Assembly (NCBI GenBank): GCA_965115855.1
Contig: OZ220470.1
Span: 1,854,318 to 1,918,317, forward strand
Direction: 5' to 3'
From: Vicinamibacteria bacterium
GTDB taxonomy: Bacteria > Acidobacteriota > Vicinamibacteria > Marinacidobacterales > Marinacidobacteraceae
DNA length: 64,000 bases
Part shown: in pieces, positions 1-64,000 of the stretch
How positions within the stretch are numbered: the stretch's first letter is position 1
Layout: every line of letters starts with the position of its first letter
Notes under the pieces: generated by a model
Told to the model about the DNA's origin: nothing
What the model saw: only the letters and a program-made list of their open reading frames with translations
The model's database searches: none
Translations under genes and position numbers: made by a program

Positions 1-1070
1 GTCCCCTTGAGGGCGCTCTCGCTGAACAGCACGCCGTTGCTCGCCACCACTCCGACCGCGATTCCGTGAATGTGGGCGAAGCCGGTCACCAGGGTGGTTC
101 CGTACCGCTCCTTGAACTCGTCGAGGCGGCTCGCATCCAGCAGCCGGGCAAGGATTTCCCGGATGTCCACGCGCACCCGCCGATCCTTCGGCATGAGCCC
201 GAGGATCTCCTCCTCGGGGTAATCGGGCGTCTCGGGATGGCGGTCGGGGAGGTCGCGCCCGCCGGCGGGGGCCAGGCGGGCGACCGAGCGGCGCAGGATC
301 CCGATGGCGTCGCGGTCGTCCTCGGCGTAGTGGTCGGCCACTCCCGAGCGCTCGGTGTGGATGCGGGCGCCGCCGAGCTCCTCGGGAGTCACGACTTCCC
401 CGGTCGCGGCCCTCACCAGCGGCGGCCCCCCGAGATGGATCGTTCCGACGCCGGCCACGATGACCGCTTCGTCGCTCATCGCCGGCACATAGGCGCCGCC
501 AGCCGTGCACATCCCCATCACCGCCGAGAGTTGCGGAATCCCGGCAGCGCTCATCACCGCCTGATTGCGGAAGATGCGCCCGAAGTGGTCGCGGTCGGGG
601 AACACCTCCGCCTGCAGCGGGAGGAACGCGCCTCCGCTGTCCACCAGGTACAGGCACGGAAGACGCGCTGCCTCGGCGATCTCCTGCGCCCGAAGGTGCT
701 TCCTGACGGTAAGCGGGAAGTAGGTTCCGCCCTTCACGGTGGCGTCATTGGCGACGACCATCGTCATCCGGCCGGAAACGACTCCGACACCGGCGACCAG
801 CCCGGCAGCCGGCGTGGCCGTGTCGTAGCAGTCGAAGCCGGCAAGCGCTCCGATCTCCAGGAACTCGGTTCCCGGATCGGTCAGCAAACGGATCCGCTCC
901 CGCACGGGGAGCTTGCCCTGCTCCCGGTGGCGCTTCCGGGCGCGCTCGCCGCCGCCTTCCGCCGCTTCGGCGCGGCGGCGGTCGAGTTCCTCGCAGAGCG
1001 CGAGATTGTGCGCCCGGTTTTCGAGGAACGCGGCGGCGCCGGTGCGGACCTGTGACTTGATGCGTGCCAA
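1..1070 (-). CDS. liuB: Acyl-CoA carboxylase carboxyltransferase (3-methylcrotonyl-CoA carboxylase beta-like), 3' end runs off window
   Basis: Manual minus-strand translation from TTG 1070: [11 protein letters not shown]...[21 protein letters not shown]...CTAGGAY...[17 protein letters not shown]. Absent from the ORF track because no stop lies within the window. Confidence 0.85.
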
Positions 1071-1456
1071 CGCCCGGATTCTACGGCGGAAAGGGCGTCT
1101 CCCGAACCCGCCCGATCGGCGACTACGAAGTGCGGTCGCCCGGATCCGCCCGCGGCGGCGACGTCTCCCCGTGGACCGCCCCGGAGGGCATCACCAGCGG
1201 GGCACGGATCCTCCACATCCGTGCGCTCCCCATCGCCCGGAACACAACACCGGGGCCACGCACGGCGGGATGATCCGGTGGCCGGAGGTCCTGGTGAGGA
1301 GGAGCGGGCCTTGTCGGGCGATTCGAGCCTGTTCCGATTTCGGACCTGCGGCGGGCCGGGGGGCTCCCGCGACGAGCCGGGATCGCTCCCTGGGCCCCGG
1401 GAACTCCCCGGGACCCATGCCGTATCGGAACCTCCCGCCCGGTCCGACCAGCGCTC

Positions 1457-1975
1457 TCAGCGCCGGAAGGAGGATTCCACGACCGGCTCGACCACCTCCC
1501 GGGCATCCCGCATGCTCGTGACGATGCCTTCGATTCGGGCGAGAGTCTCCCCGAACTCATCCATGCGCGTATCGATGCGACGTTCGAAGTCGTCGATCCG
1601 CCGTTCCAGTCCATCCAACCGCATCTCGACGGCTTCGAGGCGATGTTCGACGGCGTCGATCCGCCGTTCGACGGCGTCCAGCCGCATCTCGACGGCTTCG
1701 AGGCGGTGTTCGACAGCTTCGAGGCGGTGTTCGACGGCGTCGATCCGCCGTTCGAGAACATCGATCCGTTGTGCAAGGCGGTGTTCAACAGCTTCGATTT
1801 GCGCCCGTATATCCCGAAGGTCATCCGCGACGACCTGTTGGACCGTCCAGTGCGTCAGGGCCCCGAGAGCAGCCAGGATCCCAATGACAGCACCGACCGG
1901 AACGGCCCAATTGCGCACGGCAGCAATCACCCGGCCCGAAATCGACTCCACGCCGACCATGGCGTCCACACCCAT
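1457..1975 (-). CDS. Single-TM anchored coiled-coil repeat protein, cassette 1 (172 aa)
   Basis: GGAGG SD 7 nt before ATG; TM WAVPVGAVIGILAALGALTHW; 9 heptads + 1 hendecad in the variable stalk. Confidence 0.85.
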   Translation of the reverse strand: MGVDAMVGVESISGRVIAAVRNWAVPVGAVIGILAALGALTHWTVQQVVADDLRDIRAQIEAVEHRLAQRIDVLERRIDAVEHRLEAVEHRLEAVEMRLDAVERRIDAVEHRLEAVEMRLDGLERRIDDFERRIDTRMDEFGETLARIEGIVTSMRDAREVVEPVVESSFRR

Positions 1976-2086
1976 GACATGCCCTCCAAGGGAGGAAAGG
2001 AAGCAGAGGTCATTGTCGGGTGGGACTACCCATTCCCGTTACGGACCAGCACGATGCGCGAGGCACCATCGATCCCGCAGTGGCGA

Positions 2087-2095
2087 AGCATAACA
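2087..2095 (-). promoter_or_regulatory. Extended -10 element TGTTATGCT, one per cassette
   Basis: Matches TGnTAnnnT. Copies at 2087-2095, 2794-2802, 3480-3488, 4192-4200, 4844-4852, 5535-5543 (TGTTATGGT) and 6167-6175, each about 110-120 nt upstream of the ATG. Confidence 0.55.
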
Positions 2096-2164
2096 CCCCC
2101 GTGATCGCGGCCGCCGCCCTCTCCAGTCAGCCAACGCATGGCGCATGCACGGGGCACGCACAGC

Positions 2165-2214
2165 GAATCCTCTGCCAGCCCGACGAAGCGCTGTCAGCGA
2201 CCGGCAGAGGATTC
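2165..2214 (-). other. 12-bp inverted repeat straddling each cassette stop codon
   Basis: gaatcct(c/t)gcc-type arm ... ggc(a/g)gaggattc at 2165-2214, 2872-2933, 3551-3612, 4269-4318, 4915-4976 and 5613-5674. No U-tract. Confidence 0.6.
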
Positions 2215-2682
2215 CACGACTGGATCGACCACCTTCCGGGCGTCCCGCATGCTCGTGACCATGCCTTCGATTCGGGCGAGAGTCTCCCCGAACTCGTCCA
2301 TGCGTGTATCGATGCGACGTTCAAAGTCGTCGATGCGCGTATCGATGTGGCGTTCGAAGTCGTCGAATCGGCGTTCGAAGTCGTCCAGCCGCATCTCGAC
2401 GGCTTCGAGGCGGTGTTCGACAGCTTCGAGGCGCTGTTCGACGGCGTCGATCCGCCGTTCGAGAACATCGATCCGTTGTGCAAGGCGGTGTTCAACAGCT
2501 TCGATTTGCGCCCGTATATCCCGAAGGTCATCCGCGACGACCTGTTGGACCGTCCAGTGCGTCAGGGCCCCGAGAGCAGCCAGGATCCCAATGACAGCAC
2601 CGACCGGAACGGCCCAGTTGCGCACGGCGGCAGTCACCCGACCCGAAATCGACTCCACGCCGACCATGGCGTCCACACCCAT
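2194..2682 (-). CDS. Single-TM coiled-coil repeat protein, cassette 2 (162 aa)
   Basis: Paralog of cassette 1; stalk of 6 heptads + 2 hendecads. Confidence 0.85.
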   Translation of the reverse strand: MGVDAMVGVESISGRVTAAVRNWAVPVGAVIGILAALGALTHWTVQQVVADDLRDIRAQIEAVEHRLAQRIDVLERRIDAVEQRLEAVEHRLEAVEMRLDDFERRFDDFERHIDTRIDDFERRIDTRMDEFGETLARIEGMVTSMRDARKVVDPVVESSAGR

Positions 2683-2912
2683 GACATGCCCTCCAAGGGA
2701 GGAAAGGAAGCAGAGGTCATTGTCGGGTGGGACTACCCATTCCCGTTACGGACCAGCATGATGCGCGAGGCACCATCGATCCCGCAGCGACGAAGCATAA
2801 CACCCTCGTGATCGCGGCCGCCGCCCTCTCCCGTCAGCCAGCGCATGGCGCATGCACGGGGCACGCACAGCGAATCCTCCGCCAGCCCGACAAAGCGCTG
2901 CCCACGGCGCTG

Positions 2913-3368
2913 TCAGCGACCGGCAGAGGATTCCACGACCGGCTCGACCACCTGCCGGGCGTCCCGCATGCTCGTGACCATGCCTTCGATTCGGGCGAGA
3001 GTCTCCCCGAACTCGTCCATGCGCGTATCGATGCGACGTTCGAAGTCGTCGATCCGCGTATCGATGTGGCGTTCGAAGTCGTCGAATCGGCGTTCGAAGT
3101 CTTCCAGCCGCATCTCGACGGCTTCGAGGCGGTGTTCGAGGGCATCAAGACGATGTTCGACGGCATCAAGACGGTGTTCGACAGCGTCGATTTGCGCCCG
3201 TATGTCCCGAAGGTCATCCGCGACGACCTGTTGGACCGTCCAGTGCGTCAGGGCCCCGAGAGCAGCCAGGATCCCAATGACAGCACCGACCGGAACGGCC
3301 CAGTTGCGCACGGCGGCAGTCACCCGACCCGAAATCGACTCCACGCCGACCATGGCGTCAACACCCAT
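2913..3368 (-). CDS. Single-TM coiled-coil repeat protein, cassette 3 (151 aa)
   Basis: Paralog; 6 heptads + 1 hendecad. Confidence 0.85.
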   Translation of the reverse strand: MGVDAMVGVESISGRVTAAVRNWAVPVGAVIGILAALGALTHWTVQQVVADDLRDIRAQIDAVEHRLDAVEHRLDALEHRLEAVEMRLEDFERRFDDFERHIDTRIDDFERRIDTRMDEFGETLARIEGMVTSMRDARQVVEPVVESSAGR

Positions 3369-3591
3369 GACATGCCCTCCAAGGGAGGAAGGGAAGCAGA
3401 GGTCATTGTCGGGTGGGACTACCCATTCCCGTTACGGACCAGCACGATGCGCGAGGCACCATCGATCCCGCAGCGACGAAGCATAACACCCTCGTGATCG
3501 TGGCCGCCGCCCTCTCCAGTCAGCCAGCGCATGCACGGGGCACGCACAGCGAATCCTCCGCCAGCCCGACGAAGCGCTGCCCACGGCGCTG

Positions 3592-4080
3592 TCAACGCCC
3601 GGCGGAGGATTCCACGACCGGCTCGGCCACCTGCCGGGCGTCCCGCATGCTCGTGACGATGCCTTCAATTCGGGCGAGAGTCTCCCCGAAGTCGTCCATG
3701 CGCGTGTCGATGCGGCGTTCGAAGTCGTCGATCCGCCGTTCCAGTCCATCCAGCCGCATCTCAACGGCTTCGAGGCGATGTTCGACAGCTTCGATCCGCT
3801 GTTCGACGGCGTCGATCCGCCGTTCGAGGCGATGTTCGACGGCTTCAATTCGCCGTTCGAGACTGTGCTCGACATCGTCGATTCGCCGTTCGACGATTTC
3901 GATTTGCGCCCGTATATCCCGAAGGTCGTCCGCGACGACTTGTTGGACCGTCCAGTGCGTCAGGGCCCCGAGAGCAGCCAGGATCCCAATGACAGCACCG
4001 ACCGGAACGGCCCAGTTGCGCACGGCGGCAATCACCCGGCCCGAAATCGACTCCACGCCGACCATGGCGTCCACACCCAT
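3592..4080 (-). CDS. Single-TM coiled-coil repeat protein, cassette 4 (162 aa)
   Basis: Paralog; 6 heptads + 2 hendecads, different module identities from cassette 2. Confidence 0.85.
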   Translation of the reverse strand: MGVDAMVGVESISGRVIAAVRNWAVPVGAVIGILAALGALTHWTVQQVVADDLRDIRAQIEIVERRIDDVEHSLERRIEAVEHRLERRIDAVEQRIEAVEHRLEAVEMRLDGLERRIDDFERRIDTRMDDFGETLARIEGIVTSMRDARQVAEPVVESSAGR

Positions 4081-4297
4081 GACATGCCCTCCAAGGGAGG
4101 AAAGGAAGCAGAGGTCATTGTCGGGTGGGACTACCCATTCCCGTTACGGACTAGCACGATGCGCGAGGCACCATCGATCCCGCAGTGGCGAAGCATAACA
4201 CCCCCGTGATCGCGGCCGCCGCCCTCTCCAGTCAGCCAACGCATGGCGCATGCACGGGCACGCACAGCGAATCCTCTGCCAGCCCGACGAAGCGCTG

Positions 4298-4732
4298 TCA
4301 GCGACCGGCAGAGGATTCCACGACCGGCTCGACCACCTGCCGGGCGTCCCGCATGCTCGTGACCATGCCTTCGATTCGGGCGAGAGTCTCCCCGAACTCG
4401 TCCATGCGTGTATCGATGCGGCGTTCGAAGTCGTCGATGCGCCGTTCCAGTCCATCCAGCCGCATCTCGACGGCTTCGAGGCGATGTTCGACAGCTTCAA
4501 TCCGCCGTTCGAGGACATCGATCCGTTGTGCAAGGCGGTGTTCAACGGCATCGATTTGCGCCCGTATATCCCGAAGGTCATCCGCGACGACCTGTTGGAC
4601 CGTCCAGTGCGTCAGGGCCCCGAGAGCAGCCAGGATCCCAATGACAGCACCGACCGGAACGGCCCAGTTGCGCACGGCGGCAATCACCCGACCCGAAATC
4701 GACTCCACACCGACCATGGCGTCCACACCCAT
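4298..4732 (-). CDS. Single-TM coiled-coil repeat protein, cassette 5 (144 aa)
   Basis: Paralog; 5 heptads + 1 hendecad. Confidence 0.85.
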   Translation of the reverse strand: MGVDAMVGVESISGRVIAAVRNWAVPVGAVIGILAALGALTHWTVQQVVADDLRDIRAQIDAVEHRLAQRIDVLERRIEAVEHRLEAVEMRLDGLERRIDDFERRIDTRMDEFGETLARIEGMVTSMRDARQVVEPVVESSAGR

Positions 4733-4955
4733 GACATGCCCTCCAAGGAAGGAAAGGAAGCAGAGGTCATTGTCGGGTGGGACTACCCATTCCCGTTACG
4801 GACCAGCACGATGCGCGAGGCACCATCGATCCCGTAGTGACGAAGCATAACACCCTCGTGATCGTGGCCGCCGCCCTCTCCAGTCAGCCAGCGCATGCAC
4901 GGGGCACGCACAGCGAATCCTCCGCCAGCCCGACAAAGCGCTGCCCACGGCGCTG

Positions 4956-5423
4956 TCAGCGACCGGCAGAGGATTCCACGACCGGCTCGACCACCTGCCG
5001 GGCGTCCCGCATGCTCGTGACCATGCCTTCGATTCGGGCGAGAGTCTCCCCGAACTCGTCCATGCGCGTATCGATGCGACGTTCGAAGTCGTCGATCCGC
5101 CGTTCCAGTCCATCCAGCCGCATCTCAACGGCTTCGAGGCGGTGTTCGACAGCTTCAATCCGCCGTTCGAGGCGATGTTCGACGGATTCAATCCGCCGTT
5201 CGAGAACATCGATCCGTTGTGCAAGGCGGTGTTCAACGGCGTCGATCCGCGCCCGTATATCCCGAAGGTCGTCCGCGACGACTTGTTGGACCGTCCAGTG
5301 CGTCAGGGCCCCGAGAGCAGCCAGGATCCCAATGACAGCACCGACCGGAACGGCCCAGTTGCGCACGGCGGCAATCACCCGGCCCGAAATCGACTCCACA
5401 CCGACCATGGTGCCAACACCCAT
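4956..5423 (-). CDS. Single-TM coiled-coil repeat protein, cassette 6 (155 aa)
   Basis: Paralog; 5 heptads + 2 hendecads. Confidence 0.85.
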   Translation of the reverse strand: MGVGTMVGVESISGRVIAAVRNWAVPVGAVIGILAALGALTHWTVQQVVADDLRDIRARIDAVEHRLAQRIDVLERRIESVEHRLERRIEAVEHRLEAVEMRLDGLERRIDDFERRIDTRMDEFGETLARIEGMVTSMRDARQVVEPVVESSAGR

Positions 5424-5653
5424 GACATGCCCTCCAAGGGAGGAAGGGAAGCAGAGGTCATTGTCGGGTGGGACTACCCATTCCCGTTACGGACCAGCAC
5501 GATGCGCGAGGCACCATCGATCCCGCAGGGGCGAACCATAACAACCCCGTGATCGCGGCCGTAGCCCTCTCCAGTCAGCCCGTGCATGGCGCATGCACGG
5601 GGCACGCACAGCGAATCCTCCGCCAGCCCGACGAAGCGCTGCCCACGGCGCTG

Positions 5654-6055
5654 TCAACGCCCGGCGGAGGATTCCACGACCGGCTCGGCCACCTGCCGGG
5701 CGTCCCGCATGCTCGTGACGATGCCTTCAATTCGGGCGAGAGTCTCCCCGAAGTCGTCCATGCGCGTGTCGATGCGGCGTTCGAAGTCGTCGATCCGCCG
5801 TTCCAGTCCATCCAGCCGCATCTCGACGGCTTCGAGGCGGTGTTCGAGGGCATCAAGACGGTGTTCGACGGCGTCGATCCGCGCCCGTATATCCCGAAGG
5901 TCGTCCGCGACGACCTGTTGGACCGTCCAGTGCGTCAGGGCCCCGAGAGCAGCCAGGATCCCAATGACAGCACCGACCGGAACGGCCCAGTTGCGCACGG
6001 CGGCAGTCACCCGACCCGAAATCGACTCCACACCGACCATGGCGTCCACACCCAT
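5654..6055 (-). CDS. Single-TM coiled-coil repeat protein, cassette 7 (133 aa)
   Basis: Shortest paralog; 5 heptads. Confidence 0.85.
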   Translation of the reverse strand: MGVDAMVGVESISGRVTAAVRNWAVPVGAVIGILAALGALTHWTVQQVVADDLRDIRARIDAVEHRLDALEHRLEAVEMRLDGLERRIDDFERRIDTRMDDFGETLARIEGIVTSMRDARQVAEPVVESSAGR

Positions 6056-6291
6056 GACATGCCCTCCAAGGAAGGAAAGGAAGCAGAGGTCATTGTCGGG
6101 TGGGACTACCCATTCCCGTTACGGACCAGCACGATGCGCGAGGCACCATCGATCCCGCAGTGGGCAAGCATAACACCCCCCGGTGGGGTCGGGATTCCGG
6201 CCCCGTTCCCGCGCGCGGCATGCAGCCCGCCAGTCCACCGATGAAATCGGCATTCGGGCCAGGCGCCGGCCCCATGTGTTTCCATACCCGC

Positions 6292-7437
6292 ATGACCTGC
6301 CTCCGATCCCCCCTGCTGCCCGGCCTGCTCGCTGCCACGCTCCTCCACTGCGGCGGTTCCGAACCCGCTCCCGACGCGGACGACCCGATCGACCGTTTCG
6401 ATCGGGCGGTGGCGGCATTTCCCCGGGTGGACCTGGCCCACCTGCCGACCGCGCTCGACGAGATGCCGGCGCTCGCCGCCGAGCTGGGCGGGCCGCGACT
6501 CTTCGTGAAACGCGAGGATCTGACCGGTCTGGCGTTCGGCGGGAACAAGGCACGGAAGCTGGAATTCATCCTTGCCGACGCCGTGGAAAAGGAGAGCGAC
6601 TCGGTCCTTACCTGGGCCGGGGTCCAGTCCAACTGGGCACGGATGACCGCCGCCGGCGCCCGGAACCTGGGGTTGCAGCCGATCCTGGTGCTGCAGCGGG
6701 CCGAGCACCAGACAGTCAACCCGGCGGACGGCAACCTGCTGCTCGACCGCATCCTGGATGCGGACGTCCGCCTCCTCGAACCGGGTGACGACCGGGAGGC
6801 CGCGGTGGACCGGATCGCCGAAGCGGAGATTGCCGCCGGGCGCAAGCCCTATGTGGTGGCCGTCGGCGGCTCGCGGACCGGACATTCGATGGATCGCCCG
6901 CTCGGGGCAGTGGCCTACGCGCAGGCGTTCCGCGAGCTGATCGAACAGGCGCGGCAGCTCGGGATCCGGCCCACCCACATTGTCCACGCATCCGGCTCGG
7001 GCAGCACCCAGGCCGGATTCGTGGTGGGTGCGCGGGCACTCGCTCCCGAAGTGCGGGTGATCGGAATCTCCACCGGCGGGACCAAGGAAGCCAGCGAAGC
7101 CAACGTTCTTGCCATCGCCCGCGGCACGGCGGAGGCGATGGAGCTGGATATCGCAATCGGGCCGGACGACGTCGTGGTGATGGACGACTGGGTGGGTGAG
7201 GGATACGGCATCCTGAACGCCAGCATCGTGAGCGCCATCGCGCAGGTCGCGCGGACCGAGGGGCTGCTGCTGGACCCGGTCTACACCGGGAAAGCCATGG
7301 CGGGCCTGCTGGATCTGATCCAAGGCGGCGATCTCGGAAGTGACGAGACCGTGGTCTTCATCCACACCGGCGGCACGCCGGCGCTCTTCCCGTACCGCGA
7401 GGGATTGCTCGACGGACTGGCCGAATCGGGATCCTGA
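6292..7437 (+). CDS. dcyD: D-cysteine desulfhydrase/ACC-deaminase family PLP enzyme with signal-like N-terminal extension
   Basis: KREDLTGLAFGGNKARKLEF (PLP Lys), QSNW, SGSGSTQAG, LDPVYTGK, HTGG. Start placed at ATG 6292 because the ORF-track start at 6100 lies inside the array. Confidence 0.85.
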   Translation: MTCLRSPLLPGLLAATLLHCGGSEPAPDADDPIDRFDRAVAAFPRVDLAHLPTALDEMPALAAELGGPRLFVKREDLTGLAFGGNKARKLEFILADAVEKESDSVLTWAGVQSNWARMTAAGARNLGLQPILVLQRAEHQTVNPADGNLLLDRILDADVRLLEPGDDREAAVDRIAEAEIAAGRKPYVVAVGGSRTGHSMDRPLGAVAYAQAFRELIEQARQLGIRPTHIVHASGSGSTQAGFVVGARALAPEVRVIGISTGGTKEASEANVLAIARGTAEAMELDIAIGPDDVVVMDDWVGEGYGILNASIVSAIAQVARTEGLLLDPVYTGKAMAGLLDLIQGGDLGSDETVVFIHTGGTPALFPYREGLLDGLAESGS

Positions 7438-7453
7438 ACGGGCACGACGAACC

Positions 7454-7476
7454 TCGAGGGCGTGACAAGCCCTCGA
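7454..7476. other. 8-bp stem hairpin after first desulfhydrase gene
   Basis: tcgagggc-N7-gccctcga; no U-tract. Confidence 0.35.
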
Positions 7477-7723
7477 CGGTCGGGCGCAGGAGTGCGGAAG
7501 CCAGTGCGGAAGCCAGCGCCCGGGCGCCTCGCGGGCCCCTTCGTACCCCGGGGGACCGCCGTTTCGGTCAAGGATGGGGCCCGCCCGCATCCGATCATGA
7601 TCCGGGACCCCATCGCGGAAGATCGTCCCGTGGCAAACTCGGCCGGCGCCCGCATCCCGGAGAAGGGAACCCGTCAAGTCGGGCGGTCCCTCCCGCGGGT
7701 TCCCATCAGTTCGGAGTCTTGTC

Positions 7724-8809
7724 ATGCCCAGTGCCGATAACACCGTCCCCCCGGTGACCCCCGCCACCCTGGACCGCGCCATTGCCGGTTTCCCGCGGCG
7801 GGACTTCGCCCTGCTGCCCACTCCCCTGGAGGAGTTGCCCCGCCTCTCCCGCGCCCTCGGCGGGCCCCGGATCCTCGCGAAGCGCGATGACATGACCGGA
7901 CACGCGCTCGGCGGCAACAAGGCGCGCAAGCTCAGCTACATCCTCGCCGACGCCGAGTCCAGGGGCGCCGACACCATCGTGACCTGGGCCGCCGTCCAGT
8001 CCAACTGGGTGCGCATGACCGCGGCCGGCGCCCGCCGGCTCGGCATGCGGCCGGTGGCCGTCCTGCATCCGCGGATCGTCCAGGCCTCGGATCCGGCCGA
8101 CGGAAACCTGCTGCTCGACCGCATCCTCGGCGCGGACGTCCGGATCATCGACCCGGAAGGCGACTGCGTGGCGGAGGCCGGACAGGTGGTGGAGGAGATC
8201 CGGGCGAAGGGCGGCAAGCCCTACGTCGTGCCCGTTGGCGGATCGGGTGTCTCCGGCTCGATGGAAACCCCGCTCGGCGCGATTTCCTATGTTGCGGCGT
8301 TCCGGGAACTGCTGGCACAAACGGAAGAGCGCAGCGGGCGGCCCACCCACGTGGTGCATGCGTCCGGCTCGGGGAGCACCCAGGCCGGCCTCGTCGTCGG
8401 AGCGCGCGCCCTCGCCCCGGACGTGCGCATCCTCGGCATCGGCACCGGGCGGAGGAAGGTGGAAGCGGAAGCCAACATCCTCAAAATCGCCCGGCAGGCA
8501 GCAGCCGCGCTCGAACTGGACCTGGAAGTCCGGCCGGAGCACGTGGAGGTGAACGAGGACTACATCGGGCGCGGCTACGGCCACCTCAACCGCTCGGTGG
8601 TGGAGGCCATTGCCACCATGGCGCGCACCGAAGGCATCTTCCTCGACCCGGTGTATTCCGGCAAGGGGATGTCCGGCCTCATCGATCTCATCCGCCGGGG
8701 CGCGTTCCGGCCTGACGACACGGTCGTCTTCGTCCACACCGGCGGCACTCCGGCGCTCTTCCCCTACAAGGAGGAGATCCTGCGGGACCTCCCGCCGGAC
8801 CGCTTCTGA
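7724..8809 (+). CDS. dcyD: Second D-cysteine desulfhydrase family PLP enzyme (no signal)
   Basis: KRDDMTGHALGGNKARKL, QSNW, SGSGSTQAG, LDPVYSGK, HTGG. Confidence 0.88.
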   Translation: MPSADNTVPPVTPATLDRAIAGFPRRDFALLPTPLEELPRLSRALGGPRILAKRDDMTGHALGGNKARKLSYILADAESRGADTIVTWAAVQSNWVRMTAAGARRLGMRPVAVLHPRIVQASDPADGNLLLDRILGADVRIIDPEGDCVAEAGQVVEEIRAKGGKPYVVPVGGSGVSGSMETPLGAISYVAAFRELLAQTEERSGRPTHVVHASGSGSTQAGLVVGARALAPDVRILGIGTGRRKVEAEANILKIARQAAAALELDLEVRPEHVEVNEDYIGRGYGHLNRSVVEAIATMARTEGIFLDPVYSGKGMSGLIDLIRRGAFRPDDTVVFVHTGGTPALFPYKEEILRDLPPDRF

Positions 8810-8888
8810 TGAAGGGGCGCGCCGGACATCGTTTCCCGTACCCTTCCCTTCCCATGACCCGACCTCGCATCCGTCGTGAACCGGCGAC

Positions 8889-10250
8889 ATGAAATCCATC
8901 GCTCTCGAGGATTTCCGCTGCTTCCGCAAGAAGCAGAACGCGCGCCTTGCGCCGGTCACGCTGCTGGTGGGCGACAACAGCACCGGCAAGACGTCCTTCA
9001 TGGCCATGATCCGGGCGCTCGGTACGATGCTTCACGAAAACCGGATGCCCGACTTCAAGGAGGATCCCTACGACCTCGGCAGTTTCGAGGACATCGCACA
9101 TCACCGCGGTCGTCGGGGGAGCCGCGCCTCGTCGTTTTCGGCGTGGCTGGATCTGGACCTGCCGCCGCCTGACGAAGAACCGCAGACCAACATCGAGAGA
9201 ACGACGGGAACCGGAATGCCGAGCCGTTTCTCCATGAGGTTCGGACCGGGTGGAGCCGCTCCGGTTCCGAGTTCGTGGCGCTTGGAGCATGATTACTTCC
9301 GGATGGAAATGAACTGGGAGGAACACGAGATTGAACTTGGCCTTTCCGGACATTCCTGGAAGGTCGACTTCAGGCAACGCGCGCGCCTGATCGATTCCGT
9401 TCAGGACACAATGGGACCGCTTCGTTCCATCGGACTCGTACTCGATAACGCAAAGGACGAAGACATTGTGTCTGTTGCCGGCTCGGATTCCGTTCCCAAG
9501 AGTCGTCTGGCAATCCATGTCCGCTCCCTGTTCCATTCCTGCACCCGCTTGCGGGCGCCCCATGCAAGCGCACCCGTGCGTTCCCGGCCCCGCCGCACCT
9601 ACGACCCGGCTCGTCCCGATCACGACGCGGAGGGTCGATCCATTCCGGTGTACTTGTTGGAAACCCACTCGAAACAAGGCACGAACTGGAGCTCCCTGAA
9701 GGAGAAACTGGAAACCTTCGGCCGCGGCTCGGGTCTGTTTGATGAAATCGAGGTCAAGCGGATGGGAGCGAAGGGCAGCGATCCCTTCCAGTTGCACCTC
9801 CGAAGATCCCGGAAGCGAGGCGAGCGACGGAAGGGCCCCCGGCGCAATCTGATCGATGTCGGTTACGGCGTCAGTCAGGTGCTGCCGATCCTGGTCGAGA
9901 TGCTCCGCGATGATGCGCCGTCGGGTTTTCTCCTGCAACAACCCGAGGTGCATCTCCACCCGAGCGCACAGGCCGCGCTGGGAAGCCTGTTCTGCGAGGT
10001 GGCGGGATCGGGTCGGCAACTCATCATCGAGACACACAGCGATCACCTGGTGGATCGCGTGCGGATGGATGTGCGGGACGGGAAAGGCAAGCTGACCCCG
10101 GAGGATGTGTCAATCCTGTTTTTCGAACAGATCGAACTGGATGTCAAGATCCATTCCATTCGCCTTGATAACGAGGGGAATGTGCTGGATGCACCCGATA
10201 GCTACCGGAAATTCTTCATGCAGGAAATAAATCGTTCTCTCGGATTCTGA
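8889..10250 (+). CDS. ABC-type (AAA_15/AAA_21-like) ATPase with DUF3696-like C-terminus
   Basis: Walker A GDNSTGKT, signature DVGYGVSQVLP, Walker B/D-loop LLQQPEVHLHP, H-loop ETHSDH. Confidence 0.8.
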   Translation: MKSIALEDFRCFRKKQNARLAPVTLLVGDNSTGKTSFMAMIRALGTMLHENRMPDFKEDPYDLGSFEDIAHHRGRRGSRASSFSAWLDLDLPPPDEEPQTNIERTTGTGMPSRFSMRFGPGGAAPVPSSWRLEHDYFRMEMNWEEHEIELGLSGHSWKVDFRQRARLIDSVQDTMGPLRSIGLVLDNAKDEDIVSVAGSDSVPKSRLAIHVRSLFHSCTRLRAPHASAPVRSRPRRTYDPARPDHDAEGRSIPVYLLETHSKQGTNWSSLKEKLETFGRGSGLFDEIEVKRMGAKGSDPFQLHLRRSRKRGERRKGPRRNLIDVGYGVSQVLPILVEMLRDDAPSGFLLQQPEVHLHPSAQAALGSLFCEVAGSGRQLIIETHSDHLVDRVRMDVRDGKGKLTPEDVSILFFEQIELDVKIHSIRLDNEGNVLDAPDSYRKFFMQEINRSLGF

Positions 10251-10252
10251 AC

Positions 10253-10722
10253 ATGTGTGCAATTCTGGATGCGAATGTTCTCGGCGAAGTGTTCGGAGAG
10301 TCGCCATCCGCCGCCGGAGGCAAATTTCGTGAGTGGCTTACCTGGAGGGGCAAACTGGTGACCGGGGGGAAGAATGGGAACGAGCTCGACAGTCCGCGGT
10401 TCCGCCAGTGGGCAAGAAGGCCCGCGTTTCGGGCCGTCTGATCACAGAGAACCGAGAGCGGGTCGAGAAAAGGACACGTGCCCTTGAGGTGGAGAACGCG
10501 CTGGTTTCGGATGACGCCCATGTGATTGCCCTGGCACAGGTCAGCGGCGCCCGCCTGCTGTATTCCAACGACCGGAATCTCCAGCGGGACTTCAAGAACA
10601 GGAAATTCATCGACAATCCGTGCGGGAAGGTGTACTCGACACTCCAGCGAAGAACACCAGACACCTACCGAAGATTGCTGCACCGTGCCTTGTGCGCTTC
10701 TCGGCGATGCAATGCAGATTGA
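10253..10722 (+). pseudogene. PIN-domain nuclease-like gene split by one frameshift (~10410-10420)
   Basis: Frame 1 gives MCAILDANV...FRQWAR; the shifted frame continues KARVSGRL...SDDAHVIALAQVSGARLLYSND. Acidic motifs LDAN, DDAH and SND are PIN-like. Confidence 0.6.
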
Positions 10723-10832
10723 AGCCGGCGACCGCTCCGGCGGGAAGCGGATAGTCCGGCGACACTGCTGGTGCGCGCCTCCACCGGAGGCGGCGGGAAT
10801 CAGCCAGGGCCGGGCGATGCCCGTACGCCGGG

Positions 10833-11219
10833 TCAGCCGGAGGGGGAGACCACCGCCTCCGCCTCGATTTCGACGAGGTACTCCTCGCCAACCAGATCGG
10901 CGAACGTCAGGGTGCAAGCCGGCCGGACATCCCGGAACCACTCCCCGTGCACCCGCGCGACCGCCTCCCAGTCGGCGCCCGGTTTCACATGGATCCTGGT
11001 CCGGACGACGTCCCGGAGCGAACCGCCGAGCGACTCGATGGCGCTTCGCACCTTGTCGAGGGCGTAGTGCGTCTGTCCCGCCGGATCGCCAGGCGCGACC
11101 GGTCCGTCCCTTCCCGTGGCCGTCGTGCCGGACACCAGGATGCGGTCCCCGACCCGGATCGCGCGGGAATAGGCGTATTCGGACTCCCACGGAACTCCGC
11201 TGTCCACCTTCGGCCGCAT
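10833..11219 (-). CDS. RidA/YjgF/UK114 family protein
   Basis: YSRAIRVGD...SGTT...VVRTRI...RPACT...LVEIEAEA. Confidence 0.9.
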   Translation of the reverse strand: MRPKVDSGVPWESEYAYSRAIRVGDRILVSGTTATGRDGPVAPGDPAGQTHYALDKVRSAIESLGGSLRDVVRTRIHVKPGADWEAVARVHGEWFRDVRPACTLTFADLVGEEYLVEIEAEAVVSPSG

Positions 11220-11231
11220 CGGCGGCGGATT

Positions 11232-12275
11232 TTATCCGGCGTCCCCGGGACGCTCGACCAGCATGGCATCTCCGAAGGAGTGGAACCGGTACCGCTTCCG
11301 GACCGCCTCCCGGTAGGCGGCGAGCACCCGCTTCCGGCCGGCGAGCGCCGCAACCAGCATGATCAGCGAACTCTCCGGCAGATGAAAATTGGTGAGCAGC
11401 GCGTCCACCAACCGGAAACGGTGTCCCGGCAGGATCAGGAGATCGGCGAATCCCGACTCCGGCGGGGCTTCCGGGTTCCCGCCGAGGGTCTCCAGCACCC
11501 GCACCGTGGTGGTGCCCACCGCCACCACCCGCCGGCGTTCCCGAAGGGCGGCGGCCACCGCCCGGCGGGTGGAATCCGGAAGCCGGTACCACTCCGGTTC
11601 CAGCCGGTGCTGCCGCGGATCCTTGCTCCGAACCGGGGCGAACGTCCCGTATCCGACATGCAGCGTGAGGTCATGAATCGCGATACCGCGGGCGGCGAGC
11701 CGCCGGAAGCTCTCCTCGGAAAAGTGAAGGCCGGCGGTCGGGGCCGCGACCGAGCCGGTCCGCCGGGCGTACACCGTCTGATAGCGCGCCCGGTCCTCCG
11801 GCAACGCACCGGCGGGGCGGCGAATATACGGAGGAAGCGGAGTCTCCCCGAGCCGGTCCGCGAGCCGGAAGACGTCGGCGGCGCCCTCGACGATGCGGAT
11901 CCGGTGCCGGGCGCCGGCCCGCGCCTCGACCTGCAGTCGGACCTCCCCGGCGACCAGCCGAATCCCCGGAGAGAGCGCCGGACGCGCCAGGGCCTCGAAG
12001 TGCGGCGCACCGGAAATCGAACCGGGGAGCGCCAGCAGCTCCACCCGGCCACCGGTGGGCTGCTTTCGCACCCGCAACCGTGCCGGGAAGACGCGGGTGT
12101 CGTTGCGGACCAGCAGGTCGTCCGGACGGAGGAGGTCCGGCAGGTCGGAGAAGCGGTGGTGCGCCGTCGTCCCGTCGCCCCGCAGGTGGAGCAGGCGCGA
12201 TCCGCTGCGGTCCGCTGCCGGCTGCTGGGCGATTTGCTCCGCCGGCAGGGAGAAGGAGAAGTCCGACGTGCGCAC
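11232..12275 (-). CDS. queA: SAM:tRNA ribosyltransferase-isomerase
   Basis: LPAEQIAQ, NDTRVFPARL, PLPPYI, YQTVYA, AAPTAGLHF, AVGTTTVRVLE, TNFHLPES, FGDAM. Confidence 0.97.
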   Translation of the reverse strand: MRTSDFSFSLPAEQIAQQPAADRSGSRLLHLRGDGTTAHHRFSDLPDLLRPDDLLVRNDTRVFPARLRVRKQPTGGRVELLALPGSISGAPHFEALARPALSPGIRLVAGEVRLQVEARAGARHRIRIVEGAADVFRLADRLGETPLPPYIRRPAGALPEDRARYQTVYARRTGSVAAPTAGLHFSEESFRRLAARGIAIHDLTLHVGYGTFAPVRSKDPRQHRLEPEWYRLPDSTRRAVAAALRERRRVVAVGTTTVRVLETLGGNPEAPPESGFADLLILPGHRFRLVDALLTNFHLPESSLIMLVAALAGRKRVLAAYREAVRKRYRFHSFGDAMLVERPGDAG

Positions 12276-12280
12276 CGGCT

Positions 12281-13279
12281 TCAGGTCCGGCCGTCGAACA
12301 GGGCCTCCGAAGAGGCCCGCCCCACGTGGCGGCGGCCCCTGGCAGTCAACACCCGGCCCTTGGCGGTCCGCTGCACGAACCCCCGGTAAATCAGGTAGGG
12401 CTCATGCACCTCCTCGAGGGTCCGGGTGTCCATCCCGAGGGTGGCGGCCAGGTTGGCCACCCCGGTGGGACCGCCGCCGAAGTTGTCGCAAAGGCTGGTC
12501 AGGACCCGGCGGTCGAATCGGTCGAGGCCCTCCTCGTCGATTCGGGCGAGTTCCAGCGCCTGTTCCGCCACCTTCCGGTCGACGACCCCGTCCCCCCGAA
12601 CCTCGGCGAAATCCCGGATCTGGCGAAGCAGGTTGTTGGCGATCCGGGGAGTCCCCCGGGAACGAGCGGCAATCTCGGCAGCCGCATCCTCCCGCAGGGC
12701 GGCGGCCATCACGCGGGCGGATCGGACGAGAACCTGCTCGATCTCGGCGTTGGTGTAGAAATCGAGCTGATGCGCAAGGGGGAAACGGTCACGCAGCGGG
12801 CCGGGAACAAGGTCGGGCCGCGTCGTCGCCCCGATCAGGGTGAAGGGCGCAAGGTTGAGCCGGAGCGCCTGGGCGCCGAGCTTCTCGCCCACCATGACGT
12901 CCACAAACCGATCCTCCATCGCCGGGTACAGCACCTCGGCGACCGCCGGCCCCAGACGGTGGATCTCGTCCACGAACAGGACATCCCGGGGTTGCTGGAC
13001 GTTCAGGAGCGCCACCATGTCCCCGGTCCGCGGGATGAGCGGCCCCGAGGAGGTATGCATCCGTACTCCCAGCTCGTGGGCCAGCACGGCGCCGAGCGAT
13101 GTCTTGCCGAGACCCGGAGGCCCGTGGAGCAGAACGTGATCCAGGGGCTCGCCACGAGCCTTCGCGGCCCGGATACTGATTTCAAGCTGGTCCCGGACCG
13201 AGTGCTGGCCGATGTATTCGGCGAAGTTCCGCGGCCTGAGGGTCTGGTGATACTCCTCGTCCGGGGACCTGCCTGCCAT
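12281..13279 (-). CDS. ruvB: Holliday junction branch migration helicase
   Basis: LRP..F.EYIGQ, HGPPGLGKT, FVDEIHRL, IGATTR, RGTPRIAN, HEPYL, RTAKGR. Start ATG 13279 overlaps the upstream stop (TGATG). Confidence 0.96.
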   Translation of the reverse strand: MAGRSPDEEYHQTLRPRNFAEYIGQHSVRDQLEISIRAAKARGEPLDHVLLHGPPGLGKTSLGAVLAHELGVRMHTSSGPLIPRTGDMVALLNVQQPRDVLFVDEIHRLGPAVAEVLYPAMEDRFVDVMVGEKLGAQALRLNLAPFTLIGATTRPDLVPGPLRDRFPLAHQLDFYTNAEIEQVLVRSARVMAAALREDAAAEIAARSRGTPRIANNLLRQIRDFAEVRGDGVVDRKVAEQALELARIDEEGLDRFDRRVLTSLCDNFGGGPTGVANLAATLGMDTRTLEEVHEPYLIYRGFVQRTAKGRVLTARGRRHVGRASSEALFDGRT

Positions 13280-15339
13280 CAGTTGTCCTGGCCCGCCATC
13301 ACGTCGGGAAGGGCGGTGTATTCGGCGCTGTCGCTTCCGGGCACCGGAAGATTCAGGATCCGCATGAGTTCGAGGGCATTGCCGCGGGGGAGCACTCCGT
13401 CCCGCAGGCGGAAATCGAAACGCATGACCCCGTCCCGGACCTCCTCGCTGAAGTGCATGTTGCGGATCCGGCCGGGAAGCTCGTGCGCGAGCTCGGTGAG
13501 CGAGAGATCGTGGGTGGTCAGGATGCCGACCGCACCGCGGCGGTCCAGCTCTCCGAGCAGCGCCCGCACGGCGATGCGGCGATCGGAGGAATTGGTGCCC
13601 TCGAGCACCTCGTCCAGCAAGCACAGCAAGGGCGTACCGGCGGCTCCCGCTTCCAGCACGGCCCGCAGGGCAAACAACTCGGCAAGGAATCGGGACACTC
13701 CGTCGCGCAGCGAATCCTGCGACGAAATCGAGGGGCCGAGGACCAGCCGGCCCAGACAGAAACGCGAAGCGGTCACCGGCGCCCCCATCCGGGCGAGGAC
13801 GAAGTTGGCGCCGATGGCGCGCAACAGGGTGCTCTTTCCCGACATGTTCGATCCGGTGACGATCAGGAAATCGGCGTCCCCCCGTCCCAGCGTGACCGAG
13901 TTGCGGGCCAGCCGCTCGAACGGGATCAGCGGATGGCCGAGATCGACCGCGGCGAGCCCCGGTTCCCCGTCAAATTCGGCGTACTCGTCCCCCGGCCGCT
14001 CGTCGGCATACTGCCCGAGCGCGAGCAGCGCGTCGAACTCCCCGGCAGCAGTCATCCAGCGCACCAGGTCCGCCTCGTGCCGCCGCCGCCAGCCCTCCAG
14101 CCGCAGGGCGAAATGGGTGCCCCAGAACAGCAGGAGGGCGAACGGGGTGAACATCAGGTTCCGCCGCATCAGGAACAGCGACCGGATGCGCCCGAGGTCG
14201 CGAAGCGGCGAAACGGCGTCGTCGACCTCGTCCCGAAGGCGCACCAGCGATTCCGACTGGAAGTTGGCGTTCCGGAGGATGACGACCGTCTCCCGGAGGC
14301 CTTCCACTTCGGAGGTCAAGCGGCCCACCGCGAGTTCGGCTTCCCGCACCAGGCGGCGGGTAAGGTTGCCGGCCAGCACCGACACCATCAGCGAGAGGGC
14401 GAGGGGCGCTGCACCGACAACCCCGGTCAGCCACAGCGTGAAGCCGAGGGCATTGGCGCCCGTCAAGACCACCACCAGGGACCGGACGGCCCGGGACGGG
14501 TAGGGAGGGGCAGCCCCGGCCTCACCGGCGGCGTCCGCAGCTTCGTCCTCCGAATCCGCGCCCGCGGCATCGTCGCCGAAGTCTCCCGCCTCGGCCAGCC
14601 GGCGCCACTGGCGCGCCTCGCCGTGGTCGCCCGCGTGCAGCGAACCCCGGACCCAGCCGGCAAGCACGCCGCCGGACACCGGCCACCGGCCAAGACATCC
14701 GGTCGCCGCAATCGCCTCGCGCAAATCCACCCGCGGGGCCAGTTCCCGGATCGCCTCCTGCCGACGCACCGATTCCCGGTGGGTTGCCGGGCGGATCATC
14801 CAGGACGCGAGCGTCTCTCCACCGGCGTCGGTGCGGTGATCGGCAACCCGGTCGAAGAGTTCCCCGCTTCCAAACAACCCGATATGCTCGTCCAGCTGCA
14901 GGTTCCCGCCCGGGCCGTCCCCGATGCGGCCCACCCGGTCCCGCCGCGCCGCCACCAGCTCCTCCTCTTCGAGGCGTGGACGCGAACGGGCGCCCTGGCG
15001 GCGAACCGCGTCTCCGGGCGACCGCGGCCGCTCGGCGTTCCCGGATACATCGGCTTCCATCCGCAGGAGCACCCGGCGATGGAACTGGAGCATCCGCTCG
15101 CCGCGCCGAACCTTGTTCCAGGTCTGTTCGTGAATCACCGCCAGAACCGTGAACGCGAGGAGCGGCAGCAGGATCCACCGCGCCGGAAGCGCTGCCTCGA
15201 TCACCCGGGCCGCGATCAGAATTCCGCCGGCCGCAACGCCCAAGCGGAACCGGGACAACCATTGGGCCCGCCGCAGCAACGCCTCCACCTCCTCGAGCCG
15301 GGCGTGGGACCGGGCGAGAACGGTGTTCAGGGAAACCAC
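13279..15339 (-). CDS. Membrane-associated MutS-related ATPase (MutS domain V only)
   Basis: GHPL, TGSNMSGKSTLLR, DSLRDGVSRF, DEVLEGTNS, TTHD, FDFRLRDG; several hydrophobic TM-like segments; no mismatch-binding domain I. Confidence 0.85.
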   Translation of the reverse strand: MVSLNTVLARSHARLEEVEALLRRAQWLSRFRLGVAAGGILIAARVIEAALPARWILLPLLAFTVLAVIHEQTWNKVRRGERMLQFHRRVLLRMEADVSGNAERPRSPGDAVRRQGARSRPRLEEEELVAARRDRVGRIGDGPGGNLQLDEHIGLFGSGELFDRVADHRTDAGGETLASWMIRPATHRESVRRQEAIRELAPRVDLREAIAATGCLGRWPVSGGVLAGWVRGSLHAGDHGEARQWRRLAEAGDFGDDAAGADSEDEAADAAGEAGAAPPYPSRAVRSLVVVLTGANALGFTLWLTGVVGAAPLALSLMVSVLAGNLTRRLVREAELAVGRLTSEVEGLRETVVILRNANFQSESLVRLRDEVDDAVSPLRDLGRIRSLFLMRRNLMFTPFALLLFWGTHFALRLEGWRRRHEADLVRWMTAAGEFDALLALGQYADERPGDEYAEFDGEPGLAAVDLGHPLIPFERLARNSVTLGRGDADFLIVTGSNMSGKSTLLRAIGANFVLARMGAPVTASRFCLGRLVLGPSISSQDSLRDGVSRFLAELFALRAVLEAGAAGTPLLCLLDEVLEGTNSSDRRIAVRALLGELDRRGAVGILTTHDLSLTELAHELPGRIRNMHFSEEVRDGVMRFDFRLRDGVLPRGNALELMRILNLPVPGSDSAEYTALPDVMAGQDN

Positions 15340-15342
15340 GAC

Positions 15343-15936
15343 TCAGCCGCGTCCGGTGAGCTTGCCGAGACCGACCCGAAGCCGCGACGCCAGGTCCGCA
15401 TCCGGCATTTCGGCCATCAGATCGTCGACGAGCGACTCGATCCGGCGGCGATCGGTGAACTGGAGACCCACGAACGCCGATATCAGCTGCTGCCGCTCCG
15501 CATCGACCGCGCCCCCGGCCTCGGCGGCTTCGGGATCCGGCAACGCGTCCGCCAATTCGGTGATGAGCCGGCGGGCCAGCCGGTTCCCGACTCCCGGAGC
15601 GGCGCAAAGGGCCTTCACGTCGCGCGAACGGATCGCCTTCCGCAGGTGGGCCACCGAAAGGGAAAGCAGTTTCAGTGCAACCGCGGGGCCCACCCCGCTG
15701 ACCGCGCGGATGCGATCGAAGAGGTCCGCCTCCTCCGGCGTGGCAAAGCCGAAGAGCAGAATGGCCTCGTCCCGAGGCATCAGCATCCGGATCCGGAGCG
15801 TCACCGGCGCGCCCGACGGGGGCAGCGAGGCAAGGGTCGCCGCGGAAACCCGTACCGAGAATCCCACCCCTCCGGTCTCGAGTGTCACCCGGTCCCCGTC
15901 GACAAGGCGAAGCGTTCCCGCGAGGCTTTCGATCAT
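15343..15936 (-). CDS. ruvA: Holliday junction DNA-binding protein
   Basis: MIESLAG, LETGGVG, LFGF, VSGVGP, APGVG; start ATG 15936. Confidence 0.92.
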   Translation of the reverse strand: MIESLAGTLRLVDGDRVTLETGGVGFSVRVSAATLASLPPSGAPVTLRIRMLMPRDEAILLFGFATPEEADLFDRIRAVSGVGPAVALKLLSLSVAHLRKAIRSRDVKALCAAPGVGNRLARRLITELADALPDPEAAEAGGAVDAERQQLISAFVGLQFTDRRRIESLVDDLMAEMPDADLASRLRVGLGKLTGRG

Positions 15937-16472
15937 GGGCCGGGAACCCGGGCGCCATCCAGCCGGCGACGGGCGCGCCGCGTGTCCAGATGGCAGATGG
16001 CCACCGCCAGGGCGTCGGTGGCGTCCCGGAGTGACGGGACCTCGGCAAGTCCCAGCCGACGCGCCACCATGGTAGCCACCGGATCCTTGCCGGCGCCGCC
16101 GTACCCGGTGAGCGCCTGCTTCACCGTCCGGGCCGGATACTCCGCGCACGGACGATCCCCCACCGCGGCCAGCACCGCCCCCCGGGCCTGACCGAGAACC
16201 AGCGCCGAACGAACGTTCCGCGCTACAAAAACCGCTTCCACCGCCACCTCGTCGGGGTCAAAACGGTCCAGCACCCGACCGATCTCCCGGTGGAGAAGAC
16301 TCATCCGAACCGACATCGACGATTTGGCGGGAATCCGCACGGCGCCGTGGCCCAGGGCGCCGAGCGTTCCGTTCCGGTCGGACACCACGCCCCAACCGGC
16401 GACGCGGGAACCCGGATCCAGCCCCACTACCAGATGGTCCCGGGTGGGGGGGACCCCCGGTCCGGCCCTCAC
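15933..16472 (-). CDS. ruvC: Crossover junction endodeoxyribonuclease
   Basis: GLDPGSR.AGWG, VAVE.VF, LGQARG, VKQALTGYG.A.K, DATDALAVA. Confidence 0.95.
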   Translation of the reverse strand: MRAGPGVPPTRDHLVVGLDPGSRVAGWGVVSDRNGTLGALGHGAVRIPAKSSMSVRMSLLHREIGRVLDRFDPDEVAVEAVFVARNVRSALVLGQARGAVLAAVGDRPCAEYPARTVKQALTGYGGAGKDPVATMVARRLGLAEVPSLRDATDALAVAICHLDTRRARRRLDGARVPGP

Positions 16473-16511
16473 CAGACGGACGGAGGGGCGAACCGAGTCA
16501 TGCCGCCGGCG

Positions 16512-17258
16512 TCACGAGGCCGCCTCGAACTGGTCGTCGTCCAGTTCGAAGTTGGCCCAGACCTGGGTCACGTCCTCCTGATCCTCCAGCGCTTCCATCA
16601 ACTGAAGGACGCGCCGGGCATCCGCGCCGGTGACGCGCACATGCTGATTCGGGATGAGGGCCACTTCCGCGCTCTCGCAGGCAATGCCGCGCTTCTCCAG
16701 CGCCGCGCGAACCGACTCGAAGGCTTCGGGCGGAGTCCGCACATCCCAGTGTTCGGCATCGTCGAGGACGTCCTCGCCGCCGTGGGCGAGCACCAGTTCG
16801 ATCAGATCGTCCTCGCCCACCTGATCCTTCGGCACGAGACACTGGCCGGCCTTCTCGAACATCCAGCCGACCGAGCCCGACTCCCCCAGATTTCCGCCGT
16901 ACCGGGAGAACAGATGCCGAACGTCGCTCACCGTGCGGTTCCGGTTGTCGGTCGCCGCCTCCACGAATACCGCCACCCCGGCCGGCCCGAATCCCTCGTA
17001 GCTGGCGTCCTCGAGCCGGAATCCCTCCAGTTCGCCGGTTCCCTTCTTGATCGCCCGCGCAATGTTGTCGCGGGGAACGTTGCCGGCCTTCGCCTTTTCC
17101 ACGGCGAGGCGCAACCTGGGATTGAATTGCAAGTCGCCGCCGTGCAGCCGGGCGGCCATGGTGACTTCCTTCAGCAGGCGAGTGAACGCCTTGCCGCGCT
17201 TCGCGTCCACGATGGCCTTCTTGTGGCGGATCGAATGCCACTTGCTGTGTCCGGACAC
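16512..17258 (-). CDS. yebC: YebC/PmpR family protein
   Basis: MSGHSKW..I.HKK, YEGFGP.G, TDNRNRT, GGNLGESGSV.WMF. Confidence 0.97.
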   Translation of the reverse strand: MSGHSKWHSIRHKKAIVDAKRGKAFTRLLKEVTMAARLHGGDLQFNPRLRLAVEKAKAGNVPRDNIARAIKKGTGELEGFRLEDASYEGFGPAGVAVFVEAATDNRNRTVSDVRHLFSRYGGNLGESGSVGWMFEKAGQCLVPKDQVGEDDLIELVLAHGGEDVLDDAEHWDVRTPPEAFESVRAALEKRGIACESAEVALIPNQHVRVTGADARRVLQLMEALEDQEDVTQVWANFELDDDQFEAAS

Positions 17259-17324
17259 GGGATGGGTACTGGGTCTCCCGAAAGGGGAAATGCTAGCAGC
17301 CCGAAAGGGCGGGAGGCGAGCCGG

Positions 17325-18155
17325 TCAGTCGTCGAAGACGAACACCGGTTCCGCATAGTGGCGCACCCGGCCGGCCTGAAATCGCTCCGCCACCATGTCG
17401 CCGAGCCGCCGACGCTTTTGTTCCAGCGGCAGGTCGGCGGTCAGGAAAGACAGCGGCAGGTGCAAGCCGAGCACCCGGCAGGGCGCGAGCAGCCGGGTGA
17501 TACCGGACGGAAGCAGTTGGCCCGCTTCCGCAAGCGCGCGCACGTCGTCGAGCGGGAACTCGGGATAGCTCAGAATCCCTCCGAGATCGGGATGCGCCAG
17601 CCGGACCTCCTGGAGGTCCGGCGTGGGCAAGCGGCCGAGCCGGGCGCGGGGATGCGTGTGGCGGGCGGCGATGGCCCGAAGCGAAGCGGCCCGCTCGAAC
17701 AGCGAGGCGCCCCCGGTGAAGGCGTACCGGGTCCCGTCCGCGAGCATCAGTCGGCACAGCGGCGGCGCTCCGGGGGGGGGATCGCCCCGATGGGCACACA
17801 CACCGGGCGGCGGCTTCGCAACCAGCGCGGCGGCGTCCCGGGGACGGATCACATGGCGCCAGGTCCCGAACCCCAATCGCGGATCGTCATGATCCTCCGC
17901 CTGGACCAGGACGTGCGGAACCCCCAGCCGGACGAGTGCTTCCACCCGGTTGGCGCCATCGACCAGCAGCCGGCGTTCACCGGGGAGAGCCACCACGAGA
18001 GGAGGATTGCGGAGAGTGCGGTCGCCGCTCAGCCGTTCGAGGAGCGCCGCCACCCGCATCAGGTCCGTCTCCTCGTGCCGGAGAATATCCTCGATGGGCA
18101 GGACCTCCAGGCGCGGAATCCCCCCCGGAATGGCAGGGTGGGGTGCGTCTTGCAA
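17325..18155 (-). CDS. ParB/Srx-fold protein resembling SbnI/SerK free-serine kinases
   Basis: LEVLPIEDILRHE...LRNPPLVV...LVDGANRVEAL parallels my recollection of SbnI LVPVDKIDLHE...IRHPILV...VIDGVHR. TTG start chosen 8 nt after TAGACT; the start is uncertain. Confidence 0.6.
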   Translation of the reverse strand: MQDAPHPAIPGGIPRLEVLPIEDILRHEETDLMRVAALLERLSGDRTLRNPPLVVALPGERRLLVDGANRVEALVRLGVPHVLVQAEDHDDPRLGFGTWRHVIRPRDAAALVAKPPPGVCAHRGDPPPGAPPLCRLMLADGTRYAFTGGASLFERAASLRAIAARHTHPRARLGRLPTPDLQEVRLAHPDLGGILSYPEFPLDDVRALAEAGQLLPSGITRLLAPCRVLGLHLPLSFLTADLPLEQKRRRLGDMVAERFQAGRVRHYAEPVFVFDD

Positions 18156-18210
18156 GGCGGTGGAGTCTATGCGGAGGCCCTGCTCCCGGACTGGTACGCT
18201 ACGGGCTTTC

Positions 18211-19422
18211 GTGCGTCCCCTGTTTCTCCGGTTCCTCCCGTTCGCGCTGCTGGCGCTTTCGGGCTGCGGTCCGGGCGGGGAAGACGTCGTCCGCATCGGG
18301 GCGGCGCTCCCGCTCAGCGGCCGCCACGCAAACGCCGGAGCGTTCCTCCGCAACGGCTATCGGATGGCGGTGGACGAAGCGAACGAGGCTGGCGGAGTCG
18401 AGGTGCATGGCGAGCGGCGCCCGGTGGAACTCGTCATCTACGACGACAAGAGCGACGCCTCGATCTCGCCCAGCCTGCTGGAGCGGCTCATCGCGGTGGA
18501 CGGAGTGGCCGCGCTGCTGTCGAGCTACAGCACCCCGCTGGTCCAGTCGCAGGTCATCGTGCCGATGCGCCGCGGCGTTCCCTTCATGAACGCCGGGGGC
18601 GCCTCCCGTTCCATCTTTCGCGAAGGCAACGAGTGGGTGTTCGGCGCGCTCAGCCCGGTGGAGTCGCTCGCCGCGACCACGCTGGAATGGCTGGGATGGG
18701 AACAGGACCGGGGACGGCTCCCGGCGCCGCTGCGGATCGCGCTGATCTGGCAGAACACCGACCACGGACGGGAATACCGGGACGGAGTCCACGCCCATGT
18801 GGAAGCGCATCCCGACCGTTTCGAAGTGACGCTGGACGAGTCGTTCGAACACCTGTCCAGCGACCACACCTCGCTGATCGTCAAGGTCCGCTCGGTGGAT
18901 GCCGACGTCTTTCTCTCCGACGCGCACGAACCCGACTTCCTGCTGCAGCATCGGGCCTATGTGGAACAGGGGCTCGGCCACATCGCGGTGAGCTACGGGG
19001 CGCGGGGCCCCGAACGGTCGGTTCGGGACGGGCTCGGCGCCGCGGTGAGCCACCTGATCTCGGCCCAGTGGTGGACGAGACAGCTTCCCTATCCGCGCTC
19101 CCGGGCCTTCGTCGAGAAGTACGAGGCGCAGTTCGGAGGACCCCTCACCGAGTACTACCCGGCGGTGGCCTACGAAGCGGCGCGGGTCCTGGTCGAGGCG
19201 ATCGGCCGGGCCGGCTCCACCGAGCCGGCAGCCATTCGCGACGCTCTGCGCACGATCGATCTGGATGACTCCCTGCTTCCCGGAGGCCGCATCCATTTCC
19301 CTGCCGATTCCCGATACCAGATCCGCAACCGCTGCGTGATCGTGCAGAACCTTCCCGAGGGGGGAGTACAGATCGTGTACCCGCCCGACGCCGCGGAAGG
19401 ATCTGCCCACCTGACCAACTGA
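18211..19422 (+). CDS. Branched-chain amino acid-type ABC substrate-binding lipoprotein
   Basis: Lipobox LSGC; RIGAALPLSG; ELVIYDDKSD; start GTG 18211 inferred. Confidence 0.9.
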   Translation: MRPLFLRFLPFALLALSGCGPGGEDVVRIGAALPLSGRHANAGAFLRNGYRMAVDEANEAGGVEVHGERRPVELVIYDDKSDASISPSLLERLIAVDGVAALLSSYSTPLVQSQVIVPMRRGVPFMNAGGASRSIFREGNEWVFGALSPVESLAATTLEWLGWEQDRGRLPAPLRIALIWQNTDHGREYRDGVHAHVEAHPDRFEVTLDESFEHLSSDHTSLIVKVRSVDADVFLSDAHEPDFLLQHRAYVEQGLGHIAVSYGARGPERSVRDGLGAAVSHLISAQWWTRQLPYPRSRAFVEKYEAQFGGPLTEYYPAVAYEAARVLVEAIGRAGSTEPAAIRDALRTIDLDDSLLPGGRIHFPADSRYQIRNRCVIVQNLPEGGVQIVYPPDAAEGSAHLTN

Positions 19423-19494
19423 AACCGCTCGATACCGGTCCGGGGACGAAGTCCCTCAGGGCGGCGGCGGGCGCCGTGGGTGACCGGAACCGGC

Positions 19495-20349
19495 ATGGCT
19501 GACCTGATCTCGATCCTCGCATCGGGAATCCTCGTCGGCGCGGTGTATGCCTACATGGCCTACGGGCTGGGATTGATCTACGGAGTCCTCCGGGTCATCA
19601 ACCTCGCGCACGGCGCTTTCCTGACCCTCGGCGTCTATGTGACCTGGTGGCTCCATGCGACCCTCGGGCTGGATCCGCTGGCGTCCCTGTTCGTGACCGT
19701 TCCGCTGGGTTTTCTGCTGGGCGCCGGGCTCGAACGCAGCCTGGTGTTCCGGCTTCGCGACAGCCCGCCGGTGGCCACCCTGCTCCTGCTCTTCGGGGTC
19801 TGGCTGGTGGTGCGCAACGCGCTCTACCTGGTATTTGGCGGCGTGGACCGCTCGCTGCTGACCTCCTGGTCCATGGAGGCGATCCGCTTCGGAACGATGA
19901 CCCTCAGCCTCCCGCGGCTGGTGGTCTCCGGGTTCTCGCTGCTCGGGTTCCTGGTCCTGGCGCTGCTCATGAAACACACCTGGGCGGGCCTCGCACTCCG
20001 GGCAGTGGCGCAAGACCGGGAAGCGGCGGCACTTTCCGGCATCCCGGTGGACCGGGTGTGGGCGATCGCATTCGGAATCGGGTCGGCGCTCGCCATGTCC
20101 GCCGGCAGCCTGATGTCCCTGTTCTATTCGGTCACCCCGGAGTTCGGCGCCCGCTTTCTGCTGAAGAGCTTCTGCGTGGTGGTGCTGGGAGGACTCACCA
20201 ACATCGGCGGCATCCTGATCGCCGGGATCGGGCTCGGAATCGCCGAGGACCTCACGGCGTTCTACCTGCATGCCGGATACCGGGACGTCGTCAGTTTCCT
20301 GGTGCTGACAGTGGCGCTGGTCATGCGGCGGACGGACTCCGATGTCTGA
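19495..20349 (+). CDS. Liv-type ABC permease (LivH-like)
   Basis: GLGLIYGVLRVINLAHG, GLALRAVAQD, VVLGG. Confidence 0.92.
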   Translation: MADLISILASGILVGAVYAYMAYGLGLIYGVLRVINLAHGAFLTLGVYVTWWLHATLGLDPLASLFVTVPLGFLLGAGLERSLVFRLRDSPPVATLLLLFGVWLVVRNALYLVFGGVDRSLLTSWSMEAIRFGTMTLSLPRLVVSGFSLLGFLVLALLMKHTWAGLALRAVAQDREAAALSGIPVDRVWAIAFGIGSALAMSAGSLMSLFYSVTPEFGARFLLKSFCVVVLGGLTNIGGILIAGIGLGIAEDLTAFYLHAGYRDVVSFLVLTVALVMRRTDSDV

Positions 20350-21307
20350 GATCGCAGCGCAGCGGGCGGAGACCCGGCGCCGGATCCGGATCCGGTGGCT
20401 CCTCGTGGCTGCGGCAATCCTGCTCGCGCTCGCCCCGTTCCTCATGGCCAACCCCTACGCCATGCGGCTCGCGCACCTCGCGTTCCTGAATGTGCTCCTC
20501 GCCAGCGCCTGGAACATGATCGGCGGATTCGCCGGCCAGACTTCCTTCGGGAACGCCTCGCTGTTCGGGGTCGGCGCCTACGCGAGCGCCATGCTCTGGG
20601 TCGGCGGAATCCATCCGCTGGCGACCCTCCCGGTGGCCGGCGGGCTGGCCGCGCTCTTCGGCGTGCTGTGGGGCTGGCCGTGCCTGCGCCTCAGGGGCCC
20701 CTACTTCGCGATCGCCACCATCGGCGTGTCGGAGGCGACCCGGGTACTCGTGAACAATGTGGATGCCGCCGGCGGCGCCTCCGGCCTCACCCTGCCGATC
20801 GACGAGGCATTCGGCCCGCTGGCACTCCATGCGCTGGGAGCGGTCCTCGCCCTTTCCGCGGTGCTGGCCAGCCATGTGATGCTGTATTCGCGTCTGGGGC
20901 TCGGGCTCCGCGCCCTCCGGGAAGATGCGCGGGCCGCGGCGGCGACCGGCGTCCCGGTGGCGCGCCAGCAGGTGGCGGCGTTCGCGATCGCCGCCGCCTT
21001 CACCGGACTCGGGGGTGCGTACTACGGGTTCATCACGCTGTACATCGTCCCGGAGAAGGTCTTCGGCTTCGACCTCTCGATCAGCCTGGTCCTCATGGTT
21101 CTGGTGGGAGGCCTCGGCACGGTGGCCGGGCCGGTGCTGGGCGCGCTGATCTTCCTGGTGCTGGAGCAGTTCGTGCTGGCCAGCTTTGCGGACATCCACC
21201 TGGCTGCACTCGGAGTGCTCCTGATCATGATCATCCTCTTCGAACCCCGCGGGCTGTACCCGCGACTGGAGCGGGGCATCGCGCACCTGCGGCGGAGAGG
21301 CGCATGA
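20342..21307 (+). CDS. Liv-type ABC permease (LivM-like)
   Basis: WNMIGGFAGQTSFG, LRLRGPYFAIATI, MVLVGGLGTVAGP. Confidence 0.92.
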   Translation: MSEIAAQRAETRRRIRIRWLLVAAAILLALAPFLMANPYAMRLAHLAFLNVLLASAWNMIGGFAGQTSFGNASLFGVGAYASAMLWVGGIHPLATLPVAGGLAALFGVLWGWPCLRLRGPYFAIATIGVSEATRVLVNNVDAAGGASGLTLPIDEAFGPLALHALGAVLALSAVLASHVMLYSRLGLGLRALREDARAAAATGVPVARQQVAAFAIAAAFTGLGGAYYGFITLYIVPEKVFGFDLSISLVLMVLVGGLGTVAGPVLGALIFLVLEQFVLASFADIHLAALGVLLIMIILFEPRGLYPRLERGIAHLRRRGA

Positions 21308-22074
21308 GCGACGGGGTCCCCCTGCTCGAGACACGGGCCCTGTCGCGCCGGTTCGGCGGACTGACCGCGCTCCGGAAGGTGGATCTGACCCTCGCCGAAG
21401 GCGAGATCCTCGGACTGATCGGTCCGAACGGCGCCGGGAAGACCACCCTGTTCCACCTGTTGAGCGGGATGCTTCACCCCACCGCCGGCTCCATCAGGCT
21501 GCGCAACCGACGGATCGACGGCTTCCTGCCCCACCGGGTCCGCCGCCTGGGAGTGGCCCGCACCTTCCAGGTCCCCCGTCCGTTCCTCAACATGACGGTC
21601 TTCGAGAACGTTCTGGTCGGCGCCCACTATGGCGGCAACCGGTTCGCGAGGGGCGATTTCCGATCTCCCGCGGCGGAAGCGGAGGCCGCGCTCGAACGAA
21701 CCGGGCTTGCGGACCGGCGGGATGTTCCGGCAACCGAACTGAATCTGTCGGCGCGGCGGCGACTCGAGCTCGCCAGAGCCATCGCGGCGCGCCCCTCGGT
21801 ACTGCTGGTGGACGAAGTCGCCGCCGGGCTGAATCCGGTGGAGGCCCGGGAGACGGTGGCGCTGCTCCGGGAGATTCACGCTACCGGCATCGCCATGATC
21901 TATGTGGAACACATGATCGAGGCGGTTCTGGAACTCTCCGACCGGATCCAGGTGCTCGAGCACGGCGAAACCATCGCCGTGGGCCCGCCGAGGGAGGTGA
22001 CGGACAATCCGCGGGTGATCGCCGCGTATCTCGGGCGCGCTCCCGATCGGGCCGGCGGGACCGCCTCCCCATGA
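21304..22074 (+). CDS. Liv-type ABC ATPase (LivG-like)
   Basis: FGGLTAL, GPNGAGKTT, ARTFQ, LVDEVAAGLN, AAYLG. Confidence 0.93.
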   Translation: MSDGVPLLETRALSRRFGGLTALRKVDLTLAEGEILGLIGPNGAGKTTLFHLLSGMLHPTAGSIRLRNRRIDGFLPHRVRRLGVARTFQVPRPFLNMTVFENVLVGAHYGGNRFARGDFRSPAAEAEAALERTGLADRRDVPATELNLSARRRLELARAIAARPSVLLVDEVAAGLNPVEARETVALLREIHATGIAMIYVEHMIEAVLELSDRIQVLEHGETIAVGPPREVTDNPRVIAAYLGRAPDRAGGTASP

Positions 22075-22808
22075 GCCTCCTCGAAGTCCGGGACCTTCAC
22101 GTGGACCGGGGAGGCGTTCGGGCGCTCCGCGGGATCTCGTTGCGGGTCGAGCCGGATGAGGTCGTCGCGCTGCTCGGCGCCAACGGCGCCGGCAAGACCA
22201 CGACCCTGCGCGCCGTCAGCGGTCTCTCGACAGCGCGCTCGGGCTCGGTGCACTTCCGCGATGCGCCCCTGACCGGAAAGTCGGCAGTGGCCATCGTCGC
22301 CGCGCGGATCGCCCACGTTCCGGAGGGAAGCCGCATCTGGCCCCGGATGACGGTCCGGGAGAACCTGCGGCTCGGCGCGTGGTCGCTCGAGGAGCGCCGC
22401 CATCCGGACCGGATTCAGGAACGTCTCGACCGGGTGTTCCGCCTGCTGCCGCGCCTGAAGGAGCGAACCGGACAGCTCGCCGGCACCCTCTCCGGAGGCG
22501 AGCGTCAGATGGCCGCCATCGGACGCGCCCTGATGGCGGCGCCGAGGCTGCTGCTCATGGACGAACCCTCGCTGGGACTGGCGCCGCAGGTCGTGGATAC
22601 CGTGTTCGAGACGATCGCCGCCATCCGCCAGGAGGGAGTCGCGGTCCTGCTGGTGGAGCAGAACCTGATTCGGGCGCTGGAAGTCGCGAGCCGGGGCTAT
22701 GTGCTCGAGAACGGCCGGATCACGCGGGAGGGTGCGGCGCACGAACTCCTCGACGACGCGGAAGTCCAGCAGGCGTACCTCGGCAAGTGGGCCGCCCGGC
22801 CGCGCTGA
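22071..22808 (+). CDS. Liv-type ABC ATPase (LivF-like)
   Basis: GANGAGKTT, AGTLSGGERQM, MDEPSLGLAP, LLVEQN. Confidence 0.94.
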   Translation: MSLLEVRDLHVDRGGVRALRGISLRVEPDEVVALLGANGAGKTTTLRAVSGLSTARSGSVHFRDAPLTGKSAVAIVAARIAHVPEGSRIWPRMTVRENLRLGAWSLEERRHPDRIQERLDRVFRLLPRLKERTGQLAGTLSGGERQMAAIGRALMAAPRLLLMDEPSLGLAPQVVDTVFETIAAIRQEGVAVLLVEQNLIRALEVASRGYVLENGRITREGAAHELLDDAEVQQAYLGKWAARPR

Positions 22809-22835
22809 TCCGCCGCGCCCGGAAGGACCGTCCGC

Positions 22836-24233
22836 CTATTCCGACAACCAGCCGGTGAGAGCGACGAATTCGCCGCCCTCGACCCGCTTCAGGGTGACTG
22901 CGTCCATGCCGCGGTGGTTTTCCTCACTGAAGGAAATCGGATGCCCGATGAAGCCGTTCCACTCGTCCAGGGTCTCGAGGGCGCGCAGCAGGCCGATCCG
23001 CGTCAGGTCGGGGCCGGCGCGCTCCATCCCCTCATGCGCGAGCTGCGCCCAGGCGAGGCCGAGGAGCGCGTAGTCGCCGAAAACAAGTTCGGGGGCATAT
23101 TGCGCGATGATCTCCCGGGCGGTCCGAAGCGATTCGCCGGACGCCTGCAGATCGGGGGTGGCAGAAGCGACGACCGCACCCTCGAGCGCGCCTTCGGCGA
23201 GGGCCACCGCATTCGGGTCGGCCATGGCGAGGCCGCCGAGCACCAGCGGATCCCAGTCGTCATCGGCGGCGATCGCGCGAACCACCATCGCGCTGAATTC
23301 GGCGATCCCCCAGACGACAACCGCGTCGGCCCGCTGATCCTTGAAGAACATCAGCGCATCCTCGAGGCCGCTTCCATCAATCGCGACCCGCTGCGACCCC
23401 ACGTTTTCGGGCGCGTTCTCCGGCCGACCCCAGGAGCCGCCCTCGGACCTCTGTACCTGCCACAGGACTCCCGGTCCCGACGCCGGTTCCTCCAGCCAGC
23501 CCTCACTGGCCGGATCGCTGGTGCGGGGGCGCCGCGGCCGTCCGTTGACGCGCGCATAGCGAACCTCCATGCCCTCGGGCAGCGTATTCCGGAGGTCCTG
23601 ATAGAACGCCCGGACACCGAGGCGATACCCCTCCTGCCCGACCGACCCGAACTGGGTGGCCTCGACGATGGAACCGATCCGGCGGGCGCCCAGGTCGGCA
23701 AGTGCATGCCTGGCGACGACCCGGCCCGCGGTCACCGACGACGGAAACATCGAGAAGGTGTAAGCGTTGATCGGTTCGGTCCAGACCGGGGAACTCGATC
23801 CCGGATTGACCCACGGGGTCAACCGGTTCCATACATCATCCTTGACCGCAAGCGCGCTGTCCGAACCCATGCCTCCGATCAGGGCGAACGCCTGGTCCAC
23901 GCGCAGCAACTCGGTCACCAGGGCGGGCGTCTGTTCGGGATCAGCCTGATCGTCCTTCACGATCAGCCGGATGTTCCGCCCGTGTACGCCACCCTGATCG
24001 TTCACCCAGTCGAAATAAGCGGACATGGCAACCGCCACGTCGCCGAGCGCGGTGTGCGGCCCGGACATCGGAGCAAACGTTCCGAGAATTACCTCGTCGC
24101 TCGAAACACCGACGTCCGGCCCCCCGCAGGAAACAACGACAAGAACGGCGGCGAGGGCTGCAGCGATCGGGCCGCGGCGCGCCGGACGGTTCGGACGCAC
24201 ATCGGCAGAATGCAAAACCTGGGTGGAAATCAA
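22836..24233 (-). CDS. Periplasmic-binding-protein type 1 (Liv-like) lipoprotein with internal insertion
   Basis: VVSCGG lipobox, APMSGP, NDQGGVHGR.I.L...DD, C-terminal FSEENHRG; exact start uncertain. Confidence 0.82.
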   Translation of the reverse strand: MISTQVLHSADVRPNRPARRGPIAAALAAVLVVVSCGGPDVGVSSDEVILGTFAPMSGPHTALGDVAVAMSAYFDWVNDQGGVHGRNIRLIVKDDQADPEQTPALVTELLRVDQAFALIGGMGSDSALAVKDDVWNRLTPWVNPGSSSPVWTEPINAYTFSMFPSSVTAGRVVARHALADLGARRIGSIVEATQFGSVGQEGYRLGVRAFYQDLRNTLPEGMEVRYARVNGRPRRPRTSDPASEGWLEEPASGPGVLWQVQRSEGGSWGRPENAPENVGSQRVAIDGSGLEDALMFFKDQRADAVVVWGIAEFSAMVVRAIAADDDWDPLVLGGLAMADPNAVALAEGALEGAVVASATPDLQASGESLRTAREIIAQYAPELVFGDYALLGLAWAQLAHEGMERAGPDLTRIGLLRALETLDEWNGFIGHPISFSEENHRGMDAVTLKRVEGGEFVALTGWLSE

Positions 24234-24363
24234 ATTGAGCCTCCGAGCTTGAGCCTCCGGGATGGGCCAAGCGGAGGGCAGAATCTACCACAGACCCCAA
24301 GCGCCAACCCGAGCCGCATGCAAGCGTTCCCCCACCGCCTCCAAGCGGCGGGGGCCGTCGCGC

Positions 24364-24672
24364 CTATTCGCCGGAAGCTTCGGCGGCCGCCCTGGCGGCC
24401 TCGTTCCGGCGCCGGGTCTCCCACGCCCGCTTCATCGCTTCGCTCCGATTCGGATTCGCGGTCGAGGCCCTCCTCGTGGCCTTCTTCTTCCGGCGAGTGG
24501 TCTTCTTCTTCCTCGTTGCCGGCGCCGCCACATCGACAACCTCGCCGTCAGCGCCGACAAACGAGACCTCGATCACCAGACGACCAAGACTCCGAGCCTC
24601 GGGCGGAACTGCCACACGGGCCACGGCCCTCTTCCGAGCGGCCTTCTTTCTCGTCTTTTTCTTCACGTACAT
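24364..24672 (-). CDS. Small Lys/Arg-rich histone-H1-like protein
   Basis: SD-like AAAGGAAG just before ATG; two KKK/RKK tracts; NPNRSEAMKRAWETRRR helix. Confidence 0.6.
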   Translation of the reverse strand: MYVKKKTRKKAARKRAVARVAVPPEARSLGRLVIEVSFVGADGEVVDVAAPATRKKKTTRRKKKATRRASTANPNRSEAMKRAWETRRRNEAARAAAEASGE

Positions 24673-24846
24673 ATCTTCCTTTGGTAATGAGCAGAATCAC
24701 TCCTGCTGATGAAATTCATACGGGCGAGCAGCCCGCTGCATTCAGACCAGCGACAACAGATACGACTGTAACACCAGGGCAACGATCAGTCAATCCATCA
24801 TCCAGCACGCGCCCATGCCGCACCCTGCTATCGTGCCGGTCCTGAT

Positions 24847-25725
24847 TTGCCTTCCCCGAAGCCGGAAACCCCGGATGCATCATACGGCCGGGATCGACTC
24901 GGCATCCTTGCCGGATACCTGAAACTCGAACACACGCTCTTCTCGGTTCCCGTGATCTATGCCGGCGCACTCCTTGCGGAACCGCCGCTGACGCTTCGTA
25001 CCGGACTTCTCATCCTGGCTGCCGCCACCGGAGCGCGCGCCACCGCACTCGGACTGAACCGCATCCTGGACCGCCACCTCGATGCGGGCAACCCGCGCAC
25101 CGCCTCCCGGGCGCTGCCGTCCGGCGCCATGTCCATGAGGGAGGCCGGCTGGCTCCTGGCAGCTTCCCTCCTGTTGTACGGGCTCGCCGCCTGGGCGATT
25201 TCGCCGAGGTGCCTGCTGCTCGCGCCGGTCCCCCTGATCGTGTTCGCCGTGTATCCGCTGCTCAAGCGGTTCACCAGGTGGGCGCACTTCGGGGTCGGGA
25301 TCGGCCTGGCGCTGGGACCGGTGGGCGGCTTCTACGCCGTCACCCTGGGATGGAGCCATGCCCTTCCCGTTCTGCTGCTCGCCGTCTTCACGATGTTCTG
25401 GTCTTCCGGGTTCGACATTCTCTACGCGACCCTTGATGAAGCGTCCGACCGAAGGCAGGGAGTCCATTCCCTGCCCGCCAGCATCGGCTCGCCAGCGGCG
25501 CTGCGCATTGCGGCGGCGTTCCACCTGGTCGCCTTCCTGTTCCTCCTCCTTCTCCACTTCCACGCCCTTGACGGGCTGGCCCCCCTTGTCCTGTTCCTGC
25601 TGGCCGGCGTCCTGTTCGTCATGCAACACCATTTTCGCGATCACGTCGAATTCGCCTTCTTCCATGTGAATTCCGTTCTCGGATTCCTGGTGTTCCTCGG
25701 CGTCGCGTTCTCCACCGTCCGGTAA
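24847..25725 (+). CDS. mqnP: UbiA-family prenyltransferase (futalosine pathway)
   Basis: KLEHTLFS, NRILDRHLDAGNPRT..R.LP.G, GFDILYATLD...D; context with mqn genes. Confidence 0.85.
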   Translation: MPSPKPETPDASYGRDRLGILAGYLKLEHTLFSVPVIYAGALLAEPPLTLRTGLLILAAATGARATALGLNRILDRHLDAGNPRTASRALPSGAMSMREAGWLLAASLLLYGLAAWAISPRCLLLAPVPLIVFAVYPLLKRFTRWAHFGVGIGLALGPVGGFYAVTLGWSHALPVLLLAVFTMFWSSGFDILYATLDEASDRRQGVHSLPASIGSPAALRIAAAFHLVAFLFLLLLHFHALDGLAPLVLFLLAGVLFVMQHHFRDHVEFAFFHVNSVLGFLVFLGVAFSTVR

Positions 25726-25730
25726 CCACC

Positions 25731-26291
25731 ATGCGCATCGTGGTGGGAATTTCCGGTTCCTCGGGGGCGGTGTACGGACTTCGCTTTCTGGAGCGTTGTC
25801 CCGGAGAACGGCACCTGGTCGTCTCCCGCTGGGGCGAGGAAGTGCTCCGGCTCGAATGCGGCGTCGGAGCCGGAGAACTGGAACAGCGCGCAACCCGCGT
25901 CTACCGGGATACCGATCTCGCCGCCCCATGGTCTTCCGGTTCGAACCGCTACCACGCGCTGGTGCTGATTCCGTGCAGCCTTTCCACCCTCGGGAAGGTC
26001 GCGGCGGGGATCGCGGACACCCTGATCACCCGCGCGGCGCAAGTGGCGCTGAAGGAACGGATGAAGCTGGTTCTCTGCGTCCGGGAGACCCCGTGGTCCA
26101 CGATCACACTGCGGAACGCGCTCACCGTTTCCGAAGCCGGCGGGATCGTCATGCCGGTGGCGCCACCGTGGTATCGCCAACCGGAGTCCATGGAACAGGT
26201 CGTGGACGGGTTCGTGGACAAGGTGCTCGGCGTGATCGGGCTTCCCGCCGGCCCCGGCTGGCGGGAAGAGGAAACCAGGTCCCGGAAGTAG
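25731..26291 (+). CDS. ubiX: Flavin prenyltransferase
   Basis: GISGSSGA.YG, SSGS, PCS.STL, LITRAA.V.LKER.KL, RETP. Confidence 0.95.
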   Translation: MRIVVGISGSSGAVYGLRFLERCPGERHLVVSRWGEEVLRLECGVGAGELEQRATRVYRDTDLAAPWSSGSNRYHALVLIPCSLSTLGKVAAGIADTLITRAAQVALKERMKLVLCVRETPWSTITLRNALTVSEAGGIVMPVAPPWYRQPESMEQVVDGFVDKVLGVIGLPAGPGWREEETRSRK

Positions 26292-26363
26292 CCGCCCCGG
26301 AATTCGCCCGTTCCCACTGCTAGCATCCCCACCACGCATCTTTCCGTTTCCGGGGGTCTTGTC

Positions 26364-27476
26364 TTGCCGCTTTCCCATGGCGTCGCATTCCGCGATGCCG
26401 ATCTCGTTTCCGTGTGGGAGAAGGTACTTGCCGGAGAGCGGCTGGACCGCCAGGACGGCATCACACTCCTCGGCACCACCGACCTGCCGGCCCTCGGCCG
26501 CATGGCCGACCACGCCGCACGCGCCCGGAACGGCGACTGGGTGCAGTTCGTGGTCAACCGCCAGATCAACCCCACCAATCTCTGCGTCCTTTCGTGCGTC
26601 TTCTGCGACTTCGCCGCCAAGCCCGGTGACGATCACGCCTACGAACAGAGCATGGAGGAAGTGCTCGCGCAGGTGACGCCGGAACTCTCGGAAGTTCACA
26701 TCGTGGGCGGACTCCACCCGAAATGGAGATTCGACCGCTATCTTGAAATCGTCAGCGAGATCCGACGGAACTTCCCGAGGGTACAGATCAAGGCGTGGAC
26801 CGCCGTGGAGATCGACTGGTTCGCACGGCTGGAACGGACGAGCATCGAGGACATCCTGGTCCGCCTGAAGGAAGCGGGTCTCGACAGCCTCCCCGGCGGC
26901 GGCGCCGAGGTCTTTTCCGACCGGGTGCGGCAGGAGACCTTCCGCACCAAGATCGGCCGCGAGCGCTGGTTCGAAGTGCATCGCACGGCACACCGGCTCG
27001 GCATCATGTCGAACGCAACGCTCCTGTACGGACACATCGAGACCTGGGAGGAGCGGGTGGACCACCTGCTCCAGTTGCGGGAAGCCCAGGACCGGAGCGC
27101 CGCCGAGCCGGCCGGGTTCGCGTCCTTCATTCCGCTTGCCCTGCAGCCGGGAAACACCGGACTCGCCGATCGCCAGGCCTCGGTCCTGGAAGACCTTCGC
27201 ACGGTGGCGTGCGCGCGGCTGCTGCTGGACAACATCCCGCACATCAAGGCCTATTGGGTCATGCTGGGCGAGGATTCGGCAGCCATGGCACTCAACTTCG
27301 GCGCGAGCGACCTGGACGGAACCATCGGCGAGGAACGCATCGCCCATTTCGCCCAGGCCGAGAGCCCGGTCGGGCTGGCCCGGGAACGCCTGGTACGCAT
27401 GATCCGGGATGCTGGCAAGGTACCCGTGGAGCGCGATGCGCTCTACAACATCGTTCGGGTGTGGGAAGCCGCCTGA
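26364..27476 (+). CDS. mqnE: Aminofutalosine synthase (radical SAM)
   Basis: NPTNLCVLSCVFCDF, EVHIVGGLHP, LPGGGAE, IPHIKAYW, DLDGTIGEERI.H. Confidence 0.92.
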   Translation: MPLSHGVAFRDADLVSVWEKVLAGERLDRQDGITLLGTTDLPALGRMADHAARARNGDWVQFVVNRQINPTNLCVLSCVFCDFAAKPGDDHAYEQSMEEVLAQVTPELSEVHIVGGLHPKWRFDRYLEIVSEIRRNFPRVQIKAWTAVEIDWFARLERTSIEDILVRLKEAGLDSLPGGGAEVFSDRVRQETFRTKIGRERWFEVHRTAHRLGIMSNATLLYGHIETWEERVDHLLQLREAQDRSAAEPAGFASFIPLALQPGNTGLADRQASVLEDLRTVACARLLLDNIPHIKAYWVMLGEDSAAMALNFGASDLDGTIGEERIAHFAQAESPVGLARERLVRMIRDAGKVPVERDALYNIVRVWEAA

Positions 27477-27520
27477 GTGCGCTTCCCCGGAACCGCGGGC
27501 CCCTGAAACCGGAGTTGCGC

Positions 27521-28312
27521 ATGCGCCTGCTGGTCGGACAGCTCGCCTACCTGAACACGCTTCCGTTCGAGCCCCTCGCCGGGGTCCGCATCTTCCGCGC
27601 CACCCCATCCGGGATCGGGCAGCTCGCCGCCGCCGGCGAACTGGATGCGGGAGTTCTCTCGGTGGTGGACCTGATGCGGAACGGGGATCGGTACAGTGCA
27701 CTCCTCGACTCCGGATCGGGTTTCGGGATCGCCTGTCGCGAGCGCGCCGGGAGCGTGTTCCTGGTGTCCCGCCGCCCCCCCGCCGAACTTGATGGCGAGA
27801 CCATCGAAATCAGCTCGGAAACGTCGACCGCGGTGCTCCTGCTGCGCCTGTGGCTGGAACGGCGCCTCGGCGTCCGTTCGCTCCGCTACCGGCGCGGAAT
27901 CGTCCGCCGGCACGCCGCCCTGCTGGTGATCGGCGACGCGGCTCTCCGGGAGCGCGAGCGTCCGGACCCCGCGTATCCCCACCGGGTGGATCTCGCCAGC
28001 GCGTGGCGCGAATGGACCGGGTTTCCGTTCGTCTTCGCCGTGTGGAGCGCCCGACGATCCCTGCTGCCGGCGATCCGGCTCGAACTCGCCCGAACGGTGG
28101 AGGACGCCATCACCAGGGGGATCGACCGCATTCCGCAGATCGCCGCCGAAGCCGCCGGAGCCCTCGGTGGGGCTCCCACGATCGCCCGCTATCTTTCCGA
28201 CTTCACCTACCGTCTGGGCGCCGAGGAACACCGGGGTCTCGAGTGCTTTTGCCGGATGCTCCTCGAGCACCGGCTTCTTGCGCCGCCCGGGCCGGCAGCA
28301 CCGACCGCATGA
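27521..28312 (+). CDS. mqnA: Chorismate dehydratase
   Basis: YLNTLPF, SVFL.S, SETST..LLL, LVIGD.AL, DLA..W..WTG.PFVFAVW. Confidence 0.9.
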   Translation: MRLLVGQLAYLNTLPFEPLAGVRIFRATPSGIGQLAAAGELDAGVLSVVDLMRNGDRYSALLDSGSGFGIACRERAGSVFLVSRRPPAELDGETIEISSETSTAVLLLRLWLERRLGVRSLRYRRGIVRRHAALLVIGDAALRERERPDPAYPHRVDLASAWREWTGFPFVFAVWSARRSLLPAIRLELARTVEDAITRGIDRIPQIAAEAAGALGGAPTIARYLSDFTYRLGAEEHRGLECFCRMLLEHRLLAPPGPAAPTA

Positions 28313-29400
28313 TGAAGAGCGCGCTTGACGAAGCGATTCGGGAGAAGGTCGAGGCCCGGGAACGCCTTGACGCCACCGAAGCGCAGTGGTTGCTCGAAGG
28401 CGCCGACCTGCTCACGGTGGGCGAACTCGCCAACCGGGACCGGTTCCGCCGCCACCCCGAGCCCGAAGTCACCTTCGTGGTGGACACCAACCCGAACTAC
28501 ACGAATGTCTGCGAAGTGGACTGCACCTTCTGCGCCTTTTACCGCCCCCCCGGTCATGATGAGGCATACACCCGTTCGGTGCCGGAAATGCTGGACCGCA
28601 TCGGGCTGGCGGTGGAAAAGGGCGCCACCACGGTCCTGTTGCAGGGCGGAGTGAACGAATCGCTCCCGTTCGACTACTACCTCGACCTGGTGCGCAGAAC
28701 GAAGGAGAGGTTCCCGGAAGTCACACCCCATTTCTGGTCGGCCGTCGAGATCGAAGGGATGGCGAAGGTCAGCGGCCTTTCGATCCGGGAAGTCCTTCGC
28801 CAATTGAAGGACGCCGGCCAGGACACCCTGCCGGGAGGCGGGGCGGAGATCCTCGCCGACCGCGTGCGGCGCAGTATCTCGCACAAGAAGGGCGGCGCGG
28901 CCGCGTGGCTGGATGTGCACCGGGAAGCGCACGCCCTCGGCTGGCGCAGCACCGCGACCATGATGTACGGCCACGTGGAAACCCGCGCCGACATCGTGGA
29001 GCACCTCATGAACATCCGGGCGCTTCAGGACGAGTACGGCGGCTTCACCGCCTTCGTACCCTGGAGCTTCAAGCCGGGAAACACCCCGCTGGTGCGCAAG
29101 ATCCCTTACTACGCCGGGCCGAACGACTATCTCCGCATTCTCGCCGCTTCCCGTCTGGTCCTCGACAACTTCGATCACATCCAGGCCTCGTGGTTCAGCG
29201 AGGGAAAGAAAGCCGGCCAGGTCGGCCTGCATTGGGGCGCCGACGATTTCGGCGGCACCCTGCTCGAGGAGAATGTCCACGCCTGCACCGGCTTCGTGAA
29301 TCGGACCAGCTTCGACGAAGTCCGCATCCTGATTCGGGAGGCCGGTTTTCAGCCGGTGCAACGCGACACCCGGTACCGCATCCTCCGCCGTTTCGACTGA
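28309..29400 (+). CDS. mqnC: Cyclic dehypoxanthinyl futalosine synthase (radical SAM)
   Basis: DTNPNYTNVC..DC.FCAFY, LLQGG, PGGGAEIL, NFDHIQASW, GADDFGGTLLEENV. Confidence 0.94.
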   Translation: MMKSALDEAIREKVEARERLDATEAQWLLEGADLLTVGELANRDRFRRHPEPEVTFVVDTNPNYTNVCEVDCTFCAFYRPPGHDEAYTRSVPEMLDRIGLAVEKGATTVLLQGGVNESLPFDYYLDLVRRTKERFPEVTPHFWSAVEIEGMAKVSGLSIREVLRQLKDAGQDTLPGGGAEILADRVRRSISHKKGGAAAWLDVHREAHALGWRSTATMMYGHVETRADIVEHLMNIRALQDEYGGFTAFVPWSFKPGNTPLVRKIPYYAGPNDYLRILAASRLVLDNFDHIQASWFSEGKKAGQVGLHWGADDFGGTLLEENVHACTGFVNRTSFDEVRILIREAGFQPVQRDTRYRILRRFD

Positions 29401-29522
29401 AGGGAGCAGGGAGCGAACCAGGTGGACTCCGACCAGGGTCCGAAACGCACGGGCGGCCCGTGCCGCCGTCACCACCGAACCCCGCGCCTCCACCCCCCTG
29501 ACCGGCGCCGGAGGGGTCCGCG

Positions 29523-30782
29523 ATGATCTGGACGGCCGCTGCGGTACTCGTCGCCATCACCCTCTTGTCGGGGTTCTTCTCCGGGTCGGAGACGGCCCTC
29601 ACCGCCGCCCGCTGGCATCGCCTCCGGGCGATGGGAGGCAGCCGGGCGCGCGCCGAAGCGGTCCGCCGGGTCACCGAGCGCCCGGAGCGGTTCCTTGCGT
29701 CCATCCTGATCGGCAACGTTTTCGTGAACACGCTCGCCGGCGTCCTGATGACCACCGCGCTGGCGATGGGCGCCACCTCGGCCGAGAGCCGGGTCCGGGC
29801 GGCCACCATCGCCACCGGGGCAACCACCGTCGTGCTGCTGATCTTCGGGGAAATGGTCCCCAAGTCCATTGCGGCCCGCCACCCGGAGGCCTGGGCGCTG
29901 GCGGTGATCCGTCCGATCCGGCTCGTCTTCCGGGCACTGGGTCCGATCTCCCGGGGCCTCGAATGGGTGGCGGCCCAGGTGCTGCGGCTGTTCGGGTTCC
30001 GGCAGCAACACGGCCAGGGACGCCTCACCACCGCCGAACTGCGAGCGATGGTGGAAGCGAGCGACACCGACCGGGAGGCCGAACTCCTCGCGCAACTGGT
30101 CCAGGTCACCGGACGGCGCCTCACCGAAGTAATGACCCCCCGAAGGGACATCGCCGCGCTTCCGGTGGGCGCCGGCCCGGTCGAGGCCATCCAGCTCTTC
30201 AGGGACCGCCACCATTCGCGGCTGCCGGTGTTCCAAGGAAGTCTCGACAACATCCTGGGAATTCTGCACGTCCACGACATCTTGGAAGCCGCCGCCTCCG
30301 GCGCACCGCTGCGCATCGAGCGGAGCATCCGCCCGCCCCGTTATGTACCGGGCGCCGCCACCCTGGACCAGGCGCTGTCGATGATGCGGGAATCAGGAAG
30401 CCGCATGCTTATCGTGGTGGACGAGCACGGCGGAGTGGAGGGCCTGATCACGCTCCGCAAGCTGCTCGAAATCGTCGGTGCTCCCGATCCCGATGCGCTC
30501 CGCCGCCACCCGGACGGCAGTCTGAGCCTCAGCGGCGCACTCCCGGTGGGGGAGGCCAATCGACTCCTCGGGCTGGAGGGCGTGGACTGGGCCCTTCCGC
30601 TCCATGACGACTACGACACGGTGGCCGGGTACGCGCTCAAGCAGTTCGGCCGCATCCCGGGTCCCGGCGACACGACCAGGGACCGCGGCGCCCGGATCGC
30701 CGTCGACAGTCTCGACCACAACCGCATTTCCCGAATCCGGATCGTGCTGCCGCCGATCGATCCCGATGGGCCGACTACCTGA
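29523..30782 (+). CDS. CNNM/CorB-like hemolysin family protein (DUF21-CBS-CorC_HlyC)
   Basis: SGFFSGSE.AL, ILIGN, FGEMVPKS, VMTPR, HSRLPV, IVVDEHGG, YDTVAG. Confidence 0.92.
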   Translation: MIWTAAAVLVAITLLSGFFSGSETALTAARWHRLRAMGGSRARAEAVRRVTERPERFLASILIGNVFVNTLAGVLMTTALAMGATSAESRVRAATIATGATTVVLLIFGEMVPKSIAARHPEAWALAVIRPIRLVFRALGPISRGLEWVAAQVLRLFGFRQQHGQGRLTTAELRAMVEASDTDREAELLAQLVQVTGRRLTEVMTPRRDIAALPVGAGPVEAIQLFRDRHHSRLPVFQGSLDNILGILHVHDILEAAASGAPLRIERSIRPPRYVPGAATLDQALSMMRESGSRMLIVVDEHGGVEGLITLRKLLEIVGAPDPDALRRHPDGSLSLSGALPVGEANRLLGLEGVDWALPLHDDYDTVAGYALKQFGRIPGPGDTTRDRGARIAVDSLDHNRISRIRIVLPPIDPDGPTT

Positions 30783-31827
30783 TCCCGCGGCGCGCTCCCG
30801 CAGGATCCTCCGCGCCGCGATCCGGCGCGGGTTGTCCCGCCTTTCCGGGTGCGACGGCGCCACCCGCATCGGAATCGGGCTTTCGGGCGGACTGGACTCG
30901 ACGGTGCTGACGCGACTGCTGGCGGAAGCGAACCCGCGACCGCAGCTCGTCGCCCTGCATCTGGATCACGCGCTCCGACCCGATGCGACCGAACAGGCCC
31001 GGTTCGCCGGGACGGTGGCGTCGGGGATCGGAATCCCGTTCGTGCAGGAGCGGGAGGACGTCGCCGCCCGGGCCCGAAGGACGGGGCGCCCGGTCGAGGA
31101 GGCGGGGCGCCGGGCCCGGCTCGACTTCTTCGGGCGGGCGGCGGCGGAGCGCCGACTGGCGGCCGTCGCGGTTGCCCACACCCGGTCCGACCAGGCCGAG
31201 ACCCTGGTGCTCCAGCTGGCTCGGGGGGCGGGCGGGCTCGGCCTTGCGGCGATGCCGGAAATACGGACGGACTCGCGGGGCTTCCGGCTCTGGAGGCCGC
31301 TGCTCGAAGCGTCCCGTTCGGACCTGACGGAGATTGCCGCCGCGGAAGGCTGGGACTTCTTCCCCGATCCGTCGAACCGCGACCCCCGATTCACCCGCAA
31401 CCGGGTGCGGGAGCGGGTACTGCCACAGCTGGCCGAGGAACTGAATCCGCAGATCGAACGCGCCCTGGCGCGCACCGCCACCCTGCTGCGCGACGACGAG
31501 GAGTGGCTTCAGGACACGGCGAAGACGCATTTCCGGGAACTGGCGGACGACACGCGACCCGGTGAGGTGCGCCTGCCGGTTCCGGCGGTCGCCCGATTGC
31601 CCCCGGCTCTCGCCCGGCGGGTCTTGCGGGAAACCCTTCAGGCGGTGCGGGGACATCTCCGGCGCATCGGCCTCGTTCACATCGAGGCGGTCCGGCGCCT
31701 GCTCCGACAACCGCAGCGGGGCGCCTCGCTTGATCTCCCCGGGGTCCTGGTCCGTATCGAGGACCGGTCCCTGGTGGTGGAGGGCCGGGCGCCGGAAGAC
31801 GGTGGCGCCCGGTATAATCGAGCATGA
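30766..31827 (+). CDS. tilS: tRNA(Ile)-lysidine synthetase (short form)
   Basis: [32 protein letters not shown]...FTRNRVR. Confidence 0.92.
31813..31818 (+). promoter_or_regulatory. Possible -10 (TATAAT) for ftsH, inside the tilS 3' end
   Basis: Perfect hexamer ~70 nt before the ftsH start; no clear -35. Confidence 0.4.
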
Positions 31828-31888
31828 CAGTTCGGCTTACAGTTCCCCTGGGCATGCTCATTTTTCCGAGGGGCGGGAAGGACGCGGC

Positions 31889-33805
31889 TTGAGTTCCACC
31901 AACAGGAATCTCCTCTTCTGGCTGGTGGCCTCCCTGGTCCTGATCCTGTTCTGGAACCTCTCCGGACGAATCGCCGAGGACGAGAGCGACCTCTCGTTCA
32001 CCCAGTTCATGCAGCAGGTCCAGGAGGACCGGGTAGCCGAAGTCAACATCACCGGCACCGGCGCCGGCAGCGAAATCACCGGCACCGGAGTGGATGGGAA
32101 GACGTTCCGGACGTTCGCCCCCGAAATGGAGGGGCTGGTGGCACAGCTCCTCGAGCGCGGCATCAATGTGGAAGCCGATGACGCAACCCGTTCCTCGTGG
32201 GTCCTGACGCTGCTCGGGTGGATCCCGATCCTGCTGATCGTCGGGCTTTTCTTTTTCCTGATCCGGCAGATGCAGGCCCCCGGCAACCGGGCCATGTCGT
32301 TCGGCCGGAGCCGGGCGAAACTCAGCTCCAACCAGCCGAAGAAGGTCACCTTCAAGGACGTGGCCGGAGTGGACGAAGCCAAGGAGGAGCTCCAGGAAAT
32401 CATCGACTTTCTCCGCGAACCGCAGAAGTTCCAACGGCTCGGCGGGCGTATCCCCAAGGGGGTGCTGCTCATGGGTCCACCGGGCACCGGGAAGACGCTG
32501 CTGGCGCGGGCCATCGCCGGAGAAGCCAACGTCCCGTTCTTCACCATCAGCGGCTCCGACTTCGTGGAGATGTTCGTGGGCGTCGGCGCGAGCCGTGTCC
32601 GCGATCTCTTCGAACAGGGAAAGAAGAACGCTCCCTGCATCGTGTTCATCGACGAAATCGACGCAGTGGGACGCCAGCGGGGCGCGGGCCTCGGCGGCGG
32701 GCACGACGAACGGGAGCAGACCCTGAACCAGTTGCTCGTGGAGATGGACGGTTTCGAGTCCAGCGAGGGAGTCATCCTGGTGGCTTCGACCAACCGTCCG
32801 GATGTCCTCGATCCGGCGCTGTTGCGGCCCGGTCGTTTCGACCGGCGGGTGGTGGTGGCCCTTCCCGACATCCGCGGCCGGGAGGGGGTGCTGAAGGTCC
32901 ACACCCGAAAGATCCCCTTCGAGAAGGATGTGGATCTCAGGCTCCTCGCGCGCGGGACGCCGGGTTTTTCAGGCGCCGATCTTGCCAACCTGGTCAACGA
33001 GGCCGCCCTGAACGCCGCCCGCTTCACGCAGAAGACTGTCCGGATGTCCGACTTCGAAAAAGCCAAGGACAAGGTCATGATGGGCGCCGAACGCCGGTCG
33101 GTCCTCATGAGTCCCGAGGAGAAGCGGACCACGGCGTACCACGAGGCGGGCCACGCGGTGATCGCTGCACTCCTCGACAAGGCGGACCCGCTCCACAAGG
33201 TGAGCATCATTCCGCGCGGCATGGCGATGGGTGTCACCATGCTGCTGCCGGAAAATGATCGGCATACCCAGGATCGCGAGTACGTGGAGGCCATGATCAC
33301 CGTCAAGATGGGCGGCCGCCTCGCCGAGGAGATCTTTCTCGACCAGGTGACCACCGGCGCCTCCGACGACATCCGGCGCGCAACCGACCTGGCGCGGCGC
33401 ATGGTCTGCGAGTGGGGCATGAGCGAGACCCTGGGTCCGCTCACCTTCGACAACGGTGGCGGGGAGGTCTTTCTTGGCCGGGATCTGGCGTCGCGCAAGG
33501 ACTACAGCGAGAGCACCGCCAGGACCATCGACGCCGAGGTGCGCCGCATCGTGGATGAGGCCTACCAGCGCGGGCGCCAGCTGCTGCTGGAAAACCGGGA
33601 ACGACTGGGAGCCGTGGCGGAGGCCCTCCTGGAACGCGAGGTGCTGGACTCGTCGGAGGTGCAGATCGTGCTCGACGGCGGCGCCCTCCCCGACATCGTC
33701 CCCACCCCGGCGAGTGAATCGGACGTCTCCGCGGACGAATCCGACAAGGTGGCGTCCGCTCCCCTCGCCGCCCCGCTTGCCCCGCAGCCCGGGGGAGCGA
33801 CCTGA
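31889..33805 (+). CDS. ftsH: ATP-dependent zinc metalloprotease
   Basis: Two TMs, [27 protein letters not shown]; TTG start after GGAAGG. Confidence 0.98.
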
Positions 33806-33842
33806 CGGAGGGCGGACCGGAACCGCCTGACCCCCGACCGGC

Positions 33843-34700
33843 GTGAGCGACACCTTCAGTCAATTCGTCGGCACGCTGATCGAGCGCATGTCGCTCGCCG
33901 ATCTGGTGGACATCCTGCTGGTCGCCGGAGCCATTCACATCCTGCTGAAGCTGATCGAAGGGCGGCGCGCGTCGCAGATGGCCTTCGGCACGCTGATCGT
34001 GGGCGGCGTTCTGGTCCTGACCGGCTCCAGCCAGCTGGGGCTGACCACCGTCCAGTGGATCGTCCGCAACACGCTGCCGTATCTCGGTATCGCAATCATC
34101 GTCCTCTACCAGGCGGAAATTCGCCGGGGACTTGCCCATCTCGGAGGCGGCGGCGTCTACTTCGGCTCGCGCCGGAGCGCTCTTCATACGGAGAGCCGAA
34201 CCCTCGGCATCCTGGCGGATACCGCCACCCGCCTTTCGCGGCTGCGGCTGGGGGGGATCATCGTCTGGCAGGGCAAGATCGGCCTCGGGAGCTACCAGGA
34301 CACCGGGCACTCGCTCGACGCCGCCCTGAGTTCCGATCTCCTGCTCTCGGTGTTCCAGCCGGGGTCGCCGCTTCACGACGGGGCCGCCATCGTGGCCGGA
34401 AATCGCATCGTGGCGGCTCGGTGCCTGCTGCCGATCACCGGCCAGGCGGCGGAGGAAGCCGAAGTCGGCGGAACGCGACATCGCGCCGCGCTGGGGCTGA
34501 CCGAGGAGACCGATGCCACGGTGCTCGTGGTCTCCGAGGAAACCGGACGGGCCAGCGTCGTCTCCGACGGGCGGATCTATCCGGTGACCGACCGCGCCGA
34601 CCTGATGACGACACTCGCGCGCTTCCGTCCAGCCGCCCGCGTCTCCGATGAACCGGGGACCATCGGACGATCGGCGCCCTACGGGGAAGCCACCCGATGA
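33843..34700 (+). CDS. cdaA: Diadenylate cyclase
   Basis: Three N-terminal TMs, PLHDGA, GTRHRAALG, VVSEETG. Confidence 0.95.
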   Translation: MSDTFSQFVGTLIERMSLADLVDILLVAGAIHILLKLIEGRRASQMAFGTLIVGGVLVLTGSSQLGLTTVQWIVRNTLPYLGIAIIVLYQAEIRRGLAHLGGGGVYFGSRRSALHTESRTLGILADTATRLSRLRLGGIIVWQGKIGLGSYQDTGHSLDAALSSDLLLSVFQPGSPLHDGAAIVAGNRIVAARCLLPITGQAAEEAEVGGTRHRAALGLTEETDATVLVVSEETGRASVVSDGRIYPVTDRADLMTTLARFRPAARVSDEPGTIGRSAPYGEATR

Positions 34701-35683
34701 ACGCCATCCGTCGTCCGCGGATGCGGGTCCGATCCGGGGAACTGGGTCGGGCCGTGATCTCGCTCACCCTCGCCTTCGGACTCTGGTTCGTGGTGGGAGA
34801 CGAGAACGACGCCGAGATCCTCGCGGGAGTCCCGCTCGAACTTCGGAACCTCCCGCCGGGGCTCGAAGTCGTGGACCAGTCGGTGAACGAAGTGGCGGTT
34901 CGTCTGCGCGGCTCCTCGCGGCTGCTGCGGGAAGTGCCGCTGCCGGAGTTGCGCGCGTTCGTGAACCTGGCCGGCGAGACCCCCGGAGAACGGACCTGGT
35001 ACCTCTCTGCCGAGGCGGTGGAGGCGCCCGCCGGGGTCCAGGTGATGCGCGTGGAACCCTCCACGCTCCGGCTCCGGCTCGACCGGACGGTGACCCGGAG
35101 TGTCCTGGTGAGTCCCCGCGTGCTGGGGGAACCCGCCTCCGATTTCGAGATCTACTCGATCCAGATCGAGCCCCGCGAACTGTCGATCGAGGGACCGGAG
35201 TCCCTCCTCCGCGACCTCCAGCAGGTCACCACCGAGCCGATCTCGGCGGATGGGCTCCGGGAGAGCTACACGCGGCGGCTGGGAGTGGAGGTGGATCCGG
35301 CGCTGCGCCCGAGCGTGCGCCGCGTGGAACTGGAACTGCGGATCGGAGCGGAACGGGAAGCCATGGAATTCGAGATCGCCGTCCGGCGCGACCCCTTGGA
35401 GGCAAACGACCCGGTAGGCTGCGAGCTGGCGCCGGAGTCGATCCGGGCCGTGGTCCGGGTTCCGCCGGAACTCGTTGCGCGGGTCTCCCCGGAGACACTC
35501 TTTGCCGAGGTGTCCTGCTCCGGGCTCCCGCCGGGAGAACACGAACGGGTGCCGGAACTCGCCTACCCGGACGGCCCGGACGCAGCCATCCAGGTGACCT
35601 CCTTCGAGCCGGAACAGGTCGACGTCCGCGTGGGGCAACCTGGCATCGACCGGAACGAGACCCCGGCATGGGACGATCCGTGA
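34697..35683 (+). CDS. cdaR: YbbR/CdaR-like regulator
   Basis: N-terminal TM then repeated YbbR-like beta domains; overlaps the cdaA stop. Confidence 0.82.
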   Translation: MNAIRRPRMRVRSGELGRAVISLTLAFGLWFVVGDENDAEILAGVPLELRNLPPGLEVVDQSVNEVAVRLRGSSRLLREVPLPELRAFVNLAGETPGERTWYLSAEAVEAPAGVQVMRVEPSTLRLRLDRTVTRSVLVSPRVLGEPASDFEIYSIQIEPRELSIEGPESLLRDLQQVTTEPISADGLRESYTRRLGVEVDPALRPSVRRVELELRIGAEREAMEFEIAVRRDPLEANDPVGCELAPESIRAVVRVPPELVARVSPETLFAEVSCSGLPPGEHERVPELAYPDGPDAAIQVTSFEPEQVDVRVGQPGIDRNETPAWDDP

Positions 35684-36351
35684 TGCCCGGAGCGAAGACG
35701 CCCGGAAAGCGTTCCCTTCTCCGCGAATCACTCGATATCTTCGAATCGCTCTGTGTTGCGGTCATCCTCGCGCTCTTCATCCGCACCTTCGTCTTTCAGA
35801 ACTTCGTGATCCCGACCGGTTCGATGGAGGAAAGCCTGCTGATCGGGGACCACCTGATGGTGAACAAGATGCGGTACCACGAGACCGACATCCCGTTCCT
35901 CCCCACCGGAGACATCGAGCGGGGCGACGTGGTCGTATTCAAGTTCCCCGAGGAACCCGAACGCGATTTCATCAAGCGGGTGATCGGGCTGCCCGGGGAG
36001 ACGGTCACGGTCGGGCCGCGCGAGGTCTTCATCGACGGCAGGCCGCTTGCCGAGGACTACACCCAATTCCTTTATGGCGGAGGGCGCGGCCGGCGGGACT
36101 ACCGGGTGCCCGAGGACCACTACTTCGTCATGGGAGACAGCCGGGACAACAGCCACGACAGCCGTTTCTGGGGTTCGCTGCCGCGCCGGCACATCAAGGG
36201 CAAGGCCCTCTTCATCTACTGGTCCTACCAGGGGTCACGCGAGGAGTACATGGAAACCGACCTCTCCCGGAGGGCCCTGAACCTGCTCCTGGTGCCGTTC
36301 CGGTTCCTGCAGCGCACTCGCTGGGACCGGTTCCTCGACACCGCGAGCTGA
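35683..36351 (+). CDS. lepB: Signal peptidase I
   Basis: IPTGSMEE.LLIGD, RGDVVVF, FIKRVIGLPGE, MGDSRDNSHDSRFWG. Confidence 0.96.
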   Translation: MPGAKTPGKRSLLRESLDIFESLCVAVILALFIRTFVFQNFVIPTGSMEESLLIGDHLMVNKMRYHETDIPFLPTGDIERGDVVVFKFPEEPERDFIKRVIGLPGETVTVGPREVFIDGRPLAEDYTQFLYGGGRGRRDYRVPEDHYFVMGDSRDNSHDSRFWGSLPRRHIKGKALFIYWSYQGSREEYMETDLSRRALNLLLVPFRFLQRTRWDRFLDTAS

Positions 36352-36392
36352 CCCTCGGCGGCCGGCCTCCGTCGCCGGAACGCCGCGCCGGG

Positions 36393-37094
36393 TCATCCGA
36401 TACCGGTCGCTCGGGGGCCGAAGATCGCGGTCCCCACCCGAACCATGGTGGATCCCTCCTCGATCGCCTGCTCGAAATCGTGGCTCATCCCCATGGAGAG
36501 TTCGGGGTGATCCGGGAGCAGGCCGCTTGCCGCCAATCGCTCGCCGAGGACCCGGAGGCGGGCGAACCACGGCCGCGTTCCTTCCGGGTCGGCGTGGTAC
36601 GGCGGAAGGATCATCAGACCCCGAACGCGGAGGAACGCCAATCCGGCCATCGCTTCGAGCACATCCGGCAGTTCCGCCTCCGGGATGCCGAATTTCCCGG
36701 CTTCGCCCGCGAGATCCGCCTGGGCAAGGACCGGCAACGGCTTTTCGCGCACCGCGGAGGCGATCCGGTTCAGCCTTTCGGCAAGTCTCCGGCTGTCCAC
36801 CGACTGGATCATCGGAAACAGGTCCACCGCCGCCCTCGCCTTGTTGCCCTGGAGATGACCGATCAGATGGGCCGTGATCCCCGCCTGGATCCGGGGCAGC
36901 TTGCCGGCCGCCTCCTGGACCCGGTTTTCGCCGAAGTGGCGGAGGCCGAGGCGGGCGGCCGCTTCGATATCCCCGGCGGGACGGGTCTTCGAAACCGCCA
37001 TCAGCGTCACCTCCGCAGGGGAGCGACCGGTCCTCCCGGCGGCCCGGTCGATGCGCTCCCGGACCGCGTCGATGCGGGACCGCAGGCCCGTCAC
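36393..37094 (-). CDS. yggS: PLP homeostasis protein (YggS/PLPBP)
   Basis: LMAVSKT, FGENRVQE, HLIGHLQ.NK, GLM.LPP, LSMGMS.DFE.AIEEGST.VRVGT.IFG. Confidence 0.95.
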   Translation of the reverse strand: MTGLRSRIDAVRERIDRAAGRTGRSPAEVTLMAVSKTRPAGDIEAAARLGLRHFGENRVQEAAGKLPRIQAGITAHLIGHLQGNKARAAVDLFPMIQSVDSRRLAERLNRIASAVREKPLPVLAQADLAGEAGKFGIPEAELPDVLEAMAGLAFLRVRGLMILPPYHADPEGTRPWFARLRVLGERLAASGLLPDHPELSMGMSHDFEQAIEEGSTMVRVGTAIFGPRATGIG

Positions 37095-39055
37095 GGCAAG
37101 GTCTCCAGGAACTCGACCGCCTCGTCGCACTCGGTGACCAGCGTGAAGTCGGGAAGGCTCTTCCGCAGCGCCTCCCCGTAGCCCCTGGTCACCAGCCGGG
37201 GATCGAGCACCGCCGCGAGTCCCCGATCACGTCCCGAGCGGATGAGCCGCCCGAGCCCCTGCTTGAGCGTGAGGGCGGCTTCGGGAACCGCATGACTGAA
37301 AAAGCCGGGGATCCCGGTCCCGGCTTCGGCGCGGGCCGCCCGCGCCGCGTGGAGCGGATCGTTCGGAGGGGCAAAGGGCAGCCGGTCGATGACCAGAAGG
37401 GAGAGCGCGGCGCCCGGGAGGTCCACTCCCTCCCAGAAGGCGCGGACGCCGAGCAGCACCGCCCCCGGCGTCTTCCGGAATTGCTTGAGAAGCCCGCCGT
37501 GCCCCTCCCCCCGCCGCTGCCGGAGCACCGGCCACGAACACCGGCTCTCGAGAAGGGCTCCCACCCGTTCGAGATTCTGCCAGCTGGTGAACAGCACGAG
37601 CGCCCGCCCGCGGCTGGCGCTGACCAACCGGGAGATGGTTCCTGCCGCAGCTTCGACAAACCCGAAACTGCCCGGCTCGGGCATGTCCCGCGCCACGAAC
37701 AGCCGGGCGTGGTTCCGGTAGTCGAACGGCGACGGGATAATCGCCTCCGCGGACGACGAGACGCCGAGCTGGTCGGCGGCGTGGGTGAAGCCGCCGTCCA
37801 CGGCGAGCGTGGCCGAAGTCAGAACCGCGGCCCGAAGATCGGAAAAGAGCGCCTCGCGCAGGTCCGCCCCCGGATGCACCGGCGCCGACCGAAGCGAACT
37901 CACCGGTTTCCGGTCGCTGCCGCGGCGGTCGCGCCAGAACGCGCACCACACCACCCGGTTTTCGACCGGATCGAGAAGACCGCGGAGATCGGTGGCGACC
38001 TCCTGGATCCGCTTTTCGGTCCGGTCCGCCGCCTCCACGACGGAACTGCCGTCCGGCGCCTCCCGGGCGCGTTGACCGACCTCGGCCACCCGTTCGTTCA
38101 GGTCCTCCAGCCAGGCGAGGCAGACATCCCGGGCGCCGGTGATCTCCGGTCCCAACTGTTGCGGATCGAGAAGCCGCGCCTCGGACCCGGACTCCGGCTC
38201 GACGCGATCGAAGAGGTCCCGCCAGGCATCCTTGATCCGTTTGAGCGCCGGCGGCGCCCGCCGGCCCGGATCCGCTTCCTTCAGGAAGGAGCGCACTTCG
38301 GCCACGAGCCGTTCCGACGCGGCCGAGGTGAGTTCCAGGCTGAAGCTGTCGGTGGCAGCCGGTTCCAGCCGATGGGCCTCGTCCACGATCACCACGTCGT
38401 AGTCCGGGAGCACCGACCCGTAGTCGTTGCGCCGCACCACCCGGTCGGCGATCAGCAGGTGGTGGTTCACGATCAGGATCCTCGCGTTCTCCGCCCGGGC
38501 CCGGACCCGGGTGAGATGGCAATCGTCGTAGAGCTCGCAATTCCGACCAATGCAGTTCTCGCTGCTCGCCGAGAGCGATTCGAAGAAACCCGGATCGCCG
38601 AACCCTCCCCCGAGTTCGTCGCGATCACCGGTCCTGGTGGAAGCCGCCCAGTCGGCGAAACGGGCCCGATCGCGCTTGCGGTCGGGAAGCAGCGCGGGGG
38701 ATGCCTCGAACTCCTGCCAGGCCCGCCGGCACAGGTAGTTGCCCCGTCCCTTGATCCGCGCCACCGGGACCCGGGTCCCGAGCATGCGCTGCAGCGCCGG
38801 GAGGTCCTTCTCGAAGAGCTGGTCCTGGAGGTTCCTGGTCGCCGTGGAAACCACTACCCGCTCCCGCAACCGGAGAGCCGGCAACAGGTAGGCGTAGGAC
38901 TTCCCGATCCCGGTGCCCGCTTCCACCATGAGGGCGCCGCCCGTTTCAAGGGTTTCCTGCACCAGATCGGCCATCTCGGCCTGACCGGCCCGGTACTCGA
39001 ACCCCGGAGTTCCGGAAAGCCTTCCCCCCGGACAGAAGGCTTCGGAGGCCCGCAT
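37091..39055 (-). CDS. DinG/YoaA-family ATP-dependent helicase
   Basis: EAGTGIGKS, Fe-S Cys cluster (NYLC...NC...C..Y.DC), DEAH, LTSATL, IDRLPF, QGLGRLIR. Confidence 0.93.
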   Translation of the reverse strand: MRASEAFCPGGRLSGTPGFEYRAGQAEMADLVQETLETGGALMVEAGTGIGKSYAYLLPALRLRERVVVSTATRNLQDQLFEKDLPALQRMLGTRVPVARIKGRGNYLCRRAWQEFEASPALLPDRKRDRARFADWAASTRTGDRDELGGGFGDPGFFESLSASSENCIGRNCELYDDCHLTRVRARAENARILIVNHHLLIADRVVRRNDYGSVLPDYDVVIVDEAHRLEPAATDSFSLELTSAASERLVAEVRSFLKEADPGRRAPPALKRIKDAWRDLFDRVEPESGSEARLLDPQQLGPEITGARDVCLAWLEDLNERVAEVGQRAREAPDGSSVVEAADRTEKRIQEVATDLRGLLDPVENRVVWCAFWRDRRGSDRKPVSSLRSAPVHPGADLREALFSDLRAAVLTSATLAVDGGFTHAADQLGVSSSAEAIIPSPFDYRNHARLFVARDMPEPGSFGFVEAAAGTISRLVSASRGRALVLFTSWQNLERVGALLESRCSWPVLRQRRGEGHGGLLKQFRKTPGAVLLGVRAFWEGVDLPGAALSLLVIDRLPFAPPNDPLHAARAARAEAGTGIPGFFSHAVPEAALTLKQGLGRLIRSGRDRGLAAVLDPRLVTRGYGEALRKSLPDFTLVTECDEAVEFLETLP

Positions 39056-39087
39056 CGGCTCTCCCGCGGGGTCAGGCGCCGACCCGA

Positions 39088-40365
<1,278 letters not shown>

Positions 40366-40578
40366 GGGCGCCAGAGTATAGGTTTCGGAGAGGAGCCGTC
40401 AGACGGGATGTGCGACAGGCCCCACGCGGGCGGGCAGCATCCATCCCCGGGACGCCGGGAGAGGTGGCCGCTGCCGGTCGCCGGTCCGGGCGGCGCAGCA
40501 TCGGTCAGCAGCGTGGGCCCGGCTGGCCCCCCAGCGCGGCCTCGAGCAGATCCCGACCCGACGGATCGCCGGTGAGAA

Positions 40579-40883
40579 ACCCGAGGCGGACGCCAACCCA
40601 ACCTCCCCATGACCCAACCAGGGCGCCCAACCACCGACCGACGGGCAAATACCCGAGGCGGATGCAAACCCGACCTCCCCACGACCCAACCAGGGCGCCC
40701 AACCACCGACCGACGGGCAGATACCCAAGGCGGACTCCAACCCAACCAGTCCCACGACCCAACCAGGGCGCGAAACCACCGACCAACGGGCAGATACCCG
40801 AGGCGGATGCCAACCCGACCTCCCCATGACCCAACCAGGGCGCGAAGCCACCGACCGACGGGCAGACACCCGAGGCGGACGCC
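40579..40883. repeat. Intergenic 72-bp minisatellite (4 full copies + 16-bp partial)
   Basis: Units begin accc(g/a)aggcgga at 40579, 40651, 40723, 40796, 40868 (periods 72, 72, 73, 72). Confidence 0.92.
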
Positions 40884-41252
40884 CGCCGGGAGCAGGAGCA
40901 GGAAAACGCAGAAGGGTGCGATCCGCCGGGCGGCCCCTTCGGTCCGTGCCGGATCAGAAGGGTCCGGCCCGTCCGCCCGGTCCCCGGCCATGCCGGCGAA
41001 GCCCATGGCGGCGGAAGCCCCGGAAAGAGAGCCGAAAACGGGCGTTGATGAGGCGGTCCCGATCGAGGAGGGTCCGGACGCCCGGCGCCGGACACCCCGC
41101 GGGACGGAAGGGCCCGATTGGCGGGCACGGCGTGCAGCGGGGGCGCCGAAACCGGCCCACAATCCTCCCGGCGCCCTTGGAAGCCATGACGCGGCGCGAG
41201 CCGCTCACGTGACCGCCGTGAAGCGTCCTCCTCCGTCCATCCCCGGGCCAGC

Positions 41253-41318
41253 GGCCTGGCGAATCGGCCTGGTGAACCGCCTGGCGAACCGGCTTGGCGA
41301 ACCGGCCTGGCGAGCCGG
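41253..41318. repeat. 13-bp tandem repeat x5 (ggcctggcgaacc consensus)
   Basis: Units at 41253, 41266, 41279 (12 bp), 41291, 41304. Confidence 0.75.
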
Positions 41319-42143
41319 TCGGTCAGCAGGTCGCACATCCGGTTCCGGGCGTTGGTCCGCCAGGAATCCGGCCCCGGCCGGCCGAAGGACGAACCGCGAA
41401 GGCACGGACCGCGTTCCGGCAGAGCCGCGCGGCCGCGTCGGGAACCGGGGCGGCCCGCCCCTCGGCGGTCCGGTACTCCGGACGGTCAACGTGCGCTCGA
41501 AGCGCCGACGGGGCAGCAGGGCAGGTGCGGCAGGACCGCAGCCGGTGGATCATCGTCAGCCCACGCCCCCGGGAAAGGCCCCGGGGGCCCCGCCAGCAGG
41601 TTCACGCCATCGTTCCCGAGGAGCCCGCGCGACGCCAGCAGACCTTCGGCGAAGCCGCCAGGAACCCGGCCCCGGCCAGCGGAAGGACCAGCCTCGAAGA
41701 GGCAGGACGAGCAGGTCTCGGGAAGCGTGGCGCCGAGCCCGGCGGCGGACCCGGTACCGGTGACCGCTCCCGGGGTTCCCGCCGGCGTCCGCCGAAATCC
41801 GACAGCCTTCGGGGAGCACCCCGAAGCCGCGCCGACTCCCGGGGAGACGGTGTCCGCCACCGCGGCGAGGGTCGCCGTGCGCCGATCACCAGCGTGGTCT
41901 CGCCGACGCGTCCGGGACAGCGCAAGCCGCCGACAATCCGTATGGCGCATCGCCTGCCGTCCCCGCGCCTCGAGTTCTCCGAAACCGGACGCGCCGATCC
42001 GGGTCGCGCCCGAGCCGAGTATGACGAACAGGACCACCGCCGCCGGGACGGCACCGAGCGCCGACCGCGCCGGGGCGGTCAACCGTTCCCGTCCGCCAAC
42101 CCGGCGCCATCAGCACCACGCGGTCGCCGTCAGGAACGCCGGA

Positions 42144-44363
42144 TCAGTAGACGCGGTCGCGATCCCCGCCGAGACCGTAGGCGAAGCTGGTGACGCCGCC
42201 CAGCGTGAGTCCGAACTGGAAGAGATTCTCCTGACGCGAGCCCATGTTGTAGCGCGTCCACTCGACGCTGACGCCGCAGCACTGGAAGAGGAGATCAAGA
42301 CGGGTCCGCAGATTGGACATGCGCCGCTCGGTGATGTCGTAGTTGACCGAGATGCTGGTTCGGAGCACCTCGGAGGGGTAGAAATCGGTCCCGGCGCGGA
42401 AGTAACTGCTGGCGTCCACCTCGGCGTCCGGTTCGTCGGAGACCCGGCGCGCCCGACGCGACCAGCTCGCGTCGAAGTTGGTGTTCGATTCGCGACTGCC
42501 GAATCGCAGACCGGTACGAATGGAGGTGAACAACCGCTCGTCGGGGTCCCACTCCATCGTCCAGTCACCGTTCAGAGAGGGGTCGGGAGTAAACCGGAAA
42601 TCGGAACGGATGGGGGATTTCCGAACTTCGCCCTCCTCGAAGGAGGACGAGCTGTAGCTGCTGTTGTATCCGCCGGCTTCGGGGTCGAAGTACCAGGTCT
42701 GATGGATGCGCCAGGTGATCACGTCGGTCGCGCTGGATTCCTCCACGCCGTCGCGGTACCGCTTGGCGAGCAGCCGGTTCACCAACCCGAGACGGATCTC
42801 GTTGGTGGTCGGGGAGCTGTCATATCGGTCGAACCGGTTCACCTGATCGAAGTTGTCGTCGCTGACCCGGTAGGTCCAGATTCCCTCGGGTTCGATCAGG
42901 TGCTTGAACCGGGAGGCGTAGAAGTTGTTCGGGGTGTCGAAGATGCGCTCGATCTTGGGACCGCCCATCTGGACATCCACGCCGTAGTAACGGCGGCTGA
43001 GCTGGCGCTCGGAGTCAAAATCGCTCGTCTCCGGATCGATGGAACCGGTGTAGCGGGCGTAACCGGTCTCGACGGCCGCGGACAGGTCCAGGAACGGGAC
43101 TTCCGGCAAACCCAGCTCCAGCGACGGCCCCACGAAGATGCGGCGCCATTCCTGGAATTCGTCGCGGCGCGAGCGTCCTACCTGCAAGTAGTCCACTTCG
43201 TATCCGAGCTGCACATGACGTCCGATCAGCCCGAGGCTGCGTCGCTTGACGTTGATCTGCGGCAACACCTGGCGGATGCTGTTGCGCGAGGTGTACTGGG
43301 TGTCCTTGCGGTCCACCCGGAATCGCAGCGAATGGCGAAGGAGGGAGGCCCGCACATCGGCCTTGAGTCGCTTGTAACGCCGGGCCGAATTGGAGAACGA
43401 GCTCTGGAAGCGTCGGCTGAAATCGAAGCTGGAGAACTGGTCCCCGCGGGCGCTCACGCGGATGCGCCCGGGAAATCGTTGGTTCACCCGGTAATGGAGC
43501 GAGTACTCCCTTGCCTCGGTCGTCTTGTCATTGATGACGAAGAGATCACCCTCGGCCGACGAGCCGGCATCGCCCCGGTATCGGTATTCCGTACCGATAC
43601 CGGTTCCGGACACCGTGAAGTGGTCGAGACTCACCGTGAGATCCATGGAGCGATTGATCGCCCAGAAGAAGGCCTGGCTCACCAGATGGCCGCGCTTGTC
43701 CGAATTGGCGTAGCGGGGCATCAGGAACCCGGTCTGGCGACCGGTCTCCTCGACGATCGGATAGTAGAGCGCCGGCATCCAGGCCACCGGAATCCCCTTG
43801 ACGCGGAACGCCACGTTCCGCATCCAGATGCTCTTCCGCGGGCGCACCACCGCACGGCTGGCGGTGAAATTCCACCGGGGCACCGGCTGCGCGCAGGTGG
43901 TGAAGGCGCCCCGCTCGAGAACGTAGTTGCCGTCGTCGTCCTCCTCCACCGACTCGGCCACGAAGTAGAAATCCTGTCCGAGCAGGCCCCGCGCGTTCTC
44001 GAATCGCACCCGGGTGCCACCGAGGCTGGCCATGAGCTTCTCCGCCACCACCTTCTCGTTCCCCCGCTCGAAGACCACATTGCCGGTGGCCTCGATCCGC
44101 ATCTCGTCCTCCCACACCTCGATGCGGTCGGCCTGAACCCGGAGCCCGCCGAACCCGAGCTGGGCGTAGCCTTCGAGGACCAGATGGCTGCCGTTTCGCT
44201 CCGTCCGCTCGGCACGGGTAACGAGCGTGCCGGCGGCGGTGGCCGCGTGGGGCCACGCCACGGGCGGCTTCGACTGCTGCCCCCGACCCGAATATTGCCC
44301 GGACGCGACCCCGGCAACCACCAGGGCGGGAACCAGGAGCACCGCGACCCGCGCGCCGAACAC
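42144..44363 (-). CDS. lptD: LPS-assembly outer membrane protein
   Basis: OstA-like N-domain (ADRIE..ATGNV), FTTC.QP.P.W, GFLMP, FFWAINRS, beta-barrel, C-terminal FQCC; start GTG 44363 inferred. Confidence 0.9.
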   Translation of the reverse strand: MFGARVAVLLVPALVVAGVASGQYSGRGQQSKPPVAWPHAATAAGTLVTRAERTERNGSHLVLEGYAQLGFGGLRVQADRIEVWEDEMRIEATGNVVFERGNEKVVAEKLMASLGGTRVRFENARGLLGQDFYFVAESVEEDDDGNYVLERGAFTTCAQPVPRWNFTASRAVVRPRKSIWMRNVAFRVKGIPVAWMPALYYPIVEETGRQTGFLMPRYANSDKRGHLVSQAFFWAINRSMDLTVSLDHFTVSGTGIGTEYRYRGDAGSSAEGDLFVINDKTTEAREYSLHYRVNQRFPGRIRVSARGDQFSSFDFSRRFQSSFSNSARRYKRLKADVRASLLRHSLRFRVDRKDTQYTSRNSIRQVLPQINVKRRSLGLIGRHVQLGYEVDYLQVGRSRRDEFQEWRRIFVGPSLELGLPEVPFLDLSAAVETGYARYTGSIDPETSDFDSERQLSRRYYGVDVQMGGPKIERIFDTPNNFYASRFKHLIEPEGIWTYRVSDDNFDQVNRFDRYDSSPTTNEIRLGLVNRLLAKRYRDGVEESSATDVITWRIHQTWYFDPEAGGYNSSYSSSSFEEGEVRKSPIRSDFRFTPDPSLNGDWTMEWDPDERLFTSIRTGLRFGSRESNTNFDASWSRRARRVSDEPDAEVDASSYFRAGTDFYPSEVLRTSISVNYDITERRMSNLRTRLDLLFQCCGVSVEWTRYNMGSRQENLFQFGLTLGGVTSFAYGLGGDRDRVY

Positions 44364-44376
44364 CGGAGCCCGTGAG

Positions 44377-44982
44377 CTATCGCGCCGGTTCGTAATACGG
44401 ATTTTTCCCGGCGGCGTGGTCGGTGGTATCCAGGATGGCGCCAATTTCAGGAACGGAACGGCGCAAGGCCCGTTCCACTCCCTGCCGCAGGGTGGCCGTG
44501 GCCATCCCGCAACCCTGGCAACCGCCGCCCATCCGGAGGAAGACCTGGTTCTTCTCCACCCCAACGAGGTCGATCCAGCCCCCGTGGGACGCCACCGCCG
44601 GATTGACTTCGTCCTTCAGTACGTGTTGCACCCGGTCCCGGATCTCGTCGGGACCGGGGAGCCCGTCAAGGACCCCGGGATCCACCGGCGGAGCATCGTC
44701 TTGCAGCACCTCCCGGATGCGTCGGCCGATCTCGCGGCCCAGCGGCATCCAGTTGTGCTGTTCCTTGGCATGGATGGTGATCACCTCGTCCTGGACGAGG
44801 ACTCCCTCCACTCCCGGAAGCTGGAGGAGGGCGTGCGCCACCGGCGAACCGGCGGCGCGTTCCCCGGGCTCGAACCAGACGGATCCCCCGGGGAACACCG
44901 GTCGATCCAGCACGAATCGGCAGGTGGTGTTGTCGCGGGGTTCGGCCCGGATCAGGATACGGTCCGCCGCCGGCTCGCTCAT
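44377..44982 (-). CDS. NifU/Nfu Fe-S carrier with N-terminal scaffold domain
   Basis: NPAVASHGG, GGGCQGC; start ATG 44982. Confidence 0.9.
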   Translation of the reverse strand: MSEPAADRILIRAEPRDNTTCRFVLDRPVFPGGSVWFEPGERAAGSPVAHALLQLPGVEGVLVQDEVITIHAKEQHNWMPLGREIGRRIREVLQDDAPPVDPGVLDGLPGPDEIRDRVQHVLKDEVNPAVASHGGWIDLVGVEKNQVFLRMGGGCQGCGMATATLRQGVERALRRSVPEIGAILDTTDHAAGKNPYYEPAR

Positions 44983-45023
44983 GCAGCGGATTCTAGCCGG
45001 AGGCCGAAGACGGGACCTGCCGG

Positions 45024-45551
45024 TTGTGCGACACTGGACCCGTGGCCCTTCGCACGGTCGCCCGGGTGCTCCTGCCGGGCGTCCTCCCCCTGCTCGCATC
45101 CGAAATCCCGGCGCAGGAATCGCCCTTCGCCCCCCTCGGCCTCGAACGGATGGCCGAACTCGCAACCGGAGTGGTTGCCGGAGCAGTGGAGAACATCGAG
45201 AGCGCCTGGAACCGCGACCGCACGCGGATCGATACCCGGATCACCCTCCGGGTGGAACGGGTGCTGGCCGGGCGCGCCGGCCCCCGGGTGGTTTTTCGCA
45301 TCCCCGGCGGCACCGTCGGCGACACCACCATCCTGGTGACCGACGTTCCCGGATTTCGAGTGGGCGAGGACGTTCTGGTCTTCCTGCGGGGGACCCGCGG
45401 GCGGCTCCCCTCGGTGCTCGGGGGCCTGGAAGGCAAGGTGCGGCTGAGCCGGAGCGCGGACGGGAATCTGGCGCTGCCGGCGGCGGTTGCGCCTTCCCTC
45501 GCCAATCTGGAGGAAATGGAGGCGTTCCTGCGTGCGCAGCGCCGGAACTGA
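45024..45551 (+). CDS. Hypothetical exported protein
   Basis: Signal-like N-terminus; IPGG.VG...V..VP.F..GE.V.VFL beta-rich pattern. Confidence 0.6.
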   Translation: MCDTGPVALRTVARVLLPGVLPLLASEIPAQESPFAPLGLERMAELATGVVAGAVENIESAWNRDRTRIDTRITLRVERVLAGRAGPRVVFRIPGGTVGDTTILVTDVPGFRVGEDVLVFLRGTRGRLPSVLGGLEGKVRLSRSADGNLALPAAVAPSLANLEEMEAFLRAQRRN

Positions 45552-45618
45552 CCGGCGACCCGGGCTTCCCGCACGGCCCGGCGCCCGGAGAAGGCGGCTG
45601 GAACCCGGACGGGGGCTG

Positions 45619-47265
45619 ATGTGCGGATTCCTTTTCGCCGCTTCCGCTTCGGCCCAGGGGTTCACCGACGTCACCGCCCCGGCGGGTATCGTCTTCGTCC
45701 ACGACGCCGGGGACCAGGGAAACCTGTCGCTTCCCGAGATCACCGGCGCCGGCGGCGGATTCTTCGATGCCGACGGGGACGGGGATCTCGACATCTACCT
45801 GCTCCAGGGCGGGCGTCCCGCCGATCCGGCGGGGCCGGTGGCCGGGGCGCCCGGAAATGCGCTCTACCTGCAGGGCCCGCCAGGGCGCTTCCGCGACGCC
45901 AGCGAGGCGTCCGGAACCGCCGACACCGGATACGGCATGGGCCTCGCGGTCGGGGATTACGACGGCGACGGCCGTCCCGACCTTTTTGTCACCAACTACG
46001 GACCCGATGTCCTCTACCGGAATCTCGGCGACGGGAGATTCGCGGACGTGACCGGGGCCGCCGGGGTGGCCGGCGAGGGTTGGTCCTCGTCGGCAGTCTT
46101 CTGCGACTTCGACAGCGACGGACGACTCGATCTCTATGTGGCGCGCTATGTCCACAACGACCCGGCGAAGGAATGCACCCGGCAGGACGGCGGCCGCGAC
46201 TACTGCAGTCCCCAGGTGTTCCCCGGCATCCACGACTATCTCTACCGGAACCTCGGTGGGCGGTTCGAGGAGATCTCGCTGGCGGCCGGCCTGCGCGACG
46301 TCCACACTCCCGGCCTCGGCGTGGTCTGTGCCGATTTCGACGGCGACCGGCGGCTCGATTTCTATGTGGCGAACGACGGCGAGGCAAACCAGCTCTGGCT
46401 GAACCGGGGCGGCGGAACCTTTAACGACGACGCCTTCCTCGCCGGGGTGGCGCTGAACGACTCCGGACGTCCGGAGGCCGGGATGGGGATCGCGCTCGGG
46501 GATCCGGACGCCGACCTGGACCTCGACCTGTTCGTAACCCACGTGGCGAACGAGACCAACACGTTCTACCGGAACGACGGCTCGGACTTCGGACCCGCCT
46601 TCGCCGACCGCACCGGGCCCTCCGGACTGGGGCTTCCCAGCATGGCCCGCACCGGATTCGGGGTCGCGTTTGTCGATCTGGACCTTGACGGCGCACTGGA
46701 TGTGGTGCTGGCGAACGGCCGGGTCCAGCGCCAGCCGGCGCTTCCGGGAGCGAGCGGAAACGCCTTCTGGAGGGTGTTCGCCGAACCGAACCAGGTCTTC
46801 CGGAATACGGGCGCGGAAACTGCGGACGCCGCCTTCGCCGAGTTGCTGGCAGCGGGCGACTTCACCGCGGCACTCGAAATCAGCCGCGGACTGGCCGTCG
46901 GAGACTATGACGAAGACGGCGACGCCGACCTGCTGGTCGCGAACGCCGAGGGTCCGGCACGGCTCTACCGGAACGACTTCCCGCGGCGGGGCGCTTCGCT
47001 TCGGGTCCGGCCGGTGCTGGCGAACGGCTCGCCGGCCTTCCCGAGCCTGGTGACCGCCACCCTCGACGACGGGACTCGGGTGGTCCGCCGCGCCGCCCGC
47101 GGCGGCAGCTATCTCGCCACCGGCGATCCCCGGGCGTTTTTCGGCATTCCCGCCGGAGTGCGGGTGGAATCGCTCACGGTGACCTGGCCCGACGGTTCCC
47201 GGGAATCCTTCCCGGCGCCGTCCGCGGACGCGGTCACCCTGGGCATCGGCGAAGGGCAACGGTGA
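45619..47265 (+). CDS. CRTAC1/ASPIC-UnbV family FG-GAP (integrin-like Ca-binding) protein
   Basis: Repeated DxDGDGxxD(L/I)(Y/F)V motifs; RG.A.GDYD.DG; C-terminal GGSYL...FFG...TWPDG; start uncertain. Confidence 0.88.
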   Translation: MCGFLFAASASAQGFTDVTAPAGIVFVHDAGDQGNLSLPEITGAGGGFFDADGDGDLDIYLLQGGRPADPAGPVAGAPGNALYLQGPPGRFRDASEASGTADTGYGMGLAVGDYDGDGRPDLFVTNYGPDVLYRNLGDGRFADVTGAAGVAGEGWSSSAVFCDFDSDGRLDLYVARYVHNDPAKECTRQDGGRDYCSPQVFPGIHDYLYRNLGGRFEEISLAAGLRDVHTPGLGVVCADFDGDRRLDFYVANDGEANQLWLNRGGGTFNDDAFLAGVALNDSGRPEAGMGIALGDPDADLDLDLFVTHVANETNTFYRNDGSDFGPAFADRTGPSGLGLPSMARTGFGVAFVDLDLDGALDVVLANGRVQRQPALPGASGNAFWRVFAEPNQVFRNTGAETADAAFAELLAAGDFTAALEISRGLAVGDYDEDGDADLLVANAEGPARLYRNDFPRRGASLRVRPVLANGSPAFPSLVTATLDDGTRVVRRAARGGSYLATGDPRAFFGIPAGVRVESLTVTWPDGSRESFPAPSADAVTLGIGEGQR

Positions 47266-47266
47266 G

Positions 47267-48745
47267 ATGGCGGCCCGCCGGCGCCCAAAGGGAGAACGGC
47301 GACGCCCTCCCGGTCCTCCACCCGCCCGAAAGCCGTCCCGGCTTGCGATCAGCCTGCTGCTGGCTGTGGTCGGCGGCGGCGGCGCCTTCCTTCTCCTTCG
47401 GGACCGGGGGCCCGAACCCCCGAATCCCGATCTGGCGGACGCCGAACCGGCGGTAGCGGAGGCCGTCCGACGGGCGCGGACGGCAGTGCTCGCGACGCCG
47501 GATTCGGGGGAACGCCGGGGTGCGCTCGGCGCCGTGTTCCTCGCACACGAACTCCATGAGGCGGCGGCGCTCGCCTACCGCCAGGCGGGCCGCCTGGCGC
47601 CGGACGACTATCGATGGTCCTACCTCGAGGCCCGTTCCCTCTGGCGCCTGGACCCGGCGGCGGCCGAGGAGGCGGCGCTCGCCGCAATTCGGAAAAACCC
47701 CGACTACGCCCCGGCGCGGCTTCTCGCCGGACAGCTCGCCGAGGACCGGGCGGATCCGGACACCGCGCTCGCCCGCTACCGGGAAGCCATCGACCGGCTT
47801 GGCGCGGGTGGCGAGCCGGCGAACACGGCGGCCCTCCTATTCCGGGCGGGCCGGATGCTGGCGGGACGCAACGACTTCCGGGCGGCGCTGCCCCTGCTCG
47901 AACGAGCCGCAGCCCTGGCGCCGGAATCGGGCGCCATCGCGGCGGCGCTGGCCCGGGTGTACCGGCGGACCGGCGCCGGACACCTCGCGCGCAAGGCGGC
48001 GGGGCGCGCCCGCGGACTCGAGCACGACATGGTGATCGCCGACCCGCTGATGAACGCGGTACAAGGAGTTGCGGTGTCGATCGTCGGCCGCGAGCGGCGG
48101 GCCTTCGCCGCCGAAGGGGCAGGGCGCCCGGAGGTCGCCGAGCGGTTGCTGCGGGAGATGATCCGGACCCGGCCCGATTCCGCCGACCTGTACTACAACC
48201 TCGGCAACAACCTCTCCCGCCAGGGCCGCAACGAGGAGGCGCTGACCGCCTGGCAATCGGCCCTCGACCGGAACCCGGACCATGTCTCGGCGCTCGTCAA
48301 CTCCGCCATCGTGCTCGCCCAATCCGGAAATCGGGGGGAAGCGGCGCGGCGCTGCCGCCGGGCGCTGGAAGTCCATCCGAACCACTCCGGAGCGCTCTCG
48401 AGTCTCGGCAGCGTTGCTGCGCTGGACGGACGACGCGACGAGGCGATCTCGTGGTTCCGCCGCTCGCTGGAACAGGAGCCGGGGCGCGCCGGAACCCATG
48501 ACTCGATCGCACAGGTGCTGGCGGCGAACCGGGAATTCGTCGAGGCCATCCGGCACTTCCGCATCGCGGTGGCCGCCGAGCCGTTCCGCGCCGACTACCG
48601 GCTGGGGCTCGCGGCTACGCTCGCATCCACCGGTGACTTCGCTGGCGCGTGGGAGGTGGCGCACGAGGGGGAACGGCTGGATGCCCCGTTGCCACCGGAC
48701 TTCCTGCGGATGCTGGCCGGAGCGATGCCGGAACCGCCCCGATAA
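47267..48745 (+). CDS. Membrane-anchored TPR protein
   Basis: N-terminal TM, many A/L-rich 34-aa repeats (YYNLGN, ALVNSAIVLA). Confidence 0.85.
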   Translation: MAARRRPKGERRRPPGPPPARKPSRLAISLLLAVVGGGGAFLLLRDRGPEPPNPDLADAEPAVAEAVRRARTAVLATPDSGERRGALGAVFLAHELHEAAALAYRQAGRLAPDDYRWSYLEARSLWRLDPAAAEEAALAAIRKNPDYAPARLLAGQLAEDRADPDTALARYREAIDRLGAGGEPANTAALLFRAGRMLAGRNDFRAALPLLERAAALAPESGAIAAALARVYRRTGAGHLARKAAGRARGLEHDMVIADPLMNAVQGVAVSIVGRERRAFAAEGAGRPEVAERLLREMIRTRPDSADLYYNLGNNLSRQGRNEEALTAWQSALDRNPDHVSALVNSAIVLAQSGNRGEAARRCRRALEVHPNHSGALSSLGSVAALDGRRDEAISWFRRSLEQEPGRAGTHDSIAQVLAANREFVEAIRHFRIAVAAEPFRADYRLGLAATLASTGDFAGAWEVAHEGERLDAPLPPDFLRMLAGAMPEPPR

Positions 48746-49400
48746 CTCCGACGTTCCGGACGCGCGCCACCGGAGGGGGCGGTCATTGCACCGTCTGGTG
48801 TCAGACCTGGATGCCCCGGCTCGCCGGTTCGGGATCCTCCATCGCGACTCCCGGCGCGCCCGCGCCACCTCCCGATGCGCCGTCAATCCGGCGCCCGAGC
48901 CGCACCCTCCGGGCGCCCTGATGTAGCGGCACGATCTTCGTTCTTGTTCCCTGCATCCCGAGTGGCGAAACACGAATACGACTCACGCTGTCAACTCCCG
49001 GCAAGGCAGCCGCCCGGGCGTGTATCTGCGGAGCGAGGGGCGCCGCAATCGGACCTTCACGGTCTCCGGAATCGCACCGCTTCTTGCGCAAGTCAAACGC
49101 CTTTCCGAAAGGCATGGCAGCGTCGCCGCTTCGAGGCGGGCGGCGAGGGATGGCGACCGGGAAGTGGAGAGCTCATGACTCCCGAGCGGTTCCTCCGGGT
49201 GGCTGGATTCCCGACAGGTCCGAAGAGCCGATCGTCAATAACAGGCGGAATTCACGGTCGGGTACATGCTTCAAGGCCATCCGCAGCAGGTTTCCGCACC
49301 GCGGGCAGCGGGGCGCATCCCTCCCACCATGGCGTCGGTACCCGGCGCGTTCCCCGCTCGGCAGTGCGGGGGGGCGGATGGGGTGACCACGATCACGCGG

Positions 49401-49561
49401 ACCGCGAACCCGGTACGCGCCGGGCGCGGAGAACGCCAGGGGGCCGACGACCCCGAAACGACCGCGAACCCGGTACGCGCCGGAGGCGGAGAACGCCAGG
49501 GGGCCGACGACCCCGAACTCGATACACACCGGGCGCGGAGAACGCTAGGGGACCCCCGACG
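49401..49561. repeat. 60-bp tandem repeat (2 full + 1 degenerate partial)
   Basis: accgcgaacccggtacgcgcc... at 49401 and 49461; partial from 49521. Confidence 0.85.
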
Positions 49562-49850
49562 CGCGCCGGGGGGAAGCCCGTGATGGGGAAGGGCACGCCA
49601 CCGTCCCCTGCTCGGTGCTGCGCGCCCGGGACGGGGGCCGTCGGAAGCAGCGGGCGCGTGGAGAATTGACGTCCGAAGGGGAACGGCCGGATGCCCCCGG
49701 GACTTCCCGCCGATCCGGACTCGGGCGACGGCTCCGGTTCTCCGAAGCCGGCGCGCCGGAAACCGGACTCGTTCGCGCCCCGCGGCGCGTCGCCGGAGTC
49801 GCGTTCGCATCCCGCAACAGAGCCCGGTAGGATCGTCCCGCACTCCGCAT

Positions 49851-49866
49851 CACTGGCATGCCAGTG
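49851..49866. promoter_or_regulatory. Perfect 16-bp palindrome, operator-like
   Basis: cactggcatgccagtg, downstream of TAGGAT (49828-49833) and 47 nt before the receptor ATG. Confidence 0.5.
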
Positions 49867-49913
49867 TTCGGAAGTCCCTTTCCTTTTTCATTCCCCCACC
49901 CGAAGGAGGGACC

Positions 49914-52811
49914 ATGAGACGAGCTTTTTTCGCATTCCTGTGCGTTTTGCTTGCCGGGCCGGCGCTCGGCCAGCAGCAGTACGGACGACTCCAGGGGTCG
50001 GCGCTTGACGCCCAGGGGCTTGCCCTGCCGGGAGTGACCGTCACCCTCGCGGGTGACGCGATCATCGGATCGCGAACGGCTGCCACCGACGTGGACGGGT
50101 CGTACCGGTTCCAGGCACTGCCTCCCGGCGACTACACCCTGACGTTCGAACTCAGCGGTTTCCAGACCGTGGTCTTCGAGGAGATCCGCGTGGTCACCGG
50201 CGCCACCTTCGAGGTGGACGCCAACATGCAGATCGCAACGGTGGCCGAAACGATCACGGTGACCGGCGAATCACCGGTCGTGGACGTGAAGTCCACGGGG
50301 GTTGCCGCCACGTTCGATGACACCCAGCTCGACGAAGTTCCGACCGCAACCGACATGTGGGCGGTGCTCCACCAGAGCCCCGGCGTGCGGGTGAAGGGCG
50401 TCGACGTCGGAGGTTCCCACAAGAGCCAGCAGTCCACCTACGAGACGTTCGGCGTCCGCAGCCAGAACCGGGTTCTCTACGAGGGGGTAAACACCACCGA
50501 GGGAACCGGCTCCGCGGGCGGCTATTACGACTACTACGCGATGGAGGAAATGCAAGTTGCGGCGCAGGGAGCGGACGTCGAGATGTCCACTCCGGGAGCG
50601 CAGATCCAGACGACGGTAAAGAGCGGCGGCAATGAGTTCTCCGGCCTCGAGAGCGGCGCCTGGAACCCGGCCGACCTGATCGCCGAGAACATCGACAGCG
50701 ATCTCGAAGCCCGCGGCGGCACTCCCTCGCCGGTGGTCCAGTTCTACGAGTTCCACGTTGACCTCGGCGGCCCGATTGTCCGCGACAAGGCCTGGTTCTA
50801 CGGCGCGTACAACAACTTTTACATCGACACGGTGATCTCCGGCCAGGATCCGAACATCGCCACCGATATCGGCGACTTCGACATCTTCACGGCCAAGGTG
50901 AATTACCAGATCACCGAGCGCGACCAGTTCATCGGGTTCTCGACCTGGTCCTGGAAGCGGAAACCAAACCGGTCGCTCTCGGTACAGATCCCGGCGGAGT
51001 CGGTACTCGCCCAGGACTACTGGATCTGGCTGCACAAGGCCGAGTGGCAACGGGTCTGGAGCGACCGCCTCTACAGCAACGTCATGGTGGGGCACATGGG
51101 AACCACCTGGCCGATGGTGCCGAAGGCGGACCCGATCGACGGCAACGAGCCGCGGATCAATCTCGCCACCAACGTGCGTTCGGGAGCCGGCTGGCAGCCG
51201 TTCACCCGGAACCGGTGGAAGCCGCAGAGCACCGGCCAGTTCAACTACTACGTGCCGCTCGGCGGCAGCAGCCACGACTTCAAGTTCGGCTGGGACTGGC
51301 AGATCGACTCCGAGATGTCCGGGTGGAACACGAACTCCGGCGCCATCCGGTACCGGGACGACCCGTCGCAGGGCCGGCCCCGCAACGTGCATCAGGTGGA
51401 TGTGTTCGGGGTTCCCAACCTGGTGGACAACCGGAATCAGCACGTGGACTTCTTCGCCCAGGACGTCTGGACGGTCAACGACCGCCTGACGCTGATGGCC
51501 GGTTTCCGCGTGGGCAGCCAGATACTGGCCTACCTCGAATCCGACAACTCGCCGGGAAGCGCGTGCCAGGACGCCTTGGCCTGTCAATTCGAATTGCCGC
51601 AGAATCAGACCCAGATACTGCAGCAGGTCTTCGGAACCGGGGGCGTGACCCCGGGAGATACGGTGTTCACGCACTGGAACGTCGCCCCCCGGGTCGGGCT
51701 CACCTACGACCTCACCGGCGAGGGTTCCACGGTCTTCAAGACCTACTTCGGGCGGTACTACTCGAACGTCGGCACCGGACTCGGCACGGCGAATCCCGGC
51801 GGACAGCCCGACGCCCGCTACGAATTCCTCGACCAGAACGAGAACGGGGTACTGGACAATTTTTCCGAGCTCGGCCAGCAGCTCTCCTTCACGGCGGGCG
51901 CCGGATCAGGAAATACCACTCCGATCGATCCGAATTGGACCCTTCCGTATGCCGACGAGGTCAGCGCCGCGTTGGAACACGAGCTCACCACCGACCTCGG
52001 AATGCGTGCCTCCTATGTGTACAAGCGGATGCGGAACACCTGGAGCCGCTACGACCAGGTGGACGCGCTGAACCGGAACACGCCGATCACGATCCCCACG
52101 TGCGATGGCTGCCCTGCCGGGTACGAACGGTCGTTCAACCTTCTCCTCTATCCCGAGGAGATGGTGGGCAAGAACGACAACCTGACCACCAACCATCCCG
52201 CCGGCGAGAGCGACATGGATTTTCACACTGTCTCGCTCGGGATCAACAAGCGGTTCCGGAACAACCTCTTCTACAACGTCTATTTCGACTACCAGTGGCG
52301 TTCGGAGCCTCGCAGCCCTCAAAGTTCCGCAACAGCCTGGGATGCGACCAGTCCGTTGAGTTCGGATCCCACCGCCCAGGGTTGGTTCATCAACTATGAC
52401 CAGGACATTCCGACGGTCCAGGAAACATCGACGTACCAGTTGAAGGCGGCGGCCCGCTACGTACTCCCACACGAGATCGGCCTCGCCGGCACGTACCGCT
52501 ACATCAGTGGCTGGAACTACGCGCCCATCCATCGGAACACCGTCTATGACGGTCGGGTTGAGGTGTATTCCTGGCTCGGGTTGATGAACGAGAATCGTTC
52601 GGACAACGTCACGATGATCGACTTGCGGGCCGACAAATCGTTCGCACTCAGCGACAGAATGAACTTCCAACTGATCGTGGACGTCTTCAACGCCTTGAAT
52701 GCAAACACCATCGTGAACTTCCAGCTGATCGACTCGGTGGATCCCTATCAACGGGTGGTCGAATACCTGAAGGGGCGAACCATCGGGTTTTCCGGGAGGT
52801 TGACCTTCTGA
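49914..52811 (+). CDS. TonB-dependent receptor with carboxypeptidase-regulatory-like N-domain (Oar-like)
   Basis: Signal peptide, G.L.G...D.QG..LPGV, ETITVTGESP, plug and barrel, C-terminal F; GGAGG SD. Confidence 0.93.
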   Translation: MRRAFFAFLCVLLAGPALGQQQYGRLQGSALDAQGLALPGVTVTLAGDAIIGSRTAATDVDGSYRFQALPPGDYTLTFELSGFQTVVFEEIRVVTGATFEVDANMQIATVAETITVTGESPVVDVKSTGVAATFDDTQLDEVPTATDMWAVLHQSPGVRVKGVDVGGSHKSQQSTYETFGVRSQNRVLYEGVNTTEGTGSAGGYYDYYAMEEMQVAAQGADVEMSTPGAQIQTTVKSGGNEFSGLESGAWNPADLIAENIDSDLEARGGTPSPVVQFYEFHVDLGGPIVRDKAWFYGAYNNFYIDTVISGQDPNIATDIGDFDIFTAKVNYQITERDQFIGFSTWSWKRKPNRSLSVQIPAESVLAQDYWIWLHKAEWQRVWSDRLYSNVMVGHMGTTWPMVPKADPIDGNEPRINLATNVRSGAGWQPFTRNRWKPQSTGQFNYYVPLGGSSHDFKFGWDWQIDSEMSGWNTNSGAIRYRDDPSQGRPRNVHQVDVFGVPNLVDNRNQHVDFFAQDVWTVNDRLTLMAGFRVGSQILAYLESDNSPGSACQDALACQFELPQNQTQILQQVFGTGGVTPGDTVFTHWNVAPRVGLTYDLTGEGSTVFKTYFGRYYSNVGTGLGTANPGGQPDARYEFLDQNENGVLDNFSELGQQLSFTAGAGSGNTTPIDPNWTLPYADEVSAALEHELTTDLGMRASYVYKRMRNTWSRYDQVDALNRNTPITIPTCDGCPAGYERSFNLLLYPEEMVGKNDNLTTNHPAGESDMDFHTVSLGINKRFRNNLFYNVYFDYQWRSEPRSPQSSATAWDATSPLSSDPTAQGWFINYDQDIPTVQETSTYQLKAAARYVLPHEIGLAGTYRYISGWNYAPIHRNTVYDGRVEVYSWLGLMNENRSDNVTMIDLRADKSFALSDRMNFQLIVDVFNALNANTIVNFQLIDSVDPYQRVVEYLKGRTIGFSGRLTF

Positions 52812-52852
52812 CCTGACAGAAGGCCAACCAACCGGTTCGGCCGGAACAGCAC

Positions 52853-52891
52853 GGCCCGCCGGCCTCACCCCGAGACCGGCGGGCCTTTTTT
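52853..52891 (+). terminator. Intrinsic terminator
   Basis: ggcccgccgg/ccggcgggcc 10-bp stem + TTTTTT. Confidence 0.85.
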
Positions 52892-53107
52892 GTCGTAGAG
52901 ACTGCCTTTTCGATTTCGTTGCGGTTTCCGGCAGCTTCTCCCCTCGCTACCTGCGCAGGCTGCGAACGCCTCGGGGAGGCGTGCATCATGCGCGTAGCAG
53001 CGGAAGACGTCGATCCTGATCGGGAAGCAGCGGAGCTTGGCCGGTTCCGACGATGAAATCCCCTGCCGGGGCGCGGGTCCTGATTTTCCCCCTTGGCAAG
53101 GAGGGGA

Positions 53108-54223
53108 CTACGGCGCGGGGGCGTGCCTCGCGACGTAATCCATGAGGCTCGGGATGCCGGGCTCCCAGCCCGGAGCGGAACTCGTCCTCCAGATGAACCC
53201 GAGGTCGGAGAGGACCCCTTCCGCCCTATCAACTTCCGGAGCGTCCGGGGAATCGTCGCATCCCCGGGCGACGGCCCGGGTCAGGGCCTCGTCGGTCAGG
53301 AATTCACCACCGGCGAAGGCCTCGGCCACCGACCGGCCGGTTGCGAGCAGTCCCTGTTTCCTCAGCTCGTCGTACCGTTGCCGGTAGTAATGGCCCCTGA
53401 TTTTATCGAACATGGCCCCTGCCGCTTCGAGCACAGCGGTCGTGACCCGGCCCGGGGCACGGGCGGAGCTCCAGGCCGCCTCCCCCAGCAGCTGGATGAA
53501 ATACGGATAGCCGTGCGTCTGCCGGACAACTTCGGGCAACACGGTGTCCTCCACCGGAACGCCCGCCTCCTCGAACGGGCGCCGGAATGCTTCACCGGTG
53601 GCGCCGGCGTCGAGTCTCCCGATCCGTATCTGGCGCGAGCGGCTCCAGAACGACGCTTCCATCCGACCCAGACGCTCCTCGACCTGGGGTGTCCCGGCGA
53701 GCACCATCAGAAACGGGGTTCGCTCCCGGACCCACTGGCTCGCCTGAAGCAGCGCCCGGCCCACGTCCGGGGCGAGCGTATGCGCCTCGTCCACCAGAAG
53801 GAGAAGGGGCGCCTTCCCGGCTCGCACCCGGAGCGTCGCCGAGGCGGGAGACGGTCCGGCCCCTTCGGTTCGGGCTTCCCACGACACGCCCCCCAGCCCC
53901 AATCCACGCGGCACGAACCGGCGCCACCAGCGGCGCGGACGCAGCAATTCCGCCAGATGTTCCCGGTCCCGCACCTCGCCGGGCAGAAGCGCCATCGCCT
54001 CGACGCCCGAAGCTGTCGCCTGCTTCTCCAGCCAGCGCAGGAGCACCGTCTTGCCGTTGCCGCGCGGCCCGTACAGGATGACTTCGCCGGAAAGCGGCGC
54101 CCGTTCGCGCAGGCGGTGCAGCAGATTCCCGAGCAGGGCCTGTTCCGGCTCCCGGCCGGCGAGATACGGGGGCATGCCTCCCGGGCCCGGTTGAAACGGC
54201 CCCAGTGCGTCCCGCGGGGTCAT
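53108..54223 (-). CDS. AAA/STAND-like P-loop ATPase (AAA_16-like)
   Basis: PPYLAGRE, GPRGNGKT, LLLVDEAH, LAGTP, T.GYPYFIQL. Confidence 0.8.
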   Translation of the reverse strand: MTPRDALGPFQPGPGGMPPYLAGREPEQALLGNLLHRLRERAPLSGEVILYGPRGNGKTVLLRWLEKQATASGVEAMALLPGEVRDREHLAELLRPRRWWRRFVPRGLGLGGVSWEARTEGAGPSPASATLRVRAGKAPLLLLVDEAHTLAPDVGRALLQASQWVRERTPFLMVLAGTPQVEERLGRMEASFWSRSRQIRIGRLDAGATGEAFRRPFEEAGVPVEDTVLPEVVRQTHGYPYFIQLLGEAAWSSARAPGRVTTAVLEAAGAMFDKIRGHYYRQRYDELRKQGLLATGRSVAEAFAGGEFLTDEALTRAVARGCDDSPDAPEVDRAEGVLSDLGFIWRTSSAPGWEPGIPSLMDYVARHAPAP

Positions 54224-54245
54224 TCCCGCAGTCTATGCGGTCCGG

Positions 54246-55055
54246 TCAGCGGCGTTCCGGAACCTCCACCTTCCCCCGGACGTCGGACCAGGAGATCCGG
54301 CGGCGCCGGCCGCGCTCGACGGTGAAATTGCCTTCCACATCACGGACCTCGACGCCGCCCGAACCCGGATCGCCGATCCGCACATCGCCGCCCACCGCCA
54401 CGATCTCGATGCTCCCGGAGCCTTCGTCGCCGACCGCCACATCCCCGCCGACGTCACGCACGGTTACGGAGCCGCTTCCGTCCTCGACCTCCACGCTGCC
54501 GGTCACATTCCGAATGGAAAGGCTGCCGGAGCCGTCGTCCACCAGCACATCGCCCTCGACGCCGTCGATGCGGAGACCACCCGAACCATCTTCCACCGTG
54601 ACGCCGCCAGCCGCGTTGCGGATACGAAGGCTGCCGGAGCCGTCCTCGACCACGACAGCACCGACCCCCTCGATGACCGTGCTCCCGGAACTGTCATCCA
54701 GATCGATCCCGGTCCCCTCCGGCACCCGCACGTCAACGGCGATCCGGGCGTAGCGGTTCCGACCCCAGGACCGGTCGGGCGCCGGATACCGGGTGCGGAG
54801 TTCCCCATTTTCCAAGGTGACATCGAGAGCGTCGAATCGTTCGCGGTCCGACGCGCACAGCGTGGCGGTCACCCGGATTTCCCCGAGTCCCGGCTCCCCG
54901 ACGATCTTGACCGCGCCGGCGCCGCTTTCCACCCGAAGGACTTCGCTGGCGGGCGCGTTCCGTTCCCGCACTTCCTCGAATTCGCATCGGGATCCCTCCC
55001 GGGGAAGCGAAACGGCGGCCATCCCGGCCAGCAACAACAGGGTGACGGTGATCAT
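54246..55055 (-). CDS. Exported beta-strand repeat protein (DUF4097/adhesin-like)
   Basis: Signal peptide then repeated V.V.DGSG.L.I..V.G units. Confidence 0.8.
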   Translation of the reverse strand: MITVTLLLLAGMAAVSLPREGSRCEFEEVRERNAPASEVLRVESGAGAVKIVGEPGLGEIRVTATLCASDRERFDALDVTLENGELRTRYPAPDRSWGRNRYARIAVDVRVPEGTGIDLDDSSGSTVIEGVGAVVVEDGSGSLRIRNAAGGVTVEDGSGGLRIDGVEGDVLVDDGSGSLSIRNVTGSVEVEDGSGSVTVRDVGGDVAVGDEGSGSIEIVAVGGDVRIGDPGSGGVEVRDVEGNFTVERGRRRRISWSDVRGKVEVPERR

Positions 55056-55141
55056 GGTGGCTCTCCCCGACGCGGTACGGGCCACGTCTTCCAAGGGGAA
55101 CGAAATCGATGGCGGTGCGGTTCCGGGGATAAGGTTCGGGG

Positions 55142-57049
55142 ATGCCCCGCCGGCTGCCTTCCGTCCTGTTTGCGGGAGTCCTCGCCGGCTGCGCGGCGTC
55201 GCCGGAACCGGCCGACGCGCCGGCGACCGACACGCCGACGGCCATCCCCCCGCTCCACCCGCTCGCCGACCCGGCCGAGGCGGTGGGCGCCGCCCTCTGT
55301 GCCGCCTGCCACGCGGAGATCGCCGGCGCCCAGGCCGCGCATCCGATGGCGCTGACCGCCGCCGCGATCCCCGGCGACGCGCGGGACATCTGGTTCTCGG
55401 AAGGGATGCTGGCGGAGGCGAGGCACTGGCCGGATGACCTGCATCCGGCGCCGTCCTGGGAACTCGACGACGGGATGGTCCGCCTGCGAGCCGGCGAAGC
55501 CGCCGCCGAGGTTCACGCGGTGTTCGGGTCCGGCCTTCGGGGCATCACACCGGTCTCCTTCGCTCCGAATGGACGTCTTCGGGAGTTGCGCCTCTCCTTC
55601 TCCCGGGCGCGGGGCGGGTGGATTCCCACTCCGGGAACCGAGGACGACGCGGATCCCCTGGGCGATCCGGATACGCCGGAAGAGGCCGGAACGTGTCTCG
55701 GATGCCACACCACGGCACTCGCCTGGGACGGCGACGGGCAGTTCGACCCGCATCGGGCGGTGCTCGGGGTGACCTGCGAACGCTGTCACGGCTCCGGGAT
55801 TCCCCATCTCGAAGCGCAGTCGGAGGGCGGCGATCCGGGACCCGTCTTCAATCCGGCCGTCCTGAACCCGGCGGCGGAGGTCGCGTTCTGCGGGCAATGC
55901 CATCGGCAGCCCACCGACTTCGAACCCCGCGAAATCCTGGCCCGGGATGCGGGGCTGGTCCGGCACAGCGGCGGCAGCCTGATGATGAGCGCCTGTTTCC
56001 GGAAAACGCCACCAGCTTCGACCATCGCCTGCACCGAATGCCACGACCCGCACCGGGCCGAGCCGGTCGCTCCGGAGCGCACCCGGGCCGTCTGCTCCCG
56101 GTGCCATCAGGATCCGGCGACCGCCCATCGCACGACCGCGGTGGCGGCGGACGCCGACTGCGCCGGTTGTCACCTGCCGACCGAACAGCGGGCCTTTGCC
56201 GGAACCCCGTTCACGAACCACTGGATCCGGCTCTCCGACGACCCGCCGGCCCCCGGCTCGGCGCTCGCCCGGGAAGAACTGGAATGGCTCGAATCGCTCT
56301 TCCGGCGCCGGGTGGGGGAATCGCACCCGCCGTTCAAGGCCGCCCGCCTGCGTCTCGCACTCGCGGAACTCCTCCACATCAGGGGGAGCCGGGCCGAATC
56401 CCGCCGTTTGATGGACGAGGCGCTGGAGATCGGTCCCGACTACGAGGGCCGGCTCAAGACCGCAGCGCTGCTACGGGACGGAGGAGCGAACACCGCCGCG
56501 ATCCGCATCCTCCGGGACGCCATCGCCGCGGATCCGGCAATTCCGCACGCCTGGTACGAACTCGGGGATCTCCTGGCATCCACCGGCGCCCACGCCGAGG
56601 CCATCCCGCTTCTCCGACAGGCCATCGAACGAAGCACCGCGTCGGCCGGCCTCCACGCCACGCTCGGCGCCGCATTGCTGGGAGCGGGGCGTCCGGTCGA
56701 GGCGATCGCTGCCCTCGACGACGCGTTGCGGCTGGATCCCGGGCACGCGGAGGCGCTCGGACGACTCGCCGGAATCCTGGCCGCCCACCCCGAGCGCCGC
56801 GTCCGGGATCCGGAGAGAGCGGTGCGGCTCGCCCGACGCCTTGCCGCCGGCCTTTCGCTCGCCGAGCCCCGATCGCTGGATCTTCTCGGGGCCGCATTCG
56901 CAGCTGTCGGGGACTTCCGACGGGCGACCGCCGCCGCCGAGGAGGCGTTGCGGCTCGCCGGTCCCGACCCGGCACTCGCCGCCGGGATCGCAAACCGGCT
57001 CGCCCTCTACCGCTCGGGCCGTCCGTTCGTGGGGCGCATCCCGCGCTGA
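55142..57049 (+). CDS. Multiheme cytochrome c (7 CxxCH) - TPR lipoprotein
   Basis: LAGC lipobox; CAACH, CLGCH, CERCH, CGQCH, CTECH, CSRCH, CAGCH; C-terminal TPRs. Confidence 0.88.
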   Translation: MPRRLPSVLFAGVLAGCAASPEPADAPATDTPTAIPPLHPLADPAEAVGAALCAACHAEIAGAQAAHPMALTAAAIPGDARDIWFSEGMLAEARHWPDDLHPAPSWELDDGMVRLRAGEAAAEVHAVFGSGLRGITPVSFAPNGRLRELRLSFSRARGGWIPTPGTEDDADPLGDPDTPEEAGTCLGCHTTALAWDGDGQFDPHRAVLGVTCERCHGSGIPHLEAQSEGGDPGPVFNPAVLNPAAEVAFCGQCHRQPTDFEPREILARDAGLVRHSGGSLMMSACFRKTPPASTIACTECHDPHRAEPVAPERTRAVCSRCHQDPATAHRTTAVAADADCAGCHLPTEQRAFAGTPFTNHWIRLSDDPPAPGSALAREELEWLESLFRRRVGESHPPFKAARLRLALAELLHIRGSRAESRRLMDEALEIGPDYEGRLKTAALLRDGGANTAAIRILRDAIAADPAIPHAWYELGDLLASTGAHAEAIPLLRQAIERSTASAGLHATLGAALLGAGRPVEAIAALDDALRLDPGHAEALGRLAGILAAHPERRVRDPERAVRLARRLAAGLSLAEPRSLDLLGAAFAAVGDFRRATAAAEEALRLAGPDPALAAGIANRLALYRSGRPFVGRIPR

Positions 57050-57070
57050 CCGGTAGAATCCGCGGTTCAC

Positions 57071-57838
57071 GTGATCCTCCGGCTTCAACACATCGGCACA
57101 ACCTACGCGAACCATGCAAGCGCGGCGGCGCGCCTCGAGCGCGTGGGGCTCGAGCCCGCCGAATTGCGTACCGACCAGGGCCGCGGTTTCCAGCACGACT
57201 CCCGCACACTGCTCGGCAACGAGTGCTGGCTGCATGTGGTCCACAACTGGAACCCGGAAGCCCGGGTCTGCCGCCACCTCGCCGAAAGCGGGGAAGGTCT
57301 CGAGCACATTGCGATCGAGACGGACGACATCGAGGCGGCAGTCGCCCGGGTGCGTGAGAGCGCGCCGATCTGGGAAGACCGGATCCTGCGGGCGGCGGAC
57401 GGCTTCGAGGCGTTCGTCTATCCGGATGACGCCTGCGGGTTCACGGTGGAACTGATCCAGCCCCACCCGACAAGCTGGAATTGGCCGGACCCGCCTCCCG
57501 AACGGGTCAGCCCACTGCTGGAACTCCGGCGGCTTGCCGAAGTGGTGGCGGGGACACCCGACCCCCGGGCAGCCGGAGCACGGTTTCACCAGCTTTTCGA
57601 CCTTGCGCCCGAAGCCGACGGCGGGGATGTACTCGTCCCGTTCCGGAACGATTGCCAGCTCCGTTTCCGGCACGGGGCGCCGGGCCTCCACACCCTGGTG
57701 TTCGAAAGCGCCGATCCGGAGTCCGATCGCCGGGTTCTCGCTGCCCGCATGCCGACCCTGATCGGCGAGGGACCTGAAGTGCGCGTCGTGCCGGAAGCGG
57801 TGGGTTTCGGGATCGTGATCCGCGGTCCGGAGCGGTGA
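57071..57838 (+). CDS. VOC/glyoxalase family protein (methylmalonyl-CoA epimerase-like)
   Basis: LQHIG, GEGLEHIAIETDDIE, TVELIQP. Confidence 0.8.
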   Translation: MILRLQHIGTTYANHASAAARLERVGLEPAELRTDQGRGFQHDSRTLLGNECWLHVVHNWNPEARVCRHLAESGEGLEHIAIETDDIEAAVARVRESAPIWEDRILRAADGFEAFVYPDDACGFTVELIQPHPTSWNWPDPPPERVSPLLELRRLAEVVAGTPDPRAAGARFHQLFDLAPEADGGDVLVPFRNDCQLRFRHGAPGLHTLVFESADPESDRRVLAARMPTLIGEGPEVRVVPEAVGFGIVIRGPER

Positions 57839-57867
57839 ATCCGCCCCGGCGGGACCGGAATTGGCGT

Positions 57868-57896
57868 TTGACAGGCGCTACGAAATTCAAGATACT
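57868..57896 (+). promoter_or_regulatory. Sigma70-type promoter for second TonB receptor
   Basis: TTGACA-N17-GATACT. Confidence 0.55.
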
Positions 57897-58103
57897 CGCG
57901 CGCTCGGCTTCGGAAACTTGAACCGGTAGGCTGCCCGTTTCCGGCGGGTCGCCATGCTGGTATTTCGGAAGCTGTTTTGTTTCTCCAAGTTAAGCGGAGC
58001 GAAAGGCCACGTGGAATTCAACTCTCCACCGTGGCCCACCTGTTGCGTTTAACAGGGGAACTTCCATTTCCATGCTTCCGATCCCCAAGGAGGACCAAGC
58101 AGC

Positions 58104-61022
58104 ATGAGAAGATTGATTCTCTTCAGCCTGCTGCTGGCGTGGCCGGCTTCGGCGCTCAGCCAGCAGATTTACGGGCGACTCGAAGGCTCCGCCCAGGATA
58201 CGCAGGGGCTGGTTCTCCCGGGAGTGACGGTGACCCTGACCTCGGACGAGCTGGTTGCCCCGCGTGTCGCAACGACAGACGTGGACGGCTCCTACCGGTT
58301 CGCGCAGCTCACCGGCGGCAGCTACAACCTCACCTTCGAGCTCGGCGGTTTCCAGACCGTCGTCTTCGAGGACGTCACGGTGGTAGGCGGTTCGACCTTC
58401 CAGATCGACGCCTCCATGGATATCGCGACCGTCGCCGAGACGGTGACGGTGACCGGCGAATCTCCCATCGTGGACGTGAAGACCACCGGGGTTTCGGCGA
58501 CCTTCGACACCACCCAGCTTGAAGATGTCCCCTCCGCCACCGACATGTGGGCGGTCCTGCAGCAAAGCCCGGGCGTGCGGATGCGCGGGTATGACGTCGG
58601 CGGATCGCACAAGAGCCAGCAATCCGGCTACGAGACCTTCGGCGTGCGCGGCCAGAACCGGATCATCAACGACGGGGTGAACACCACCGAGGGAACCGGA
58701 GGCGCCGGGGGTTACTACGACTTCTACGCGATCGGTGAGTTCCAGGTCTCGGCCCAGGGCGCAGACGTGGAAACCAACACCCCGGGGGCTACCGTGAACG
58801 CAGTGTGGAAGAGCGGGGGCAACGAGTTCTCCGGAACCGAGCACGTGGCCTACGAGCCCGAGCAGTGGATCGCGGACAACATCACCTCCGACTTCGAGAG
58901 CCGCGGCGGCACCAGCGCCCCGGTGATCAAGTTCTACGAGTACCACCTCGATCTCGGCGGTCCGATCGTGCGCGACAAGGCCTGGTTCTACGCGGCCTAC
59001 AACCGGTTCTACATCGACCGGATCATCTCCGGCCAGGCGCGGGACGTCGCCACCGACGTGGGCGACTTCGACATGTTCACGGTGAAGGCCAACTGGCAGA
59101 TCACCGACCGGGACCAGTTCATTACCTTCCACCACTGGTCGCTGAAGCAGAAGCCGTTCCGGGGCCTCTCCGCCAACATCCCGGCGGAGTCGATCCTCGC
59201 CCAGGATTCGTGGAGCTGGCTGCACAAGGCCGAGTGGCAGCGGGTCTGGAGCGACCGGCTGTACAGCAACATCCAGGTGAACCACTTCGGGTTCGGCTGG
59301 CCGATGACTCCCGCGGTGGATCCGGCCACGAATCCGCCGCGCCTCGACTCCGGAACCAGCTTCCAGACCGGCGCCGGCTGGAGGCCCTTCACCTTCAACC
59401 GCTGGAAGCCGCACACCACCGGCCAGTTCAACTACTACCTTCCGACCGAGAGCGGCAGCCACGACTTCAAGTTCGGCTGGGACATGCAGATTGACGAGAG
59501 ACAGTTCGGCTGGAACTCCAACTCCGGCGCAGTCCGCTACCTGGACAACAGCAGCCTGGACCCGCCGCGCCCGAACAACGTCGACCAGATTCGTTTCGAG
59601 AGCTTCCCCAACTTCAACCACGACCGGAACACCCACATCGACTTCTATGTCCAGGACGTGTGGACCCTTACCGACCGGTTGACCGTGAACTTCGGCGCGC
59701 GCCTCGGAACCCAGCGGATCGGCTACCTGGCATCGAGCAATGTTCCGGGCGGCACCTGCCCGGCGGTGGTCGGCTGCATCCGCGAGATTGCCGACATCGA
59801 CGCCAACGTGGCGGCTGCGATGCCGCAGCTGTTCGGGTCCGGCGCCGAAATCGCAGCCAACAGCAATGTGATCAGCTGGTGGAACATCGCGCCACGGGTC
59901 GGTTTCACCTTCGACGCGACCGGTGAGGGCCGTTCGGTGGTGAAGGGCTACTGGGGTCGTTATTTCCACAACATGAACAGCGGTTGGCAAGCCGCCAACC
60001 CGGGCGGCAACAAGTTCGTCGTCTACGAGTTCCTCGACCAGAATCAGAACGGGTTGTTCGACGGCGTGAGCGAACTCGGTGAACGCCTCAGCGGCAGCAC
60101 CGGCGCCGGACTCGGCGAAGACTTCAGCAAGCCGCCGACCGGCGTCGGCGTGGACGATGGCACCACGCAGCCCTATGTGGACGAGGTCAGCGCCTCCTTC
60201 GAGCACCAGGCCGGGCAAGATCTCGGACTCCGCGTCTCGCTGGTGCACAAGCGGCAGACCGGTGACTACGACGAAAATCTGAATATCGCCCGGGTCGGCA
60301 CCCTGACGAACGCCAAGCAGATCCCCTGCCCGGCGACCTGCCCCGACGGGCTGGCCGGCACGAATATCACCGTGTACGACCTTCCGGACGGCGCCCCCAC
60401 GAGCCAGAACCGCGCCACCAACGTTCCGGCCGCGTGGGCTGCCTACAACTGGACCACCGTTTCGGTGGGCGTGAACCGGCGCTTCCGGGGCAACTTCTTC
60501 TGGAACGCCTACTTCGACTACCAGTGGCGGCACGAGGGCCGGGACCCGAGCGACAAGAGCAACAGCCCGCTCACCACCGATCCGATCGGGGTGGACTGGA
60601 ACTACGAGTACGGGTTCATCCCCCTGATCCAGGACGTCACCAACTGGCAGCTCAAGGCGTCCGGGCGCTACGTCGTGCCCGCGCCCTGGGAAGTCGGTCT
60701 CGCCGGCACGGCGCGCGTGGTCAGCGGGTTTCCCTGGGCGCCGCGGCTGAGCGCAGACATCGGGAATGTCGGGAGCCAGAACATCTTCCTCGACAACCTG
60801 AACAACCGCCGCTCGGACAACGTCACCATCGTGGACTTCCGGGTGGACAAGTCGCTCCCGGTGGGAGACTTCGGGACTCTCGAACTCATGGTGGACGTCT
60901 TCAATGTGCTGAACAACGCAGCGGAGACCAACTTCATCATTGATGTCGGTTCCAAGTACCGGAACACCATCGAGTGGATCCAAGGCCGCACCATCGGCCT
61001 CAGCGCCCGCTTGAGTTTCTAG
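58104..61022 (+). CDS. Second Oar-like TonB-dependent receptor, paralog of 49914-52811
   Basis: Shared blocks (GGSHKSQQS, VNTTEGTG, DLGGPIVRDKAWFY, WLHKAEWQRVWSDRLYSN); GGAGG SD. Confidence 0.93.
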   Translation: MRRLILFSLLLAWPASALSQQIYGRLEGSAQDTQGLVLPGVTVTLTSDELVAPRVATTDVDGSYRFAQLTGGSYNLTFELGGFQTVVFEDVTVVGGSTFQIDASMDIATVAETVTVTGESPIVDVKTTGVSATFDTTQLEDVPSATDMWAVLQQSPGVRMRGYDVGGSHKSQQSGYETFGVRGQNRIINDGVNTTEGTGGAGGYYDFYAIGEFQVSAQGADVETNTPGATVNAVWKSGGNEFSGTEHVAYEPEQWIADNITSDFESRGGTSAPVIKFYEYHLDLGGPIVRDKAWFYAAYNRFYIDRIISGQARDVATDVGDFDMFTVKANWQITDRDQFITFHHWSLKQKPFRGLSANIPAESILAQDSWSWLHKAEWQRVWSDRLYSNIQVNHFGFGWPMTPAVDPATNPPRLDSGTSFQTGAGWRPFTFNRWKPHTTGQFNYYLPTESGSHDFKFGWDMQIDERQFGWNSNSGAVRYLDNSSLDPPRPNNVDQIRFESFPNFNHDRNTHIDFYVQDVWTLTDRLTVNFGARLGTQRIGYLASSNVPGGTCPAVVGCIREIADIDANVAAAMPQLFGSGAEIAANSNVISWWNIAPRVGFTFDATGEGRSVVKGYWGRYFHNMNSGWQAANPGGNKFVVYEFLDQNQNGLFDGVSELGERLSGSTGAGLGEDFSKPPTGVGVDDGTTQPYVDEVSASFEHQAGQDLGLRVSLVHKRQTGDYDENLNIARVGTLTNAKQIPCPATCPDGLAGTNITVYDLPDGAPTSQNRATNVPAAWAAYNWTTVSVGVNRRFRGNFFWNAYFDYQWRHEGRDPSDKSNSPLTTDPIGVDWNYEYGFIPLIQDVTNWQLKASGRYVVPAPWEVGLAGTARVVSGFPWAPRLSADIGNVGSQNIFLDNLNNRRSDNVTIVDFRVDKSLPVGDFGTLELMVDVFNVLNNAAETNFIIDVGSKYRNTIEWIQGRTIGLSARLSF

Positions 61023-61045
61023 GTCCTTCTCCGAAACGAGGACTT

Positions 61046-61077
61046 GGCCCGCCGCCCTTCGGGGCGGCGGGCCTTTT
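61046..61077 (+). terminator. Intrinsic terminator
   Basis: 12-bp stem ggcccgccgccc/gggcggcgggcc, TTCG loop, TTTT. Confidence 0.88.
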
Positions 61078-61137
61078 GCTTTCCCTCGTTGGCCGGACGA
61101 AGCAGTCGAAGTGTGGTCGGCAGGGTGGATCCGCCGC

Positions 61138-61563
61138 TCAAACGGCGTGAATTTCGATCAGCGTCTCCAACCCGGCGAAATCCGCCGGGTTCCGAGTGAA
61201 CAGCGGCAGATCGCAAGCCAAGGCGGTCCCGCGATGAGGAGGTCGGCAAAGCGACGGCGCGTCTTCCGCCCATGGGATCGGGTCACCATGAAGACCCGGC
61301 CACCGGCACGGGCCGCCGCGCCGTCGAACGGCAACGGATCCCAATTCGAGACGACCCACAACACCCGGTCGTGACGCCGGGCGTGCTCACTCGCGGTTGT
61401 TGCGGCGTGCGGGCCTGTCGCAAGCTCGGCGAGCGTAACGGCCGAGACGGCCACCCCGTCAAGCAACGCATCGACGTCGATCCGATCCAAGTCAAATGAC
61501 CACCGACGTGTCAAGCAGACCGCGGGCGAAGGGACTCCGCGACGGCGCTTCAGGCGAGGACAT
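61138..61563 (-). pseudogene. vapC: VapC PIN toxin with two frameshifts
   Basis: MSSP...GLLDTSVVI, then +1 T (ATT-T-GAC, ~61496), DLDRID...TLAEL...LPFD...ADLLIA, then -1 (~61230), TAL...LFTRNP.DF. Confidence 0.8.
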
Positions 61564-61795
61564 CCTGGTTCACCATGGTGACCAGATCCTCCCGAAACCG
61601 GTGACGGTCGATGCGCGGCGCCCTCCGGGCCGCCGCGGCAAGCACGGCGCGGGACACGAAACACCGCGCCGGAACCGGCCTCATCTCCGCAACGGGTGTT
61701 CCGTTTCGGATAACGATCCGATGTTCGCCGGCTGGCGCCTGTCGCAGGATTGCGGGGGATTCATTGCGAAGCTGGCGTTGCGTAATGGTGCGCAT
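61550..61795 (-). CDS. Phd/YefM-family antitoxin
   Basis: MRTITQRQLRN...IRNGTPVAEMRP; overlaps the vapC start. Confidence 0.8.
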   Translation of the reverse strand: MRTITQRQLRNESPAILRQAPAGEHRIVIRNGTPVAEMRPVPARCFVSRAVLAAAARRAPRIDRHRFREDLVTMVNQDVLA

Positions 61796-62076
61796 CGCAT
61801 GGCGTCATCGTAGCTGTAGCGTCTTGTAGCACCGCAACACAGGCAGATGCCCCCTCGATTCGCTTCCCCCGATTCCCACCGCAACCGGTGGGTCCGCGCC
61901 CGCGCGCTGGTTGACCGGCAAGACCCGGACCCTCAACGGTGGATCGGGACGACGAGCTGCCCGCTCTTCTGCCCACCTGGATGGCAAACCGATGACACGG
62001 ATGGCGCACTACGCCGTCATCGGGGCGCGGGCAAACCGGACGGCTCGGCGGGCACGCCAGACCCGCGTCCTTCAAT

Positions 62077-63195
62077 CTACTCCGGGGCGCGTTCGTACTT
62101 GGTGAGGCCACCCCCCGCGAACGGACGGGAGGCCGGTCCCTCGGCCACGAAGACATTGCCGTCGGCGTCCACCGCGACCCCTTCGCCGGCCAGTCCCTGG
62201 AGGACCCGGCCCTCGCCCGGAATGTGCGGCGGGATGAATGCGGTCACGCGGTCCTCGCTGGCCGGACCGATGCGCACGCCGTTCATCCATCCGTAGTGGC
62301 TGGTCTCGTTGGACTCGGAATCGATCGCGTACAGCGTGTCGTCGTCGGTGATGAACAATCCGCTGATCCGGCCCATCTGGTGATACACATCCAGCAAATT
62401 GCCGTCCTGGTCGAAGATCTGGATTCGATGGTTGCCCCGGTCGGCGACGAAGAGGCGCCCGCGGGAATCGAATTCCAGTGCGTGCGGCGTACGGAACTGA
62501 CCCGGACGAAACCCGATGACACCCCATTCCTTGATGAAGTTGCCTTCCGCGTCGTACTTCAGGATCCGTCCGGTACGACCCTCCGGGGGGTCCGGGTTCT
62601 GACCGCTATGGCCGTCGGACACGAAGATGTCGCCGTTCGGCGCGGTGATCACATCGCACGGCTCGTAGAGCTGCCCGGGGCCGGTCCCCGGCTGGCCGGC
62701 CACGCCGAGACGCATCAGGATTTCCCCCTCGGGGCTGAACTTGATGACCTGGTGGCCCTTGGTTCCGGCCTCGTTCCCCTGGGAATCGGTCACCCATACG
62801 TTGCCGTCGTCATCCACATGGAGGCCGTGGGGAAGCACGAACAGCCCGGCGCCGAACTGGGCCAGCACCTCCCCGGTGTGACGGTCGAACTTGAGAACCG
62901 GATGCACGTCGGGGTTTTCCTCGCAACCACCGGCAAGCGCGTTCGCACCGCAGCGGTCATACGCCCAGACATGGCCGTCGGGACCGATGTCCACCCCGGC
63001 GGTGGATCCCCAGGTTCGGCCGTCGGGCAAATCGGCCCACTCGGTGATGACCACCGGGTTCGGATTCGGCAGCATCCGCTGCACCAGATCGGCGTTCCCG
63101 GACGGCATCTCCTCCTCCGGCATCGACGGAACGCCGCAGGCGAGCACCGCGGCCAGCAGGACAACAGCAAACGGGGAAAGTCTCGAGGTGCGCAT
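62077..63195 (-). CDS. NHL-repeat beta-propeller lipoprotein
   Basis: LAC lipobox; PHGLHVDDDGNVWVTD, PCDV...NGDIFVSDG, PHAL.FD..GRLFVADRGN; AAGGAG SD. Confidence 0.9.
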   Translation of the reverse strand: MRTSRLSPFAVVLLAAVLACGVPSMPEEEMPSGNADLVQRMLPNPNPVVITEWADLPDGRTWGSTAGVDIGPDGHVWAYDRCGANALAGGCEENPDVHPVLKFDRHTGEVLAQFGAGLFVLPHGLHVDDDGNVWVTDSQGNEAGTKGHQVIKFSPEGEILMRLGVAGQPGTGPGQLYEPCDVITAPNGDIFVSDGHSGQNPDPPEGRTGRILKYDAEGNFIKEWGVIGFRPGQFRTPHALEFDSRGRLFVADRGNHRIQIFDQDGNLLDVYHQMGRISGLFITDDDTLYAIDSESNETSHYGWMNGVRIGPASEDRVTAFIPPHIPGEGRVLQGLAGEGVAVDADGNVFVAEGPASRPFAGGGLTKYERAPE

Positions 63196-63269
63196 GGCAT
63201 GCTCCTTTCAGGCAGCGGGAGGCCCGAAAGCGCGAGTCTATCCGCCTCGACCGCGTAGCATCCGCAGCC

Positions 63270-64000
63270 ATGCATCGTGACGGACCGGGAACGACGCGCC
63301 CCGGGCTTTCCCGAAACCTCGGACTGGTCGGGCTCACCGCCACCGGAGTCTGTTCGATGCTGGGGGCGGCCATCCATGTCATTCCGTTCGCCATCCACCG
63401 GAGTGTCCCCGATATCGGGCCCCACGTGCTTCCGGCGTATGTCTTCGCGGCGCTGCCGGCGGTGCTGGCCGCGCTCGCCTACGCGAGCCTCGGCACCGCC
63501 ATGCCGCGCGCCGGAGGAAGCTATGTGTATGCCAGCCGGGCCCTCGGTCCCTTCTGGGGATTCGTGGCCAGCTTCTCGCAGTGGTTCGGGCTGTCGATCG
63601 CCATCGGGGTGGTCTCCTGGCTGCTGATCCCCTTCGTGCGGGACACCGCCCTCACCCTCGGCTGGAGCGGACTCGGCGCCACCCTCGACCGGGGACCGGT
63701 GCGGGTCACGCTCGCCATCCTGTTCCTGTGGACCTTCGTGCTGGTGAACATCCGGGGCCTGAAGCTCTACGAGCGCACCCTCAACCCGATGATGTTCCTG
63801 ATGTTCGGACTCGGTGCGGTGGTGATCGTGGCCGGTTTTGCCTTCGACCACGCCGATTTTGCCGCCGCCCTGCTGGCGACCGAAGGGCGCACCCTGCCGG
63901 AGCCGGCCCCCGAACCGCCGCTCCGGCTCATTCCCGGCCTGACCGCCTCGGTGCTGCTGTTCGCCACCTTCATCGGCTTCGACTCGATCGCCCAGGCCGG
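63270..64000 (+). CDS. APC-family amino acid permease, 5' part (runs off window)
   Basis: Manual translation: L.RNLGL.G..., AYASLGTAMPRAGGSYVY..RALG..WGF. Confidence 0.88.
   Translation, partial: MHRDGPGTTRPGLSRNLGLVGLTATGVCSMLGAAIHVIPFAIHRSVPDIGPHVLPAYVFAALPAVLAALAYASLGTAMPRAGGSYVYASRALGPFWGFVASFSQWFGLSIAIGVVSWLLIPFVRDTALTLGWSGLGATLDRGPVRVTLAILFLWTFVLVNIRGLKLYERTLNPMMFLMFGLGAVVIVAGFAFDHADFAAALLATEGRTLPEPAPEPPLRLIPGLTASVLLFATFIGFDSIAQA

Follow-up and report, generated by a model that had tools for sequence, protein, structure and literature searches.

Near one end of the window, by which we mean the whole 64,000-nt stretch that was analysed, seven similar small genes stand head to tail, and their products differ in the length of a central stalk. 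What is such a locus, and how did it arise? The original prediction saw in it a recombination-driven repertoire of envelope stalks comparable to the vlp genes of Mycoplasma hyorhinis. To us the locus looks like the outcome of a recent amplification in tandem, not like a system programmed for variation. To the explanation as a whole, a lineage-specific, dosage-driven tandem amplification of a stand-alone gene whose products would be translationally gated periplasmic stalks, we assign a probability of roughly 0.6.

Seven intact genes in a regular tandem array

Repeat analysis of the window recovers a 300-nt family (D1) with seven copies of 94–98% identity, spaced by 707, 686, 712, 652, 691, and 632 bp, exactly the range of 632–712 bp first given for the seven head-to-tail units. 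The minus-strand ORF list likewise matches the claim of seven intact, self-contained reading frames, with seven undamaged paralogs encoding products of 133–172 aa (Table 1). Cassette number and order are as given by the assembly.

Table 1. Features of the cassette array, with positions in the window and the basis of each assignment.
Feature	Positions	Strand	Description	Basis
Whole array	1427–6182	-	seven head-to-tail cassettes, transcription order c7 to c1	boundaries from intergenic-region alignment
c7 leader	6056–6172	-	-10-like TATGCT (6172–6167) to ATG; predicted helices P1–P3 and terminal hairpin pairing GGAGG SD/AUG	
c7 CDS	5654–6055	-	133 aa, shortest stalk of the seven	ORF list, protein alignment
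c7 3′ stem-loop	5613–5674	-	across stop codon, 12 bp, variable pair C-G	
Second spacer palindrome	5579–5601	.	CCCGTGCATG-CGC-CATGCACGGG, perfect only after c7	
c6 leader	5424–5540	-	-10-like motif is TATGGT	
c6 CDS	4956–5423	-	155 aa	ORF list, protein alignment
c6 3′ stem-loop	4915–4976	-	variable pair U.G	
c5 leader	4733–4849	-		
c5 CDS	4298–4732	-	144 aa	ORF list, protein alignment
c5 3′ stem-loop	4269–4318	-	12 bp, perfect, variable pair U-A, loop 12 nt shorter	
c4 leader	4081–4197	-		
c4 CDS	3592–4080	-	162 aa	ORF list, protein alignment
c4 3′ stem-loop	3551–3612	-	variable pair C-G	
c3 leader	3369–3485	-		
c3 CDS	2913–3368	-	151 aa, with extra DFERRFDDFERHIDT module	ORF list, protein alignment
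c3 3′ stem-loop	2872–2933	-	variable pair U.G	
c2 leader	2683–2799	-		
c2 CDS	2194–2682	-	162 aa, with extra DFERRFDDFERHIDT module	ORF list, protein alignment
c2 3′ stem-loop	2165–2214	-	variable pair U-A, short loop	
c1 leader	1976–2092	-	TATGCT 2092–2087, GGAGG 1987–1983, ATG 1975–1973	
c1 CDS	1457–1975	-	172 aa, longest stalk, diverged C-terminal tail (SSFRR) and 3′ flank	
c1 3′ stem-loop	1427–1478	-	10-bp version GGAAUCCUCC/GGGAGGUUCC, one mismatch, flank otherwise diverged	read from sequence

The genes are coded on the minus strand and are under purifying selection. Within the first 177 nt, 8 of the 13 variable sites are synonymous third codon positions, which points to purifying selection on the constant N-terminal part, and GC by codon position (0.77/0.42/0.72) is typical of coding sequence. 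Every unit is also overlapped by a plus-strand ORF of 195–263 aa (for example 2020–2811, 263 aa), and the exact c7, c5, and c2 products are missing from a protein collection that includes this contig, the gene caller of the record having apparently differed there. That these long plus-strand ORFs are the real genes, or that the region is non-coding repeat DNA, is nonetheless scarcely credible. The minus frame encodes a coherent protein of a hydrophobic helix followed by heptads, with GGAGG 7 nt before the start, and its products have homologs of 46–55% identity in another genome. The variable sites sit on minus-frame third positions, and because these fall on the first positions of the plus-strand ORFs, the latter are best read as shadows, which are routine on the antisense strand of high-GC genomes.

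A predicted helical stalk with constant ends

Residues 1–57 and the final ~50 residues are nearly invariant in the alignment of the seven products, and the length differences between copies are, without exception, indels of 7 or 11 residues. TRF finds intragenic periodicities of 21, 33, 42, and 63 nt. The shared C-terminal cap proposed earlier thus holds as a near-invariant end, but the C-terminus and 3′ flank of c1 have diverged from it. The product begins MGVDAMVGVESISGRV... and continues into a 20-residue hydrophobic helix (residues 24–43), a prediction that agrees with the N-terminal transmembrane segment claimed for each unit and places it inside the near-invariant region. After the stalk comes a conserved distal module, RIDDFERRIDTRMDEFGETLARIEGIVTSMRD, which probably makes a functional contact. 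AlphaFold2 models residues 2–123 as one continuous helix (pLDDT 78).

The charges flanking the hydrophobic segment, the one line of evidence on orientation, suggest an N-in/C-out topology with the coiled coil on the periplasmic side; in P0005, a relative from Marinacidobacterium, the N-flank carries five K/R and no acidic residues. This likely orientation is also the one pointer that bears on the roles first conjectured for the stalks, as molecular rulers or in surface variation or phage interaction. The segment could serve as a signal anchor, or it could be cleaved off as a signal peptide. There is a possible A-x-G/S cleavage site, and anchored and secreted products both fit. None of the seven products contains Cys, so there is no lipobox.

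The coiled-coil family is real and very rare. Searches of Pfam, NCBIfam, PHROG, PADLOC, PDB, and Rfam return no convincing match, and the only full-length relatives among ~15 billion proteins are P0005 (139 aa) and P0006 (147 aa), in keeping with the earlier statement that this is not a described system. Two phage families without an assigned function give the best profile matches, phrog_12015 (9e-12) and phrog_1009 (7e-9), the latter covering the hydrophobic helix; all PHROG matches are to families of unknown function or to 'hemolysin' families, with no spanins among them. For DUF7310 (PF23991), c3 scores 40.8 bits against a gathering threshold of 40 and the other six copies score 26.0–37.9, with only the repeats covered; those six fall under every Pfam cutoff. 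XhlA (PF10779) was rejected, as the best score, 23.5 bits, lies below the cutoff of 34.7 and the hydrophobic helix of XhlA is C-terminal where that of the array products is N-terminal. What XhlA, the phage 'hemolysin' PHROGs, and DUF7310 have in common with the array products is an xVExRLD heptad in small membrane-associated coiled-coil proteins, but the matches miss the conserved N-terminal helix and C-terminal module.

A nearly identical heptad also occurs as DAVEHRL repeats in the DUF1640-like proteins P0154, P0157, P0159, and P0011 (N-terminus judged by eye). These differ in that the N-terminal domain is soluble and the anchor lies at the C-terminus, the opposite topology, and in being encoded by single genes without the constant parts of the array. 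Close relatives among them carry different numbers of heptads (173, 180, and 194 aa), which shows that DNA encoding DAVEHRL repeats is generally length-unstable.

A conserved leader predicted to occlude the start codon

The same leader and SD had been reported for all units, and both are near-identical in seven of seven: the leaders, ~117 nt long and 95–99% identical, differ at only 12 scattered positions. The earlier account did not extend to the conserved structure of this leader, which is common to the only other genome with the family. In the DNA searched with nhmmer it turns up at all seven cassettes and at the two Marinacidobacterium genes, with no further match. It is conserved across species and paralogs, and all nine leaders have a predicted hairpin that pairs, and would occlude, the ribosome-binding site and start codon. 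In this terminal hairpin 97% of cells are paired and two compensatory pairs occur (A-U to G-C and C-G to U-A), against 38–52% paired and no compensatory pairs in slid controls; the covariation comes from three independent lineages only. Fold z-scores are weak for window copies (-0.2 and -1.2) and strong for one Marinacidobacterium copy (-3.7). The P2 hairpin keeps its position between leaders and changes in sequence and loop. In Rfam 15 the leader has no match, and the window has none at gathering thresholds and none at E ≤ 1 in 1000–6600. Translation initiation is probably gated by whatever opens the leader hairpin, which makes the leader a candidate for the functional class of RNA thermometers and riboswitch-like expression platforms.

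The promoter-like motif of the original prediction is present as a -10-like TATGCT, often preceded by TGn, but a sigma-70 consensus scan found no promoter. Given that empty scan, one promoter upstream of the array could also serve all seven genes by polycistronic read-through. Because each copy keeps its own expression signals, the copies are probably expressed individually, each from its own transcript.

At the other end of the unit, the inverted repeat described earlier takes the form of a 12-bp helix in c2–c7 (GAAUCCUCYGCC/GGCRGAGGAUUC), spanning the stop codon, and of a 10-bp version in c1. Paired cells make up 95% of the 3′ stem, and one position is C-G, U-A, or U.G. The remaining spacers differ at the site of the second palindrome through substitutions and through a 7-nt CATGCGC unit that has been lost or gained. 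The inter-copy spacer has no recognisable counterpart outside the array.

Neighbourhood, relatives, and mobile-element alternatives

The array lies between a carboxyl-transferase gene (3–1190, minus strand) and a PALP-family enzyme gene (6220–7437, plus strand), so that of the flanks named earlier the carboxylase stands and the 'desulfhydrase' is confirmed at superfamily level only. No integrase, transposase, or reverse transcriptase had been seen adjacent to the array, and a scan of the larger ORFs throughout the 64 kb shows none of these and no invertase or recombinase. A defence-type, NsnB-like ATPase (3e-47) is encoded 3 kb from the array.

P0005 and P0006 are dispersed single genes, both in one Candidatus Marinacidobacterium MAG, to which the window genome is close (QueA 81% identical). 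The source organism is a marine- and free-living-type, diderm relative of Acidobacteriota and not a host-restricted mollicute. A RuvC-MutS2-QueA-RidA neighbourhood is conserved between the window genome and its relatives; beyond RidA the MAG is rearranged, with IS elements. Comparing cassette number across genomes, as had been suggested, gives two single copies in the MAG and none at the syntenic site of a 2.91-Mb relative, where the array is absent. Because the relatives are single and dispersed in one MAG and the syntenic site is empty in a second relative, the array appears to be a lineage-specific amplification.

Could the locus instead be what is left of a mobile or phage module, either lysis accessory genes resembling XhlA or spanins, or an integron-like array without an integrase? 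The best profile matches are to phage families, XhlA matches weakly, GC is ~0.69 in the flanks but 0.64 in the array, and the NsnB-like ATPase is near. The predicted architecture would also fit: in i-spanins an inner-membrane anchor at the N-terminus leads into a coiled coil in the periplasm, and in the array products the predicted helix 24–43 runs on to residue 123, with the orientation read from flanking charges only. Even so, we regard such an origin as highly improbable. The ORFs scanned nearby include no gene for a holin, endolysin, capsid, integrase, or transposase, 2.9 million viral contigs hold no relative, the XhlA score is below cutoff with the anchor at the wrong end, and the array is surrounded by core housekeeping genes that are in synteny with relatives.

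An i-spanin lysis cassette was rejected, the neighbours being carboxyl-transferase and PALP enzymes, with no spanin PHROG match and no viral-contig relative. An integron array or CALIN was rejected too: attC cores (GTTRRRY/RYYYAAC) are absent from all six spacers, no recombinase domain occurs in the ORFs scanned, and the cassettes, in contrast to those of integrons, are paralogous to one another and each have a leader. As a structural comparison, the i-spanin Rz has the architecture predicted for the array products, an N-terminal anchor, a coiled coil of ~90–130 residues, and a distal contact end, the periplasmic location being presumed here, and in Braun lipoprotein (Lpp) coiled-coil length sets the envelope distance. 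The array products have no sequence similarity to either, and no gene for a partner lipoprotein, holin, or endolysin accompanies them.

Exchange between copies

Variant patterns across the cassettes are mosaic, and no two cassettes combine the same leader, stalk, and trailer variants. In the 3′ half c5 pairs with c2 (97%) and c6 with c4 (96%); in the 5′ half c3 pairs with c2 (98.7%) and c4 with c1 (98.3%). The mosaic patterns, together with these differing relationships of the two halves, indicate that exchange between copies has occurred, and the disagreement of the identity matrices upholds the proposal that recombination shaped the copies.

The same patterns bear on whether a long-read metagenome assembler might have concatenated strain length alleles of one gene or mis-resolved a repeat. 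The contig is a 3.02-Mb metagenome-assembled chromosome, graph assemblers are known to struggle with ~0.7-kb units at 85–99% identity, and in the one further genome that has the family its genes stand singly. An artefact is very unlikely, however, as all six junctions are regular, each cassette is a unique combination with an intact ORF, the array (4.7 kb) is shorter than typical long reads, and stitched strain alleles would not normally recreate identical spacer junctions.

Probable amplification rather than programmed variation

We propose that the duplicated unit consisted of leader, ORF, 3′ stem-loop, and spacer, about 0.65–0.7 kb, and that unequal homologous recombination raised it to seven copies. 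Ongoing inter-copy exchange would hold the leader, N-terminal helix, and C-terminal module at 95–99% identity, and recombination or slippage among the 21-nt (heptad) and 33-nt (hendecad) repeats would add or remove coiled-coil units in frame, giving products of 133–172 aa with different stalks. Each copy would retain its own -10-like TATGCT, ~117-nt structured leader, and stem-loop at the stop codon, and each product would form one long α-helix in which the hydrophobic segment leads into the stalk and then the distal module. The net result would be ~seven-fold gene dosage and a stalk population of mixed lengths. Our best guess is a periplasmic, translationally gated stalk protein whose gene was multiplied to raise dosage; the unequal lengths would have followed from this or brought a further advantage. 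That selection favoured dosage is likewise a best guess.

The M. hyorhinis vlp locus holds as many as seven genes in tandem; their 5′ region is conserved, and product size varies through in-frame insertion or deletion of intragenic tandem repeats (PMC3569356). Both features recur here, where the tandem genes likewise share their 5′ region and in-frame intragenic repeats give size variants. The mosaicism, moreover, shows that the copies recombine. Programmed variation of this type, with high-frequency on/off switching of cassettes and stalk-length change serving immune, phage, or predator evasion, nevertheless seems unlikely. Switching of vlp depends on a homopolymeric promoter tract, but no homopolymer or short-repeat tract differs among the seven leaders, which show scattered point changes only; the longest run upstream of the -10-like motif is G5, G4, or an interrupted GAGGG. 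Vlp proteins are lipoproteins, whereas the array products have neither lipobox nor Cys and would probably be anchored in the inner membrane or released in a diderm rather than surface-exposed. The array has no hypermutable tract, no IS elements, and no invertase or recombinase in the ORFs scanned, its repeats are coiled-coil heptads and hendecads, its host is a diderm environmental Acidobacteriota relative, and the Marinacidobacterium relative has two fixed single copies. The vlp analogy therefore holds for tandem organisation and size variability, and breaks down over the lipobox, the promoter repeat tract, and the host.

A more elaborate reading, which we think improbable, is a deliberately length-graded set of periplasmic stalks with a common distal binding module, co-regulated by a temperature- or ligand-sensing leader RNA, with recombination continually making new lengths and copy numbers as an adjustable envelope spacer or tether repertoire. 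Were it true, the leader would be a cis-regulatory RNA of a new class, confined to this coiled-coil family, and a free-living diderm would have an envelope spacer/tether repertoire.

Another multi-copy family to set beside the array is that of the Bdr (Borrelia direct repeat) proteins, which are inner-membrane anchored and have a helical repeat region. Bdr are multi-copy paralogs with imperfect internal direct repeats whose number differs between paralogs and strains (PMC3303823). Unlike the array, Bdr genes are dispersed on plasmids and prophages, their anchor is C-terminal, no conserved structured leader has been described for them, and there is no sequence relationship. The likeness is that both are multi-copy small proteins of unknown function in which repeat number varies between paralogs.

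A regular seven-copy array

Seven cassettes, c1 to c7, lie head to tail on the minus strand, each carrying one intact gene and transcribed in the direction c7 to c1. Repeat detection recovers exactly seven members of one 300-nt family, 94–98% identical and with start-to-start distances of 707, 686, 712, 652, 691 and 632 bp. A regular repeat of seven copies is beyond what chance can produce, and the array stands as originally predicted, with seven intact ORFs in units of 632–712 bp. Each unit reads, 5′ to 3′ on the minus strand, a −10-like motif, a leader (the 5′ region before the ATG), the ORF, a 12-bp helix and a spacer of ~75 nt. The spacers hold a second palindrome, perfect only after c7, and vary both in the copy number of a 7-nt CATGCGC element and by an indel of 12 nt that lies between direct repeats of CAGCGC, differences of the slippage type.

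Cassette ORFs of the array, from the ORF list
Feature	Position	Strand	Product (aa)
c1	1457-1975	minus	172
c2	2194-2682	minus	162
c3	2913-3368	minus	151
c4	3592-4080	minus	162
c5	4298-4732	minus	144
c6	4956-5423	minus	155
c7	5654-6055	minus	133

The array is cleanly bounded at both ends: similarity begins at ~6182, just 5′ of the c7 TATGCT motif, and ends at 1427, past the c1 stem–loop. An eighth degenerate cassette or leader remnant 3′ of c1 (1230–1456), suggested by MAFFT, was unsupported by nhmmer. The window contains no tRNAs. That the array was created during assembly is decidedly unlikely, given its regular junctions, the unique combination of variants in each cassette and a total length shorter than typical long reads.

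Exchange between copies

Aligned across c1–c7, the products are near-invariant over residues 1–57 and the last ~50 residues, and without exception their length differences are indels of 7 or 11 residues. Tandem Repeats Finder (TRF) detects 21-, 33-, 42- and 63-nt periodicities in the cassette DNA that match these units. Variant sites are arranged as a mosaic, and similarity relationships shift along the unit. Over the leader and N-terminus the closest pairs are c3 with c2 (98.7%) and c4 with c1 (98.3%); over the C-terminus and trailer they are c5 with c2 (97.0%) and c6 with c4 (95.8%). No single duplication tree accounts for this pattern. Segments have been swapped among cassettes through gene conversion or unequal crossing-over. 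The C-terminus and trailer of c1 share just 73–78% identity with any other copy, and an edge copy left unhomogenised at its outer end is what concerted evolution of a tandem array would be expected to produce.

The tandem, size-variable vlp locus (PMC3569356) and the multi-copy Borrelia Bdr family with its repeat-length variation (PMC3303823) offer comparisons for such recombining loci; the array is like both in this respect and a member of neither. A vlp-like system of programmed variation, the analogy drawn in the original prediction, shares the tandem arrangement and size variation (PMC3569356) but would call for a lipoprotein signal and a hypermutable promoter tract, both missing here, and for a recombinase, of which the larger ORFs scanned show none; it is unlikely. 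The architecture of the array has ordinary evolutionary explanations.

Coding strand and deposited annotation

GC content is 0.64–0.69 across the array and its flanks, and long antisense ORFs consequently cover every unit. These ORFs raise the alternative that the wrong strand was taken as coding. The minus frame is favoured on four grounds: codon-position GC in the cassette genes is ~0.77/0.42/0.72; over the first 177 nt of these genes, 8 of 13 variable nucleotides fall at minus-frame third positions and leave the protein unchanged; the minus-frame products have homologs in another genome at 46–55% identity; and GGAGG lies 7 nt ahead of each ATG. The minus-frame genes are therefore real and under purifying selection, and the wrong-strand alternative, contradicted by both the substitution pattern and the homologs, is hardly credible. 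The public protein collection has exact sequences for only four of the seven products (c6, c4, c3 and c1) and lacks c7, c5 and c2. For these three cassettes the deposited annotation is probably in error; they were perhaps mis-called as overlapping plus-strand shadow ORFs such as 2020–2811, 4185–4850 and 5468–6244.

Flanking signals and a conserved leader

The 3′ end of each cassette can form a 12-bp helix (GAAUCCUCYGCC/GGCRGAGGAUUC), whose 5′ arm comprises the final codons and whose loop contains the stop codon. Across the alignment 95% of cells are paired, versus 43–57% in slid controls, and the variable pair is C-G in c7 and c4, U-A in c5 and c2, and U.G in c6 and c3. In c1 the C-terminal tail and 3′ flank have diverged, and a 10-bp version of the helix is still there. 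At the other end, a −10-like TATGCT lies 117 nt 5′ of the ATG and is preceded in most copies by TGn, resembling an extended −10. Consensus scans for sigma-70 promoters and intrinsic terminators did no better than on shuffled sequence, and TATGCT was not called; we read the motif as a −10 element and not as a start codon.

The intervening leader is conserved beyond the array, a feature the original prediction did not see. Inter-copy identity is 95–99% across c1–c7, and ~125 nt upstream of two related genes, P0005 and P0006 of a Candidatus Marinacidobacterium metagenome-assembled genome (MAG), align with the window leaders; the proteins themselves are just 46–55% identical. Similarity between these two loci starts just 5′ of the TATGCT motif. 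A leader nhmmer search gives E values of ~1e-43 to 1e-45 for the seven cassettes and 3e-30 and 1e-25 for the two Marinacidobacterium genes, with no further match in the window or in the other loci searched. The conserved blocks are TATGCTTC, GCGG, GTCCGTA(A/G)CGGG, TCCC, CTG(C/T)T(T/C)CC and TGGAGG(G/A)CA(T/G)G(T/C)CATGGG.

RNAalifold and single-sequence folds concur on four predicted elements. The first is a stem pairing GCGG(G/A) with UCCGU; the second, the hairpin it encloses, keeps its position while its sequence is wholly changed, with 7 bp and a pentaloop in the window versus 5 bp and a GAAA tetraloop in Marinacidobacterium. The third is a CGGG/CCCG hairpin. The fourth, a long hairpin at the end of the leader, has GGAGG paired to a pyrimidine-rich strand and the AUG region paired to one of AUGAC type. 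In the 3′ region formed by the last two hairpins (23 pairs), 97% of cells are paired with two compensatory pairs (A-U to G-C; C-G to U-A), versus 38–52% and none in slid controls, the comparison spanning only three independent lineages, from whose sequences the structure was itself derived. Folding-energy z-scores are unimpressive for the window leaders (−0.2 and −1.2) and stand at −3.7 and −1.65 for the two relatives. Rfam gave no match at gathering thresholds over the whole window and none at E≤1 over the array. We regard the leader as a candidate new regulatory RNA outside all described RNA families; small (~117 nt) and with a clear predicted expression platform, it is testable in a heterologous reporter.

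An upstream ORF starting at an ATG inside TATGCTTC occurs in all three lineages but was rejected as a leader peptide, since neither its length (21, 23 and 9 codons) nor its frame nor the encoded peptide is conserved. Two JGI metagenome matches to the pattern GTCCGTARCGGG..CTGYTYCC..TGGAGG are chance hits inside a luciferase-like monooxygenase ORF (nhmmer E=8). Among viral contigs a shortened pattern matched eight times, of which nhmmer reports one (E=1.2) and none of the other seven.

A probable membrane-associated coiled coil

The stalk, the length-variable part of each product, is built from heptads of the form R-[ILF]-[DE]-x-[VLF]-E-[HRMQ], and occasional four-residue stutters (RLAQ, RLER, SLER, HIDT, RIDT) intersperse these with hendecads. 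An extra DFERRFDDFERHIDT module is present in c2 and c3. The products lack Cys, have almost no Lys and place 3–5 His at the outward-facing heptad f position. Their 39-residue length range corresponds to ~6 nm of helix between the shortest and the longest. AlphaFold2, run on a shallow family alignment, models one unbroken helix over residues 2–123 with a disordered 10-residue tail (pLDDT 78).

Residues 24–43 (AVPVGAVIGILAALGALTHW) are hydrophobic. Since the N-flank is basic (two Arg in the window proteins; five Lys/Arg and no acidic residue in P0005) and the C-flank acidic, the positive-inside rule suggests an N-in/C-out orientation with the coiled coil on the periplasmic side. Because A-x-(G/S) lies close to the end of the hydrophobic segment in all three lineages, the segment may, judging from the sequences, be a cleavable signal peptide in place of a signal anchor.

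Searches of Pfam, NCBIfam, PADLOC, PHROGs and PDB sequences gave no convincing match to a curated family, which together with the Rfam result agrees with the original view that this is not a described system. Profile matching, likewise proposed there, yields dozens of sub-threshold coiled-coil matches in Pfam. The best is DUF7310 (cutoff 40 bits), which c3 just reaches with 40.8 bits, the remaining six scoring 26–38 bits; XhlA reaches 23.5 bits, below its cutoff of 34.7. The cassette heptads are of the XhlA/DUF7310 type, with one of seven copies reaching one Pfam threshold. NCBIfam and PADLOC return only coiled-coil noise far under cutoffs (SMC, Rad50, JetC, LmuB), and the PDB search only tropomyosin, reovirus sigma-1 and designed coiled coils. 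PHROGs matches are to phrog_12015 (9e-12) and phrog_1009 (7e-9, spanning the hydrophobic helix), both function-unassigned. The resemblance to i-spanins and other N-anchored periplasmic coiled coils is one of layout only.

Distribution and genomic context

A word-seeded search with c7 over 5.8 billion clusters recovered only the window's own paralogs and P0005 (139 aa). Run exhaustively with a family profile against 1.84 billion representatives, HMMER gave 2464 proteins at E≤0.001, among which full-length matches form only three clusters (the window's, P0005 and the 147-aa P0006), the rest matching the repeats only; a second profile search, of 90% clusters, had the same outcome. A scan of GTDB species representatives returned the P0005 locus alone, plus a repeats-only match in a Sulfurimonas MAG. 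No paper on Marinacidobacterium came up in a literature search. The cassettes are a genuine orphan family of very narrow distribution, amplified in one genome and equipped with a candidate new regulatory leader.

A single closed MAG of 2.86 Mb, labelled Candidatus Marinacidobacterium sp. (Acidobacteriota, Vicinamibacteria), carries both P0005 and P0006, as single genes separated by ~0.8 Mb. No neighbour is common to these two loci and the array, and gene neighbourhood gives no functional clue. In OZ241856.1 (10001–12115 of the retrieved locus), only 9 nt separate the end of P0005 from an operon whose CcdA (DsbD_TM) gene is followed on the same strand by cytochrome c and TlpA-like redoxin genes. 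Seen at this one locus, the arrangement might point to a role connected with periplasmic redox or cytochrome maturation. P0006 has a MatE transporter gene on one side and an S9 peptidase gene on the other.

The Marinacidobacterium MAG is a close relative of the window genome: its QueA is 81% identical to the window's, compared with 77% for a genome of 2.91 Mb and 71% for one of 2.35 Mb. A BCAA-ABC/YebC/RuvCAB/MutS2/QueA/RidA block is syntenic in the relatives. In the 2.91-Mb relative, a NUDIX gene comes directly after the counterpart of the array-bordering PALP gene; in the MAG, the corresponding region is rearranged and IS elements are abundant. Comparison with related genomes, suggested at the outset, thus reveals no array at the site in the 2.91-Mb genome and two dispersed single genes in the MAG. 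The array is thus a lineage-specific expansion within an otherwise core chromosomal neighbourhood. Beyond RidA, BNR/sortilin-like and hypothetical genes, the MAG flank (15563–21035 of the retrieved locus) contains four transposase genes, two of the ISL3 family and two IS5-like (DDE_Tnp_1), in a stretch that roughly matches the position of the window's array region. This side of the conserved RuvC–QueA block is therefore a hotspot of rearrangement within the lineage.

A phage or mobile origin would fit weak profile hints (PHROGs) and a nearby NsnB-like ATPase, but phage and integron features are absent from the larger ORFs scanned and from the spacers, the context is core and syntenic, and this origin is very improbable. 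Viral contigs hold no protein relative of the cassette products. The ATPase itself (8889–10250, plus strand; 453 aa, AAA_15/AAA_21, PADLOC NsnB match 3e-47) lies between the second PALP gene and RidA and, because the 2.91-Mb relative lacks it at that position, looks like an inserted defence-type gene.

More distant small proteins (P0082, P0099, P0124, P0128) share the layout of an N-terminal hydrophobic helix and xVDxRF heptads; P0082, P0124 and P0128 are single genes in unrelated contexts. In other bacteria, P0154, P0157, P0159, P0011 and P0155 are C-terminally anchored, with an N-terminus that by eye looks DUF1640-like and 8–15 near-perfect DAVEHRL/DGVEHRL heptads, a near-identical heptad in the opposite topology to the window family. 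Because heptad number differs between close relatives among them (173, 180, 188 and 194 aa), heptad repeat DNA of this type is length-unstable in general.

Proposed origin and significance

We propose that one stand-alone gene with its promoter, leader and 3′ stem–loop was duplicated in tandem, after which unequal crossing-over would have raised copy number. Gene conversion would hold the constant parts alike, and recombination or slippage among internal 21- and 33-nt repeats would alter stalk length in frame. Because each copy retains its own expression signals, output of the array would probably be about seven-fold. Translation would be conditional on whatever melts or opens the leader hairpin, and the product would be an elongated helical stalk located periplasmically at the inner membrane, probably oligomerising as a coiled coil and displaying a conserved distal module. 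We put the probability of this whole account, from tandem amplification through self-contained signals to a gated periplasmic stalk, at roughly 0.6. Its evolutionary and anatomical part is well supported; topology, independent transcription, gating and the dosage rationale are what we infer.

Gene families that are tandem, recombining and variable in size are a familiar feature of small-genome, host-associated bacteria, where they serve antigenic variation. That the same architecture turns up in environmental Acidobacteriota, where it lacks any switch and encodes a protein that is probably periplasmic, suggests that it can arise simply from repeat-prone coiled-coil genes selected for dosage. 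The organism is uncultured and the family known from two genomes only, which sets practical limits. The array is a natural allelic series of coiled-coil lengths, usable to ask if stalk length matters to envelope function.

Other genes in the window

Bordering the array are adjacent paralogous PALP-family genes (6220–7437 and 7724–8809, both plus strand; ACC deaminase/D-cysteine desulfhydrase-like). The first product has an N-terminal extension resembling a lipoprotein or secretion signal (…LLPGLLAATLLHCGG…), and the gap between the genes contains a perfect 12-nt tandem repeat (7491–7516; AGTGCGGAAGCC, 2.2 copies). In the 2.91-Mb relative, MacB-like and ankyrin-repeat genes separate the two. 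Further along, 49584–52811 and 58053–61022 (both plus strand) encode large paralogous outer-membrane beta-barrel proteins, TonB-dependent-receptor-like and with CarboxypepD_reg N-terminal domains, whose GC1 of 0.58–0.59 is below that of other genes; genes for a TPR/multihaem cytochrome and for an AAA_16 ATPase lie between them.

Follow-up and report, generated by a model that had tools for sequence, protein, structure and literature searches.

A 64-kb window of a Vicinamibacteria bacterium chromosome (the whole stretch of DNA analyzed here) contains seven intact paralogs, arranged head-to-tail on the minus strand, with predicted products of 133, 144, 151, 155, 162, 162, and 172 aa according to their open reading frames (ORFs) and translations. 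The stalks of these proteins are built from modules of 7 and 11 residues. Overall, the locus is best explained as a lineage-specific tandem array of seven genes for membrane coiled-coil rods in which the 7/11 quantization is mutational in its proximate cause, an explanation that we hold with moderate confidence. Exactly seven copies were found within the window by tblastn. Gene g7 is the first gene of the array along the direction of transcription and g1 the last. Each repeat unit comprises a leader, a coding sequence and a 3′ spacer of about 95–107 nt, which is absent after g1, and the homology of the array extends from about 125 nt upstream of g7 to shortly past the stop codon of g1. The genes, delineated by ORFs and module tokenization, and their leaders are located as follows.

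1457..6180, minus strand: whole array, seven repeat units, each about 690–740 bp
1457..1975, minus strand: g1, 172 aa, 8 heptads and 2 hendecads, stalk DNA 1559–1792
1976..2100, minus strand: conserved leader of g1
2194..2682, minus strand: g2, 162 aa, 5 heptads and 3 hendecads, stalk DNA 2296–2499
2683..2805, minus strand: conserved leader of g2
2913..3368, minus strand: g3, 151 aa, 5 heptads and 2 hendecads, stalk DNA 3015–3185
3369..3491, minus strand: conserved leader of g3
3592..4080, minus strand: g4, 162 aa, 5 heptads and 3 hendecads, stalk DNA 3694–3897
4081..4205, minus strand: conserved leader of g4
4298..4732, minus strand: g5, 144 aa, 4 heptads and 2 hendecads, stalk DNA 4400–4549
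4733..4855, minus strand: conserved leader of g5
4956..5423, minus strand: g6, 155 aa, 4 heptads and 3 hendecads, stalk DNA 5058–5240
5424..5548, minus strand: conserved leader of g6
5654..6055, minus strand: g7, 133 aa (the shortest), 4 heptads and 1 hendecad, stalk DNA 5756–5872
6056..6180, minus strand: leader of g7, 125 nt (identity, RNAalifold, and MFE folds)

Each paralog has a near-identical N-terminal part with one transmembrane (TM) helix and a near-identical C-terminal end of 33 residues, and the flanks of the paralogs are homogenized to 90–100% identity. The seven paralogs are real genes with a coding sequence under purifying selection, as indicated by a GGAGG sequence 7 nt before the ATG of each copy, a pN/pS among the seven paralogs of 0.29 for the constant parts and of 0.21 for the stalk, 18 synonymous versus 12 non-synonymous cases among the variable codons of the constant regions, and two homologs with the same architecture in another genus. 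The leaders are 94–100% identical among the seven copies, and the leader is also kept upstream of both homologs, which belong to Candidatus Marinacidobacterium. The leader of g7 contains TGTTATGCT (a possible extended −10 element), two upstream hairpins and a 3′ hairpin. In the leader folds predicted by RNAalifold and as MFE structures, the 3′ hairpin pairs the GGAGG ribosome-binding site and the AUG. A search of positions 1200–6500 against Rfam 15 gave no match up to E = 1, and no match at the gathering score was found in the whole window.

In all seven proteins, residues 1–61 are followed by a stalk that is fully tiled by 7- and 11-residue modules (51 modules in total, with zero remainder) and then by the constant 33-residue end. 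All 51 modules have V/L/F at position 2 (d in the coiled-coil register), E at position 3 (e), and L/I/F at position 6 (a), while R occupies position 5 (g) in 48 of them. Position 10 of the hendecad is I/M in 16 out of 16 cases. Val is found at d in 57% of the modules and Ile at a in 41%, and the stalk is very rich in Arg. Core residues are spaced by 3 or 4 positions only, with one extra spacing of 4 per hendecad. Heptads and hendecads are the periodicities best tolerated by coiled coils (PMC4786415), and stutters are accommodated more easily than stammers (PMC4786415; PMC5940361). A preliminary description of this array had stated that both module types keep the register, and the core spacing, the core occupancy, and the AlphaFold (AF2) models indeed agree with continuous coiled-coil-type helices. 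Its proposal that all lengths equal 133 + 7a + 11b was likewise borne out, with every sum reproduced by module tokenization of both protein and DNA, as was its remark that 162 aa is reached twice via different modules (g2 and g4, the latter with IVERRID, DVEHSLERRIE, and AVEHRLERRID among its modules). All modules that it named are present, but DFERRID is no free heptad; it is the start of a hendecad, DFERRIDTRMD, common to all seven stalks. The length arithmetic itself is weak evidence because 36% of the integers 1–39 can be expressed as 7a + 11b (six fits by chance, about 0.002), whereas the gapless tiling is strong evidence.

The DNA of the stalks points to the way in which this pattern may have arisen. 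Repeated 8- and 10-mers occur in it at spacings of 21, 33, 42, 54, 63, and 66 nt only, and Tandem Repeats Finder (TRF) reports periods of 21, 33, 42, and 63. Because the stalk repeats are spaced solely at sums of 21 and 33 nt, recombination of modules yields only 7a + 11b changes. The DNA of AVEHRLERRID can be read as that of AVEHRLE followed by AVERRID after the loss of 9 nt between two TCGAA repeats. Judging from their sequences, the paralogs are clearly recombination mosaics. Over the C-terminal 44 codons, the DNA of g4 is identical to that of g7 and the DNA of g3 to that of g6, and the N-terminal parts of these pairs differ at 7–10 sites (10 for g3 versus g6). The first modules of g2 match those of g1, g5, and g6, and its last modules (DFERRFD, DFERHIDTRID) match those of g3. 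Through unequal recombination, gene conversion, and slippage, both among the paralogs and inside each of them, whole modules would be added, removed, and shuffled, after which purifying selection would preserve the frame and the module sequence. A structural preference for stutters over stammers would make the non-heptad module one of 11 residues and not of 10. On this DNA evidence, we conclude that the 7/11 quantization is real and that its proximate cause is mutational. The pattern would then be the product of DNA-repeat recombination expected in any coiled coil, and the length differences among the seven copies need not be adaptive.

The coding regions differ by whole modules alone, in agreement with the earlier observation that no indel breaks the frame or the register, whereas the non-coding 3′ spacers carry indels of 12, 7, and 1 nt, a difference in favor of selection on the frame. 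The preliminary description went further and proposed selection on trimers of graded length. Given the constraint set by the repeat spacing, however, the missing register-breaking indels are no proof of such selection. That selection keeps a graded series of trimer lengths, with paralogs that may hetero-trimerize via their shared N- and C-terminal ends, is in our view rather unlikely. It would agree with the purifying selection on the stalk, with the persistence of six distinct lengths in seven copies despite their homogenized flanks, and with a membrane-proximal register common to the members of each of three groups, {g1,g2,g5}, {g3,g7}, and {g4,g6}. Nevertheless, recombination in the 21/33-nt repeats is expected to give length diversity and suffices to explain it, one length occurs in two copies, and two dispersed single copies are enough for the related genus. 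In addition, the lengths are not graded by gene order but run 133, 155, 144, 162, 151, 162, and 172 aa along transcription. Hetero-trimers through both shared ends are also unlikely as proposed, since chains in register at the membrane would have their C-terminal ends 11–39 residues apart. The positions of the hendecads, which vary among paralogs, clash between the three groups, with a core coincidence of 0.73–0.87 within groups and of 0.28–0.65 between them. No further alleles of the family were found in public data. It is improbable that the seven paralogs are a purpose-made set of periplasmic trimeric rods, anchored in the inner membrane and sorting themselves, with defined reaches of about 12–18 nm, in which stutter positions enforce homotypic or three-group assembly, which probe or set envelope distances and of which all copies are switched on together by a structured, hitherto undescribed leader RNA masking the ribosome-binding site and start codon.

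The AlphaFold monomers show one uninterrupted helix that passes through the hendecads, without a head domain. The model of g1 has a continuous helix over residues 27–171 with a pLDDT of at least 95 over residues 70–150, and that of g7 a single helix over residues 3–123 (pLDDT >90 over residues 70–115) with a disordered tail. The proteins terminate about 12 residues past the predicted helix end. The extramembrane part is thus predicted to be a single alpha-helix of about 75–115 residues, roughly 12–18 nm, without a globular head. The end of the stalk helix is the most conserved segment of the family, with the consensus (E/D)(F/M)(G/A)ETLARIEGxV..MRD. Cys is absent from the translations of the seven paralogs and of both homologs (P0005 and P0006).

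Heptads of the type R(g)-h(a)-x-x-h(d)-E(e), broken by stutters (the hendecads), build the helix, and such helices may assemble into parallel, in-register homotrimeric rods. The strict motif R[ILVM]xx[LIV]E is found 3–8 times per paralog, compared to a mean of 0.1–0.3 in shuffles of the same stalk, and recurs in nearly every heptad. The trimer motif announced in the preliminary description is therefore present, but RIDDFE, one of its examples, has Phe at d like RLDDFE and RFDDFE and falls outside the published definition. The published determinant of parallel trimers is R-h-x-x-h-E, in which Arg takes position g and Glu position e (PMC3653964). Arg(g) and Glu(e) attract each other in a parallel arrangement, beta-branched Val at d and Ile at a are frequent, and the weak PDB profile matches are almost all to trimeric coiled coils (reovirus sigma-1, HA2, CoilSer, and designed trimers). 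A parallel trimer is thus plausible. Assembly into dimers, tetramers, or antiparallel bundles instead, or the placement of single amphipathic helices on the membrane surface, is possible but doubtful. Lipid-surface helices typically have 11-residue repeats, and the paralogs also have a weak Pfam apolipoprotein match. The combination of Leu at a with a beta-branched residue at d, a tetramer-associated pattern (PMC3653964), counts against a trimer. These points are opposed by the tandem occurrence of the trimer motif and by the trimeric state of the nearest solved sequences. In an antiparallel bundle, Arg at g and Glu at e would each repel their own kind, and the hydrophobic stripe, with only two residues per heptad and charges on either side, is too narrow to form a lipid-binding face.

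Our best guess is that the family consists of inner-membrane-anchored periplasmic rods. With a cytoplasmic N-terminus, the rods would stand in the periplasm of a diderm Acidobacteriota cell, where they might act as a spacer or tether that keeps the conserved tip a fixed distance away from the inner membrane. The cell is taken to be diderm because the window encodes LptD and outer-membrane barrels. The positive-inside signal of the window paralogs is weak (2 K/R in the N-terminal flank versus 1 after the TM helix), and their nearly balanced charge across this helix would also suit a cytoplasmic helix (N-out, C-in) serving as a membrane-anchored scaffold. YhcB, EzrA, and the N-terminal region of RNase Y are such N-terminally anchored cytoplasmic coiled coils. 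A near-threshold match to Pfam RNase_Y_N (29 versus 32 bits) and the Arg-richness of the stalk point in the same direction, but the Pfam matches are compositional and below their cut-offs. In homolog P0005, the flank preceding the TM helix contains 5 K/R, against none within the 15 residues that follow it; in all three lineages the flank on the C-terminal side is acidic, and the extramembrane part is net acidic. P0005 also lies 8 nt upstream of a cluster with ccdA, cytochrome c, and TlpA-like genes, with which it appears to be co-transcribed and whose products act in the periplasm. We therefore consider a cytoplasmic scaffold unlikely, albeit a serious alternative to the periplasmic rod. A cleavable signal peptide is conceivable.

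It is very improbable that the paralogs derive from a phage lysis or membrane module of the XhlA, DUF2730, or i-spanin type whose remnants were amplified in the chromosome. Weak matches to XhlA and DUF2730 and to phrog_12015, phrog_1009, and phrog_1193, which are of unknown function or annotated as hemolysin, might suggest it, but every match is below the curated cut-off and covers the coiled coil alone. There are no phage genes nearby, the window being core chromosome with housekeeping genes as neighbors, and no relatives of the paralogs were found in 2.9 million viral contigs. Assignment to Haemolysin XhlA (PF10779) was rejected at 16–23.5 bits against a gathering cut-off of 34.7. The paralogs are also no members of a phage i-spanin or lysis cassette, as the PHROG matches are not to spanins and the neighbors are housekeeping genes.

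Several known systems resemble the paralogs in part. The motif of the Kammerer trimers (coronin-1, ccbeta, engineered GCN4, cortexillin), in the form in which PMC3653964 relays it from Kammerer 2005, is matched exactly: Arg occupies g, Glu e, Ile or Leu a, and Val or Leu d. The paralogs share the strict sequence motif of this class and its continuous hydrophobic seam (a and d hydrophobic in 51 of 51 modules). In contrast to these trimers, the paralogs repeat the motif in almost every heptad of a 75–115-residue, hendecad-interrupted rod, which would be trimeric. The E. coli Braun's lipoprotein Lpp is also a small headless coiled-coil rod, located in the periplasm as is suggested for the paralogs. 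Its length in whole heptads sets the envelope distance, and engineered variants add 14 or 21 residues (PMC5736177, PMC8824477). We think, by analogy, that the family may work like Lpp. However, Lpp is an outer-membrane lipoprotein with its C-terminal Lys joined to peptidoglycan, whereas the paralogs have an N-terminal TM helix and are two to three times longer; membership of the Lpp family was rejected as there is neither a Cys/lipobox nor a sequence relationship.

The stalk length of trimeric autotransporter adhesins varies through changes in repeat number. These adhesins (YadA, NadA, BadA, EibD) have trimeric stalks that mix heptad, hendecad, and longer periodicities (PMC4786415), and EibD is among the weak PDB matches. 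The paralogs are no such adhesins: they have no Pfam match to a YadA-type C-terminal beta-barrel, lack a head and neck, and are anchored by an N-terminal inner-membrane TM helix. R-h-x-x-h-E motifs are also found in the coiled coil of LINE-1 ORF1p, which is trimeric and whose N-terminal heptads evolve fast while the register is kept (PMC5940361). ORF1p differs in having a stammer instead of stutters and is a eukaryotic RNA-binding protein not encoded by a tandem gene array.

The family is very narrow and previously undescribed. Beyond the window, full-length members were found only as two single-copy genes of one Candidatus Marinacidobacterium genome (Acidobacteriota), with 46–55% identity, the same architecture and six strict trimer motifs in each. 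As only two genomes contain the family, any statement on its evolution is based on very few lineages. The three loci have different gene neighbors, which offer no consistent clue to function. DUF7310 (PF23991), a coiled-coil region of unknown function, is the best Pfam match of six copies out of seven. The cut-off of 40 bits is reached by g3 alone (g3 40.8, g1 37.9, g2 36.2, g7 30.4, g4 28.3, g5 27.1, g6 26.0), and only the generic heptad repeat is matched. DUF7310 belongs to a wider class of xVExRLD heptad repeats, in which the same heptad and an 11-residue variant, xVExRLxxRID, occur in many unrelated small proteins (e.g., P0014, P0022, P0025, and P0045). Among 136 unrelated proteins with this heptad, a sample biased by a retrieving profile that contained hendecads, the motifs were spaced by 7 (884 times), 14 (94), 11 (38), 18 (26), 15 (23), and 10 residues (3), in line with a general preference for stutters over stammers. 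Unlike this class, the N-terminal TM part and the ETLARIEG tip are confined to the window and Marinacidobacterium.

The array at 1457-6180 on the minus strand consists of seven head-to-tail repeat units of ~690-740 bp, in each of which a leader of 125 nt is followed by an intact ORF and then by a non-coding 3' spacer of ~95-107 nt that only the last gene (g1) lacks. A tblastn search of the 64-kb window finds exactly these seven copies. They are numbered against the direction of transcription, and their stalks are divided into heptads (7 residues) and hendecads (11 residues).

Genes of the array with leaders and spacers, all on the minus strand
g7, 5654-6055: 133 aa, 4 heptads, 1 hendecad; leader 6056-6180; spacer 5549-5653
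g6, 4956-5423: 155 aa, 4 heptads, 3 hendecads; leader 5424-5548; spacer 4856-4955
g5, 4298-4732: 144 aa, 4 heptads, 2 hendecads; leader 4733-4855; spacer 4206-4297
g4, 3592-4080: 162 aa, 5 heptads, 3 hendecads; leader 4081-4205; spacer 3492-3591
g3, 2913-3368: 151 aa, 5 heptads, 2 hendecads; leader 3369-3491; spacer 2806-2912
g2, 2194-2682: 162 aa, 5 heptads, 3 hendecads; leader 2683-2805; spacer 2101-2193
g1, 1457-1975: 172 aa, 8 heptads, 2 hendecads; leader 1976-2100

All seven are real genes, since every ORF has a GGAGG 7 nt upstream of its ATG, variable codons in the constant regions are more often synonymous (18) than non-synonymous (12), pairwise comparison of the paralogs yields pN/pS values of 0.29 (constant parts) and 0.21 (stalk), and a Candidatus Marinacidobacterium genome (Acidobacteriota, Vicinamibacteria) encodes proteins of the same architecture with 46-55% identity (P0005 and P0006). 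Long ORFs of about 255-263 aa also cross the array on the opposite strand, each beginning with MGLPIPVTDQHDARGTIDP within a leader and extending through the neighbouring gene.

Long antisense ORFs, plus strand
2020-2811
2727-3497
3413-4198
4777-5541
5468-6244

We judged these ORFs to be antisense artefacts. Their codon boundaries coincide with those of the real genes, so that their high GC3 is the GC1 of the sense strand, and synonymous changes of the minus-strand frame hit their first codon positions. The G+C content of the array (0.636-0.643 over 2001-6000) is lower than in the flanks (~0.69), which is putatively attributed to the Glu/Asp/Arg/Ile-rich repeat codons and not to a foreign origin.

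The first 61 residues are near-invariant in all seven proteins and comprise a short helix, a Trp-Ala-Val-Pro kink and one hydrophobic stretch (residues 23-41, mean Kyte-Doolittle hydropathy 1.98); the last 33 residues are near-invariant as well. Splitting the stalks at both the protein and the DNA level assigns every residue between these constant parts either to a heptad, x-h-E-x-R-h-(D/E), or to a hendecad, x-h-E-x-(R/H/S)-h-x-x-R-h-(D/E), with no remainder. In all 51 modules position d is V/L/F, position a is L/I/F and position e is Glu, while position g is Arg in 48; the extra core position of the hendecads is I/M in 16 out of 16. Core residues are spaced by 3 or 4 only, each hendecad adding one 4. 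Read from the sequence, P0005 (6 heptads, 1 hendecad) and P0006 (6 heptads, 2 hendecads) tile likewise. The preliminary description had expressed the protein lengths as 133+7a+11b, and the module counts reproduce all its sums, including the construction of the two 162-residue proteins (g2 and g4) from different modules. By itself the arithmetic of lengths carries little weight, as 7a+11b covers 36% of the integers 1-39; the gapless tiling is strong evidence, and confirms the 7/11 quantisation.

At the DNA level, the stalks are a patchwork of repeats 21 or 33 nt long. Tandem Repeats Finder (TRF) periods in the array are 21, 33, 42 and 63, and wherever an 8-mer or 10-mer recurs within the stalks, the distance is 21, 33, 42, 54, 63 or 66 nt and no other. 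Every spacing is a sum of 21s and 33s, therefore slippage or unequal exchange between repeats gains or loses whole modules only. The paralogs are visibly recombinant: the DNA of the C-terminal 44 codons is identical between g4 and g7 and between g3 and g6, their N-terminal parts differing at 7-10 sites, and g2 has its initial modules as in g1/g5/g6 and its final modules as in g3. The DNA of the hendecad AVEHRLERRID reads as AVEHRLE plus AVERRID minus 9 nt lost between two TCGAA repeats, a three-residue deletion that is equivalent to a stutter (an 11-residue module). Selection for graded lengths, as previously proposed, is required by nothing observed here, and the lengths are unordered along the array.

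Selection still contributes, as the frame is kept in the coding regions, the module sequences are under purifying selection and stutters occur, not stammers (10-residue modules). No frame-breaking indels occur in the coding regions. The spacers, in contrast, contain a 12-nt duplication (CAGCGCCGTGGG) immediately past the stop codon and indels of 7 nt (CATGCGN) and 1 nt, so the non-coding parts of the array tolerate length changes that would shift a reading frame. All non-heptad modules in the array are stutters and none is a stammer. Stutters are readily accommodated, while stammers overwind the helices (PMC4786415; PMC5940361), and this preference is a general rule rather than a peculiarity of the locus. 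A survey agrees with this rule, with the caveat that its proteins were retrieved by a profile that already includes hendecads: across 136 unrelated proteins with the same heptad type, the motif spacings are 7 (884 times), 14 (94), 11 (38), 18 (26), 15 (23) and 10 (3). The array is a clean natural case of coiled-coil DNA repeats steering mutation to register-preserving changes, which matters for reading selection out of repeat-length patterns. The 11-residue xVExRLxxRID modules occur in 24 of the 136 surveyed proteins and the 10-residue spacing in only two. Many unrelated small proteins of diverse origin (P0007-P0153) share the xVExRLD heptad with its Arg at g and Glu at e, a repeat class that seems to be nameless beyond Pfam DUF7310.

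AlphaFold2 predicts the g7 and g1 monomers as single unbroken helices (residues 3-123 with pLDDT >90 over 70-115, and residues 27-171 with pLDDT >=95 over 70-150, respectively). The helix passes straight through the hendecads and stops ~10 residues short of the C-terminus. Because it is unbroken almost to this end, the models indicate that there is no head domain and that the rod would be the entire extramembrane protein, "stalk" being partly a misnomer. At 0.15 nm per residue, the rod is ~11.7 nm long in g7 and 17.6 nm in g1. The segment best conserved between the genera is the tip, ...RMD(E/D)(F/M)(G/A)ETLARIEGxV..MRD.

Trimerisation has a published sequence motif, Arg(g)-h(a)-x-x-h(d)-Glu(e), where h(a) stands for I/L/V/M and h(d) for L/I/V (PMC3653964). 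Each paralog has 3-8 strict matches to it and each Marinacidobacterium protein has 6, compared with 0.1-0.3 in shuffled sequences. The F-containing variants in the preliminary description (e.g., RIDDFE) are not covered by the strict motif. The Arg(g)/Glu(e) pair would be attractive between parallel chains and would clash between antiparallel ones. Beta-branched residues are common at both core positions, a and d, of the 51 modules, and a PDB sequence-profile search returned no homolog but weak matches to coiled coils, nearly all of them trimers (reovirus sigma-1, HA2, CoilSer, designed trimers). Because of these motifs, the Arg(g)/Glu(e) pairing, the beta-branched core and the trimeric matches, a parallel homotrimer is favoured and appears the probable state, against which counts the tetramer-linked arrangement of Leu at a with beta-branched residues at d (PMC3653964).

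Hetero-trimers held together through both shared ends, as had been suggested, fit the module pattern poorly. If the chains are in register at the membrane, the conserved C-terminal ends lie 11-39 residues apart. The overlap of core positions is 0.73-0.87 within {g1, g2, g5}, {g3, g7} and {g4, g6} and 0.28-0.65 between these register groups; good coincidence is confined to the groups because the hendecads sit at different positions. On geometric grounds, the pattern argues for homotypic or within-group assembly.

The 125 nt upstream of each ATG are 94-100% identical across the seven copies, and the homology of g7 begins at its leader, the sequence further upstream being unrelated. The Marinacidobacterium genes have leaders as well.

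Marinacidobacterium leaders
L001 9888-10003: leader of P0005
L004 9887-10003: leader of P0006

Common to the array and both these leaders are TATGCTTC, GTCCGTA(A/G)CGGG...TCCC, a pyrimidine tract and GGAGG. The first element, which reads TGTTATGCT in the window, may be an extended -10, and the leader contains a GTCCGTARCGGG...TCCC hairpin. Folding gives the same outline in each of the three lineages: two hairpins upstream and one at the 3' end, in which the RBS (GGAGG) and the AUG are paired. The free energy of this 3' hairpin is -11 to -15 kcal/mol (37 C), and between lineages it shows 2-3 compensatory changes. Whole-leader z-scores against shuffles are -4.6 and -2.4 in Marinacidobacterium and only -0.8 for g7. 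No Rfam family matched the leader. It looks like an element of translational control (e.g., a thermometer, a riboswitch platform, or a protein or small-RNA target) and may represent a new cis-regulatory RNA, although three lineages do not suffice as proof of the fold. A 21-codon upstream ORF starting from the conserved TATGCTT was rejected, as peptide lengths and sequences differ by eye among the lineages. Scans for consensus sigma-70 promoters and intrinsic terminators gave nothing above shuffle expectation.

Searches of Pfam, NCBIfam and PHROGs with the paralogs gave sub-threshold, compositional coiled-coil matches; of the seven copies g3 alone passes a cut-off, that of DUF7310, the nearest Pfam model, which covers just the generic heptad. 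Defined by TM part, stalk and ETLARIEG tip, the full-length family turned up in only two genomes: profile searches of 1.84 billion representatives and 5.8 billion clustered proteins found no full-length members beyond P0005 and P0006, and scans of genomes, metagenomes and viral contigs added none. A Sulfurimonas histidine kinase (L003 1550-2890) with LKRIEGIVTSMRE and ~55 residues of similarity is probably a chance match, and the hit at locus L005, in a spurious frame, is due to chance. In the kinase, LKRIEGIVTSMRE nearly equals the family tip LARIEGIVTSMRD and is located after the predicted phospho-acceptor His motif. An assignment of P0011 and P0048 to DUF1640 (MCUR1/CCDC90B-like) was not confirmed by Pfam. 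Among known systems, the family lacks the defining Cys of Lpp and the barrel anchor of trimeric autotransporters, scores below the cut-off for XhlA and, unlike phage spanins, has no phage context at the array. In its protein chemistry the family follows the textbook, as a Kammerer-motif coiled coil with stutters; the novelty lies in how seven headless stalk genes of six lengths are arranged in tandem, each with a leader of its own.

The window is ordinary core chromosome (RuvABC, QueA, YebC, a Liv-type ABC transporter, MqnC/E-like radical SAM enzymes, FtsH, LptD, SHMT) that also encodes large outer-membrane barrels.

Neighbouring and envelope genes
6100-7437, plus: PLP-dependent enzyme (Pfam PALP), divergent from the array
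7724-8809, plus: tandem paralog of the preceding gene, likewise divergent
8889-10250, plus: AAA_15/AAA_21 ATPase, adjoining the PLP enzyme genes
42144-44564, minus: LptD-like gene
49914-52811, plus: large outer-membrane protein (CarboxypepD_reg and OMP beta-barrel)
58104-61022, plus: paralog of the preceding gene

The two large outer-membrane proteins and the LptD-like gene confirm a diderm envelope. The preferred reading of the array proteins, though somewhat less likely than not, is that they are inner-membrane-anchored periplasmic rods that present their conserved tip 12-18 nm from the membrane and would function as an analogue of Lpp, inverted and longer. The length of Lpp in heptads reportedly sets envelope distances (PMC5736177, PMC8824477). 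The main alternative is a cytoplasmic scaffold, and the residues around the TM helix bear on this choice: P0005 has five K/R before the helix and zero in the 15 residues following, and acidic residues directly follow it in all three lineages, while the window proteins, with 2 K/R before versus 1 after, give a weak signal. Should the rods prove periplasmic and trimeric, the array would be a natural counterpart of the Lpp-lengthening experiments, with six ruler lengths in one cell, and a simple system for studying the control of envelope distances in a phylum that has received little attention.

The array is flanked by a carboxyltransferase gene downstream and the two PLP enzyme genes upstream, whose products resemble ACC deaminase or D-cysteine desulfhydrase on reading. 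As listed, the ORF at 6100-7437 covers part of the g7 leader, and its long N-terminal extension includes a hydrophobic stretch resembling a signal. The AAA_15/AAA_21 pair is frequent in defence and toxin-antitoxin systems. The Marinacidobacterium genes are single-copy and dispersed, and no synteny was found among the three loci. P0006 is flanked by a MatE gene and a peptidase S9 gene. P0005 (139 aa; L001 10001-12115 region) lies 8 nt upstream of DsbD_TM (CcdA-like), cytochrome c and AhpC/TSA-Redoxin (TlpA-like) genes, a possible operon serving periplasmic redox functions or the maturation of cytochromes.
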